64,000 nucleotides of DNA, from NCBI RefSeq assembly GCF_024521635.1, contig NW_026250431.1:62001-126000 (forward strand), given 5' to 3'. The notes beneath the pieces are model-generated. The model did not search any database, was not told the DNA's origin, and worked only from the letters and a program-made list of their open reading frames with translations. The translations under genes were made by a program, and so were the position numbers. Positions 1-64,000 of this stretch are shown piece by piece (position 1 is the stretch's first letter; each line of letters begins with the position of its first letter). The DNA comes from Tricharina praecox. Taxonomy: Eukaryota.

Positions 1-269
1 GGAGTAAGGCGAAAGGTGGAGAGATCGAACTTTAACCCGCAAAATGCAAGGCCGCCAAAAATATACTACGTATTCTTCAAATCGTAGGGACTGCAAGAGT
101 CGCCCTGATCTGTGACGATTCGTCCAGTGGCCTGCGGAAATGTTTCGAATCGCGATGAGTTTTTGCATTACTGCGTCCCGCTGTCCCAGTGGTGTGGCTT
201 ACGGTGGAGATGACGGGAAAGACGCTTCGTGGAACCAGACATCAGCTGCCTAGTGATGATTACGATTTC

Positions 270-1000
270 TATGTGGTGAGAGTTGCGTCCGGGCGGATCG
301 TGATTTTCGTTTTGCGGGGATGATAACTACGCCGTAGACTCTATTTAAAGTTCTACAGTGTCAAAAAGCATGTTGGTATCTTTCCCGTGACGTACATTTC
401 TGTGAAGGCTCCGCGTGGATCATATTTTTGGATTTTCCGGCGATAATGACATGCACACTCTATTTAGATTTCAAGACTGTCAAAAGCTTGTTCGTACGGT
501 GGAAATATGCCGAAACGTAAGTGGCTGTGGAGATCGGTGGCGCAGAAGACTCGACTTCCTCATACACTCAATGCTTCGGGGGATCTGGAAGAATCTATAG
601 TTTGTGCTTATCGTTTGTAAGGGGTAAGATGTAAAGTCGAGACCCCGAATGGTGATAGTTGACATGCCACGAGCAACGCAGTCAGAAGGATGCTGAGTAT
701 GTGTTGTCACCAGGACCTCAAGCCTTTGCACGCCTCCAAATGTGTCTTCCATTGGCCGTAGAACTTTGCTTGCATCGTTAGAACCATTTAAGTTTCTGCG
801 TAGGATCGTGGCGCTCGCGGTATGTTGCGGGGACTTTGTCACATTCTCTGCTAATTATGCCTTCGATATGGTTAAGGTGGACTCCGCGCGAACGGTATTT
901 TTGAACGTTCCGGAATAATGATACCAATACTCCATATAAACTTCAACAGAGCTAAAAAAGATCTATCTGGCTTCAACTATGTCGAAAAGCTTGTTCATAC
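270..1000. repeat. Degenerate ~120-bp repeat upstream of the small-gene pair (copies ~273-380, ~399-497, ~868-1000, plus ~2437-2537)
   Basis: Each copy ends in a variant of CTSTATYT..N..GTCAAAA(A)GCTTGTTC(G)TAC and has GATRAT(G)A upstream. Confidence 0.55.
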
Positions 1001-1170
1001 CAGTACCGTAACTTAACCATGACCGTAATCCAATGGCACGAATGCATGATATAAACTCCCCCCCTCCTTTCCCCCGCTCTTCTCAGTTGCCCATCTCGAC
1101 CGCATCGATCACTCATATCCCTCATCCTTTCCTCTCCAAACGGCAGAGTTGAGACCCCCCAACGCTGACA

Positions 1171-1792
1171 ATGATGGACCCACAGAGCCTTTATATCTCC
1201 CAGGTAACGCTAGCCAGGATCGATGGGCTCCACCTCCAGCTTACGAACGACCCAGTCCTACTGCATGAACACCTTGGACGCCTTCCCGGACTTGTCCTTC
1301 GGTACATCGATCTGTTGGAGCGGGCAGGTACCTGTTAAACCCTTCCCACCGTAGTGGTTCTATTGCGCCGAGCCCTTCTCTGACACCAGGATACTAGTCA
1401 CCACGAAGACCGCATTCGAACGTGGCTTTATCGATTGCGCCTACAACAAACTCAAGCAGGCATTGACGGAAATTCCCTGGGCCCTCGGTATGTGCATTGT
1501 GGCATAACCCATCTACCCTAGCTCCCTCTCCCGAGATATTGCTAATCACCGTTCCCAAGGTCCACAGCAACCGGCCGGAATATGTGGACCGTCTTCCGTC
1601 GATACCTCTTGGTGGTCCATTTTACGGACCGTATGTGCAACCTCTGTCCTCTATCTTTCGTGGTCTTCATGGCTCTCTAGCGCTAACTACTACTATCCAG
1701 AGGTGTTGAGTTTCTTCGAAGACAGAAAGAAGAAGGAACGATCGGTGACGCGGTTCACTGAGGATGGAGTGAGCTACGTGGCGGCGGAGTAG
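1171..1792 (+). CDS. Small 4-exon hypothetical protein, paralog 1 (133 aa; exons 1171-1327, 1398-1487, 1568-1630, 1701-1792)
   Basis: GT-AG introns with CTGAC/CTAAT/CTAAC branch sites. Spliced frame is open (MMDPQSLYISQ...VTTKTAFERGFIDCAY...ATGRNMWTVFRRYLLVVHFTD-QVLSFFEDRKKKER...). Exon 1-3 lengths are identical to the paralog at 2729. Confidence 0.75.
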
Positions 1793-2728
1793 AGAGCGGA
1801 CGCAGCATGTATGGTGGAAGATTGATTATTTATGTGCGGTTATCATGTACTTAGAGAATGTTACTGTATTAATCTCACTCTTTCTCTCCCGTTTTCGCTT
1901 AGTGGGCGCTGTGTCAAAGGAGTTGGCAGCACGGCGAGGAACAGACGGATATGGGAAGTAGACGGCATAGGAGACACCTGTACCGGCAGATCTTACACTA
2001 TGTGCCTCTCCGTTGGTCGCTGCTCAATCGCGTATCATATCGGATGCAAAAATTTCATCGGCCAAAGTATTCCGGATAGCCGGCACCGTACATGTCGTAG
2101 CCAGCCGGCTCTGCACTAAACATTTCCGGGCCCCACGGGGTCTAACTCGGGTCCCGGGGTTTTTGGACCTGGGACGGAGCCCGATTCGTCCGGCCAAATC
2201 GTCGCTCCAGACGGGACCGCTCCGCCGGCCCCAATAGTCTTCCGTCCGGACAGACTATGCCCAGGCCTGCTTGCCATGCGCCCAGACACTCCTTCGAATG
2301 GCCGGAGGATTGTGCTTGTATAGCCAAAACCATTCGGTTTTCTATGTAGTACCATTGCGGTTCGCGGTCGAGATGGCGGAAAGTCGCTTGATGTATCGTG
2401 ACATCTGCTGCCATTAAGATTTCCGTGTGGTTAGAGTCAGTGAGTCTCGCCCGCGCGGGTCGTATTGTTAGATTGCCGAGGATAATGATAAGTAGACTGT
2501 ATTTGGACTTCATTAGTGTCAAAAAGGTTGTTCGTACCTGTGCAGTAACTGAACCATGACCGTAATCCAAGGGCACGATTGGATCATATAAGAACCCCCC
2601 CTTTCCCCCGCTTTTCTCAGTTCCCCATTCCGACCGCATCTCTAAATTCCCCATTCCAACAGCATCAATCACTCACGCTCATCTTTTTCTCTCCAACCTT
2701 CCAGTTTCAGACCCCCAAAGCTCACACA

Positions 2729-3310
2729 ATGATGGACCCACAGAACCTGTATATCGCGGAGGGAACGCGCGCCGAGATCGAGGCGCTCCGCCGGAAGATT
2801 GCTAAAGACCTAGTCCTACTATTTACCGTCCTCGAACGCCTCCCCAAGCTTGTCCTAAGCTACATCCGTGTGTTGGACCGCAGGGGTACGTGTTGCAGCC
2901 TACCCAGTGTTTCTATTGCGCCGCGTCCATCACTGACATAACGATACTAGTTAACGCGAGGACCGATTCCGAACGTGACTTCATCGATTACGTATACACG
3001 CAACTGAAGCAGGGCTTAATCGACATTCCCAGGGCCCTTGGTATGTGGCATAACCCACCTACGCTCTAGCCCAAGCTCCCCTCTCGAGATGTTGCTTATC
3101 ACGTTCTCGAAGTTGACAGAAACCGGCGCGAACTGGTGGAGCGTCTTCGTCCATTACTTCATCATGGTGTATTTCACGGACGGTATGTGCAACCTCCGTC
3201 TCACTTTCGTGATCTTCATGTTGCTCTAGCGTTGACTACTAGCCTATCCAGAGGTTTTGCATTTTTTTGAGCAAAGAAAGAAGAAGGAAGGTTCCGTGAG
3301 TAACAAATAG
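2729..3310 (+). CDS. Small 4-exon hypothetical protein, paralog 2 (122 aa; exons 2729-2885, 2951-3040, 3120-3182, 3252-3310)
   Basis: Same intron positions and phases as 1171-1792 (157/90/63-nt exons). Synonymous differences in the last exon (GTG/GTT, TTC/TTT, GAA/GAG, TCG/TCC). Confidence 0.75.
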
Positions 3311-4547
3311 CAGTTCCCACCCTGAGAGCGGAGAAAGTAATCTCCCCTCCCCCTCTTTCCCTCTCCCTGATATCCACGCCGTGACGCTGTAAACACTTCG
3401 AGTAGATGTAGGTAGCTCTCGCAGTATAGCTCCAGTAGCACTCTATAGGTTCAAATACGCACCCATCAAACAGACTAGCAGCAAAGCAGGCTGAACAAAG
3501 CAGAAAACGTCGCCCCCTCGCGCAGCGGCCAGGGAGACGATTTTTTTAGGAAGAAAACCCGAAGGTAAAAAACCTCACCACGTAACCTGTGGCCATGGAA
3601 TTTCAAGGGGTTCACTCACCTCTGCACCTGACTCGGCTCGAGGCCCGCCCCCGTCCCATCACGTCCTAACGGTCCACCCCACGCGTCCACAAATCGCATC
3701 GACCATGGTTCAGCCTTCCCTACCCACCGCCGCAGCCTCTCCCCTTCCTCAACCTTGCCTTTCTCCTTCATCTCGACTGCCAACTGAGTGACTTGATCTC
3801 CGATCATGGGTTGTCTCGGCGAGTTAGGGGTAATACCCCTCGCACCTGGCTTTGGCCAGGTACGTTCATCAAATCTACCACCAGCGTCACTTGATCTCCG
3901 ATCATTGGCAGAGTCTGCCTTAACCATCAGCCTGCACGCAAGGAAGAATAAAACAGCGAACGAACAACTGGAAAGCACTTACATATGAACTCGCCAGCCG
4001 CGCCGGCACGTGTGCCAATTGGGACGCTTGTTGAGGTTGTGGTGCAGGGATGAAAACCTGACTGTAGTTCCTCCGGTTCTTGTTCGCAGGGCAAGTATGG
4101 CCCGGGGTGGGCTGCTTCAGTGGCCGACATACTATCTCTTCTCGTGTAGCCGCTTCCGGGGTTCCATAATGTCCCCGCAGGGACGACCAGCATTCAGGTC
4201 TTGGGGGGAATCTGGTGTGCCAGCATCATCGTCCCCGGAGTTCCATATTGTCACCGCAGGGACGACCAGCATTCTGGTCTTACGGATTTTAAGCTCATTG
4301 TCACCAAGCTGAATCATCCCAGCGGCGATTGCCTGGCGGAGCGCAACAACCACGGCACGAGTCATGTGGGCCAGGGGGCATTGCGTATCCATTATGTAAT
4401 TTCTAGCCGCCCTTTGTAAAACAAATTCAAGAACTCATCGTAAACCTGTTGCTCAAGCTATTCGTCGTCGTGCTGAGTGCCATCCTGGTAACCCTGTGAG
4501 TCGGGGATGTCCCAGTGGCCTGGTCGGTGTTTTCCCAGGCCAATTGA

Positions 4548-4860
4548 TGGCCGCCCGGGAAACCAGAAAGACATTGCCTGCAATGTCGTTCCCGGCCCCT
4601 ATTCGGTATTCACATTAGCTGTGGGATACTTGTGTATTATCGCATGGTTAAGAGAACACTTACCCGGGTCTATCCAGCGTGACGTAACCGGATTTGCAAG
4701 TGGGACATGTTGTCTCAAATGCTTTGGCGTCCGACGAATCGGGCGCCTCTTATTGGAAGCCCGGGGGACCAGAACCATATTGCCTGTAATGTCTTGCCCG
4801 GCCCTATTCGATATTCGCGTTAGCCCAGGGACATTTGGGAATTATCGCATGGTTGAGGAC
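4548..4860. repeat. Diverged ~100-bp direct repeat (4550-4650 and 4758-4858); a second 35-bp duplication lies at ~4160-4196 and ~4240-4275
   Basis: gcccggg..accaga..attgcctg.aatgtc..cccggccc.tattcg.tattc...attatcgcatggtt occurs twice. Confidence 0.7.
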
Positions 4861-7800
4861 ACGTATCAAAGTCCGCTTACTAGGTCTGTCACGACGGTTG
4901 CGATGGGGGCATGATGCCAATTTTGTTTGGCATGCCCCGCATCCAAGGTATGATGCGTTCCACAGTATTATTCCGGGGGAAAGTGTGACAACTAGAGTTG
5001 CTCGTGGAGGTTGTAAGAAAACGTTGTGGAAGGGGAGAAGGGAGAGAGTTGGGGATTGACGTGAGAAGGGAAGTGTTTGGTGGAGGTTTTTGTAGGGAAG
5101 AAGTGTGGAGAGGAGGAAAAGAGGAAGCGAGGGGGTTTTGTGAGAGCAGTGACTGTGTGTGTGCGATGGGCGAGGCGTGGGTCACTTTACAAATGAGTGG
5201 GTCGTGACTGCGATTTCAGCGAATGGCTAGCACACTTGACAGTACGATTATGCATGACGCCCGCAGCTCGTAAAAGTTGGAGGGCACAGCGAAATTGGGT
5301 GGTTCGCCTGGAAACTAGCCAGCTTGACTGTGGTTGCGACAAATTGGTACAAGTGCAAATGGTTGAACTTTCATAGCAAGGTTGTTACGATTCTCGTTCT
5401 TGTTGAAATTCCAGCCTCGTCACTAGTTCAGGATATTGCACATGTATCATACATATTCGTCATATGCGCCTCGAAGAATCCTGTTTATTCTCATACTTGC
5501 TTCAGCTTCTGTGTGGTATGTCTAGCTGGTCATCCACTGTCCTTTTTTGTGTGAATGAATCAAGCAATTGAACACACACTCATATCCTCAACAAAGGTTA
5601 TTGATTGTCTCATGTTTGTCTGATGCATGCTTCACCGATATCACTCGTTTGCTGGCTTCCTTGTCACGCGTTTGTTTCACTGTTTTTTTCATGTGTTTGT
5701 TTCTTCTTGCAGCCGACCTATGGATTGCTCATTTCTCATGTTCTAACTGTTGCTCTCTCTTCTGTACGATTAAGGATCTGCTGTCTTGGTACCTATAAAC
5801 GCGCATGATACTGCCCAACCAGCTAGACGTCATCTTAGATATCATCTTCGGTCGAATACCATCTTGCAAATCTACTACCAAAACATCACTATGGTGACGG
5901 TTTATCAGCTGCGTGATCGTGTGTGATTTTGCGGCAGATGCGGGTATCGCACGCGTGGCACGGCTGGCGAACCGCGGCGCGGCTGGCGAACCGTGGCGCC
6001 AACGGAACGCCACAGTGACGTATGGTACCTGTGAAGGGACAACTGGCAAACCTACTCATGCCGCAAGTGAGCTTTTTGCCATGGAATGCATGCGGATTAT
6101 GTTCACGTTCACAAGAATTGGAAATCGCATGGGAATGAAAATGGATATAATTGTTAAAAAGAAAAGTAATAAATCGCTTTACACTTTTCATCCGGGTGCT
6201 AATTTAGCACAGGACGGAAACACGAAAATGAAATACATCAGAAATGACAGCTGTTGCAAAAGCTCACCCTCAACCACCAATATATTTCCATCATCGCTTT
6301 GGGTACCAACCCCTATGAAAGCTGTACTATCTGCACTCCGGAATCGTCGCCGTCACTGTTTACGATGGCCGACCATAATATCTTCATGGTTGCCTTGACG
6401 CGGTCGTCGTTTTCGTTCTTCGTGAGGACGAACGGCAACTTTCCCGCGCGGTCGCGGGTACGTTTGGCGATCCGGTATATTGTGTCCCTGCTAGCCGAGA
6501 GGTCCGGCCGATGAAAACCCATGGCCTTTTTCGGTAGGCAAGACCACACCGGCCATAAGTCTTTGGAACCATTATCATCGTCGCAGTAGTCAGGGTGCTG
6601 CGATGGCGGAGCTTTGCGGCGAAGGGGAGATTCGCAAGATTTTATTCGACTCCCGTATTCGGCCCAATACATGGGATCGCCTGCGCTGGCGTGATTGCGG
6701 TTCTCTGCCGTCTTCGGCGCTGCTGACATGTTCTGGCAAAGGCGGCCTGCGAGGTGTCAGATGGCAATGAAAGGGAAGACAGCGATAATGGCGTACTTAC
6801 AGCCATTTCGGTGTCGGTAATCGTGCATAGCCCGTAGTCTGTCATTGGACAGCGTAATGTATGCTTTCTGGATCTGATGGTGGTCAGTCAGGGGAATGCG
6901 GGGCATCGGTGATGTAATATTGATCTCACCATCTCCTCGCTCGCGATCCGCTGGTCTTCCTCCTCAGCAAGTACCCTCTCGTGAGCTCGCTTTATCTGGT
7001 GTATTTCGGCGGAGTGTGGGATAGCGAGTATCCGGTAATAGCAAATAATCGCCATCGTTGAACTCAGATTGTGAAGGTCGATTGATGGGGTTCTGAGATA
7101 GGTGGGGTGTGTAGAATGGAGGATGAAGGATGGAGGATGAGGGAGGCGGCAAACAGACGATTGTTAAATATCGTCTTCTCTTGGATGTAAGGCCAAACAT
7201 CGACTCCCCGGAACCAGTATGATCAAAGGTAAAATGTTAAAGGTGCTGAGAAAAAATTATCAAGAAGACTCAACACCGACCGCTTACCTCTGAGATATGA
7301 GACTGCGGCTAGACCTCCGACCCGCCACACCCATGGCAATCGTCAATGATTCCACACCGCTGCGATAGAGTTCTTTATTGACACTGTGTCATTGATCTCC
7401 TCCCAATTAGGAGCTCCGTGTAGTTCGAGAACAGGCTTCCTAAACTCTACCGTCGGACCCCCATCACGCGGACACGTTAGTTTCCGCTCGACTCAGCCCT
7501 ACATCGCTGGAAGTATGTGGAAGTGTCGAACCTCGTGCAAGAATGCTCTCCCGGCGCCGAATTGATATGCCTCCGTGGGCTCTATAGTTTCGTCTCAATA
7601 TGTCAGTCTCCACCAGATACACAGTTCACTTCGTTCGGAATATTGAGGAGCGGCCCTACCTGTTTTGAACATGACAACTGTCTTGCCGGTATGTGAATGA
7701 CGTGCAGAGAAGCGGAGAATGAAGAGCAATACAGGTTACATCATGCTGACTTCTGCCGTTGCCTCGGACACTGTATCAGGCTAGCGCGCTCGCTTCCCCC

Positions 7801-9824
7801 ACACATGGAGCCATGTTCGTTAAGGTTCGGACGCTATGACAACTAGAGAAAGCGGCAAACGACTCCGCAACAAAACAGAACACCCGAGCCACAGCTCTAC
7901 GACAACAATTCCCGCGACGACCCTCTCGCATTGCAGGTTCATCAAGACGATGAACCCGTTTCTTATTCCTATTCAGTAAGCCAATATTGTGAACTTCCTT
8001 CTTGTTGCCTGAAACCGATCACCTTCGGCCTCGAAACCGGTGGAAGAAAAGGATCGTTCCGATGCTGACCACCATAATAGCTTCATTTCGCAGGACGGTT
8101 GGGACTTCCAGAGCCTAAACTTACCTACGAATAAACTTCAGACAAGCTTTTACGGCGAGATGGCTGGTGCGATATCGACGAGCTGTGGACAGATGGCGAC
8201 ATCAGCTGTCCGAGAGACTCACGTCTAGTTCAAGAGACCTACCGCTCTAGGCGTGAACGAGAACTGGTCATCATGTCGGATAAGACACGGCAACTGAAGA
8301 AAGCCGCGGTGTAGGCGGGGGTCAACAGCAGGTGGCTGGAGGAGCGGGCACCTGGGCCCATATCAGGCATTACGGGTGTATTCAACACTGATTTTGCTTT
8401 GGTATGTAGGGTGGATGAAGTAAAGCCAGGCTCATACCCGGCGATTGCGGTAATTCGGGCGGCATTCTGGTATTACCGACCCACATCTGTACGCGTTTCT
8501 GCAGTCGAGTACCTCTGCCGGACTGACAACCGCCTTTCGATCGTATCGCCGCTGACTGTCAGAATCGCCTCATGAAGGGACACTGTCCGCCCACCTGTTC
8601 CCTCCAACCGCACCACGGACTGAGCTTTCGAGTGGATAGAGTTTCTCTCTAGATGTTGTTTAAAGATGTTATGCTTGTCGTGAGGGTTTTAATGATGATT
8701 TAAGTTACACTTTCCACCCACATGTGAAAATGCGGACGATACTTGCTCCCCCCTTCACCGAACGTCCCACACCTCATATCCGACCCAGTGATACACTCAA
8801 TACGGATCTACGTGCCATCAACCATAAACAGGTATGCCTAACTCAAACCAAAGTCTTGTCTCTGCTGACCACCTTATGCTCTTAGGCCTGAATCAACTGA
8901 GCCTGCACGACAACAGCCGCGTCCAGGCCTACAGAGAGATGGACCAGAAGTTTGGAACCTGCTATATTCCTTTCAACCGATAGCCAACATAACCGCCGGT
9001 GCCGTCCACGTTCCATTGGGTTCTGTGGGATTTGTTCCTGTCCACACCCCCTTTTGACCCGGCAAACTTTGCTGGTGGCCCGACATAGACGGTCGCGAAA
9101 GCCCGTCAGCTGGCCCATGACTCACCGGGACTATGTGATGACTATTCGGAGCTCGAAAACGGAAGAACCCTCCAGGAAATTCAAGGTTCTCCGCGAATCC
9201 ACGCTGTCACCTCCGGCTAGCTACCGAAGCATCACCTTCTCAGTTCAAATGAGCTCCTGAGATCTCTGTCGCGTTCGAAGACACCCTCCCGGTCTTTCAG
9301 CTTTAATTTGAGATTCATGAAGATGGAACCATTCTTCAGGAGACCGGCTGTGGTTCGGGGTGGCGCGGCGGAGGTGCTATTGCGTAGCTAGACACGAGTG
9401 GAGGGAGCTGTTTTGCGAAGGCGTGCGAGTTACGCGACTACATTCCGTGACTTTCCTTACTATTATCTTGATGTATTTCTAATCGTTCTTTTCTGTGGGA
9501 ACTCATGACTATCCATATTAAAGCGCAAAATCGAGGCATGATTTACAGCCGCAATCCGTCAGAAATTAGACAAAAGAATATCAATTAAAAGCAACCCAAC
9601 ATTTCCGAATTCCAAGTGCATAACAGAACACGGCCAGACAATCAAACGAAACCGACAAAGAAAGGACCAGTACAAGTACAGTGTAAACAGCCGTCTCCGA
9701 ACCCCAACGCATTTTCATTTCCCACCTCCGAATCACCTAAAGCAACCCCCGCCCCTCAGAGTCGAACAGAATTTCGACAGCAGCACGAACAGGTAGGCGC
9801 CGCGGATAAACGTGTCGTGGGTAT

Positions 9825-10394
9825 TTAAGGATCAGGGCCCCAGTAGAACTGACCACCGTATCCACGTGCCTCGCCGACGCGGTAGAACATATCATAACCC
9901 GCGGGGTTCGCGTATCCGGGCGGTGGCGGCGGCACCGGCGGCACGACCATCGGGTGAACGAGTGGGCGATGAGGAGCCTGAGGAGGTGCAGCCCAGGTGG
10001 GTACGGGCTGGTAATAGGGAGCTCGAGGAGGCGGAGGAGGCGGCGGAGCAGCCCGTGCCCAGGCGGGCGGAGCTGGCGGATTGACAGCCTATTCACCGTT
10101 AGCTACGCGTCCTTGTGTTTCCAGAAGATTGTTAGAGATCAAACTGGGGAGGGTACGTACAGGAACGATGAAGTTGTTAATGTAATTCTCGCGGGCGTGT
10201 ATGTACTCGTTCCCGCGGTGGATTGCGTTGCGCCGGGCGTGTTCCGCGTGCGCGCCGAGGATTGCGGTCGGATGGTTACCGTTCGCGAGGACGTAGTGCC
10301 CGTTGACCACCATCGCAGTTTCGCTGCCGTCGGAAAACTGTATGTAGATAAGATCATCAGGGTAGGAGCCCGGAAAGCCTGGGTTTTGATTCAT
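9825..10394 (-). CDS. Two-exon hypothetical protein (165 aa) with Pro/Tyr/Gly-rich C-terminus; exons 10161-10394 and 9825-10088
   Basis: Phase-0 intron GTACGT...GCTAAC...AATAG joins MNQNPGFPGSYPDD...NNFIVP to AVNPPAPPAWARAAPPPPPPPRAPYYQPVP...GYGGQFYWGPDP*. Confidence 0.7.
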
Positions 10395-11518
10395 CGCTAG
10401 TGATGGGCTGTGTAGATGCTCTTTAGATGATTTTGTGAGGAGGATTGGCGGTTCTGAAGGGTGGGCTGGGATTTAGGTTTCTGTAAAGTTGTGGGATGAT
10501 TGCGAAGCCTGATGTTTTCGGAGGGAGTGATAGGATAGAGAGAACGGTAAGACGGGAGCTTTCGCGGCCCTTTTATAAAAAACTCCGTAGCCTCGTAGAA
10601 AGGATCGCGGCGATCCGTCCTTTGAAGGAACTGAATTCGCGCCCTTTTGAAAGGGCCCGGCGGATCCTCAGAGGGTTCCTCGGTATCACTGTTTGTAGCC
10701 ACCATGGGATCAGTACAATTCATGACCGAAGAATTCGAAAAATAGGTTACTAGTGACGATCATTGGCCCGTACCTGGTGAGGTTGACGTTCGGTTTCAGG
10801 CACAGCATTCAAACATCCGAGATTCTCGATGGAACTGTTACAAGACAAAGTCGAAGATGTTGGTGTATTTGGAAACGAGTTGCACTGATGTTTGTTTGTC
10901 ATCAGTACGAAACGTAGGCATACAGAGTCAGTAGTAGAGGTAGATGACTGAGGTCGAAAGGAGGATTTCACACCGGTAGACGGACGACTACTTCTCGGGT
11001 TCAGCCAGCAGTTGTAATATGGTCGCAAGGTTGCGGAAGAAACACTTATTGGTGGAGATTGTCCATGAGAGGAGCAGAGAGAAATCGATGATTGCAGTGC
11101 GATGGTGGAGGACGATGAGTTATATAGGGCCAGGACGGGTCATATGAGAGGGGTTATTGCGGAGACGGTGGAAAAGAAAGATCTGGAAGGGTGGAGAAGA
11201 AAGATGTAGGAAAATCTAAGAAAGAGCCGTTGAGTGAGCTTCTAACTAGAAATGGAGCATTCCAGTCGGACCCTTGTTGCGGATGTCCATCGCCGACCAA
11301 ATAGAGTGTTCCGCCTCCAATCTTCCGGGGGTCTAAAATCTGGGCCGTCCAAGGCGGGCCTAAAACATGACTGGTCTGTCCAGATGGGATACCTACTTGA
11401 TACCTCGTGGCGAAGCCATGAGGACTGATACGACTATATACCGTGGCCGCCATGTTTCCCTTAGGAAAGAAATTTCACCTATCTAGAAAGGAACTCTCCA
11501 CCGGCAGTTCACATACAA

Positions 11519-12528
11519 TGTTCTAGCCTGCCGGGCAAAATGATTTCTTTATAAACTGACCCGCCCGGGGGGCAAATGACTGGATATGCGATCTGACCGG
11601 ACTGCCGAGTAAGAAAATATTCTCGACAGACCGGTCTGTGCAGATACTTTTTAACCCGATCGACCGGCCTGCTGGGTGATTTTGGTCGCCTGGCCAGTCC
11701 ACCAGGAGTATTTTACGAGTAGACCAGCCTGCCGGACAAGATTTATGTACATATCCGTGGGCATCACATTTACGGCGATGGATTGAAGTATATCAGCAGT
11801 CAATAATGTTCTATCGAGTCACCGCACAAATTTTTACATAGACCTCATGTGAATCTACACATTATCGTCCCCTCAGCGGTGCACCCTAACCGTGCATCCT
11901 TTTTCTCGTACTAAACACCCGTCCAATGTCTTCCTTAGTTGTTTCCCCTCCAGGCTCCAGCTTCCCCCTGACTACAACCAACGCAACAGATGACCTTCGT
12001 TATGTTGCCAGTAGGACGAGCCCTTTTCAGGATGAATGCTGTTTGGGCACCTGGGAGGAGACTGCGGCGGCTTGCTGTGGGTGCTGGTAAAACAGCGGCG
12101 TTTCGTAAACTTTTCTCGGTTCTGTCGATCAGTGCTTGAAAGTTCGGCAGAGACATCTGTAGCTTCTGCAATCGCAGTGATGACGGTTACACGTAAAGGC
12201 ATGATGCGTGAAGATGTGAAGCCGAATATAAAATGTGTCAAGCCTGATATATGTCTATTCTTGGTGGCAAGATGAACAGCTCTTTCATAGTAGCGAGAAA
12301 AAGATATTCTCTAATGGATCCACAGAACGTTTTAGCTACCGAGTAGCGCCGGGAACTTGCGGGCAGACTGGCCCTCTCACAAATGTGCGGGCAGACCGGT
12401 CGGCTTGCAAAACTTTTCCCCACTGTCTAGTCACTTCGCATATCCAGTCACTCCGTCTGGGGGCCGGTCACATGGTCTGGTGGCCGGTCCATTGATAAAA
12501 TACTAGTTTTGCCCGGCAGGCTAGAACA
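11519..12528. mobile_element. Non-autonomous TIR DNA transposon (~1 kb), probably hAT-related
   Basis: Perfect 22-bp inverted repeat TGTTCTAGCCTGCCGGGCAAAA (11519-11540 and 12507-12528) with subterminal GACCGG/CTGCCGG motifs. Ends resemble the CAGTGTTCTA ends of the MITE at 24602. No TSD found. Confidence 0.75.
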
Positions 12529-13376
12529 CATCCGTGGAGACGACTCAATGTATCTACGTCTCGAGAACCTGCTCAGTCTGGGTTGCATATCAATGGTGAC
12601 CCCACGGGTGCCCTATAATTCCCTTAAAACCTCACCGCTGAACTAGCCATTTCTACCCCGGAAGTCCTATTCACGGTGATTATGCAAACAGAGGCGAATC
12701 GGCCGCCCTGAGGTGAACGCCCATCTTACTTCGCCAAAGAGAGCAGTAAGGTAGACGACAGCAACCACCCCTGCCGATTCCAGCCTACGTAGCAAGAAGT
12801 GAAAATGATGATCCGACAGCTGAGTGACTCCAGCACAAGCAGTCACTACATAGCCTACAAGCTCGGTCTTTGAACGAAAGCTGAGGTATGAATATCCATG
12901 AAAAGCGCATGGGGCAGGGATAACCATGTAAAGGCAACTGGATGACCTTCTTGTATGCATCATAGAACGGTATCATTTGATACGTCCGTCTGCCAAGATC
13001 TGGTTTCAAATTACGAATGGCATAAGTTACAGTAACAAGAACCATGATGGTTTGATCGAGTGATCTCCCTCAAAGAGAAGTGTAGACGGACATGTGGCCA
13101 CAGACCACTTGACGAATTGAGCGGTGGGCATTCTTGCGAGGCAGCTATGACCAATTCGCGATGGGTGCGCGGTAGCTCTCTTCCGCATTCAGAACAATGC
13201 TGATGCTCTCCCAGTCTGATCCACAATCCCATACTTCATCAAGCTCTATGGTCCTTTGAATCCGAACCAGTCAGCAGTCTCCTTTCCGCTCCCTCCTCTC
13301 TAAGCAGTTGGCATCGCCCACACGGCCCTTCAAACCCTTCCCCCTTCGTTACCAAACTTCACCACCTCCACCCGCA

Positions 13377-14178
13377 ATGCTTTCAATCGCCATGATCGAT
13401 CGGGATGAGAGCCTGATGGCGATGGGCCCGCAGACCTCTCTCTACTTGTCTGTTCAAGAACCCTCCATCACGATCCAGCTAGTGCAGAGCCCCGACGCTA
13501 AGTGGGACGTCACGATTTCGAATCCGGCAAGGTATGTGCATCCCACCAGATCTATATACTCTTTGCTTACGGCACAAAGTTTGAGGAGATGCCCAAACGA
13601 TGATTGTGCCTTCAATGATATGATCCGCCGTGGCATCGAAGAAACAATTGACTATATCTACGCATTGGAGCCTCCGACAGACAAGTATCCCGAAGACTGG
13701 GCAAAGGCCACGTTCGAGTTCTTTGCCATCGGCGACGGCGGGTACGGGATCAAGCTTACCGGCTTTGCCATGATGCAAACGCCGATCATCACCGATGTCA
13801 ACCCTGCGGAAGACGCAAACTCAACAATGTTTGCTCTCGAAGAGGACTCGGCGGAGCCGGGCGCGACCGAAGCCCAGCCGAGACTGGCGATCGAAGATAT
13901 CCCTACGCGTGCGACCGAAGCGGGGCAGGATCTAGCACTCCGTGATATCCCTCCGCTTGACCGAAGCGGGGCAGGATCTGGCTCTCGATAATATCACTGA
14001 GGCTGCGGGACGAGATACCTCTCCACCCCCGGCGAGCATCTGGGAGGTTGGAACTGTTGTTGGGATAAACAATGACATCGGATGGCGGTGTCAATTCTGT
14101 ATGTTCTTCCACCTCTCCAGCCGGTGCATACAATTATCTAACCCCCTCCAGGCACCCAGGAGTATCCAGCGGATGTGA
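13377..14178 (+). CDS. Intronless hypothetical protein (ORF 13377-13991) with three 48-bp TEAGQDLAL-type repeats; apparent frameshift near 13958 continues to 14178
   Basis: Long open frame of about 200 aa from the ATG at 13377. The third repeat copy lacks 2 nt and the TEAGQDLAL motif continues in the other frame. Confidence 0.55.
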
Positions 14179-17100
14179 TTTTCTTGGCAGCTGCGCATCG
14201 TCGAACCTCCCATTTGATCTTTGTGGATATGCGAGGCAGTGTGGGCATGTGAGGAAGTCTGGGCATGTGCGGCCGTGTGGGCATTTAAAGCAGTGATATT
14301 CGGCATGGATTTTTTTGGTTTGCGCGTTAGGGGTTTTGCTGAAGTGTAATGGGAAGGGCGGGAGTTTTCGACACAGTTTTCATTGCATACATGTATCTGC
14401 CTTCTATGCTTCCACTATCAACTCGATGTTCCCAAGGCATTTCCTTCGCGGTCAGTGATGGAATCGTTTTATTACACTAAAATCTGAGATGCTTCGGATG
14501 ATGGTTGCGTGGCTGACGGCAGCATCACATCGTCCCAACAGATCCGCGGCTTATTATTGCAAAGAGTAATGAAGCAGCAGGCAACACAGATCCAAGAAGT
14601 CTGAACGGAGGAGAAAAGTATTCTTTCTACGCAGGAATATCCAGAGCAGAAAGCTTCTAAAAGCTCTGTCGATAGTTCTCAAGGTGAAATGTCCGAACAA
14701 CGGTTGTTGAATAGATTCTTCAAGACTCTCCACGGTCCACCGATGCCGCTCATCGAGTGATACGCGATAGAGAGAGAATACTAATCTATTTCCCAAACAT
14801 CCTACTGAACTATGGCGAATTAAACTAACCATCTTGCCCTGCCAGGTTTGAGGAGGTTCGAAGTTGAAACCTCGATGCCGTACAGTCCGATGCGTCGCCA
14901 CTGCATACCGAAGCAAAAGCAATAATCGATCTACCGGCAATGACAGATATCGCCTACGAGCTTGCTCCTTCCTCCCCCTCATATCTCCCCTCATTTCCGC
15001 CGCACCGTTCTCTTGTGCAGCCTGGCGTCCCTGTTTTCGCTAATAACGACAGGTACATGGACCTCTACGCCCGCTCGGAGCTTTAGCTACCCAAACACCA
15101 GGGCGAGACACTCCCCCGTTTTTCAGCCCTGCCCTTTCGCGTTACGATCCCTTTCAACCATCTTTCATCTCTCATCCGTTTCATGGCGGTGAGTTACGGG
15201 CCTACGGCCGTGGTTGATGGCGAAGGTGCCAGGCTGCGCAGAATTGGTCTCGATGAGCGCATGTTCGGATTTCTCAGACGATGATGTTGGCGAGGGATCG
15301 CTCTGTACGTTTATCGATTGGTACTCGGTCCTCCGCCCAGTTTGTTCTGTTTCGGCCGCGGAGGTTGTGTTGGTAGAGGAGGTGAAATCTGCTGTGCGGC
15401 CAATACTGGCTCCGGCATCGGCACGCGGGATTCCCGGTTATCCTACACCAGCGTGTGAATTTTCTGGCTCATCGCATCCATTAGGGCCTGAACGTCGTTC
15501 GTGTCGGGTTACATGTCTCGCTTTGCTGATGTAAGGTGTTTGACGGCTCCAGCTGACTATCGACCTCTTCGCGGAAGAGCCCATGATCGCCACCGAAGAT
15601 TATCTGAAGCTTTGCCGTGAGTACATTGAGATTTCCGACAGCAGTCTGCGCGGGGGTACTGACCTGGTAATCAGTGTCGGACCGATCCTTTTCGCCATCA
15701 GATCCGATGATCCGACGCAGGGGAGGGTGGTTGGGCAAACGGCGAGCCAGGCGCCTTACGAGGCCCTAGCGGTAGGAGTTGGGCTGAAATTTCAAAAGGG
15801 GAAGGAATGAACTCGAAGAAAGCTTCATAGTCCCGGGCTCTACTGGCAAAAACGCGAGATGTCATTCACAGCTTGGTAGCGAGGGGTGAGGGAGAGAGGC
15901 GAGGGGCGAATGACGTCAATCACGTAAGTGACCTCTGGTCTTCAGTGACGGGGACTTACCAACGTACAGCGGCACGGAAGTAAACTTCGCCGCTCTCGTA
16001 TATATATTGTCGGCGGGTCGGTCTGTCCGGTCCATCATTCTTGTCATGAATTTCATAGTTTTACTTTTCTTAAATGTTCTTTTCTACTCGCACAAACCCT
16101 CTCTATCATCTATCACACTCTCCGTCAAACTCTCGAGTATAAGTTCACATTCGGTCAGCCGAACGTGACTTTTACGCATCAGCCTCCACCAAACTGTCGA
16201 GTTCAAACTCCTCTTTGGGCAGTCGACCCAGATTTCTACACATCAGCATCCCCTCTCTACTGTTTTCACATCACTCCTCCACAATAATTTCCACTTTCGA
16301 TCCGTCTATTCTCGCACCATCACCCCAACCTCTTCCCCCCATGCTCCCCCCTCTCTGAGGTTGCAGCGCATGCACCTCATAACACTCAAAGGGATCCGCC
16401 ACAGAACTGTCCACCGTTCCTACTCCCGCTGATGCGATGGTATGAGCACCATTAAACATCTCCCTCCAGTACGTTCATGATCAGCACTTTTTAGAGTCTT
16501 ACTGACATGATTACCATTAAAGTCCCCTGCTTTCCTGGCTTGGGAAGCAGCGAAAGAAGAGGAAGATAATCGTACCCTTCTCGGTAATCAAAGCGCTCCT
16601 GGACCCACCTGCGATACCACCGCAGTAAGTTTATTCGGAACCATTGTAGAACTTCTTACGAACATAAATGCGATTCAAGTCACCCTACTTCCCCAGTTGG
16701 GAACGGACATCAAACTTCCTCTCAACAGAGCGTTTCCTGTCCCGCCTGCGGTATCGCAGCCAGTTACGTTGTCACCCACGCTACCGCTTACCCTACCACC
16801 AACGCTGCCAGCGACTCTTCCCGCCACTCAATAGGCACCGCAGGAACTCGGCCGCAGAGGGCTCCAATTCTGAAAAAACCCAAGCGCTAATTGGATGGGG
16901 AATTGGAGCCCGCACAGTGATGGGCTAAGGCTTCGGAGACATCAAATCAATACGGCTACTGAGCGAACTACGTTTCTTTATGGAGGATCTCTGGGTGTTG
17001 ACTGTCTTGTTTACCACTGGAGTCCTTCCGTGAGCTCTCGAGAGTCTCATAGTCGATTCAAAGACGGTTCACAATCCATGGCTGTGACGGAGTGGCGCTC

Positions 17101-17369
17101 AGGCGCCGCCCTGGAAAAGGAAGTTCAGGAGGAGATGAAGGAAAGCGATCGCGAGTGAGGAGGACTACGCCGGCATGGAGGACGAGAGCGCGTCCTTCCT
17201 CCCCCATCCCCACACGGCGGATACAATCAACGCCATCGGCGTCTCACCGTTCCCCTAATTAACGTCTGAGAATTCCGTGGCCACCGGAACTGGCGAGTTC
17301 ATGAAGCAGTACGCGCCATGGGGATTTGCAACCGTGTAGGTAGGACGAGGAGACTAAACCTGGAGGAGT

Positions 17370-17735
17370 TGCTTCGGAAATTTGAGAGGAAGTTCGAGCG
17401 GCGTCGCCCTGGAAAAGAAATTCCAGGGGGAGATCAAGGCTACCAAAGCCGAGGATAGCTCGGGTCGGCAAGAGGTGGAAAGAGGAAGGCGGAGCTGGAG
17501 GAATTACTTCTGGTATTTGAGAGGACGCTTGGGCGTCGCCCTGGAAAACGAGTTCCAGGAGGAGAGCAAGGAAACGGATGACGAGGACAGCTCGGGTCGG
17601 GAAGAGGTGGAAAGAGGAAGGCGGAGCTGGAGGAATTGCTTCTGAAATTTGAGAGGACGCTTGGGCGTCGCCCTGGAAAAGAAATTCCAGGAGGAGATGA
17701 AGGATATCAAAGCTGAGGACAGCTCGGGTCGGCAT
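17370..17735 (+). repeat. 132-bp tandem repeat (about 3 copies, partial copy near 17100), probably a decayed coiled-coil coding relic
   Basis: GCGTCGCCCTGGAAAA at 17401, 17533 and 17665. Encodes LEELLLKFER and VALEKKFQEEMK-like peptides in different frames, with stops. Confidence 0.75.
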
Positions 17736-17869
17736 TGACCGAATATACCCCGCGTCGAACATGGTAGATCTTGTTAAAGATCCGGAGATAGATAGGAGGA
17801 TTTGTAGGAACATATACCTGTTTTGTTGCTTGCTTCTTCTTTTGTTCCGGGTGGGTTTTTGTCATAGCG

Positions 17870-18110
17870 GATCCGAGCGAGCGAGGGAGAGAGAAGTGAT
17901 TGCTTAGATAGATACCAGAATGAGAATGAGCGGGCAACAGAGAGAGTGTATAACAAAAAACTAATTCCCGTCATATCCATTCTTCCAAGATCATGCCATG
18001 ATATCTCCTCGAGATATCCCCGGTTGATCATTCGTCAACTCCGCCAATTGATGCCCGAGATAATAAACAAGTCACAAGATTCCTTCACTGAAATCGGTTC
18101 CCTTCTGTAT
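17870..18110. repeat. Dispersed repeat, second copy at ~34650-34960
   Basis: Shared gagaagt.attgcttagata...agaatgagaatga.cgggcaacagagagagt...ccgtcat.tccat.ct.cc...catgatatctcc...gattccttcac.ga. Confidence 0.75.
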
Positions 18111-18307
18111 ACAAGCATAAGTCTGCCATTGGGAGATAGACTCCTATTGGTCCGGAAAAAGCGATAGAAAATGGGTTCCATATGCATATGATTTTTGGAT
18201 GGCCACCGAAAGCGCAATAGAAGATGGGTACAGTACTAGTTTTAAATGGTCACCGAAAGGGCGACGTAAGATGTGAACAATACTAATTTTGAATTCCTTC
18301 TCTGAAG

Positions 18308-18530
18308 CTACCTATCCATGATGGGAGTGCGCCCATTGAACTTTTTGATGCCCTCCAAAGTTTCAACACTCTCCGTACCTAGCGAATACCGACGATCAGT
18401 GAGAATCATTTTGCACTCAGAGAAGAGCCGTTCCACTTCAGCACACATGGCTGGAATAGATCTGTATCGGTCAGTAATGGCCATTACAGAGCTGTACTGC
18501 CCAATTATCCTTCCGGCGGCGGCCAAATGC
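18308..18530 (-). pseudogene. hAT transposase relic (C-terminal dimerization domain)
   Basis: SIPAMCAEVERLFSECKMILTDRRYSLGTESVETLE matches the hAT dimerization motif (P.xSAxxERxFS...RRxxL). Upstream frame is broken. Confidence 0.8.
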
Positions 18531-20328
18531 GGTATTGCTCTGTACCGCGTGATACTGAGTGTGGCACTGTTGTACTACCAAAACGTGTGCTCCCAGTGGC
18601 GGCCGCAGGTAATACTCGGCGATGGTCGACTACTGCGTGCCCGGTACAAGACAGTACCGTAGCCTGGCAGTAAATGGCCTGCAGTTCGAATCGGTACTCC
18701 GCATTACTAATAACTACAGTGCAGTACAATCTGAGAAGGGTTCGCTCTTGCTGATTAGGACCTGGAAAGGTGCAGGTTGCATGTCAGTGCCCTGCACCTT
18801 AAGAAGTCTTTAATATGCCAGCCAAAGGTGAAATTATAAGCCTCACTGAACTGTTGGGCCTAGCAGTTTTCCCGGTTCAAAACCCGGCTGTTCGTTCCGT
18901 TTGCCAGTTGGTTCATTTCACTACTCCCCAACAGTTGGTTGGTCTGGGAACGACCCCAATTTGTTCCCAGTTAGAACTGTTGGAGGGTCTGATGCCACTC
19001 TATGCTGCGCACAGTTATCGGTCAGGCTACAGTTCTCGCAGCTGAAGTCGTGAGACAAACAATCCAACGAAGGGGAGGTCACAGAGACGCAGGCGTCATC
19101 ATGCGGGATCACGCGGCTCTATCGGCCCGATGGAAGAATTATATCCCCTGCGTAGGAACGCCGGTGAACAGCTACGGATCATATCAATGATCAAACGACT
19201 GTCAAAGCGGAAAGTAAAGCTCTGTATGCAAGGACTTCATTGTGGAAAAAAATCACCGAAACCGCTGGAGGAGGGAACCAACCAACCAACCAATTCCCTT
19301 CCACACCCGGCCAGCGCGCAGGAGTGTCCTCCCTTTAATTATCCGTTCGCGTGAGCCCCCGACATATGCATATAGTAATTCAGTGCCTCAGTCTCCCAGT
19401 ACGGCAGGCGGTGTCGCTTCGGGAAACGGGGCTGTTCCGGGCAAACAGAAAGCTATATCGTCGCTTCTTGTGTAGAGGAAATCTCCGAGGGATATGCGAC
19501 GAACGGATATTCAATGGTGCCGCACATTTACCAAATACCAGGCCAGACCCACGCTTGGTAGTTGCGCTTTGTCGAATACAAGGTGAATAAACATGATGAT
19601 AGTATTCGGTACAGAAACAATATTGTTAGTAGCGAGCTCACTCTATATACAAGCTTTATAACTAGGAAGTCTCTGCATCGATCCCTTCGGAGTTCCGTGC
19701 TCAGATACCCCATTAGAGTACGCTGAGGACATCGACATCTCCGGACCTCCCATATTCTGACACGCTTAAATGCGGGAAATGATTTTGGACATGCTGGAAA
19801 CCTAACTTCATATTTCTACGTGGCTTCAAGATGTGATTAGGGATCTGCCCTCTCGCCGTCTTTCTATCTTCACTGTCGTCGTCGCACAAATAAGTACGAT
19901 CTCATCACTCTTCCTTCTTCACCTCATTAAACAAGCCGGACATCCACGACATCTGCCTCCAACTGCATCCACGAGGAGCTGCACGAATCACGACTTACAT
20001 CCACAACATCTACCTCTACGACATCCACGACAGCTGCCCCCAGCTGCGTCCACGAGTAGCTACGAGGATCACGACCTGCATCCATGACATCTACCTCTGC
20101 TTGCATCTACGACGACCTACGACATTCACGACGCCTTCACCGTACTGACCACTACTACCAACTTCGTCAACACCTACTACAACCTACACGCACTACTACA
20201 ACCTCACTACTACACCGTCAAGACGCCGGTTTGCACGACCTGCCGTATTGCGACACGTCCGTGGCCTACGGTAGCGGACTCATGTTGAAGCCTCGCGGCC
20301 ATAGCCGCATCCGCAGGGCCTGTCTCCC

Positions 20329-21894
20329 TAGGGTACAAGGAACGCGGCAAGCCGCATTTAAACAAATGCGAGTCTGCTTGTAACCTGGCTATTACCACAA
20401 AGTGCGGCTCATTTGCACTGGCAATTCAGGCTTCTGCTCATAGACCGGCATGTTTCGACAAGTTGCAATTTTTATTTGGGCGAAGCCGAGTCGATAGGCG
20501 GTTGATAGTAATTGCGGCTAGTTCAAGATAGCGAAGCCAAGTCAACAGGCGGTTGTTAGTAATTGCGGCCAGCTCACGATGGTAAAATTGGGCGAAGTCG
20601 AATCAATCAGCGGTTAGTAGTAATTGCGGCAAGCTCACGATGGCCAAATTGGGCACTTATACTTAACATGGCTGTCGGTACTCAATGTGTCGATTGGACA
20701 GAAGCCTAATTTGGCGTTGAGGCGTAAACAGGCGATTAGCAGTCAATGCAATGTCTCTCCACCACTCTCTTCGGGCATCTGTTGGTAAAACGATACCTTA
20801 CTGCTCATTCGGCTTCTGGATTGAGTGATGAATAGGCTTCGATATATAAATGGAGCATTTCCTCCTTATTTGGCTGACCCACGATTCGTGCCCCGCGAAA
20901 TTCGCCCCGCCATGCCCACCAACGTTGATGCCCGCAGCCCACTACTAACCACATTCACTTCCTCCCGCCGACAGCTCCTCCATCACTTCCTCATCTCGCC
21001 AACAGCTCCTCTTTCCCTTCCTTCTCTTGCCGCAACTCCTTCTCCCGCCGCAACTCCTCCTCTCGCTGACAGCTATTCCATCACTTCCTCATCTCGCCAC
21101 AACTCTTCCTCTCCTCCTCTTCTCTCCACCCCTCGCTGACAACTCCTCCTCCCCTCCCCTCGCTGACAACTCCTCCATCACTTCTTCATCTTGCTGACAG
21201 CTTCTTCGTCACTTCCTCCCCACGCCCACAACTCCTCCATCACATTCTCCCCTCGCTGACGATTATTACATCACTTCCTCCTCTCGCTGACAGCTCCTCT
21301 ATCACTGAGTCTTCCTCTCGGTCCCCCTCTCGCTTCCCCGCTGTCATCGCCGGCACTAACAGACTGTGTATTCAGCATGCCGGTCAGTTTGATGTGTGCT
21401 AAGATGACGGGATGGAATCCGGCGAGCGGGGGAGAGCGAGAAAGAGTGGGGGGAGAGGGGGAGAGCGGGGGAGAGTAGAGGGGAGCACATACGAGGCGAG
21501 CAGCAGTAGCTACATAGAATCACCGCAATATCAAACAGCAGTTTTCGCTCATATAATCGTTTAGGTCAGCCATATAAGCACCCAAAAGCCGAATATTATC
21601 AACGCCAGTTGATCAACTGTGCCCTATGATGGCCGGAGTAGAGCCCTATTATGGCCGGATTATGGCCGGAGTAGAGGCGGAATATGGCCGGATTATAGGC
21701 GGACTATGGCCGTAGTAGAGGCGGCATATGGCCGGATTACAGGCGGAATATGGCCGGAATATGGCCGGATTAGAACCCTTGATGGCCGGATTAGAGCCGG
21801 ATGATAATCACCTTTTTTTGCCTATTTATCGACAGCCAATTTAGGGCGCGCCGATTCAGGGTAAATGCGAAAAAGCCGCATTACCGGTACCCTA
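20329..21894. mobile_element. Non-autonomous TIR element (~1.57 kb) filled with internal tandem repeats
   Basis: Imperfect ~35-bp TIRs (TAGGGTAC..AAYGCGGC..CGCATTTA). Internal ~55-bp repeats at 20475-20655, ~30-bp CTCGCTGACAACTCCTC repeats at 20960-21310, and TATGGCCGGA repeats at 21625-21800. Confidence 0.6.
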
Positions 21895-22770
21895 GGGTCT
21901 CTTTTACCACGGAGAGAAGTCCGCTGATGGGTGCGAGTACATCTGTCCTCGCTGCGACGGGCTGAGAACTGTTGAGCTCATTGGCTAGAGATGCCGGCGT
22001 TGCTTTCTGCTGCGATGAATAAGGAAAAATCCAGCAGCTCGGGGTGTTCATTGGCGATCTCGGGGTATTCTTGGAGGAACTGATGATAAATAAAATGGGG
22101 CCTGGTATTGAACTGTTTTTCGCGTGATTCGAATTACATTTGTCCTGTAATCCCAGATATGGGGACAGTATTGCAAAGCCTGTCTGTTAGCCGCATCCTC
22201 ATTATCGAAACATTAACCAACTTCTACACGGAGTAGTTGGCAGCCTGCAACCGTCTTCCCGGCGTGGCTGCCAGCTGGTGCGCAATGGGTGGCGTAGGTG
22301 ACATACATTACCCTGCTGGTGTTTGGCTCGGGCTCGGCCTCTTGATGGCTGGTGCTACTCTAGATCTTGCACATTTATGGCGGCCAACGGGGGTTTGAGG
22401 ATTTCTCGCGGGGATTTTCACTTCTGCCACCTATGTACTTACTTACTTCTGGTTTGCTTTCAGTACTTTTGCGTCGGGGTTTTCTTCCCAAGATTGTGAT
22501 GATGGTACTCCATCCAAGGCAGCTAGAGGCGCATCTCCAAGGTGAATCCAGTGGTGAGGCTCTGCAGCCAATCCAGTACAGAGGCCCTGGCAGCGAATCC
22601 AGTACTCAGTCCACGCCAGCGAACCCAGTACCGGGTCCCTGGTAGCAAATCCAGCAACCCAGTACAGAACCATAACAGCGAATCTTGTAGAGAGGCCATG
22701 GCAGCGAATTTAGCAATCCAGTACAGAGGACTTTTTCCACAGCAGGACGACAAGGCAGGCAGGGCGAGTA

Positions 22771-22925
22771 GGACGAGCTGGACGAGCTGGACGAGCTGGA
22801 CGAGCTGGACGAGCTGGACGAGCTGGACGAGCTGGACGAGCTGGACGAGCTGGACGAGCTGGACGAGCTGGACGAGCTGGACGAGCTGGACGAGAAGGAC
22901 GAGCAAGACGAGAAGGACGAGTAGG
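22771..22925. repeat. 9-bp minisatellite (GGACGAGCT) with 13 perfect copies; related 9-mers at 23145-23280 and ~30-bp repeats at 22540-22740
   Basis: Directly visible in the sequence. Confidence 0.95.
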
Positions 22926-23364
22926 ACTGCCAAATATAGAGAGATAGATGTGAATAGATTGATTATCATGATGATGCTCTTGTCAAGGAGCACAGGATCT
23001 CTGTAAACAAGTAGGGTGGATCCTGGAGCGTTTGCTCCAAGCATCCGCCGCCCGTTCCGGGAGTCAGACGCCCGAGATGAGGTCCATGTCCACTGAGAAT
23101 TCCCCGTGGTCTCCCCGGACGTCCGACTTTTGACAAGGACAAGCCGGACGAGTAGGACGAGTAAGACGACTAAGACAAGTAAGACAAGTAAGACAAGTAA
23201 CATGAGTAAGACAAGTAGGGCGAGTAGGGCGAGTCGCAGGAGTAGGACCAGGAGGATGAGTCGCAGTAGGACGAGGAGGCTGTTTCCGCAGCCGGGCGTG
23301 AAGGACGAGAGGGACAAGGAGGGCGAGGAGATAATTTGCATAGCAGGACGAATAGGACGAGCAT

Positions 23365-23620
23365 CCTTCCCTCGGCCAGTCTTCTTTCGGACCTCCGTCC
23401 AAAGGAACTTCTGTTGCTCCCGCCACTGCGGCTGCGCGCAATTCTTGAACAGGTGTTCTCGGGTCTGGGTCTTGTACCGGCACCACCACCACTCTGCCGT
23501 CAGTCGGGTTTTTGTCCACCCCAAATGGTGGCCTGTTATGGCATGGCCTGTTTTGGACTGGTAGTATCTTGCGGCGACCCTCTTTCCGCTGTCTGCAATT
23601 GTCATGTCCACGCAAGCAAC
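23365..23620 (-). mobile_element. 5'-truncated non-LTR retrotransposon (LINE) ORF2 C-terminal relic
   Basis: YQSKTGHAITGHHL...WWCRYKTQTREHLFKNC...LWTEVRKKTGRGKD resembles the TGH...CxxC...HL..C zinc-knuckle end of fungal LINE ORF2. Confidence 0.7.
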
Positions 23621-23929
23621 TAAGCAACGAGTGAGGTATCACCACAGCCACAATAACTCGGATCGGATGATGGAGAACCCTGGGCCCCTCTGTGAGCAGT
23701 CGTCGACTCGCCCGTGGCCTGCTGCTCCCTTCAACAACCAGTATGACATCCGTTTCGCTCCTATACTACGCACTTCTGGGAAGGTTCGCGTCACATTTTC
23801 AAAAGATACTTGCACCCACCAGCCCTTAAAACTAGTGAGTTGTGAATTGGCCAATACTCAGCTTTCCAAAACACCACTTACATTCAGTCTCCCGTCGCGG
23901 GAGATCCCTAATCACACCCAGCATTACTC

Positions 23930-24345
23930 AGACCCCAACCCTTCTATACTTCAACCCCCTCTCCCCTCCTCCCTTCTTTCCTTCACACCTTGCAACCAAC
24001 GCACACCCCGCAACGTCGAACAATCAACCAAAACCCATAACCCACAATCCTCATCCACCTCTGACTCTCGTCTCTTCTTCTTCTTGTTCTTCTTCTTCTT
24101 CTTCTTCTTCTTCTTCTTGTTGTTGTTCTTCTTCTTCTTCTTGTTGTTGTTGTTCTTCTTCTTCTTCTTCTCACGAAGGTATCGAATCGGGCTTTATCTT
24201 CGTCCGCAACACACAATGAACAGCTCAATCGAACGCATGTACGTGTTTTCCGACTGACAGTCACTTACAGCTCTTCGTTTTGTTAATCGCCCTGTAGGTC
24301 TGACGACGGTGGGACTGGATGGTCGGCAAGATCACCGAAGAGGCC
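23930..24345. repeat. Direct segmental duplication, partner at ~26900-27190; this copy carries an expanded (TTC/TTG)n tract at ~24072-24172
   Basis: Shared aatcctcatccacctctgactctcgtctcttc...cacgaa.gtatcgaatcggg...gaacagctcaatcgaacgcatg...ggtcggcaag.tcaccgaa. Confidence 0.85.
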
Positions 24346-24601
24346 CCGGCCATCATCACCAAGCTCACGGAGCGCACGGAGACATGGGTCGTCAAGATTG
24401 TCAAGATCGTCAAGGGTACTGTCACCATCATTTCCTGGTCGGGCATCGACGTCACCCTTCTGTGACGCATCGAGGAGACGGCAAAATCCCTTCCGCGAGT
24501 GTTGGTCGTGGGAGACGGGTTACTCAAACAACACTCGCTACCAGATAACGAACGTCAAGGGTACCGTCACCACCATCTCCTGGTCGGTCATCGACGTCAC
24601 C

Positions 24602-24776
24602 CAGTGTTCTACATAGACCAGTCCCGACCAAATTTGGGCATGGTCGGGTCGGGCCGGGATATATCTCGACCAGAAAAATATCAGGTCTGCTCGGTTGGGT
24701 TATATCCCAACTGGCCAAATCCATAGTCAGGTCGGGATATATCCCGACCGACCGGTCTGATCTATGTAGAACACTG
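24602..24776. mobile_element. hAT-type MITE (175 bp) with intact 8-bp target-site duplication
   Basis: Perfect 16-bp TIR CAGTGTTCTACATAGA. TSD ACGTCACC at 24594-24601 and 24777-24784. Internal CCCGAC/GTCGGG repeats. Confidence 0.92.
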
Positions 24777-25172
24777 ACGTCACCCATCGGTAAAGCATCC
24801 AGTAGCCGGCAAAATTACTTTCCGGAGTCTTGGTTTTGGGAGAGGGCGGGTTGCGCAAGCAACACTCATTACCAGACAAGCGGGAGCAAACAAACTTTCG
24901 GTTGGAGTTGTTTTCGACACCCAGTGCGCAGACCGCAGGCCGGCGGAAGCTGACGTTTGTCATCTAGCAGCATGGGGACCCTGTCGCGGTCAAGCGTGAA
25001 CGTCACTGGGTATGCAAGCACCGTCTCGAGAAGCGCAGCTGCCTCAACAGCAACAGCGACTCCGTCCGGCACCATCTGCGGAGTGCGCATGGCATCGCTG
25101 TTTGAAATGATGTCCATCGTCACTCCTGCTAGATTTGGATTCAGATTTTTCTTGGCGTGGGGAAGCTCGGTA

Positions 25173-26772
<1,600 letters not shown>

Positions 26773-27473
26773 TACTCGGTGACCTTGTGGATAGAAGACG
26801 TTGGGGAAAATAAGAAAGGTAAGATGCTATGAAGCGTGCATGATATTAGTAGGCTTCACAAAGACTAATGGAAAGATAGGCAGACTCTTCACACTTTGCA
26901 ACCAATCGACATCCCGCAACGCAGATCCGTACCTTCAACCACAACCCAGAACCCGCAATCCTCATCCACCTCTGACTCTCGTCTCTTCCTCTTTTTTTTC
27001 TTCTTCTTCTCACGAAAGTATCGAATCGGGGTTTTTCTGCGGCCGCAACACACATAGAACAGCTCAATCGAACGCATGTGTGTTTTTTCCGACTCACAGT
27101 CACTTACACCTCTTCATTTCTCTAATCTCCCTGAAGGCCTGACCATGGTTCAAGATTGGAACTGGAAGGTCGGCAAGGTCACCGAATCGGACCCTGCTCT
27201 ACATGCCATGCGTCCAGAGGATGCTCACACAGATGGCAATACGCCGAGGTCGAAGTAGTAGGCATAATATTGGCAAGTCACCGAATGCGAACAGTCTACC
27301 CGGCACATATACAACGTGAAACCAATTGCAATTGGATCGCACACAGTTACGCCAGTTCCCCCATACCGCAAACCCCTCAGAAAACAAAGAAGTCAAGCGG
27401 TCAGGAAAACGTCAGCGAACCACCCCCCGAACCTCCCCCCGTTGTCCCTGATCGTGTGCTTCAGCCGTGAGGC

Positions 27474-27706
27474 CTACTTCGTCACTCCCTCATTGCCTTT
27501 GTCGCCCTCGTCACCCTCGTCGCCCTGGGTAGTCACCATTTTCAGCAGGGTCCTAGCAGTTGGTTCTGGGTGGGGGGTGGGGGGTGGCGACTTACGCAAG
27601 GCAGGCAGCCTCCGCAGCTGCCGCCCTCGCCGCAGGAGCACCTCTTGGGGCCGCCGCATCCGCACATGCAGACACGGTCAACGAGCTCGATGGGTCCAGA
27701 GATCAT
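27474..27706 (-). CDS. Metallothionein-like small Cys-rich protein, copy A (53 aa; exons 27596-27706, 27474-27524)
   Basis: MISGPIELVDRVCMCGCGGPKRCSCGEGGSCGGCLPC|GDEGDEGDKGNEGVTK*; phase-0 GTAAGT...CAG intron. Confidence 0.8.
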
Positions 27707-28389
27707 CTTGTTTGTTGGTATTGTTGTTGTTAGGGACGTAGAAATCATTCGTTGGTTGGGTGCGTGGTATGAAGGTATCGAAATAGAGAACTTGTTGATT
27801 TGGATTCGATTGATTTGTTGTATGATGGTTTGAAGGTAGGCGACGTGAAGAAGGAAGGGTTGGGAATGCGGAGGTGGAGGGAATATTTAACCTATTTCGA
27901 GCGGCGAAAAATGAACGTAGAATGGTAGATCGGCGGCTGATTACCGAATGGAACACAAAGCCTACTAGCTTTTTTTTTGTTTCATCATTCACTGCGTGCG
28001 GCCTTATCTAGATCATGGCAATATGCACACGCCATTTCCTTGTACATTGCCCAACCCGACATCGAACAGTCCACAGTGGCTCGTGATGGCTGCCTTTCTT
28101 ACCCCCGTGCCAAAAACTGTCAGATGTAGACGTCCGATCGCTCGTGGAGTTCTGGCGCCGGAGGTGGCGCCGGAGCTTGTCCGAGTCATATCTGGTGCCG
28201 GACGACTGGCGACCGGATCTTAGGCGTCTGGTGCCCTGGGCGTGATGGGGTTTACGAGCAACCCGCCGACAGGACGAGCCTGGAGGCCATCTAGATAGCA
28301 CATGTATATGGAGGACCCACTGCCGCTGCGGAAGACAGACGATAATCAAGATCTAATACTCCTATATTTGACGAAAACAAAAGCCATCA

Positions 28390-28880
28390 CCACCCCTGGT
28401 GGGTGGCTTGGAAACCCAAGAGCTCAAAGGACTTGAACCCGATTTGAGCCTGGAGCTTTGCCTCAGCTCCTCTCGCCAGTTACGTGGCCTAGGTAGTAGA
28501 CTAATACCACTATGTTACGCGGGGGTTGTTTCCTTGTTGGGCGGAGAGCAATACTAGGGAACCAGTATCGAGCTCGTGGTCAGTGGTCGGTGCCAACAGC
28601 CATGTTGAAGCAGATTTTTAATCTACCAAATTCGAATGCGATGATAGTCAAACTAAAAAACAACGCCACCAGCACAAGCTGTGTATCACGTGGTAGTTTC
28701 TGCCGAGTGATATCGCATGCTCTACCCGTCTTGCCAAAACCCAAAAACCAAAACTATCACCCCGGTGGGGGGCTTGAAAACCCTAAGAGTTGACAGGGCT
28801 TTCACCCGGGTTTAAACCGGAGAAATTCCCTCAACTCCCCTCGCCGATTGCATAGCCTAGACCACTGGACCACGCGGGGT
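28390..28880 (-). other. Two degenerate tRNA-like or SINE-like copies (~28390-28525 and ~28755-28880)
   Basis: The 28755-28880 copy reads CCCCGCGTGGTCCAGTGGTCTAGG (A-box/D-arm-like)...GGGTTTTCAAGCCCCCACCGGGG (B-box-like, acceptor-stem-like closure) followed by a T-run. No clean anticodon arm. Confidence 0.35.
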
Positions 28881-29079
28881 TATTTCCGTGCTGGATATAT
28901 GAATTTGAACCTCGTAAAGTGGTGCATGCCAACCCGCGATGGATAATAACAACACAACGACGAAGCGACGTCCGTCAAATAAAATCTCCATCGCCTTGCC
29001 ACCGCTGCACCACATTTATCATAGTAGGCGGACTGTACGGCGTAAGTTTCTAAGTCTCCGGTGCTCCGCCTAGGCATCC

Positions 29080-29460
29080 GGAATACAAAGGAAAAAACAA
29101 AACTTCGAACAAAAGCTCGAACAAATTCCCCTTCCTCTCTCAGTATTTCGTCTCGCCTGGAGAGGCCATGGGTGGTGGCGTCGGTAGAGCAGAAGCCTTG
29201 GCCCCCCCTCCGCCACCATATCCCCTTCAATGTCCAGGCTGATAGCGTCTTGCGCTCTCCTCTCCTCTAGCTGTTCGGGTTCCCTCTGTGCCCGCTCGCA
29301 TTCTGAGGACTCGATGGCCACTGACCCTTCCTGAACCGGGAGAGCTAGTCTCCCTACATGTGTTGTTTCTAAGAACTTTAGGATTGCGTCGCTGCAGCTC
29401 TTGCCAGCAAATAGATGGTGAATCCTGAAGCGATGGGGCCAGGTGCTTACCAACGACGTC
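29080..29460 (-). mobile_element. LINE 3'-end relic, same family as 23365 and 50370
   Basis: RFRIHHLFAGKSCSDAILKFLETTHVGR...SECERAQRE aligns with the RDLFADERCS*AILDFLSTT...SEWERSERE relic at 50450-50600. Confidence 0.6.
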
Positions 29461-29833
29461 GATCATGTAAACCTCGAGTGAGATGGAGTGAAGAAGTCTG
29501 CAAAGTTCTTCCACGAGCAAATTGGACATTCTCTCTCCTCTAAAACCCCTCAGTTATTTCCGTCATGGAGTATCGGCCAGCTTTATCATGGCTGGAATGT
29601 CAGCCACTTCATCTGGTGTCTCATATTACCCGTGCTTGAAATTTTGTGGTTCGACTCACCCGCGCAAATATAACCATCACTCTGTTACCTACTTCACCAC
29701 CAACGCGCCCAAACCAAAACGTAAATGTCAAAAGTTGGGTTTGAACCGTAGCAAAAGAGCGTACTCCCCAAGGTTACTACACTTGTTACGGTGCGGACCT
29801 TGAATACCGGGAGCCGGTACCCTCACCACTTGG

Positions 29834-30138
29834 CAGTGTTCGACATAGACCAGACCGGTTGGCCGACCGGTTTGGTCGGTCGGGATAAAATTAAGCAGAC
29901 CCGACCTGGGCTTTAGTACATCGAGATATATCCTGACCGACCTGACCTTACCAGGCTCGATCGGCCTAGGTCGGCCGACGTCCGGTTAACTGTTAATCCT
30001 ATCAGCCGCAATGTTTTCCTTAGTTTCTGGCGCTCGTTATAGCATTTACGACGTCAAATGTTGTTTCTTAGCCTGACCTATCCCGACCAGACCAGACCAT
30101 GACCAAATTTGGTCGGGACTGGTCTATGTATAACACTG
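29834..30138. mobile_element. hAT-type MITE (305 bp), same family as 24602-24776
   Basis: Ends CAGTGTTCGACATAGACCAG and CTGGTCTATGTATAACACTG; shared GTCCCGACCAAATTTGG; TSD degraded. Confidence 0.8.
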
Positions 30139-30439
30139 CCCCCGGGGATACTCACAGCCAACGGCGATCTCAAGCTTGCATCAGAGCTGTATATTTATCA
30201 CCTGAAACGTCAGTACGATATTCGAGCAAAGCCATATCCGCACGACTAACCTTAGGATAGTCTCATCATCTACAGTGTGCTGACACGCAACCATCTGATT
30301 AATTTAAGCAGGGTACCAGGCGGCCTTGCTATGAAACTCCTATAGCTAGGTAGGCCGTATTCGTGCTCGATTCGTTCCGTATGAGCATCCGTTGTGTTTC
30401 GATGCAGTGCCATCAGAGTCCGATAACTTTGGCAGGCTG

Positions 30440-32465
30440 AGAGTCCCCACCATGCTACTGCATAATAAAGCTGCAGCTATGAACCGTGAAGGAGGGTAGA
30501 CCTTGTCGACATGTTAGAATTCTTGAAAATGGCCACCAGAGCATAGGATACTCACCACACTTCTCCGGCCCCAATCTTGGCTTTTCTCTATATTGTTCTT
30601 CAAATAGTTTTAGGCTAAGAAACGTCATCATCAGGCCTTCCGCTGCTTCAGCTTCAGGTTTGTTCTTGCCGACGGTTGCGGCGATGTACGTTCCGTGAAG
30701 GAGGGTAGACCTTATCGACATGTTAGTTTTCTTCACGAACGGGAAACCAAGCAGGGGGTGTTTACCACACTTCGACGGTCCCAATCGTGGCCTTTCCCCA
30801 TGCGAATCCTCAAGTAGATTTAGGCTAACAAGCGGTATCATCAGAGACCTTCCGCTGATCGAACTCCTGTTTTGTACTTGCGATCGACACCGGCTACTAT
30901 GATGCTAGATTTCTGCAAAAAGGCAACCTAACCATAGTATACGCACCACACTTCGCGGGTCGCAATCTTGGCCTTTCTCCATATGGTTCTTAAAATAGTT
31001 TTAGGCTAAGAATTTAAGAAACGTCATCATCAGTCCTTTAGCTGCTTGAGTTTCAGTTTTGTTCTTGCAGACGTTTGCGGCTATGAAAGTACCGTGAAAG
31101 TGAGTAGACCTTATCGACATATTAGTGGTTGCTTCAAGAACAGGCTTTCAAAACAAAAGATATTTACCATACTAGTACGCGGGCCATACTTTCAGGCACC
31201 CATCCATTTGGTTCTTCATGTAGGTTGAGGCTCAGAAGCGGCATGATGAGACCTTTAGCAGCTCGAGCTCCAGTTTCGTACTTGCAAGCGATAGCGGCTA
31301 CTATGTACCGTGAAGGAGGATAGACCTTACCGACGTTTTAGTTTTCTTCAAGAACGGGAAATCTAAGCAGAGGATATTTACCACACTTCACCGGCCATAA
31401 CTCCTTGCCTGGATCCTCGTGGTTCCCCACCGACTCTGACAGGTTCGGGTTCAGGAGTGCCGACGGAGTGTGGCATCTTTGGAGGGCTGAGTGTTCCCGT
31501 CATGCCACGGTATGTGGCTACAGCTATGGGCCGTGAAGGAGGATAGACCTTTCTGAAACGTTAGTACCTTTGGCAATACGGCCATTCAAAAAAGGATACT
31601 TACCACACTTCACCAGCCAGAGCTTCTCGCCCATCGCTATGCGATTCGTCACCTAACTGGGAGACAGGCAGGCTAGCCAGCGGAATCACCAATGTTTGGA
31701 AGCCGCTTCTCCAGTCATACTACTACTACGCAGGTATCTGCGGCCAAGGCAACGAAGGAGGGTAGACCTTTCCAGATGTTAGTAAGTGTCACGAACAGAT
31801 ACATTCGAAGATGAAGTTTCGACGTACCACACTTCGCCAGCGATGACTCCGCGTTTCTCTCGCAATAGGGATCTTCACCCCTCCCAAATCATCGGCGATT
31901 GAGAAGCGCCGGCATCTGACAGCTTTGACAGCATTCCAGTTACCGTAGTTGGCTACAACTATTGACTATGAAGGGGGTACACCTATTCACAGCATCAGTA
32001 GTTACCTCACTTCACAAGCCATAGCACTTCACCTTGCTAATTGCCGTGCTTCACGTATCTCGAACAGGTTCCGGCCAACGGTCGCTTCATCCGGCGTCAA
32101 CGGTAGACTCAGCTCCCATCTCATCGTCGTTGATGACTGCGACTGCGGGCTGCGGAGAAGGGTAGACCTGGCGGGAAGTTAGTAAACCATTCCAGGAGAC
32201 CGGACATTGATGGGACGCACCAAACTCCACAGCTAACCGCACCTAGACTTGCCCGATGAATCGGTAAAGATTCAAGATAGACGGCGATAAGTTTTAATCG
32301 CTTCCCTCGTAACGACTATTGATGGCTGTCAGTCAACGAGCCCGGATTGCCTACCGAATATCCGAACGAAGAAGGGTCAGACAGTTGATTCGAGGCTGGA
32401 CGGCCGAAACCGGCGCAGCGTGATGGTAAATGCGGATGTGGCGGAACGTACCTTTGAGACTTCAT
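30440..32465 (-). other. Tandem array of about 9 exon+intron units (~210-bp period) with no continuous reading frame; candidate spliced ncRNA or pseudogene
   Basis: Repeated GAAGTGTG|GT...CTAA...AAG|GTCTAYCCTCCTTCACGG. Acceptors at ~30501, 30710, 31109, 31325, 31548, 31767, 31982 and 32167. Introns ~55 nt, exons mostly 155-167 nt. Confidence 0.7.
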
Positions 32466-33286
32466 CTTGTTCTATTTTGTTGTTGTGAAGTGAAGTGGAG
32501 GGACGGTGAATCGTTGCAGGGGGCGGGGTGAGCGACCCGGAGACTCCCCTGTCGGATGGGCGCTATCCTGAGCTGAGCCGCATCACATTGCGCGGCACGT
32601 GTCCGTGACATCACGTTTTCAATTGAAGAAAGAAAAGCCAAATCATCGAGCACGTGTATCGAAAGCCTTTCCGCAAGATGTAGCGTATCCTGCTCATATC
32701 TGAATTTCATCATTGTTATTCTACGCTTGAAATAATATATCCGAGAAGTGGGATTGCAGAATATCACACAAACAGCCCCTTCATGTGTGAGACCTAATCT
32801 TGTGAGAGCAATGATGAACACGCTGAACTTTGAAGGCCCTTCTATATTTATATAGATAATATACCTGCTATTGAGAGACAGACTCGTCGGCGAGACCAGA
32901 CAGTAGACCAGACAGCAAGACATACGATATCTCAGTCCCGTCGGACATCCTTACAGTTACTGGTGGAATGATTCCGTCCAACACCCACCTCCGGACGTAC
33001 TAGACCGGACTAGGTATGTAGAAAACTGGATGTTGTCGACCCGGACCCAGGCAATGCGCCGAGGTCGACACAGAATCATACTGGCCAGTGGCCAGAAAGT
33101 CACGCAAGGCGAAAACACAGCGTGCAACGAAATTTTCAATTCCAATTCGATCGCCCACAGTCACACCGTCAGATTCCCCATGCCACCAACCCCTCCAAAG
33201 ACAAAGAACTCAAGCAGCCAGGAAAACTTTATCGTACCCCCCGAACCTCCCCCCTTGTCCGAGATGGTGTGTTTCAGCCGTTAGGC

Positions 33287-33515
33287 CTACTTCGTCTCGG
33301 CCTCATCGCCCTATTAAAGAAAACCATTTGGTCAGCGAACAAACGTTTTTCCCGACTCCTAGCGGTAGATTGGGGTTTGGGGTTGGGTGTAATGGGGAGC
33401 TTACGCAAGGAAGGCAGCCTCCGCAGCCGCAACCATCGCCGCAGCCGCACTTCTGGGGTCCGCCGCAGCCGCACATGCAGACGCGGTCAACGAGTTCGAT
33501 GGGTCCGGAGAGCAT
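33287..33515 (-). CDS. Metallothionein-like protein, copy B (44 aa; exons 33405-33515, 33287-33310)
   Basis: MLSGPIELVDRVCMCGCGGPQKCGCGDGCGCGGCLPC|GDEAETK*; GTAAGC...CTGAC...TAG intron; TATAAAA about 155 nt upstream. Confidence 0.85.
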
Positions 33516-34219
33516 CTTGCCGGTTGGTGTTGTTAGAGACGTAGGATTAATTTGTTGGGAGCGTTGTACGGTTGTATCGAACTCGAGGACTTGTTGTTTT
33601 GTGTGAGTGATAGTTTGGTTAGCCGGTGAGGTGAAGAAGGAAAGTTGGGAGTTGGGAGTTGGGGGTATTTTATACCTGTTTTTGAGCGGCGAAAAATGAA
33701 CAAAGAAATCTAGGTCGCCGACGGATAATAGAAGGACAGTAAAGTGTACTGATGAAACCAATGCGGGTCAAGGCAGATATGGTCGCATCGAGTGATGTCG
33801 AAAGCATTCGGAGGCACATACTTGAACACAATTTCCCCGGGTAAACCTGTATCAGTCGGTGGACTTCCGGTTGCTAGATGTCCAGTATCTCTTGCACATT
33901 ATCATCAGTTGCCGACGCTCGTATACGACCTCTGCACCAGAGAGAGACCCTACATCCAGTCCGTCCAAAGGATGATGCCAGTGTTCTCCATTGCCCGGCA
34001 TTGGTGAAACAAAGTGCCACTCTTTTCAGCACTTACCGCACCAAGAAATTGAACTTCCTCCAGTAATAGTTGTTAAAGTTTGGGCGTCCGAAAGCGGTCG
34101 ATAACGGCCGCAGCAACTGGGTGTCCGGAAGCGGTTGATGACAACCACAGCAATGTTGAAAGAGTTGGGCGTCCGGGATGTCTCCCAGACGGTCGCAGCA
34201 ATTCTGGCAGACAACAGAA

Positions 34220-34390
34220 ATGTTGACCGCCGACTGCAATGTTGGCCGCCGACTGCAATGTAGGCCGCCGACTGCAATGTTGGCCGCCGGCTGCAATGTT
34301 GGCGGAAGGCTGCAATGTTTGCAGACGGAAGTAATATTGGCGCAAGGCAGCAATGTTGGCGGAAGGCAGTAATGTTTGCAGACAGCAATA
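34220..34390. repeat. 19-bp tandem repeat (GCCGCCGACTGCAATGTTG-like, about 9 copies), probably a TE subterminal relic
   Basis: Directly visible; lies in a segment absent from the sister metallothionein unit. Confidence 0.8.
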
Positions 34391-35347
34391 ATTTTGGTAG
34401 AGAATGTATGGGCGCGCGCCGTCATCTGTATGCTGTACCAAGACCTATGGGAGGGACTTCAGAGTCCAGATTCTGTGTATAGAGGACCTCCAGTCCGGCA
34501 AGACTGGAGAACAAGAGAACATTTATCAACCATTACATCTTCTTCTATCTAACACTCTTTTATTACCGTACTTTTATACAAATGTCGCCCTTATTATGTA
34601 CCATTTTTCGCTGTACTTGTACCAGTGTCGACTGCAGTTTTGTCACAGCAGATCTGAGCGAGTGTGCGAGAGAGATCGAGAAGTTATTGCTTAGATACAG
34701 AAGAGAATGAGAATGAACGGGCAACAGAGAGAGTACTATATAAACAGATACAGAGAAAGAAAGAAACTAAATTCCGTCATTTCCATCCTCCGAGGTTGTG
34801 GCATGATATCTCCCCTCATGATATCACAGTTAATCATTCATCATTGAGTCGGTCAACGAGTCGCTCATTGAGTCGATCATTGAGTCGATCACTCGCCAAT
34901 CACTCGCCGGCCTTGATGCTCGAGGATATTAAACAGGATTCCTTCACCGACATGCGGTCCGTTCCGTTGGACCTCACTGGCAGACAAGGTAGGTACTCCA
35001 TTTCACTCACACTTCCGGACGGACTGGATGTATGTAGTGCAGTCCCTTCCACGAGTCCGAACTATGTAGAACGCTGGATCATGATCATTGATGTCCCCAC
35101 ACGGGCCCGGGCAATACGCAGGGATCGAAACAGTAGGTATCATAGTACATACTAGCCAGAAAGTCACAGAAGGCGAAAACACAGTGTACAACGAAATTTC
35201 AATTCCAATTCGATCGCACAGTTACGCCAGCTCCCCCACTTTGCCAACCCCTCCGAAAACAAAGAGATCAAACAGCCAGGAAAACATCGGCGAACCTCCC
35301 ATCTCCCATCTCCCATCTCCCGAGGTCGTGTGCTTCAGCCGTGAGGC

Positions 35348-35584
35348 CTACTTCGTCTCACCCATGTCGCACTTGTCGCACTTGTCGCCCTTGTCGCCCT
35401 CGTCGCCCTCGTCGCTTTGGGTCGTCACCATTGTCAGCATAGTCTTAGCAGTTAGATGTGGATGGTGACGTACGCAAGGCAGGTAGCCTCCACAGCCGCA
35501 GCCCTCGCCGCAGGCGCACTTCTTGGGGCCGCCGGAGCCGCACATGCAGACGCGGTTGACGAGCTCGGTGGGGTTTGAAATCAT
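35348..35584 (-). CDS. Metallothionein-like protein, copy C (acceptor mutated; 78 aa if the intron is read through)
   Basis: MISNPTELVNRVCMCGSGGPKKCACGEGCGCGGYLPC... Acceptor CAG|GGC of copies A and D is CAAAGC here, two Cys are lost, and the intron is open in frame. Confidence 0.6.
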   Translation of the reverse strand: MISNPTELVNRVCMCGSGGPKKCACGEGCGCGGYLPCVRHHPHLTAKTMLTMVTTQSDEGDEGDKGDKCDKCDMGETK

Positions 35585-36329
35585 CTTGATGTTGGTTGGT
35601 GGTGTTAGAGACGTGGGGTTGATTTGTTGGGGAGGTGATATGGAGGTATCGTATGGATGGATCGTATCGAAACGGAGGACTTGTTGATTCGATTAATGAT
35701 GATTTGGTGTGTGAGGTGAAGAAGGAAAGTTTAGATCTTGCGAGTTGAGAGGTATTTTTATAACTAATTCGAGCGGCGAAATACGAACATAGAAAGCTAG
35801 GTCGTCCAGCGGATAATAGAAGGGTCCACCAAATCCGCTAGCAAAACCAATGTGGGTCGAGGCGGACATGTTGAAAACGAGTGATGTGAAAAGCATTCAC
35901 GTGTACTTGAACATAATTTCCCCAGCGGAACCTGTATCTGTAGGTGAATCCTCTCCCGTTAGGTCTCCAGCATCGTATCTACATCCTCTTCACCTCCAGG
36001 TGCTCGTACACGACCTCTGCACCTAAGCGAGACGCTACATGTAGTCCGTCAGTTTGCCGGACGGGGTTAGACTGTAGTCCAGCATGAGCTTTTCAGCACT
36101 TACACCACCAATTGAGCTTCGTCCAGTCCCAGCCGCTCCACTATCTTTTTTCAGTACCGGCAATGGCGGCGTGATCTTCATGTTTCATCCAGTGCACTCA
36201 GGTACTATATTCATACTTCACTTACCTCCCTCAACCACTACATGCAACCACTGATAAAATGCGCAGAAGTATCTCTCTTGTACTCTCACACAAATATCGC
36301 ATTATTACCGTTTTTCGCTGTACTTTTAC

Positions 36330-36478
36330 CAGTGTCGATTGCAGTCCGTCTCATCCGCGCTTCTGGTGGACTATGTCTGTAGTCTGTCCACCACACATCT
36401 CCGGACGGACTGTATGTAGATAGTCCAGTCCCGTCCATGGGTCCGGACTTAGGGCCGGACTATGCATTTAGAACACTA
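36330..36478. mobile_element. Degenerate hAT-MITE-like relic duplicated with the metallothionein units (also ends at ~33029 and spans ~34623-35077)
   Basis: CAGTGTCGATTGCAGTCCG...CGGACTATGCATTTAGAACACTA; GGAC/GTCC subterminal repeats. Confidence 0.55.
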
Positions 36479-36713
36479 GGTGATGTCTACGCGGACACGG
36501 GCGATACACCGGGGTCGTTACAGAAAAATACGTGGCAAGTCACCGAATGCGAACACAGTATATAACGAAACCGCAATTCCAATTCGATCGCACAGTTACA
36601 CCAGCTCCCCCATGCCTATACCCCTCCGAAAACAAAGAGACCAAATAGCCAGGAAAACTTCAGCGAACCCCCCATCTCCCATCTCCCCAGGTCGTGTGCT
36701 TCAGCCGTGAGGC

Positions 36714-36931
36714 CTACTTCGTCTCGCCCATGTCACCCTTGTCGCCCTTGTCGCCCTGGGTAGTCACCACTGTCAGCATGGTCCTATGTAGTAGTCGGTT
36801 ATGGGTGGGTGGTGACGTACGCAAGGCAGGCAGCTTCCGCAGCCGCAGCCCTCGCCGCAGGCGCACTTCTTGGGGCCGCCGCAGCCGCACATGCAGACAC
36901 GATTGGCGAGCTCGGAGGGGTTCGAAATCAT
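36714..36931 (-). CDS. Metallothionein-like protein, copy D (50 aa; exons 36821-36931, 36714-36755)
   Basis: MISNPSELANRVCMCGCGGPKKCACGEGCGCGSCLPC|GDKGDKGDMGETK*; GTACGT...CTGAC...CAG intron. Confidence 0.85.
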
Positions 36932-39900
36932 CTTGATGTTGGTTGGTGTTGTTTGAGACGTAAGGTTGATTTGTTGGGGGTGTGGTGTGGTTGTTTAGAA
37001 ACGGAGGACTTATTGTTTCGTGTGAGTGATGCTTTCGTGGGTAGGTGAGGTGAAGAAGAAGAGGTAAGAGTTGGAAGTTGGGGGGATTATCACGGTTTCA
37101 GGCGGCGAAAAGAGAACATAGAAAGTCTAGGGCGCCAGCAGATAAACTAGCGAAATCAATATGGGTCGAGGCAGATTGGGTATCATCGAGTGATATAAAA
37201 AGCATTCGAGCGTACTCGAACCCACCTGTATCAGTGGGTAAATTCCTGCTGGCTACCTAGATCTCCGGCATAGCTTCAGTATTCTCATAGCTTGTAGGCG
37301 CTCGTTCATAACCTCTGAAGCAGCAAGATGACTCGTTTTCTCTCGTATCACCGAGGGCTTTAAAAGTACCAGGTGGAGACGATAATAGATGGTACCTACG
37401 AGGATAGCAACAACCAAGTCAGGACATCGAGGGATACCGCTGTGTAGAACTTCTACGGTTTTACTCCGCGTGCTCATGCACTGCCATAAACTTTGCAACC
37501 TCCCGGACGTGTAGCGGAAAGCCACCAGGACATTAGGATTTCTAGGTATTCTCTAGTGTTAGCTCTGGCTTCCTCCCTTACACAGTAAAAAGCCATGAAT
37601 GAGCGGCCGCAGCTCCCACAATGAGATGGAATTCATACAACCTCTGCAGAAATAACCTGCGAGACAATTGATCGGTTATGATCTGTTGTATGCGCCACAA
37701 AGCCACACGAAGCCACAGCGCCACCGTTAGGCGCCGAAAGCCACTTTCCGCCAAGGAACGCTATCATGAGCCACACGAAGCCACAGAAGGCCACGATGCC
37801 TCACCAAGCGGCACTCGCTGCAATGACGTAAAGGTTTGATGTCTTGGCTCCCAGCTGTCGCGTGTTCGGAGCTCGCGTTTGACGGTTGTCACGGAAGCAC
37901 GACTTGCAGCATCACCACACTCTCTCTAAACCTTTGACTACGGGCTTATCGACGGCGATTACGGACAGTCCTACGATGGCAAAAGGCAAAAGGCACGCGA
38001 GATGAAACACAAATTTATCCATGAGAATCCAAATTGCGTGTGAATGAAGAGCAGCAGCGGTGGGTGGCCGTTCAGTTTCAATCGTCTCACTTCATCGCGT
38101 GAAGATCGGCGACATGCGGAGGTTTGCTAATGGTGATAGTCATGATAGATATCGGATAGGGCTCCGGCGAGGCGAAGCGAGCGAGTCGGTCGGCCGGCCG
38201 GGCGGCTGCGACGGGTCCCCCCACAAACAAACAAACGAATCGATCATGACCGTGCGCGAGCGCGATCTTGCAGATTCGTCAGGAGATGGATGTTTGGCGC
38301 GACCGGTTATCGACATTCCTGCACCAAGAGCACGGACGGGATCACGACTAACGGGCTGCCCCACGTCCTGCGGCCTGCGGGGACTGGCGAGGACTGGCGA
38401 GGATGAGGTGGTTGTCTGGGGATTCACGGATGGTGGGGGTTGATGAGGCGTTTGGAGGAGTACTTATGTCAATGGAGCGTGGTGGTGTATCTCTACGGCC
38501 GAATAAAGAGCATTACAAAGTGAGTTGAGATCGAGAGCATACGGAGTCGATGGGAAGAAGTGGTTTCGTTGGATAACGCGGCGAAATATAATCGCCGTCG
38601 CCATCGTGGCCCCGAAGCGTTGCGCGTTCGATGCGATGGATCCGTTTGCAAGCTCCCACGTGGGTTGAAGGGTTCAACGGTGCTCAGGGGAAGGAAACAC
38701 GCGCGTTCCCGCACGGTGCTGCCGGATTGAAACGCGACCGGCTTGTTTGTGGGTGATGTTATCGAGCGGCCGGATCGCGATGGTTTAAGCGGGACGTGCT
38801 GAGGCTGTGCGTAAACAGCGGGTGGGGGCCGTTGGTGGGGGCGGTGCGGAGCGATGCGCTGAAACAGTGGCGGGCGGGAGCACTTGCTTGTTTCCCTTGT
38901 TCGCCAGTCCGTCGTCGCGTGTTTCCGGTCCAGAGTGGGTCGCATACCCGGCAGATTCGACGTCCCTTGCGCGCCCTGTTCTGTTCCGTGGCTGGGCCGT
39001 GATGTCCTCAGAGATGGAGATGCGCCCTCGGTCTGCGCCTTGCACCGCTTCTTCTTTGCTTCCTCGAGCTCCGGCCAATCCGACTGAGTGCAATGGCATT
39101 CTGCAGCGCAGAGTAGCGCAGACATCCGCTGCGACGAGTGTTCTTCGTCATCATCTTCTGCTTCACCTTCTTCTTCTTCTGCCCATGTCGTGTCGCTCTT
39201 TGCCACTCTCTCGCACCGTGCGCATTCTTCTTCTGCGTTGTCCGAACTGCATGCACGCGGGTTTTGCATAAGTAGTAGTTATACCTAACTCACCGTGCGT
39301 GCTCGACTCGCCCACTGTCACCATCGCTAGTTCCCGTGCATCGCCGTCGCTGAATTGCGCCTCTCTCCCATTCATTGATTCCCGTCCGTGTCCGAGCTGT
39401 GTTGCGCAGTGAGAGGCGGATGCTCGTTCGTCGTTCGAATAACAGCAAAAAAGTAAATAACTTCTTCCATACGATGCGCCTTCATGACTTATCCGTCGGC
39501 TATCCCTTTCGCTGCTAGTTGTTGTCGTTATAAAGCCAGGTGTGCGGCCGCGGCTTTATGCAGTAGCCAACTCTGTAAGCCTATCCGAACCCCATCATCC
39601 CCATCCATCGTCCACCACTCAAAGCGATCCCAATCCGCGAACTCCACATCCACCGCTACAACCACCAACCACCAACCACAACCACCAACCTCCACCACCA
39701 CTCCCCACCCTCAACGCTCCCCTCCGTGATGGCGATATAGTCAGCACCGACTTCCTCCCCCGACTTGCGCCCTCCCGCTACTTCAAACTACACCCGCTCC
39801 CAAATACCTAGCCGCTGCCTCCGCCCCTCCCCCTTACATTCTACATTCCTCTCGCAATCCGCACGTCCCCTTCCCCCACCCCAACAGCTCTCCCCTACGA

Positions 39901-41611
39901 ATGGCGACTACAGACCCCCCGAACGCAAGCGCTTTCTTTCACGGAACGGCAGAAGAAGCCATAGCCACGTCGCTCCGTCGATGCTTCCCCCTCGTCTGCC
40001 TCGTCACGGACGGCGGCGAGGAGAGCACTCGCTGGGAATCGGAGTACCTGGTCGACGATGAGGTACTTGCTTCCTCGCTCGCTTCACGACGCCTCGCTTC
40101 CTGCGCTTCGCTAAAGCGCTGAGCGTTTACCTTTTACTGACACTTCCTCGGCTTCGTTTGGTGGTAGATCTTTGAACTCCTGCGAGCCGAGGTCATCCTC
40201 CTCCGACTCGAAGCCGGAACTCGCGACGCCAAACTCCTCGCCGAGGCCTCCGGTATCGCCGAAACGCCAAACCTGTTGATAATCAAGTATGCACGCACTC
40301 CTCCACGAGCAGCCTTCGCTCGCGACGACTCAATTGCTGATGTGTGGTAGAGACGGTACGACCATCGTCACACTGCTCGCCGGAGTCTCGCGAGAACATT
40401 TCATTCATAACATCAAGAACGCGCTCATCAGGATTGCGGAGAGGCGCCCCTCTCTGTACCCCGCACCCGCACCCGCACCCGTACAACCTATTGCCAACGT
40501 GCAACAGCAACAACTACCTTACCCGCAGTCGCCTCCTCCTGCCGTCAATTACAACGCGACTCCTACAAACATCGCAAACTCAATTGACCGCCCAGAGTCT
40601 CCGCGAGGAACCCCCGCGTCCTATCCGAGCAGCCCCACAGCTCCTCCTACCACCACAAACACCGTCGCTACCAACGATGCTGCGGCCGCAAGTGCTGCCG
40701 CCGAAGCCATGTCCTCCGGCCGTCGCGGCAGCGTTCGCCCAAGTTTCGGTGAGCAGCAACGACTCAAGAAGGTAGCCGAGCAAGCCGAGAGACAGCGCAT
40801 CTTGCAGCTGCTCGAGTACGACAAAGCCGAGCGCCGACTCCGTGACAAGGAGCGACGAGAGAGTGTCGTGATCACGGAACAGCTCCGGCCACGATTCCCA
40901 GAAGTGGTGGTCGCCACTGGGAGCAGCGGCGATAGCGGCAAGGGCGACGTGGCTTTATCGTTCCGTCTCACGGACGGCTCGAACGTTAAATTTCGTTTCC
41001 CCCCGGAGGCTACGTTGGGCGTGGACGTAAGGGCATGGATAGAGAAGGTATTCGCTCTCGGACGACCCCATCGATACCACCGCTGACGGAGGATCTACAG
41101 AACCGTTCTGACGGCGACCGTCCTTACAACTTCATGGAGATCCTCGGCCCCGCGCGCAACCGGCCACTGACCATCTCGGACGAGAGTGAAACCCTGTCAC
41201 ACCTGTTCAAGCGGTCGGCCACGCTCGTGCTCGTGCCCACACAGTCGGCTATCGCGGAGGCATACAATAACTCGTCGATGGCGAAGAGCGGCTACGGTGT
41301 TCATGGTGTCCTTTCGAACGCATATGCTATGATCTCCGGGGCTGTGAATGCGGTATGGAGCTTGGCACCGTTCGCCTCCAGGACGGTCGAGCAGCCACCG
41401 CCGCCACCGCCGCGGCGTGAGGGAAGACGCGTGGGCACAGCGGAGAGCAATGTCAGGACGCTGGGAAGTCAAAACGAAGATTCCGAGAGGCGGTACTACA
41501 ATGGAAATCAAGTGAGTCAACCCCCTCTTCCACCGCACCACTGACTGACTGACTAATCGACTGACTCCTCCGCCACAGTCGAGCCTCGAGCCAAAACCGG
41601 ACGACAAATGA
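39901..41611 (+). CDS. UBX-domain Cdc48/p97 adaptor (UBX7/UBXN4-like); exons 39901-40062, 40168-40286, 40351-41047, 41101-41511, 41579-41611
   Basis: N-terminal FFHGTAEEAIA segment, coiled coil (ERQRILQLLEYDKAERR), UBX motif LSFRLTDGSNVKFRFPPEATL, C-terminal YYNGNQSSLEP. Confidence 0.88.
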
Positions 41612-44451
41612 GTCGTCCCCACCTTCTTTTCCTTTCCTTTCCTTTCGTATTCATTTTCTTGTCTTGCGGGATTTGGGGTCTGGGGGGCGTTTCATCTATC
41701 TAAACTTCGCTTCTGTCGTACCGGTACTACTACTGCTGCTGTTGCTGCCTGCTGCCTGTCTGTCCTTACCTGAACGATGTTTTCTCTGCACATTATTATC
41801 GACACACTAAATGGTCCCCGTCTTTTTTTCCGTCCGATTCTGTGTATTCTGTGTACTCTGCACTGTACTCTTTTCCTTTCTTTTTTGTTTGTTCGAAAGA
41901 ATGAAGGGACGAGGAGGAGGAGGACGAGAAGGAGAAGAAGGAGGGGGGTTTGTAAGTATCATGCGTGCAAGCAAGCTTGCTTCCAATGCACACGCGCAAA
42001 GATGTTTGATATGTTTGATATTGAAGATTCGATGCTTCATAGTCAGTGGCCTCACCTGACCCGTGCGCGGATGGATGGATGGATGGATGGATGGATGAAT
42101 GCATGGATGGATGGATGTGTGCGTCATGGCGGGAGTAAAGCAAGGGAACCATGAAGGGAACGGTGGTGGTGGTGATCGGCGGACAAGGACGAGGACGAGG
42201 CGGCACGGCTCGCTGACTGCACTGCACTGATATCATGCCATCTCCTGTCCTGGCTGACACCGCACCTGCCCGGCTTGCATGGGGCTTCCCGGACCGTCGG
42301 TGAGGAAACATGACCAGATGAGCGACAGGATCGCCGTGATCGGAGGATGCGATGCGTCATTGATTGTGTTCCTTGATGGTTTGTTTGGTTCTTGGAAAGA
42401 TATTTGGCGTTGTTTATTGGAAGTGGTAGAATGGCCTCACCGAACCGGCGAGCTGACGAGTTCCTGAGAGTTGTTTGTGTGGCTGCCCTGCATCTAACTG
42501 ACCTGCGCGTGGCGGCACAGCGCTGTACCACTGTCTGCTTCGCCATTCTGTTTCAGGCTTCGATTCCTGGACTCCCGTTCACGATAACACTCAAAATGAT
42601 CGATCTGGTCTGTACAATCAATACCGAGTTTATTCATTCAGAGTCAGACCGAGGAAATAACGACCTTGCGAGCACCAGCCACCACCTGCCGCCGCTTCAC
42701 AAGCCACATCGTGGCTCTATCGTGGCTGAGACATTTCGGTCTCGTATTCGTTTCCGGTTCTGTTTCCGCTTCACTGTTCGCCGCAATTTCAGTACATCCA
42801 GTCCAATCCTGTTCACTCAAGCTTGAAGCCCACGGGAATGGCATGAAGGATTCGCTACATCGGCTTTGCGTCCCTTGTTTGAAGTTTCTCGCTTATCCTC
42901 CCGCTCTCCCTTCCGCTCTCCCTCCCTCGCCGCTCGCCGCTCACAGATCGGAGAGCGGAGAGCGGATGTGCAAATACTCGGGATTGAGGAATACTGGTGC
43001 TCTAACCAGCAACGTTGATACCGGTGCATGGGATCGTTGGATCGGTTATCGACCACAACAATTCATCACCTATCACCCAGCACCCATCGATAGGCATTTC
43101 GAGCCTTGAGATTTCGGTCATATATTTCTGTGGCTTTTTCGTTTAATCGTTGATTATAGTACTTGCGACCTATACAGACTGTGGCGGTATTCGCCCACCG
43201 GTTCCCGTCCACTGTCCAATTCGACCTCGATCAGTCCGCTGAGGCTGGTGGCTCCCCCACCAGGGCAAGTCGTCAGGACATGCCATAATCCCCCCGTTCC
43301 CCAACTTCGACACCCCGTCCTGCCCGTGACGCTCTCCGCCGCTCTTTCATACTGCTTCCTCGGCGCTCGTTCCAACCCCTCGCTAGCTACGTCTTTCACG
43401 GCTACGTCTTCATCGGCCCGAAGAAAACCGGCGAGTGATAACTCAACAACAATGTTGATATTATGCGTCTTATTGCCTGTTCCGGTGTCACTGCTACTTG
43501 CCACTGTCCTTTTGCATACTGCGCTCATTTTCTTCGTAGTTGCTTAGCATTGTCCATAGCTTCTCATCACCGTCAGCCTCTTTAAGCCTTCAAGCTTCCA
43601 ACCCAGACTCCAGTCCGGCGACGGCAATCGCCGCATCCTCTGCCTGAGGCCCGGCTTCCTCGTTGCCTACAAGAGCTCTTTTCCTTTATAAGCAGTGTTC
43701 TTTCTCATCTTTCTCGTATCAAGACGTCAATCAAGACAAGCTCTTCTCTCAATTCCAACAAACCTTCAGCATCGAATGCCGAGTGATAGTCTAAGACTAT
43801 CATTCGGCGGACCGTCCCAGTCGTTCAGAACCGAATCGTCTGCCCTCTTGGAACAGAGGTATGCATATATACACACGGAGAGACCCACGAGCTACACAAC
43901 ATGTTGAATTGCGTGTAGCATCGCTATTAAGAATACAAGCAAATCGCCATGTCCACCTCTACCATTTCCTAAGCAATAACAGTTAAACCAGCACTCACGA
44001 GTCTCAATGATCCACAGAACTGAGTTCATCGTGACGAGAAGCGATACCTAATTTCATAAAACTACATCCGCTCCCCAATTCCGCGCATCAACTGTACGAT
44101 CCACTTCGCTCAAAACGATCCACATTGCTTTCAATCCACTTCGCATTAAGCCCGTCCAGGAAAAAGATACTTGGCAGAATCCATCCAGTATAGCAGTACA
44201 GCAGGCAGACCCCCAACCATTTTTCCAGAGGGGGAAACAAACATCCCATCAAATCAAGCGCGTATTTTTTTTCGTTTTTTCTTTTCTTCTTCCGATTCCC
44301 ATTACCTCACGAGCAAACAAGCCGCAACCTCACTGTTTTTTTCTTCTTCCAATTCCCATTCACCCACGAGCAAGCAAGCAAGCTGCAACCTCACTTTCTT
44401 TTCCTTCCAGTTCCCATTCACTCACGACCAAGCAAGCCATGATCTCACGCC

Positions 44452-45252
44452 TCAATCCAGGCCATCATCATCCACAACCGCGGCCGCCTCTCCTCTACGA
44501 CCAACTCGTCCAGCCTTTTCCTCTTCCAAGTCCTTCTGGTGGTCCTGGACCTCGCTGCTTGCCCACCCCCACAAACTCCTCACTCCGGGGAACGCCCAAC
44601 CCGCCCACTTGTTCGCGCCCAACACTCTCAGCCCGCCCGGCACCCATCCAAACCTCTCAGCAAACCTTCCAGCCAACGTTCCACCCACCCTCCAACCCCA
44701 CCCCCAAACCCACCTCCCCACCACGTCGACCCCCTGCGTGAGCAGCAGTACTGCACGGAGCCTACTGCCGCCTCCATAAGACCGGCCCATTCCCATTCCC
44801 CCCATTCCCGTTCCCCCCAATCCCATCCCATTATTATCCCTGTTATCCTGCACATCATCAATCCACGGGCCGATATCATCCAGATCCAGATGCGGCACGT
44901 CCGCGTTATCATTCTCGTCGGGCACAGGGCCGAGCGAGACGGGCGATGGCGAGATCGGCGTGGTGGGGGGCGGGCCGGGGGACTGGATCGGACGGTTGGG
45001 GCGGCTGGTGAGAGATGAGGGCCGCTGGGGGATGGGGAGGTACGGCAGCCGCGATGTTGCGGCGGCGGCGGCGGTGGCGGTGGTAGGGGCGGCCGGGGGT
45101 GAGGCTGGGAGTGAGGCTGGGGGTGAGGCTGGGGGTGAGGCTGGGGGTGAGGCTGGGGCTGCTTCCGGGGCGGGTGCGGATGTGGGTGCGGGTCCGGATG
45201 CAGATTCCCGAGGCCAGTCCGAGGTGGAGGGGCGCCGGAAGGGGGTGATCAT
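44452..45252 (-). CDS. Pro-rich hypothetical protein (266 aa), with a duplicated exon/intron unit in the probable 5' UTR (~45290-45610)
   Basis: Open frame from ATG with PPAS repeats and a Trp/Gly-rich C-terminal part; upstream GTAAGT...CTGAC...CAG intron. Confidence 0.55.
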   Translation of the reverse strand: MITPFRRPSTSDWPRESASGPAPTSAPAPEAAPASPPASPPASPPASLPASPPAAPTTATAAAAATSRLPYLPIPQRPSSLTSRPNRPIQSPGPPPTTPISPSPVSLGPVPDENDNADVPHLDLDDIGPWIDDVQDNRDNNGMGLGGTGMGGMGMGRSYGGGSRLRAVLLLTQGVDVVGRWVWGWGWRVGGTLAGRFAERFGWVPGGLRVLGANKWAGWAFPGVRSLWGWASSEVQDHQKDLEEEKAGRVGRRGEAAAVVDDDGLD

Positions 45253-46179
45253 TACTGTTGATGTTGCTGCTGTTGCTGGTAGTGGTAGTGGTGGAGGAGG
45301 AGGACTGCGGAGGACAGGACAGTCAGTTCACGGCTGGAATATTGGGGAGTGCTGGGGACTTACGAGCGGTAATTGAGTGGTAAGATGAAGAGGTGGAGTG
45401 AAGATATTGCTTTGGAGCAGAGGTTACGGTGGTGGAGCAGAGAGTCGAGCCGTAGGAGGACTGGGGAGAGCAGGGAGTCAGTTAGCAGCTTGGATACTGG
45501 AGATTACTGGAGAGTACTGGGGACTTGCTCGTGCGGTGAATGAGTGGTCAGATGAAGAGATTGAGTGTATATATTGCCGTGGAGCAGAAACTACAGTGGT
45601 GAGGAAGAGTCGAGGTGGACGAGGAGGGAACTCGATAGTGCTTTGACAAAGGCCGGTGGTGGGTACGGATCACGGTGTGATGGAGGGTGTGAGTACGGCT
45701 TTGTGGAAGCGGGTGTCGGTGTTCGGAGATGTAGAGATGTAGTGATGTAGAGATATAGCGGTAGTAATGGAAGTGATGGAAGTTCGAGTAGATTGACGGA
45801 TTGGAAGAGGGAGAGGGACAGTGGTGGGGATAGGAATCGACGGGCAGAAGGAGGGTTGGGGACGATTTTGGTGCAGTCGTAGGTCACAGATGAAAGCCGT
45901 CGCTGTAGCTGTTCGTAACGGGCGTGCTGCAGCGGAGAACCACGGATGTAGCGGACGACTGCAATGCACTCGGGGCAATCTCAAACAATGGCTCTCAATT
46001 TCATCCAGTAGGCTATGGAAAAAATCGCCTCTTAAGCATTCACAGATAAATTAGGTCCCATATGACAAGTAGTACATCTTTTCCACCACATCAACCGCAT
46101 CAACTCATATCAAAAGTCCTCCTTCACGCAACTGCCCCCGCCATCCCCATCGTCGTCTCCGGCAGGAACGCACCGCCTC

Positions 46180-48500
46180 CTAAATCTTCGCGTCTGGCGG
46201 AGGCCCCACCGGGCGGTCGAGGGCGCGGAACGGGCGGCCGGTGGCTTTGCAGAAGACCCAAGTTGCGGAAAGCCTGAGGCCATACGCCAAAGTGAGGAAG
46301 ATCAACGATCCGAGAGGCGCGACCAGGAAAACACCTATTTCCACCATGTCAGCTCAGTTCAGTTCAATTCCCGCCTCATTCCCGCCTCATTCAGGGGAGT
46401 ACGAACCGAAAGCGCTCCAGTCATCCCCATACAGTCCCTTCTTCAGGATCATCAGCTCCGCACCCTGGTGCGCATCTCCGTAATAGATCGAGCCGAAGAT
46501 GAACACGCTAAGCATTCCGCCCAGGCCGCCGCAGATGACGTCGAAGCCGTTGAGGAAGTAGAATCGCTCGCTGAGCCCGAGAAGGATCGACGGGAGGGTG
46601 GCGGTCGCGACGATGTTGGAGATCAGGAAGATCTGCAGGATGCTGGGCTTCTTGACGGCGATTATGATGACCGGGATCGTGATCAGTGCCACAAGGACAC
46701 GGATGTAGATGAAGGGTAGCTTGCTGCGGAAAACATCGTTGGATATCGTCGAGACCATGGCGGATTGGAGGGAGTCGAAGACTGCAGGGGTCAGCAAGAG
46801 CATGGAATGATTGGAACGTGGGGCGTACCGGCACAGCTGAGCGCTACGACCATGACCACGACGAAGCCTACAACCCACGCAGGCAACTTCCCCAGCAGTA
46901 AGAAGAACGCCAGTCCTCCGTACACATCCGGGGTCCAGACACCCGCCCAGGCGGCGATGAATCCGGTCGAGCTGACGAGGAGCAGGATGATGAAGACCGC
47001 AAGCGAAGCGAGGCCGCAGCCGATCCACAGGTCCTTATCCGTCTTGGAGGCGAAGGCGCGCATCCAAAAGTTCGACAGGAACATGTCGCTGAAGACGATT
47101 CCAATCAGGAGGATGAAGATCAGCTGGTAGCCGAGTTTGCTCTGCTCGAGCAGGCCGGAAGGGGCGATCAAGGCGGTGTCGATGGTCACCGAGGTGCCGA
47201 CGGCAATCGCGCAAATGATGATCAGGAGACCGATCATGGCTCCTTGGATGTTGTCTGTGATAAAGGAGACCTTGAACCCTCCCAGAGCTGCGTGCGATGT
47301 CAGCACCCGCTACATGCGATTGTGAATGGTATTCATACCGGTATAAATGGTGGTCACAACCACCTCCACAATGATCACTGGAAGTCCCTTGAGCCCAGTC
47401 AATGTCTCGATGACCTGTCCCAGGGCGGACAATTCGGCAACCATGTACAAGAACATCGTCGCGACACTATACAAATCAGCCCGTCTTCCGGAGATCTTAT
47501 CGCCAAACCCGACCAGCGGCCAAGGTCGGCCGTCTAGAATAGCGACCCTCGGCCCGCCATCAACCAACACCTCGGAACACTCACGTCAAGAAGCTGAGAT
47601 ACAAGCTTGCAACCACGCCGAACCGTTCACGGACCCACATGGTCAAGATGAAGCCCTCGGGCAGCTTCCTTCTGATGATGGGCGCCAGGACGGGGAAGAT
47701 CATCAACGGCAGCGCCGAGCAAGCCGCATAAGTGATGGAGCCCTGGACACCGGCAATAGTCGCGATCTCGGGGTACGAGAAAAGGATCGAGGAACCCATG
47801 GCTATCATTCGCGTCAATACACCGGCTCACAGCCACGAGGAAGATTCACGGGGGGAAGGGAGGAGGGGCGCAAAGCGGCAACACGTTTCCCACGCAAGTC
47901 TTAACTTGTTCGGGTGCAGACGGTACAATCTCAGCCTGAGGGTTTCCAAAGATGTAGCCTGGCCTTCTCTCACGAGATGGCCGAGGAGCAGTCTGCTTCA
48001 TCCCCCAAGCGCCCGTAGTGAAACCACAGCCGCCCCTCCCGAAAACCGTGTTCGGGAGAGACAGCATCAAAAGTTTAATACGAACCTCGTCACAGACTTG
48101 ACTCATGGGTGCACTGTGTATACGGTAGGGTGTGCCGTACGTGTTGCCGCTATCGTGTAGCATATTGATAGCACTCACCGGAAGCGACGAAGTTGAGTGC
48201 CAAAGGGACCGCTGCGAATGACTCCAGTCAGCAATGCAATCCTACTTTCGCAGAAAGGAAAGTGCAGTAGCAGCAGGATTCAAACCAGTTTGTGTGCGGT
48301 TGGAGTGCAGGAACTCGGATTTCGACTGCCCGCGATACCGCCAGGCGATGTAACAGCCCATCACACTGCGAAGACGCCAGTTAGCAACGCGCCCCGGCTT
48401 CGCTGGACGGACGTGACAGGATGGTAGGAAGTACTCACAGGAAGACCGCATACGTGACATACACGAGCGCACCCGCAGCCGGATCGGAAAGGGAGCCCAT
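46180..48500 (-). CDS. DUR31: Sodium:solute symporter family transporter, DUR31/NCU01977-like (probable thiamine transporter), 8 exons
   Basis: MGSLSDPAAGALVYVTYAVFL...VPLALNFVAS|AMGSSILFSYPEIATIAGVQG...GGFKVSFITDNIQG...FDSLQSAMVSTISND; many TM helices; TPP aptamer in intron 3. Confidence 0.85.
47874..48033 (-). promoter_or_regulatory. TPP riboswitch aptamer in intron 3 (47802-48178) of the transporter
   Basis: Minus strand ACGGGCGCTTG...CAGGCTGAGATTGTACCGT CTGCACCCGAACAAGTTAAGACTTGCGTGGGAAAC matches the TPP consensus (GCUGAGA, UACC, P5 CAAG/CUUG, GCGUGGGAA). Confidence 0.9.
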
Positions 48501-49499
48501 CTTTGCGTTTGGGTGATGAGGAAGTCGAAGTCGAGGTCTTCGAGCAGAGCGGAGGGGTACTGCAGGAAGAAGAGGTTCGAGCGAAGGTTATAACACGTAT
48601 GGGTTCCAGCGAAAGCTGGAGGAGAGAAGGTTCTTCTTATCGGCCGGCGAGTGGGGACGCTACGCGCGTGCGAGGGGTCCGGGTTTTGCTTTTACTTCGT
48701 ACGTCTAGATTCCCGAAGACGCATGGAACCGACAGGACCCGGTAGTCTTTCGATCGGGACAGGGAAGAAGCCTGTTATATAGGAACCACTAGAGGACCAC
48801 GCGACGAGCGACAATTCTGCAGCTTCCAAGGGTCCCGTGCGGCGGATGCACTTAGGATTTGGAACGGAGAAGCTGCGCCGGATGGGATTTGTTTGCGAGA
48901 AGCAGAACCGGATGGCATTTGTTTGCGAGACATGCGAGTGGGGTAGTTGCACAGAGTCTGCAGCGGTGAGAACTGTCTTGTGATCCATTCGCAACGGAAG
49001 CACTGGCACCTGAGGAAGGTGGGGCGAGTGGGTGTGCGGTGGACGAACGGCTGTTCACATCGTTACAGATAAGCCGGCGGGGAGGACTGCCCTCTGAATC
49101 AACCAGCCAGAAAAAGTGACAACCCAAACCTAATCAGACATCAGGCTCATGTCACAGCGTGCGATGAGAGCTTTCGACGCCAAGGGCATTCGGATTCAGG
49201 CGCAACTTGGACGTTCTCGCTAAAAGAGACAGCGCAAGCGAGAAAACTCTGCATCGGCGGAGATTATCTTCGGACCCCTGCTCCATCTAATCTCTCTAGC
49301 TCCTCCTCGTCTTCGCACACCGCGCGTGGCTGGGCGTCAACGACGCGGAGGAGGCCGCTAATAAACGCCTAGTCGACAGATGCTACATATCAGATCGAGA
49401 CAGCGCATTGCCTTGCAAGACAATACGCACAGTGGACGACCGGCAGCTCCGATGCGAAGTGTTGGTGGTGGTAGGACAAGATCCAGATATGAAAACATC

Positions 49500-49810
49500 T
49501 CTTCGAGTGCTGCGCGGAGTGGAAGAGCCAGCAAGAGGCCTTATCGGGATGGAGGTAGGACGAGATATCAATAGCTCAAGGTCTGAGACTTCTTCACAGA
49601 CACGCGGTGCATTCCAGCGATACTTGAGTTCACTTCATTGCCATTACAGAGACGTTGGCAAGAAGGCCCCAGCAGAGGAGACAAGGGACAAGGGACAGGG
49701 AGAACGGGATATATATCAGGTTTGCGGATGCGAGAAGGAGAGGCAGATGCTTAAGCATTTCCTAGGACTAGTGCAAGGGAGAAGGGCAACCGATGAAGCG
49801 GAAGAATAAT
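49500..49810 (+). mobile_element. Highly degraded LINE 3' relic
   Basis: DFFTDTRCIPAILEF...DVGKK resembles the DLFADERCS.AILDFL..T.VGR relics elsewhere in the window. Confidence 0.45.
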
Positions 49811-50369
49811 ACTGGGAGGTATGCGGGGAACGAAAGCGGGGACCGTTCAGCCTAGAGGAATGTTGTCTGCGGAACAGAAGCGACGGGAATCGTCTAATCG
49901 GCCGTCCCGAATGGCAACTTTGAGTTTCGGAAAGTCTCACCTCAGAGCACAGGAAGTTTCTGATCGAGTGCGCTTCCATGATGCGATGGAAAATAAGGCT
50001 ATAAGTGGCGAAAATATCGAACAGATGGCCTATGCATATCGGTATCTACCTAGGTTATACCTTCGTGAAGGTAGTCTTGCTAATCAAGAGCTGGGACATG
50101 ACCCCATGGCTAAGAGTATATGTACCCAGTCATATCACCATTCCACGACTCCTTGTTTCATGATTCATTTCAACACGATACCGCCAGGGCTTTCATTACT
50201 ATTCACAAGCAAGAAAGACTAAGCAGCGTCAACCATCCATTCAGCGGGCATAAGGAAACCATGTGAGCTCGCCATCCAATCCATCCACCGCGTGAATCCA
50301 GATTTCGAGTGGCCATCTGATGATGCAATCGCGCTTGTACATTACGTGCAAACCTCGAATGCTCGAATA

Positions 50370-50690
50370 GAAGCCAGCAGAAAAACACTGTGGGCACAGG
50401 TCCGAAAGAAGACAGGCCCCAGGGAGGGGCAAGGACCGCTTCGAAAATCCGGGACCTCTTCGCAGACGAGCGATGCAGCTAGGCTATCCTAGATTTCCTC
50501 TCCACCACTGAGAGTCTGCTGTGGGCAGACGGATGCCAGAGGCCGGTGAGCAAGATACAGCAAGTGAGGTATCCGAGTGGGAGCGCAGTGAGCGGGAAGA
50601 GAGAGCTGAGCTGAGGCGACTCGAGGAGGAGGAGGAGGAGGAGGAGGAGGAGGAGGGTGCTGAAGTTGAGGAGCCAGGCGACGTAGAATA
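50370..50690 (+). mobile_element. LINE 3' relic with (GAG)n tract
   Basis: KTLWAQVRKKTG...RDLFADERCS*AILDFLSTT...GRRMPE...SEWERSEREERAELRRLEEEE; the LW..VRKKTG motif is shared with the 23365 relic. Confidence 0.65.
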
Positions 50691-51104
50691 GCGGACCAGA
50701 GACTTGCGGCGAAGGGGGGACGAATCGAGGGCGCGGGTGCGTGGGGCGTGGGGCGAGTGGAGGAGGCGAACGTGGCGAGGGAACGAACGTTGCCTCTTCC
50801 CAGCTCTGTCTCTGCTTGGAGTGATCACATACTGTCGGGAAAGGCCAGGGCGGAGGGCATTGAAAGCCAAATCGGGCCGCCTGATGAAAGTTGGGTTGGA
50901 CAGTGGCGTGGAAACGGGGGGGTAGGATGCACGGGTAGATATTGCAATGATCAGGTAGATAGGTCGCATGCAATCAACGAATGAACCACAAAAAAGAGAT
51001 GCTCGAATAGACTTCCGTACCGCCCACTGCCCCACTCCAAATAAATATGCACTGTATGTAGCTACATCCACCAACTCGTTCACTCCAACATCTGCGCGTA
51101 CACA

Positions 51105-53331
51105 TCACAAAGCATCCCGTCTCTCCCTTAGCCCAGCGTACTCCTTCCCCACTATCGGCTCCCCGACTGCATCAGCCGAGAACGCCAGATGTCCCGTTCC
51201 CCCATCCGCGAAGCCAACACTGACATCCCCCCACTGCAACGGCTTCGATATGATCTCTTCCCCCACGGTCTCGTTCGCGCTGGGTGCATGGCAAGCCGCG
51301 CTGATGGCCGCCGAGCAGCCGCTGGGAATCGGCATGTCGTGGCGGTATTTCCGTAAACCCATGACGATGATTGCGACTACCGCTAGAGCTCCCATCGCGA
51401 GCGCTAGGATTATAGCCATAGTGCTGAAGCACACCTCCGAGCGTGTGTAGATTTCATCGTGTTACGGCCTACCCGGTATATGTAAAGGATATGTATCGAT
51501 TCGTGCGAAGAATAGCGCCTGGGACGTGAGCCAGTGGAGGATCCCCGAGAAGATCATAAGAGTGAGGGCGAAGCGGTACGGCAGTTGGAGGTAGTATGTG
51601 CTTCGCTGACCATCGCGCGGGCTGGTGACCCGCAGTGGCTTTCGAGAGTTGGCATAACTGTTCCATTCGAGGGCCGACAGCATGATGGTAAAAAGCGCAT
51701 TGTACATTAGGTAGAGGAGGGAAAGGATTGTCTGAGGTAAGTTGGCAAGGAGAACAGCCTCAGTTAGGCTCGGGACCCAGTCGGAATTCGGGTTGCTGTT
51801 CAGTTGGATTATGGATTCGAAACTGGCCTGCCCAAACCCGCGATTCCAAATATCTTTGAGTGTATTGAAAAGGTGGGCCATTATATCCGCCGTGACAGCT
51901 CGATGTAATAAATATGCCACAGCGGCGAGACTGATGCACATGCAGGACACATTGACAATCCACCGCCTGAGACTGACGACATTCCACCAGTGGTATGAGC
52001 GGCGTTTCCACGGCTGCGGCCGCAAATCTCCGCTGTTCCACGGTATTCCCGCTTTCCGCTGAGCCGCGATGTACTGCTTGTCGGCGTAGCATATCCCAGT
52101 AGTGTTCGGATCCGGCTTCAAAAGGAAACTCTGGATTGCGTCGCCGATGGTAACCAGCGGGATGAAGTTTCGTTCGAAAAGAATCAGGGTGATGCAGGCA
52201 ACTTTAACGGCACTACACACGATAACGATGGCGAGTATCAACGTGGAGAACTGCAGCTTGCAAGATTCGTCCACGACTTCGGCACGGCATTCCTTGACCG
52301 GAACGACCTGTCCTTCTAGATTTCGAACCCTCCACTCTCCACCCGATCGAACAACATCCATTCTTTTGTTACTTTCTTTAGGATGCATGAAGTCAGTCGA
52401 AAGAAACCTTACTGGATCGGAGAGCCATCGTTCGACAGTGAAAGTCTCCATCACGGGAAAGCCATTCAATAACCCTTCGGTACTGTTTCCCTGTAATACC
52501 ACTGCGACATTTCTGTTTCCGGAGACAAATGTTTTGTCGTAGTCTCTGAAACATTCTCGAGACGAGATCACCGTCCAGTTTCTAGCATGGGCGAGAAATT
52601 CTATCCACGGCTGCAGCGCGAAGTTTCCTATGTCCGTGGTGTTGAGGGGCATAGGCCAAATATTAGGATTGGTGAAATTGATCGTTGGGGGTTCCGACGA
52701 AAACATATTCTCCAGAACAACAGCCACCGAATAATATTTCAATGCTATCGTTGTGAACACGGCACTATTGTATCTGCGCAATATGCATGTCAGTACTCGC
52801 AGACCTACGCCTGTAATTGATGACCGAGACTTACAACAAGTGCAGCGGTACCGACGTGACTGCGAGGAACCACCACAGTACCATCCTTCTCCACTTGACT
52901 CTCCACAGATTCCTGACGCTCGGCATGCCGATGTCGAGCCACTCTCCCTTCGCGTGGGCTCGATCGACCTCCTCGCGAGTAGGGCTCGTCAAGCACTGCT
53001 GCGCATAGTTGCTGCCGCTCAATGCCAACGTACCCAGCGCATTGATCAGGGCATGAATCCACACCGACAGCGTCTTCGCTTCTGCGCAGGAGCCCTTGTA
53101 GACAGTCCCCAGTCCATCGTGGACCGAAAACATCTTCACCACCCAGATAGTGATTAACAGATTGAGCAGAAACACCATCGACACGCCGGCGATGCACCAG
53201 ATCAATCCTATCCGCCAGCCCGAGGTCGGTTCTCGTGATAGCGCAGCCCGCTTACACAGCTTGCCATCGTCAGAGTCGGGTGAGTATTTCGTCGAACGGC
53301 CGCTATCACCTCGTATCCTACATACCGCCAT
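51105..53331 (-). CDS. DUF6536-like fungal multi-pass membrane protein, with an in-frame TAA at 51462-51464
   Basis: GWRIG...NLLITIW...GSC...HALINALGTLALSGSNYAQQCLTSPTREEVDRAHAKGEWLDIG..SVRNL...SVPLHLL|YNSAVF; LANLPQ..LS; QRSTYYLQLPYRF; MPIPSGCSAAISAACH. Intron ~52773-52834. Start codon uncertain. Confidence 0.8.
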
Positions 53332-55614
53332 TCCCGCCGATTTTTTATTTTTTTTTGCATCCGCAACCCCCCCCCCCTTCCCCCCTCCCCCTCCCCTCCT
53401 GACCGGATGCTTACGGTTGCAATTCAACCGCCTCGGTATCCATAAGTTGATCGTTCGAATGGTCCACCGTCGGGTGCACGGCGTCAGTTTCTTCATAACC
53501 ATGTTGCTGTGCTCGCGTCGACGGGAGGTGATACATTGAGGGGCGGAATTGCTTAGGCAGCTTTTTTCGGGTTCCGTGTAGAGGTATTTGAACACAGCGA
53601 GGCAGCGGGCTCCATGCTGCCTAAAGGTACTGGTGGAGTACCCAATGTGCTCGTCGTCGCCGGCATCAGAACAACCAATTGCGTTACTCACAATTCTGAT
53701 AGTGGCGGTGGGGGTTGGGGGAAGGTAGGGTGAGGAGACATTCTCACTGGCGTTCCCACTTGCTCAAAGTCACCGCCAAGCATGCCGCCTTTAAGCCATC
53801 TTTTCAGCCCTCGATCGTCCACATTCACGTCTAGTTTCACCAACCTGCCGACTCTCGGTCGCCCAGCATCGAGACGGCCGCTAACGACCGCCTTCTCGGA
53901 ACTATCATTTTTCATTCTCCCGATTGCAATGGTCATGCGAGGAGAGTAGAAAGCGGGGAGGGTGTGCGTGGGGGAGATGTGCATGGTGTTTTCCCACCAA
54001 CCTGCTTCCAGATTGCTCTATCGTTCGACACATTCAGGCCACGGTAATTTTCCCTGCCTCGGCTCAGGCTGCGGTGACTCGCAAAGGAAAGATTCTTGTA
54101 ATTTGCCTTCTGGAAGAGTTGCTTGTTGTATCTTCATTGCTGTTGGACAGGAATAGGATATCGGTATTTACTCGTAGGTAGTATGCAATTCCAATGACCA
54201 CTATGCTCAGCGTGCTCTTCGCTTGCGGGAGTGCATGAGGGAGAATATCAATTTATTGTCACACAGCGTTGTTGGGGTTTTGTGTCGGTGATATCGAGTG
54301 ATGGATGAACATTGGTAGATGTCTCATGTAGCCATTCTTGCAGACCGAGAATGATCCCCTTTCATCCTCGGGTAGTCTCTCGGGGCACTGTATGGCGGGG
54401 CTCAATTCTTCACGAAAGCGAAATAAACCACCATCATCCCTCCTCGTTCGACTATCGGCCGGAATCCAATGTGCCGTTGAATTAGGCACACCCGATCGCT
54501 GCTAGCACCACGCCGCACAGGATGCCATGTGCTTCCGCCGTCCACCATGGTCGCCAGTTCCGTCCCTAACGGTGTTCTCCGCGCACGAAGTCACCTGACG
54601 AGTACCTGTATGGCGTTTATATAGCACGTGTGTATTGTGTAGCCAAATTGGTAAGATGGTCGCGACGAGGGAGGAAGGCGGAACTTCGGTGGGCGGAGGG
54701 GAGGGGTTTGGACGATCCGACACGAGTGGAAAACATCATCGCCACTAGGTATCCTATTGACCGTGTCTCGGTTTGGTCAGCTCAACTACGATTGCCACAG
54801 CGGGGGGAGACCGGGAAATAAGTGTAGATATCCTACTCACCTATGCTTTCCTTCCGTGGCTAGGAATGAACCTTTCCTACTTCCATGGTTTATCGGCCTC
54901 ACGACTCCCCCCGCCAATCTGCCCCTCTGGTAACAGATCTTTCCCATCATATTGTCCGAGAAAAGCCCGCCGCTACAGCTGTCATTCACTGCCATCAAGA
55001 GAGTGAGCTGAAATAAGCTTCACTTAACTTCTAACAGGCTCTTCAGATGTTGGAATCTTGTGGTTCCGAGGCAACCACAGGCAGTAACGGGGAAATGTGC
55101 CTTTGGATCGCGTCGTGGGCGATGGAAAGAGGAGTTGGAGGATATGTGGAACAAGGACGTTCCGGAGACAGTATTGCCGCCGTTACTATCGCAGCGACGA
55201 GTGAGGGAGTGAGGAATTGGTTGAACGCCGCGGAAGGCGGTCGGAGGCAGAGAGCGGCCAATGCGGCTCTGCAATAGAGTCAACTTGGCGCGCTAAATGA
55301 CTCTAGTGTATCCTCAGGCTGATCTCACCAAAGCTGGGCTCAGGGCACGGCACATCCCAGCGAGCCATAACTATCGAGCACAGACCGCCGCAAGTTGACA
55401 GGCGTTGCGAGTCTGCACTTGAAGACATCATCGTCGTCGCCGAGCAGCCAGCCAGTCTTAAAGTCGACCGCCCGCATGCCCTCCAGCTCTTAGGTACGCT
55501 TCTCATCACTGTCTTCCACCTCCACACGACATCCATCTACACCGTCCGACTACTCCCGCTCCGTAATAGCCTCTCGGGAATCCCATTCACTCGTTTGCTC
55601 GCCCGCTAACTCGA

Positions 55615-56881
55615 GTGCCCAGTTACGGTGCAGCTAAGGCACTCGTTCTTCGCGCCGTCCACCATCGCTCCCGCATAGCGCTCACCTGCTCGATCGCCAA
55701 TCTGCCGAATTCAAGTTGCCGACCCTGCTCCCCGCACCTTGCCGCGACATCGCAAGTGTCGCACCCCGCGATCGACCTGGCTCCCCTGCGCTACCATCCC
55801 GCCACTGTTCCTTTCGCCGCCTCCGCCGACGACGATGGGGACTTCCAGCACCCGAGAGTAGCGTCGGTCCTCGGCGTCCCCAGACGATACCGGTTTCCGT
55901 TGTTGGTCTGTCGGGGGCTGTCGATAGGCCCGAGTCTGTTCGGTCTTGCTAGATGCATCTACGAAGCGTGGAACTCGAAGGCGGGACAGGATTTTGTCTG
56001 CGCAGAGGTCGAGTTGTGGCTGGCGGCCGTGTGGGTACGTATCTCGAGTGCGGGGCTTCCAGGTGGCTCGGCATCTGCGTCGTAGGCTCTGCTGACACCC
56101 AGGCGATAAGTGTGCGTCCTCCGCGATTTTGTCGTACATGTTCATAAACAATCTTATGGCTCGATGGTAACTACCCCGCCCTCCAAGCTCTCGGCGATGA
56201 TACCATCTTCATCAGCTAATCCGACCTAGGTTGATATTCTACACCCCGACAGGTTCGTTCGTGTTTTTGCCCTTCAATAAAGTGGGGACGGGATTCACCA
56301 CAAGTGCGAACGCGGCGATGGTGCCCATTACCTTGGGATGTGATGTCATCGCGCGTTGCCATTGCAACTCCAGATCGTGCCCGCAGCCCAAACACCTCTC
56401 CTTTCTCAGTTCCTCTAGGGGTTGTTCGTGTCTGATGTGAATGCTTCGTTCCAGCGACCATTGTGCGACTTTTCTCCATCAATGCCATCAACGCCTACCT
56501 AACGTCTTGGGCACTCGCCCTTATCGGCTTGAACGATTCTCAGATGCTCCTGCCGGCGTGGATATTCATTGCTTGTGTAGGCAGCACCCATCCTTTCCAT
56601 CGCTTTATTCCCCCTCGTCTGCCTCCTCTGTCTCCTATAGCTACTTAGTCTCGGAGTTGGGGTGTGGCTGTGGACTGCTACTGCTACCGTGATGTATCTA
56701 CCCACTGACCATAACTTTGGCGGCGTTAAAGGTCCAGACAATATGCTACCACACGACGCTGCGCAAGATGCGAGTGCCACGCGACTCTTCGCCGGCCATG
56801 TACCTCCTCTGCATAGCGAGCTTTCTGAGCATGTTGGGCCTGTGGTTCGAAATACGTGTGTGCTCGTTGGTGAAGCGTTGA
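55615..56881 (+). CDS. EOS1: N-glycosylation / oxidative-stress membrane protein EOS1-like (multi-exon; start unresolved)
   Basis: HPRVASVLGVP..., ELWLAAVW, LMARWLIFYTP-ATIVRLFSINAINAYLTSW, LLPAWIFIA, ICYHTTLRKM...IASFLSM. Confidence 0.75.
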
Positions 56882-57576
56882 ATTGAGACGATGCGTTGTT
56901 GGGCACGGCTGCGGTGAGAATGAAGCGTCGAGCTGCCCCTCTGATTGTCTATCTATTCGGATTATGTTTGTAGCTCTTGCCCCGCGATTCGTAGCAATTG
57001 GACGTGTTTTGAATGACTTCATGCTGCGTCTCTACTCGACGAACTATTGCCACGGAAAAAGATGCGTGTTTCCGTAGTTACGGCCGAGATGCAGCGTGAT
57101 TAGCGGCAATGGTGTGTTTATCGGAACCTTGAGAAATAGTTCTCTTCATTTCTCACTACCAACACGAGAATTCTCTATGGAGCTGGACTATGACATTCGG
57201 ATCTTCTGTTAACTGCGCGTGGGCGGTCCGTTGGTGATCAACGCCGTATCTTATTGATCGCCGATTATCTAATCGAATCGATCGCGTATTCGCCATCTGA
57301 GGCTCCGCTCCTCCACGTCCGCATCCTATGCACACAACTATCCCTGGTCGCAATGCCTTCGCCACACCAGCCGGAACAGCTTACGACATTTACGTCCGTA
57401 AGCTACCTTGTCAGGCTGCGCATCGCAATCAGAGCACAAGCCCCGTCCATCTCATTTCACCACATTCTACCGCGATCGTTCCTCCGACATCCGAGAACTT
57501 ATAAACACATCTTCATCTGCCCCCCGATTTCCTCGCCATCACAGTCGTCATCGCAAGAAACAAAGCAGCATTCGTC

Positions 57577-60500
57577 ATGTCGTACTCCGGCACTAGGAAT
57601 GTGGACATGAGCCGGTAGGACCCCTCACTCCCATCGCCTTCGCCTATATACGCTGCCATCTCCCCGCTCGACGCGTTGAATAGTTGCAAGGGCTAATCCG
57701 ACCTCACGCGATCCTTTAGGTCCGAATCCGACCTGGTCATCAACATCAAGAAAGCCACCAACATCGAGGAGACTGCTCCGAAACGTATGACGCCACTCCC
57801 TCCGCCCGCGCACGACCGATCACTCCCTGGAGCCTCCGCCTCCCCCTCCGTACCCCGCGACACCGATTGCTAACACGCATTCCCAGGGAAACATGTCCGC
57901 TCATGTATCGTCTACACGTGGGACCACAAGTCGTCGCAGTCGTTCTGGGCCGGCATGAAAGTGTATGAATTCTCGGCTGCCGTCCGCGCAAGTGGTATGA
58001 ATGGATCACATGCTAAACTGTGTGCAGGCAGCCCATCATGGCCGACGAAGTGCAGACATTCAAAGCATTGATCACGGTACACAAGGTGCTGCAGGAGGGA
58101 CATCCAGTATCGATCAGGGAGGCCCAATTCCACGCGGGATGGATCGAGACTCTTGGAAGGGGAGTTATCGGGGATGGCATTCGCGGTATGTTCCGTCCCA
58201 AGTCTACCCCCTTTGAAGTCCGGGAACGCGTTGCTAATGATTTGATGACATGTCGCAGGTTACGGTCCCTTGATCCGCGAGTACATCCATTTCCTGCGCG
58301 CGAAGCTACAGTTCCATCGGTATCACCCCGAATTCAACGGATTATTCGAGTACGAGGAATACATCAGTCTGAAATCCACCAACGATCCGAACGAGGGGTA
58401 TGTCTTTTCTCCGGTGGGCTTTACCGGACAGCAGGCTGAACGGACGGTTTAGTTATGAGACGATTTCGGATCTTATGACTCTACAGGATCAGATCGAGAC
58501 GTTCCAGAAGCTCGTGTTTTCTCACTTCCGCCATGGAATGAACAATGAATGCCGCATCTCGTCGTTGGTACCACTGGTGCAGGAGAGTTACGGTATCTAC
58601 AAATTCATCACCAGCATGCTGAGGGCTATGCACATCATCACTACTGGCGATGATGAGGCTTTGGCTCCCCTACGGCAGCGGTACGAGGGTCAGCACCACA
58701 GATTGGTCCGCTTCTACTACGAGTGTTCAAGCGTGCGGTACTTGACAAGTCTTATCACCATACCGCGACTTCCTCAGGTATTTCCGAAAGACATATTTTC
58801 CCCAGGCGTGGTGATGTTTTGCTGACCCGGAAACCTACAGGATCCGCCGAACTTGACGAGCGAAGAAGACGCGCCTCCGACACTCCCGAAGCGACCCGTC
58901 GCCCCGAAGGAGACCCCCGCACCTACGCCCCCGCCCCCTCCTCCACCCGCCGCACCAGAGCCCGAGTCAATAGACGACTTCTGGTCGAACGCCCAAGCTA
59001 TTGAAGACCATAATGCGGAGCAGGAGCGACTGCGTCAACAGCGGGAATTGGAACAGCAGCAACAGATGGCAATGCTGATGCAGCAGCAGCAAGATTTCGA
59101 GGAACAGCAGCGGATGCTGGCCGAGCAGCAGAGGTTAGCCGAGCAGCAGTTGATCAGGGACCAGTATGCGAGGCAGGCCCAGGGTCACGTTGCGGAACTC
59201 GAAAGACAGTTGTTGGACCTGCAGGGACAACAGAATAACAACCGCCTTCTACTCGAGTCGTACGATAATGTGAGTCGTGTGCTGTTTTCTGCTTATTCGG
59301 TCACCTGCTGACGTCAACTTTTCGCACGAATAGAAAGTGAAGGCCCTAGAAAATGAGATTTCTAACCTCAATCTCAACAGCCAGCAACTTCATGAATCGA
59401 AGGAGAGTCTCATCCAGTCTCTCACAGGTTAGTCCCATTCCCCGAGCTCGTTCGGTCTGAATATAGTATCCTTACCTTCCGTTTACAGCGCAGGCCAATT
59501 TGTGGAAGAGCAAGTACGATGCTCTCGCCAAGATTTACTCTCAACTTCGGCACGAGCACCTGGACCTCCTGGGCAAGTTCAAGCAGCTGCAGCTCAAGGC
59601 GTCCTCCGCCCAGGAAGCCATCGATAAGCGGGAGAAGCTGGAGCGGGAGATGAAGAGCAAGAACTTGGAGTTGGCCGATATGATCCGAGAGAGAGATCGT
59701 GCTCTTTACGATCTGGACCGCGTCAAAGGGTCCCAAAAAGATGAGGTCGAGACTCTGAAGCGCGAGCTCCGAATGGCCGAGGAGAAATCCAACAACCAGG
59801 ACAGCAGCAAGGGTAGGGAGCTCTCCGCGATGCTTTCCCGGCACAACCGTGAGATGGCGGATCTCGAGGAGTTGCTGCGATCCAAGCAGCGGCAGATCGA
59901 TGATCTCAACTCTCGCACCTCCGATCTTAGTGAGGATCTCAAGAGACAGCTTAAGGATAAGGAGGAGGAGCTTGAGGTCTACAAGGCTGGAATGGATCAA
60001 GTTTTGTTGGAGGTCAACGAGCAGAAGATGGCTGCAGGAGTGAGTTTGTTCTCGGTCCGTGCATAGACTTTTACTGACACATGAGCAGGAACCCAAGATG
60101 GACGATGAACTCATGGATACCCTGCTTCTCGAGCATCTGAAGAGGCTGCACGAGATCATTGGTACGTTTCCTCCTCGTTGCCGGCTATTGCACTTCCGCT
60201 GATCATTTCAACAGATTCCGTTCTTCAGAGTGGTGTCCAGCGCATCGATGATGCCCTCTACGAACTTGAATCTCCCATGAACGCCGGGAACCAGAATGCC
60301 ACCGCCGGTTATCTGTTGTCTCAAATAGAAAAGGCCGCCTTCAGTGCCACCGAATTCGCGACCACGTTCAACAACTTCATTGCGGATGGCCCTAGCAGTC
60401 ACCAGTCCCTGATCATCAAGAATGTTACCACTTTTTCCAGCGCCATTGCCGACGTTCTCTTCAACTCGAAGGGAGTAACGCGATTCATCTCCGATGAGAG

Positions 60501-61557
60501 GAAAATAGAGACGCTGATCTCGGCAGCCCGCCAATCTGCCGATTACGGGATTAAGTTCTTCCAGAACCTGCAGTCGTTCCGTCTCGACGATCTGAGCGCC
60601 GATCAGAAGGCGGACATCGTCATCACCAACAACTTGGAGGTCCAGGCCAGCCTGCAGAAGTTGACTAAGCTCACCGAGCAGTACGTCGGCACGGGCAGCA
60701 AGATCACGGATGTCAAGAAGGATATCGGTGAGCATGTTGACAGCGAGTTGGGTAAGGCTGCCGCGGCTATCGAGGCTGCCGCTGCTCGTCTGGCGCAGCT
60801 TCAGAATAAGTCGAAGGATGGCTATTCGACCTACGAGTTGAGGATCCATGAGTAAGAAGCATCTCCTCCTCCACTGTCGGTCCAGAAATTAACATCGCTC
60901 TGATAGGTCTATTCTGGAAGCCGCTATCGCCGTCACCAATGCTATCGCTCAACTCATCAAGGCCGCTACGATATCGCAGCAAGAGATTGTGGCCAAGGGC
61001 AAAGGAGGAAGTTCGCGCGCGGCTTTCTACAAGCGCAACAACCGGTGGACGGAAGGTCTCATCTCGGCTTCGAAGGCTGTCGCTTCGTCGACGAACATGT
61101 TGATCGAGACTGCCGACGGTGTCATCAGCGGACGCAACAAGCTCGAGCAGATGATCGTCGCATCGAACGAAGTTGCAGCCTCGACGGCGCAGTTGGTAGC
61201 CGCATCGCGTGTCAAGGCGGACTTCATGTCCAAATCGCAAGAGCGGCTGGAGGGCGCGTCCAAGGCCGTCACCTACGCCTGCAAATCGCTCGTTCGCCAG
61301 GTCCAGAGTATCATCGCTGCAAAGAACCGTGAGGAGGGTGACGATGACAACTGGGCGGAACTCAGCGGCCACGAGTTCAAGGTCCAAGAGATGGAGCAGC
61401 AAGTACGTTCCCTGCTTTCTTTACCTACCTACCGCTTGCTGTCCGCTAACCAGCTCGATAGGTCGAAATCCTCCAGCTCGAGAACAAGCTCAACGCGGCC
61501 CGAATGCGGCTGGGAGAGATGCGCAAGCACTCGTATGCCCAGCAGGACGAGGACTAG
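57577..61557 (+). CDS. SLA2: Endocytic adaptor Sla2/End4 (ANTH, coiled coil, I/LWEQ-THATCH), about 12 introns
   Basis: IKKATNIEETAPKRKHVRSCIVYTWDHKSS; YHPEFNGLFEYEEYISLK; FYKRNNRWTEGLISASKAVA; EFKVQEMEQQVEILQLENKL. Confidence 0.97.
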
Positions 61558-64000
61558 TGAGGCAAAATCAGAGTCTGTTGTGCAAGTAGATGGATGGGAT
61601 GGCATGGATGGCATGGATTGGGTTGTGTTTCTTGCTTTGCTTTCAGGCGTGTTTCTCACATTACTTCTTCTTTTAATCTGGCCGGGATATTGTTTGGGTG
61701 CTTTGAAGTCCTATGCCCTGTCGCGAGTGTGTACATACTCGTATCGAACCGGCCGTTATTTAAGTGCTTATATATCTTGGTTGCTCTGATCTCCGTGTTG
61801 TATGGAGTGGCTGCACCGCGATATCGGTGACGGGTTGCCATGCAAAATGTACTGTGCGGTGCGCGTTGGGATATTATTCTCGGGGTCACTCGGTGATGTT
61901 CCTAAGATTACTCGAGAGGTAAAAGAGCAAAGAAAAAAAGATATTTGAAGAATTGTCGGTACCATGAATCGAACATGGGTCTAAGCTGATTCATGAATCC
62001 ACAAAGCTTCGTACTAACCACTATACTATACCGACTTGAGATATCAGCAACTCATCGTAACACATAAGATACAAGTTACTAAATTTTGCACACTAGAGTT
62101 GCCGGTGACTTCACCTATTACTGTCGCTGGACTGGGATGTTAGATTACTCTCACAAGTACTTGGTCCACGCCTTTTTATTGCTATGAATCTCCAGCCTGG
62201 AAGTTTACGTGAAGGCATCAGATGGAATTCTCAGATCTGCTATTATAGGTAGGTAGCATGAGCCGGTCGATACCAGGAATCCAGGATTGTTTTGCACAAG
62301 CTACCTATCGAGAGTGTTCTGGAGCGCGGAGGGAAGTTGGATTCCCTGGTCGAGAGCACGGTGGAGCCAGCACGTAGGCAGTATTATGCCGCAGGAGAAT
62401 CGACGCGTAATGTGTTGTAAGTACATGCCTTGAGACAGAACTTTTGCTTTTGTATTGTATGTAGATTTCACATACTGGTGCTTGTACTCTAGCATGCCTT
62501 GGGTAAGTACTCTCGATGGCATATGGCGCAGTATTCACCATTATTGTCACCGGACTGTGATTTTTGGTTGCTCTCTCAAGTAGGTATCCACGCCTTTTTA
62601 ATGCCATGAATCTCTCACACTACACCAAAATATCTTCAGGCACAATAGGCGATGAACAAGACCATCCTCCTATTCAGATCCGATATGCTAAAGAAAAAAT
62701 AACAAAAATCACTCCACATGTAAGCCACTAAAAATCTAAAACTTTCCTCTCCCTCCGTCTTCGTCAAATACGAACCCGCGAACCCCACCACTATGTCCTC
62801 GTCGAGTAACGCCTGCGCTCTCTCTTGAGGAACACTACTCGCCATTTCTTCACTTCCCGGAGATCTCCTACCCTACCTACGCTCTCTCTTTGAGAAGCGC
62901 GGCTCGCCATTTCTTCACTCCTCGAAGATCTCCTCCCCTGCCTCTGCTTTATTTGTCCATGCGGAAAGAATACTTGCTCTGGTTGGGTGGCAGCGACGCC
63001 AATCTGGCGCCGCATAGCAAAGGATGTTATTATCCCTGAAACAATCATCAGCCGTTTGAACCTTAAACAACAACAGGTTTTACATACCTTTGCAAAACCC
63101 TTCACTGTGAGCAGGGCCGAAGCCCACCCCAGGTACATATTGTGGGGGGCCGAAGCTCTCCCCAAGTAATCATTGTGATGGCCGAAGCCCTCCGTAATCC
63201 GCCGAAATCAAATAAAGGAACGACAAGGGACACACAGTTGAAAGGCACCAGGACCGGTGTTGGAGTGGCGGCTCCAATGCGAGCCACCACTGCAACGTAA
63301 TAGACGCTATTGCAATCAGTAGGAGGACGGCGGGATAGGCAGGCACGGAGGGAAGAACTTACAGCCCACGGTTCAACAGCCGCCAAGAAACCCTGGTTGT
63401 AGCTCTTGTCGGAAGCCCACGCCTTCGAAGACCCACGCTTCGGCCCCCGTATTCGAATACGGACGCTTCGGCGTTCGACCGACATCGGCCGAACCAACTC
63501 TTATCGGCGGATGACTTCCGAATAGAACCATCCACCGATAAAAGGAGGTTCCGGCGGCCGTTGAGCCGGTCAGAGGGGGCGAAATCCAATGTTGATCCTG
63601 GAACTGATGTTGGCCGGCCTCACATTGGTTGCTGGGCGTGGGCTGTCGGCAGGAACCATCATATGAGATGGTAAATGAATGGGAGGGATTATAGGGTGTG
63701 TTGATGTTGTGGTGTTTCGGAGTGTCGGATTTTGTTGTGGTTAAGTTGGAAGAAGAACATGATGTAGGAAGGAGAAGATGATGTAGGAAGGAGAAGATGA
63801 TGTAGGAAGGAGAGTAAAGAAAGAAGCGTGGGGAGTGGGCACCATGGGGGTTTTATGGGGCAGCGAGGTAGTTATCCGGACGGCGGCGGACGACAGAAAC
63901 GATCAAAACAAAACCAAAATGAACAGTCAAAACAAGCAAGTCTAAGCAGAGCAGCATCCGGATCCACAACTGCTCTCAACATCTTCACAGAAACGATCAA

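Follow-up and report, generated by a model that had tools for sequence, protein, structure and literature searches.

What kind of gene is formed by a run of short exons and introns, repeated side by side on the minus strand at about 30250-32483 of a 64,000-nt stretch of Tricharina praecox DNA (the window), and which of its parts are kept by selection? The original prediction had described a non-coding array of about nine units at 30440..32465, in which splicing would complete a conserved hairpin. The minus strand carries ten units between 30300 and 32390 that can be aligned with one another (U0-U9; about 185-223 bp each, ~210 bp), and column identity across their alignment averages 50%. The array is therefore present where it had been placed, but its transcript runs past both ends of that span. 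When up to 3 mismatches were allowed, the 19-nt motif at the exon start matched six times in the window, each time within the array (0.01 matches expected from shuffles). The array was probably built by repeated tandem duplication of a single exon-intron module. Two copies occur in the assembly, on contigs of 527 kb and 59 kb, through either true duplication or redundancy of the assembly. Its RIP indices were borderline (0.98 and 1.05, against 0.70 and 1.15 for the window). A metagenome scan with the exon-start motif hit one locus once; no array surrounded this match, which was taken as chance.

Contigs of two public runs from two studies (X1 and X2; the label of these runs as RNA is a guess) carry the spliced form of the locus with 0 mismatches. 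Nine GT..AG joints are present in these contigs, and a tenth was deduced from a loose contig end (Table 1). The contigs skip 54, 55, 56, 55, 60, 50, 53 and 101 nt of the genomic sequence, plus 123 nt in one further case. Since the skips have CT..AC ends on the plus strand, they read as GT..AG introns on the minus strand; the contigs themselves carry no strand, level or transcript ends. A single X1 contig of 1684 nt, exactly the length of the exon model, links all exons with 0 other letters, and X2 contigs, from the second study, contain eight of the nine listed joints. In addition, X1 contains 0.55 of the words sampled from the stretch, while by our own arithmetic 31-mers from exons only would give about 0.52. 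This suggests that X1 lacks both the introns and the upstream flank, a point in favour of cDNA over genomic DNA. Almost no words of the stretch occurred in three metatranscriptome runs from another study. Transcription of the locus runs along the minus strand, and 10-11 short canonical introns are spliced out. The mature RNA is at least 1.7 kb long; downstream it runs on into exon 12, for at least 44 nt in X1 and at least 255 nt in X2.

All ten modelled introns start with GT, end with AG and contain a branch site (CTAAC, CTAAA, CTAAT or CTGAT), in agreement with the splice signals that had been predicted. The predicted junctions were borne out in part: seven contig joints lie exactly at the predicted sites, but the contigs depart from the prediction at two of the nine homologous intron positions. 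First, the donor of the intron between U1 and U2 (32032) sits 27 nt upstream of where its homologues lie. Secondly, the homologous position between U6 and U7 (30906-30946) stays unspliced in the contigs.

Table 1. Exons and introns of the array in order of transcription (positions in the window).
Feature	Position	Strand	Basis or remark
Exon 1	32452..32483	-	contig start near 32482; first AUG at 32465, 11-codon ORF
Intron 1, 101 nt, GTACGT..TAG	32351..32451	-	joint in X1 only; outside the repeat pattern
Exon 2, 130 nt, degenerate unit U0	32221..32350	-	unit alignment and contigs
Intron 2, 53 nt, GTGCGT..ACTAAC..CAG	32168..32220	-	contigs and intron model
Exon 3, 135 nt, U1; its donor lies 27 nt upstream of the homologous one	32033..32167	-	contigs and model
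Intron 3, 50 nt, GTGAAG..CTGAT..TAG	31983..32032	-	contigs and model
Exon 4, 155 nt, U2; stops in three frames	31828..31982	-	frame translation and contigs
Intron 4, 60 nt	31768..31827	-	contigs and model
Exon 5, 164 nt, U3; stops in three frames	31604..31767	-	frame translation and contigs
Intron 5, 55 nt, GTAAGT..ACTAAC..AAG	31549..31603	-	contigs and model
Exon 6, 167 nt, U4	31382..31548	-	contigs
Intron 6, 56 nt	31326..31381	-	contigs and model
Exon 7, 158 nt, U5	31168..31325	-	contigs
Intron 7, 58 nt	31110..31167	-	contigs and model
Micro-exon, 17 nt; conserved exon-start element of U6 alone	31093..31109	-	14 letters inside the 123-nt skip
Extra intron within U6, 51 nt, GTACTT..CAG	31042..31092	-	contigs and model
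Exon 9, 276 nt, rest of U6 and U7	30766..31041	-	one continuous contig piece, 30764-31042
Decayed, unspliced intron relic inside exon 9	30906-30946	-	contigs and unit alignment
Intron 9, 55 nt	30711..30765	-	contigs and model
Exon 10, 155 nt, U8	30556..30710	-	contigs
Intron 10, 54 nt	30502..30555	-	contigs and model
Exon 11, 251 nt, U9 and unique sequence	30251..30501	-	contigs
Intron 11, 49 nt, GTTAGT..ACTGAC..CAG	30202..30250	-	inferred: loose end at 30249, letters equal to 30170-30199
Exon 12 (start)	30156..30201	-	loose contig ends (X1, X2)

The spliced product has no usable ORF and gives no coding signal. Many stops interrupt each of the three frames of the 1684-nt RNA; the first AUG opens a peptide of 11 aa, and the longest AUG-ORF encodes 51 aa. 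Exons 31828-31982 and 31604-31767 do have stops in all three frames, as had been claimed. Mismatches between units are flat by codon position (9/6/8 for U6, 17/11/17 for U5 and 16/9/11 for U7), and pairwise indels between units are not multiples of three. Among seven ORF translations of the array, no Pfam family was matched at E ≤ 0.001, the lone listed match reaching 13.1 bits (E = 0.1). The HMMER search against 1.84 billion representatives returned one match, with a best single domain of 7 bits, and none of the 61 candidates of a word-based protein search was a homologue. Two run-derived ORFs with 54-aa tandem repeats were rejected as chance: their full-sequence E value of 2.1e-9 arises because a match of ~7 bits is summed over 7-9 near-identical repeats, and the i-Evalue of their best domain is about 5e5. 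In the collection of 5.8 billion proteins, two of 872 candidates matched, both being gene models of the array's own DNA. Thus, the non-coding reading of the original prediction was supported by the lack of a usable ORF, of codon periodicity and of a protein homologue, and the intact protein-coding homologue that it had named as counter-evidence did not appear in these protein searches.

Translation of the locus, either as the annotated protein of 217 or 210 aa or as several micro-ORFs across the junctions, nevertheless deserves attention, as two hypothetical proteins from the array DNA are deposited in NCBI. Both map 100% to the window and differ from each other. The models, BZA05DRAFT_421631 and BZA05DRAFT_422978 of Tricharina praecox, consist of the array's own DNA, their mapped pieces being 100% identical to translations of the window. 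However, they omit whole transcribed exons, cut within exons and place introns inside stretches that are continuous in the contigs, and their ends differ from one model to the other. The two thus contradict the spliced contigs as well as one another, they have no homologues in the protein searches, and they are gene-caller constructs. As for the micro-ORFs, three AUG-ORFs of 40-51 aa span junctions and have a stretch ...KCGL(P/S)SFT... in common, but they occur at only three of the seven homologous junctions, many AUGs lie far upstream of them, and the frame across the junction varies between units. It seems highly improbable that the locus acts through a protein.

The units are not kept equally along their length. 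Pairwise identity averages 0.78 over the first 18 nt of the exon, 0.78 over its last 10 nt and 0.70 over the last 20 nt of the intron (branch to AG), against 0.60 in exon interiors and 0.59 in intron interiors, where the shuffled baselines are 0.50-0.54. Of 22 invariant columns in the alignment of the junctions, 20 belong to a splice signal (donor, branch or acceptor) or to the exon ends beside it. Besides the splice signals, the parts that are kept are ~10 nt at the end of the exon, which finish in GAAGTGTG, and ~18 nt at the start of the following exon, GTCTACCCTCCTTCACGG. In U6, a 17-nt micro-exon between two introns keeps the exon-start element alone. The claim that adjacent exon ends are conserved while exon interiors have diverged is supported by these values; the further claim that the introns are the best-conserved part did not hold, the identity of their interiors being 0.59. 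Identity near the splice sites is partly favoured by anchoring of the alignment, and short-tract gene conversion could also have contributed. Since interiors are near random while splice signals and exon ends are kept, we infer selection on the splicing of the module and on a junction element of ~26 nt.

The same pattern bears on another explanation, namely that the array is a transcribed relic, a decayed gene for a protein of once ~52-residue repeats that lost its frame and is still spliced without function. In some exons one frame is open and the encoded peptides are alike, frame 1 of U8 (51 aa) resembling parts of U5, U6 and U7, and decay is visible in the homologous intron between U6 and U7 and in the shifted donor between U1 and U2. 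Exon lengths are 2 mod 3 in 7 of 10 exons, which could be a faint trace of coding (chance ~0.06 by our own estimate, with units that are not independent). However, with exons of such length the frame would shift at each successive unit, and with these splice sites the repeat could never have been readable in one frame. Differences between units show no third-position excess, and no protein homologue was found in the 1.84 billion representatives or in the 5.8-billion-protein collection. Moreover, a neutral relic would not keep GT, branch and AG in eight of nine homologous introns beside interiors of 0.59-0.60 identity (baseline 0.50-0.54). A relic without function is therefore an unlikely explanation.

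The exon ends that face each other across the introns are complementary, as had been predicted, with 13, 14, 13, 14, 13, 9, 11 and 12 of 17 pairs at eight junctions. In register, 73.3% of cells are paired; displacing one arm by 1-3 columns lowers this to 31.0-48.1%. However, when the arms were joined to shuffled partners, pairing was 71.7 +/- 1.9%, and the observed value was reached by 120 of 500 shuffles. The covariation score was 0.294 against 0.266 +/- 0.034 (reached by 103/500 shuffles), and seven pairs were changed on both sides against 4.2 +/- 1.5 (33/500); the power of the covariation test is low because there are only eight sequences. The variant described as compensatory thus obtained no statistical support. 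The 74-nt windows around six homologous junctions fold into one common hairpin, with unremarkable stability z-scores of -2.55 to +1.35. In the full-length fold, a single MFE structure with a span of 300 or less, a hairpin with at least 14 enclosing pairs formed at only 3 of 11 junctions. Taken together, the lack of significant covariation, the ordinary z-scores and the few hairpins in the full fold lend no support to the conserved, selected hairpin structure that had been proposed.

The complementary exon ends and the common hairpin of the six junctions would also be expected of a small-RNA precursor, either with junction hairpins diced to milRNA-like products or with exons that release snoRNA-sized RNAs. 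As a precedent, the excerpted text of PMC11706861 describes plant precursors split by an intron (miR444 nat-miRNAs and the intron-split miRNA of Solanaceae), in which the compact hairpin exists only after splicing. The array is similar to these in that its intron sits between the two arms of a hairpin. In contrast, the plant precursors are single hairpins with documented 21-nt products, while the array has about seven tandem copies with short stems and no significant covariation. A stable hairpin of Dicer-substrate length was not found: the junction stem, with 9-14 of 17 pairs, is short by that measure and mismatched, without exceptional stability. Furthermore, intact spliced contigs of 1.4-1.7 kb exist.

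For the release of snoRNA-sized RNAs, a match to snoR29 at 30567-30639 and a TGATGA motif in U6-U8 may be cited. The match is below threshold (26.5 bits against a gathering score of 50, E = 0.91), the motif occurs in only 3 of 10 aligned units, and no D box with a terminal stem was seen by eye. For exon interiors, RNAalifold yielded no common fold (-1.23 kcal/mol, 4 pairs), and no Rfam family reached its gathering score in the array. These results argue against the snoRNA-sized repeat that had been considered earlier. A different arrangement, with snoRNAs carried in introns, is known from host genes of the UHG/GAS5 type, which are multi-exon, spliced and without an ORF, and have a repeated exon-intron architecture. 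In the array, as in these genes, splicing matters more than exon sequence; unlike theirs, its introns are 49-101 nt long, have interiors of 0.59 identity and contain no Rfam match. A small-RNA precursor of either type thus appears quite unlikely.

The array lies among four metallothionein-like genes, every one of them on the minus strand (ATGs at 27706, 33515, 35584 and 36931), so its predicted location inside a metallothionein cluster is correct. Descent of the array from a metallothionein gene, or a promoter in common with these genes, was considered and rejected, since upstream alignments are near shuffle level. Local alignment of the 450 nt upstream of the array with the four metallothionein upstream regions gave scores of 26, 22, 23 and 19 (shuffles ~19.6), which were reached by 5, 30, 16 and 126 of 200 shuffles, respectively; the score between the upstream regions of MT1 and MT2 was 126. 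A MAFFT alignment was not counted as evidence on this question. No tRNA was detected at 27900-30300, and five ORFs downstream of the array gave nothing at threshold in Pfam. A promoter and terminator scan found nothing, with bacterial models that are not applicable to a fungus. Elsewhere in the window, no site of 13 nt or more is complementary to the junction element; one complementary 12-mer lies at 46128 (0.16 expected).

Preferably, then, the array is a spliced lncRNA gene of duplicated modules, selected for splicing and for the junction element, a reading that we consider fairly probable and in which the RNA would serve as a multivalent platform. Splicing of each module would assemble the ~26-nt element at the exon junction, and the mature RNA would carry about seven such elements, ~155-165 nt apart, with spacers free to drift. 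The most likely mode of action would be that of a platform or decoy, with the junction element as the module to which a protein or another RNA binds; a hairpin formed by the complementary arms on either side may present it in its loop. A more specific proposal, which we put forward tentatively and hold to be possible rather than probable, is that about seven introns are removed in order to create the elements of a splicing-assembled multivalent RNA. Such an RNA might be a decoy or scaffold to which a protein or small RNA binds, or a source of diced small RNAs, and its action may be in step with the metallothionein cluster.

NORAD and the S. pombe meiRNA are decoy lncRNAs. Repeat A of Xist is an example of a lncRNA made of tandem repeat modules, according to the excerpted text of PMC8786293. 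As far as that excerpt goes for Xist, the array resembles these RNAs in being non-coding, with a short conserved core present about 7-8 times, poorly conserved spacers and a repeat that is likely to be the functional module. Unlike them, each module of the array has its own spliceosomal intron, and its core is assembled from two exon ends. The host is a Pezizomycete fungus, and homology to Xist, NORAD or meiRNA is neither claimed nor expected. Among the matches listed for Tricharina praecox, no paper is on this locus by its title, and the records listed for spliced tandem-repeat lncRNAs in filamentous fungi describe no such array in the portions of text that they give.

The locus shows concretely how a gene caller can force two different ORFs through a transcript that is non-coding and has many introns, an artefact that bears on the counts of 'orphan' proteins in fungal genomes. 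To our knowledge, few fungal lncRNAs have a recognisable functional anatomy; that of the array, with conserved splice signals and ~26-nt junction flanks, offers a direct handle for experiments. If the junction element is functional, the array would be a case of splicing creating the active sites of a non-coding RNA, and, if the tentative proposal above is true, it would be through the removal of introns itself that a fungal lncRNA acquires its functional sites.

The array comprises ten alignable units (U0-U9, about 185-223 bp each), which unit alignment places on the minus strand at 30300-32390. Every unit opens with a pyrimidine-rich exon start, which reads GTCTACCCTCCTTCACGG in the best copies, and closes with GAAGTGTG. 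A short intron comes next, with GT as donor, AG as acceptor and a branch site of the CTAAC type. The 19-nt exon-start motif (up to 3 mismatches) occurs 6 times in the 64-kb window, every time within the array, against a shuffle expectation of 0.01. The youngest visible event is a two-unit duplication, in which U5-U6 resembles U7-U8 at a spacing of 399-400 bp.

None of the runs recorded as RNA contains the stretch. The array was compared with contigs from X1 and X2, two small public sequencing runs of two studies; their RNA label is a guess, each contains about half of the words of the stretch, and such contigs are by nature silent on strand, level and transcript ends. A 1684-nt X1 contig and several X2 contigs match the window with 0 mismatches and skip 54, 55, 56, 55, 60, 50, 53 and 101 nt, all skips being bounded by CT..AC on the plus strand, that is, GT..AG on the minus strand. 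An additional compound skip covers 123 nt, with 14 letters between its sides. The listed joints were found 9/9 in X1 and 8/9 in X2. The exon model has the same length as the X1 contig, and all ten modelled introns start with GT and end with AG. Since the word share in X1 is 0.55, against about 0.52 estimated for exon-only 31-mers, introns and upstream flank are absent from this run; we therefore infer that the runs represent cDNA rather than genomic DNA.

Contig alignment at nine homologous positions matched the originally predicted introns exactly at seven joints, while U1/U2 and U6/U7 deviate. At U1/U2 the donor lies 27 nt upstream of the homologous donor; at U6/U7 the acceptor and exon start are lost, and the contigs are unspliced (30764-31042 is one continuous piece). 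The compound skip in U6 resolves into two introns, the second an extra one, around a micro-exon that is the conserved exon-start element alone (see table). U5 has a similar GTAC.. sequence after its exon-start element, unused as a donor. At a contig's loose end at 30249 the letters are identical to 30170-30199, which implies one more intron, of 49 nt, and a transcript continuing downstream.

Conservation was measured as mean pairwise identity among units. The introns had been described as the best-conserved parts; instead, splice signals and exon ends ranked highest. Identity was 0.78 for both the first 18 nt and the last 10 nt of the exon (shuffled baselines 0.54 and 0.52), 0.70 for the first 6 nt of the intron and 0.70 for its last 20 nt, from branch to AG (baseline 0.51), compared with 0.60 in exon interiors (0.54) and 0.59 in intron interiors (0.50). 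In the junction alignment, 20 of the 22 invariant columns fall in splice signals and exon ends. The interiors have drifted close to randomness, yet in 8/9 homologous introns the donor, branch site and acceptor still work, a pattern that points to selection both on splicing and on the element of about 26 nt that splicing unites.

The exon ends are indeed complementary across introns, with 13, 14, 13, 14, 13, 9, 11 and 12 of 17 pairs at eight junctions; 73.3% of cells are paired, versus 31.0-48.1% after a shift of the 3' arm by 1-3 columns. Compensatory pairing, apparent at first in one variant, received no statistical support: re-dealt 3' letters give 71.7 +/- 1.9%, and 120/500 shuffles reach the observed value. 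With eight sequences, and hence low power, the covariation score was 0.294 against 0.266 +/- 0.034 in shuffles, and 7 pairs changed on both sides against 4.2 +/- 1.5 (33/500 shuffles). Because re-dealt letters pair nearly as well and covariation is weak, the pairing is taken as a property of the ancestral unit kept by sequence conservation, its maintenance by compensation being unsupported. Evidence for a selected structure is weak. Windows of 74 nt at six homologous junctions share a common hairpin fold, with z of -2.55 to +1.35 versus dinucleotide shuffles; in the minimum free energy fold of the full 1684-nt RNA (pair span <=300), a local hairpin with at least 14 enclosing pairs forms at only 3/11 junctions. 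RNAalifold yielded no consensus structure for exon interiors (four pairs, -1.23 kcal/mol).

No Rfam family reached its gathering score in the array. The best sub-threshold match, snoR29 (26.5 bits versus 50, E = 0.91), is driven by TGATGA, found in three units. A small-RNA precursor of the milRNA or snoRNA kind, as first proposed, could draw on the junction pairing and this match; we regard it as improbable. Memberships of the snoRNA, snoRNA-host, milRNA and repeat-protein classes were each rejected on a defining feature that was tested.

Stops run through all three frames of the spliced RNA. The first AUG (32465) opens 11 codons, and the longest AUG-initiated ORF has 51 aa. Unit mismatches by codon position (U6 9/6/8, U5 17/11/17, U7 16/9/11) show no third-position excess and thus no coding signal, and pairwise indels between units are not multiples of three. 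Among seven array translations no Pfam family reached E <= 0.001, the only match listed having E = 0.1 and 13.1 bits. When the 149-aa read-through ORF was searched by words against 5.8 billion proteins, one protein matched, the Tricharina praecox NCBI hypothetical protein BZA05DRAFT_421631 (P0001, 217 aa), which as a query retrieved a second model from another contig, BZA05DRAFT_422978 (P0004, 210 aa). All mapped pieces of both are 100% identical to window translations; residues 1-136 are common, followed by different exons. Both models omit entire transcribed exons and put introns into stretches continuous in the contigs; they are gene-caller constructs. The genomic contigs that carry them measure 527 kb and 59 kb, and each model maps at 100% to 30250-32483, so either the genome has two copies of the locus or the assembly includes it twice. 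A HMMER search of 1.84 billion representatives added one match, P0002, an unnamed ORF made up of nine repeats of 54 aa, rejected as a homologue since it is a weak chance match summed over repeats (best single domain 7 bits, i-Evalue about 5e5). With the U4 ORF, the 'longer' search gave 0 matches among 61 candidates. That the locus is a genuine protein-coding gene, or carries translated micro-ORFs, is very improbable. One point against the non-coding reading is that 7/10 exon lengths are 2 mod 3 (chance probability about 0.06 by our estimate, the units not being independent). This could be a trace of a decayed repeat-protein gene, of which the RNA would be a transcribed relic; in a repeat protein, however, such exons would shift the reading frame with each successive unit, and we consider the relic unlikely.

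As first noted, the array lies in a metallothionein cluster, between genes 1 and 2 of four metallothionein-like paralogs (for example ...DRVCMCGCGGPKRCSCGEGGSCGGC...). In all four the promoter/5' block is conserved, and the Cys-rich exon is followed by an intron of conserved phase. The only link found between these genes and the array is position; promoter similarity was rejected by a local-alignment test. Upstream of the array, at 32590-32650 (minus strand), MAFFT aligned TTTCG...GCTCGA to the conserved TTTCGCCGCTCGAA block of the metallothionein promoters; non-significant in that test, this stretch is at most a hint of shared regulation. About 10 copies of a 19-nt tandem repeat, with higher orders of 38 nt and 57 nt, occupy 34207-34397, just upstream of the second metallothionein-like gene region. 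Between the array and the first gene, an element of about 130 nt (...caccccTGGTGGG..ggaaacccaagag.., with tRNA-like stretches) occurs in 2-3 copies (28370-28520, 28745-28890, 29715-29800), where ARAGORN called no tRNA. The mapped transcript is closely followed downstream by a patch rich in GACC/GGTC words (29840-30110). It includes (GACCA)4 and the short inverted copies ggtcgg / ccgacc, and is a candidate small foldback element. The length of the tRNA at 61954-62035 suggests an intron.

Features located in the window, with strand and supporting data
Feature	Position	Strand	Support
Metallothionein-like paralog 1	27300-27960	-	ATG 27706
Micro-exon, 17 nt	31093-31109	-	contigs; flanked by 58-nt and 51-nt introns
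Metallothionein-like paralog 2	33130-33830	-	ATG 33515
Metallothionein-like paralog 3	35180-35920	-	ATG 35584
Metallothionein-like paralog 4	36550-37220	-	ATG 36931
DUF6536 protein, coding fragment	52831-53691	-	E = 1.5e-50
I/LWEQ (Sla2/talin-type) domain, coding fragment	60989-61789	+	E = 6.1e-49
tRNA, 82 nt	61954-62035	-	Rfam 56.5 bits; sole window family at gathering score

At title and abstract level, no description of such an array was found in the literature. NORAD and meiRNA are lncRNAs built of tandem-repeat modules, and the array RNA may resemble such RNAs in its proposed working, although it is not a member of that family. Xist is another lncRNA with repeat modules, according to PMC8786293. 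Plant intron-split miRNAs (PMC11706861) are a precedent for the idea of a hairpin that splicing would complete, as proposed for the array, which does not belong to that family either.

Taken together, the locus produces an RNA that is spliced at multiple introns, lacks coding capacity and has been mis-annotated as protein, and its conservation is confined to splice signals and junction-flanking sequence. That it is spliced and non-coding is far more certain than its mode of action. Taken whole, the reading we favour, with rather better than even confidence, is a functional lncRNA whose repeated module would be the junction element: some seven such elements, 155-165 nt apart, would make the RNA a putative multivalent binding platform or decoy.
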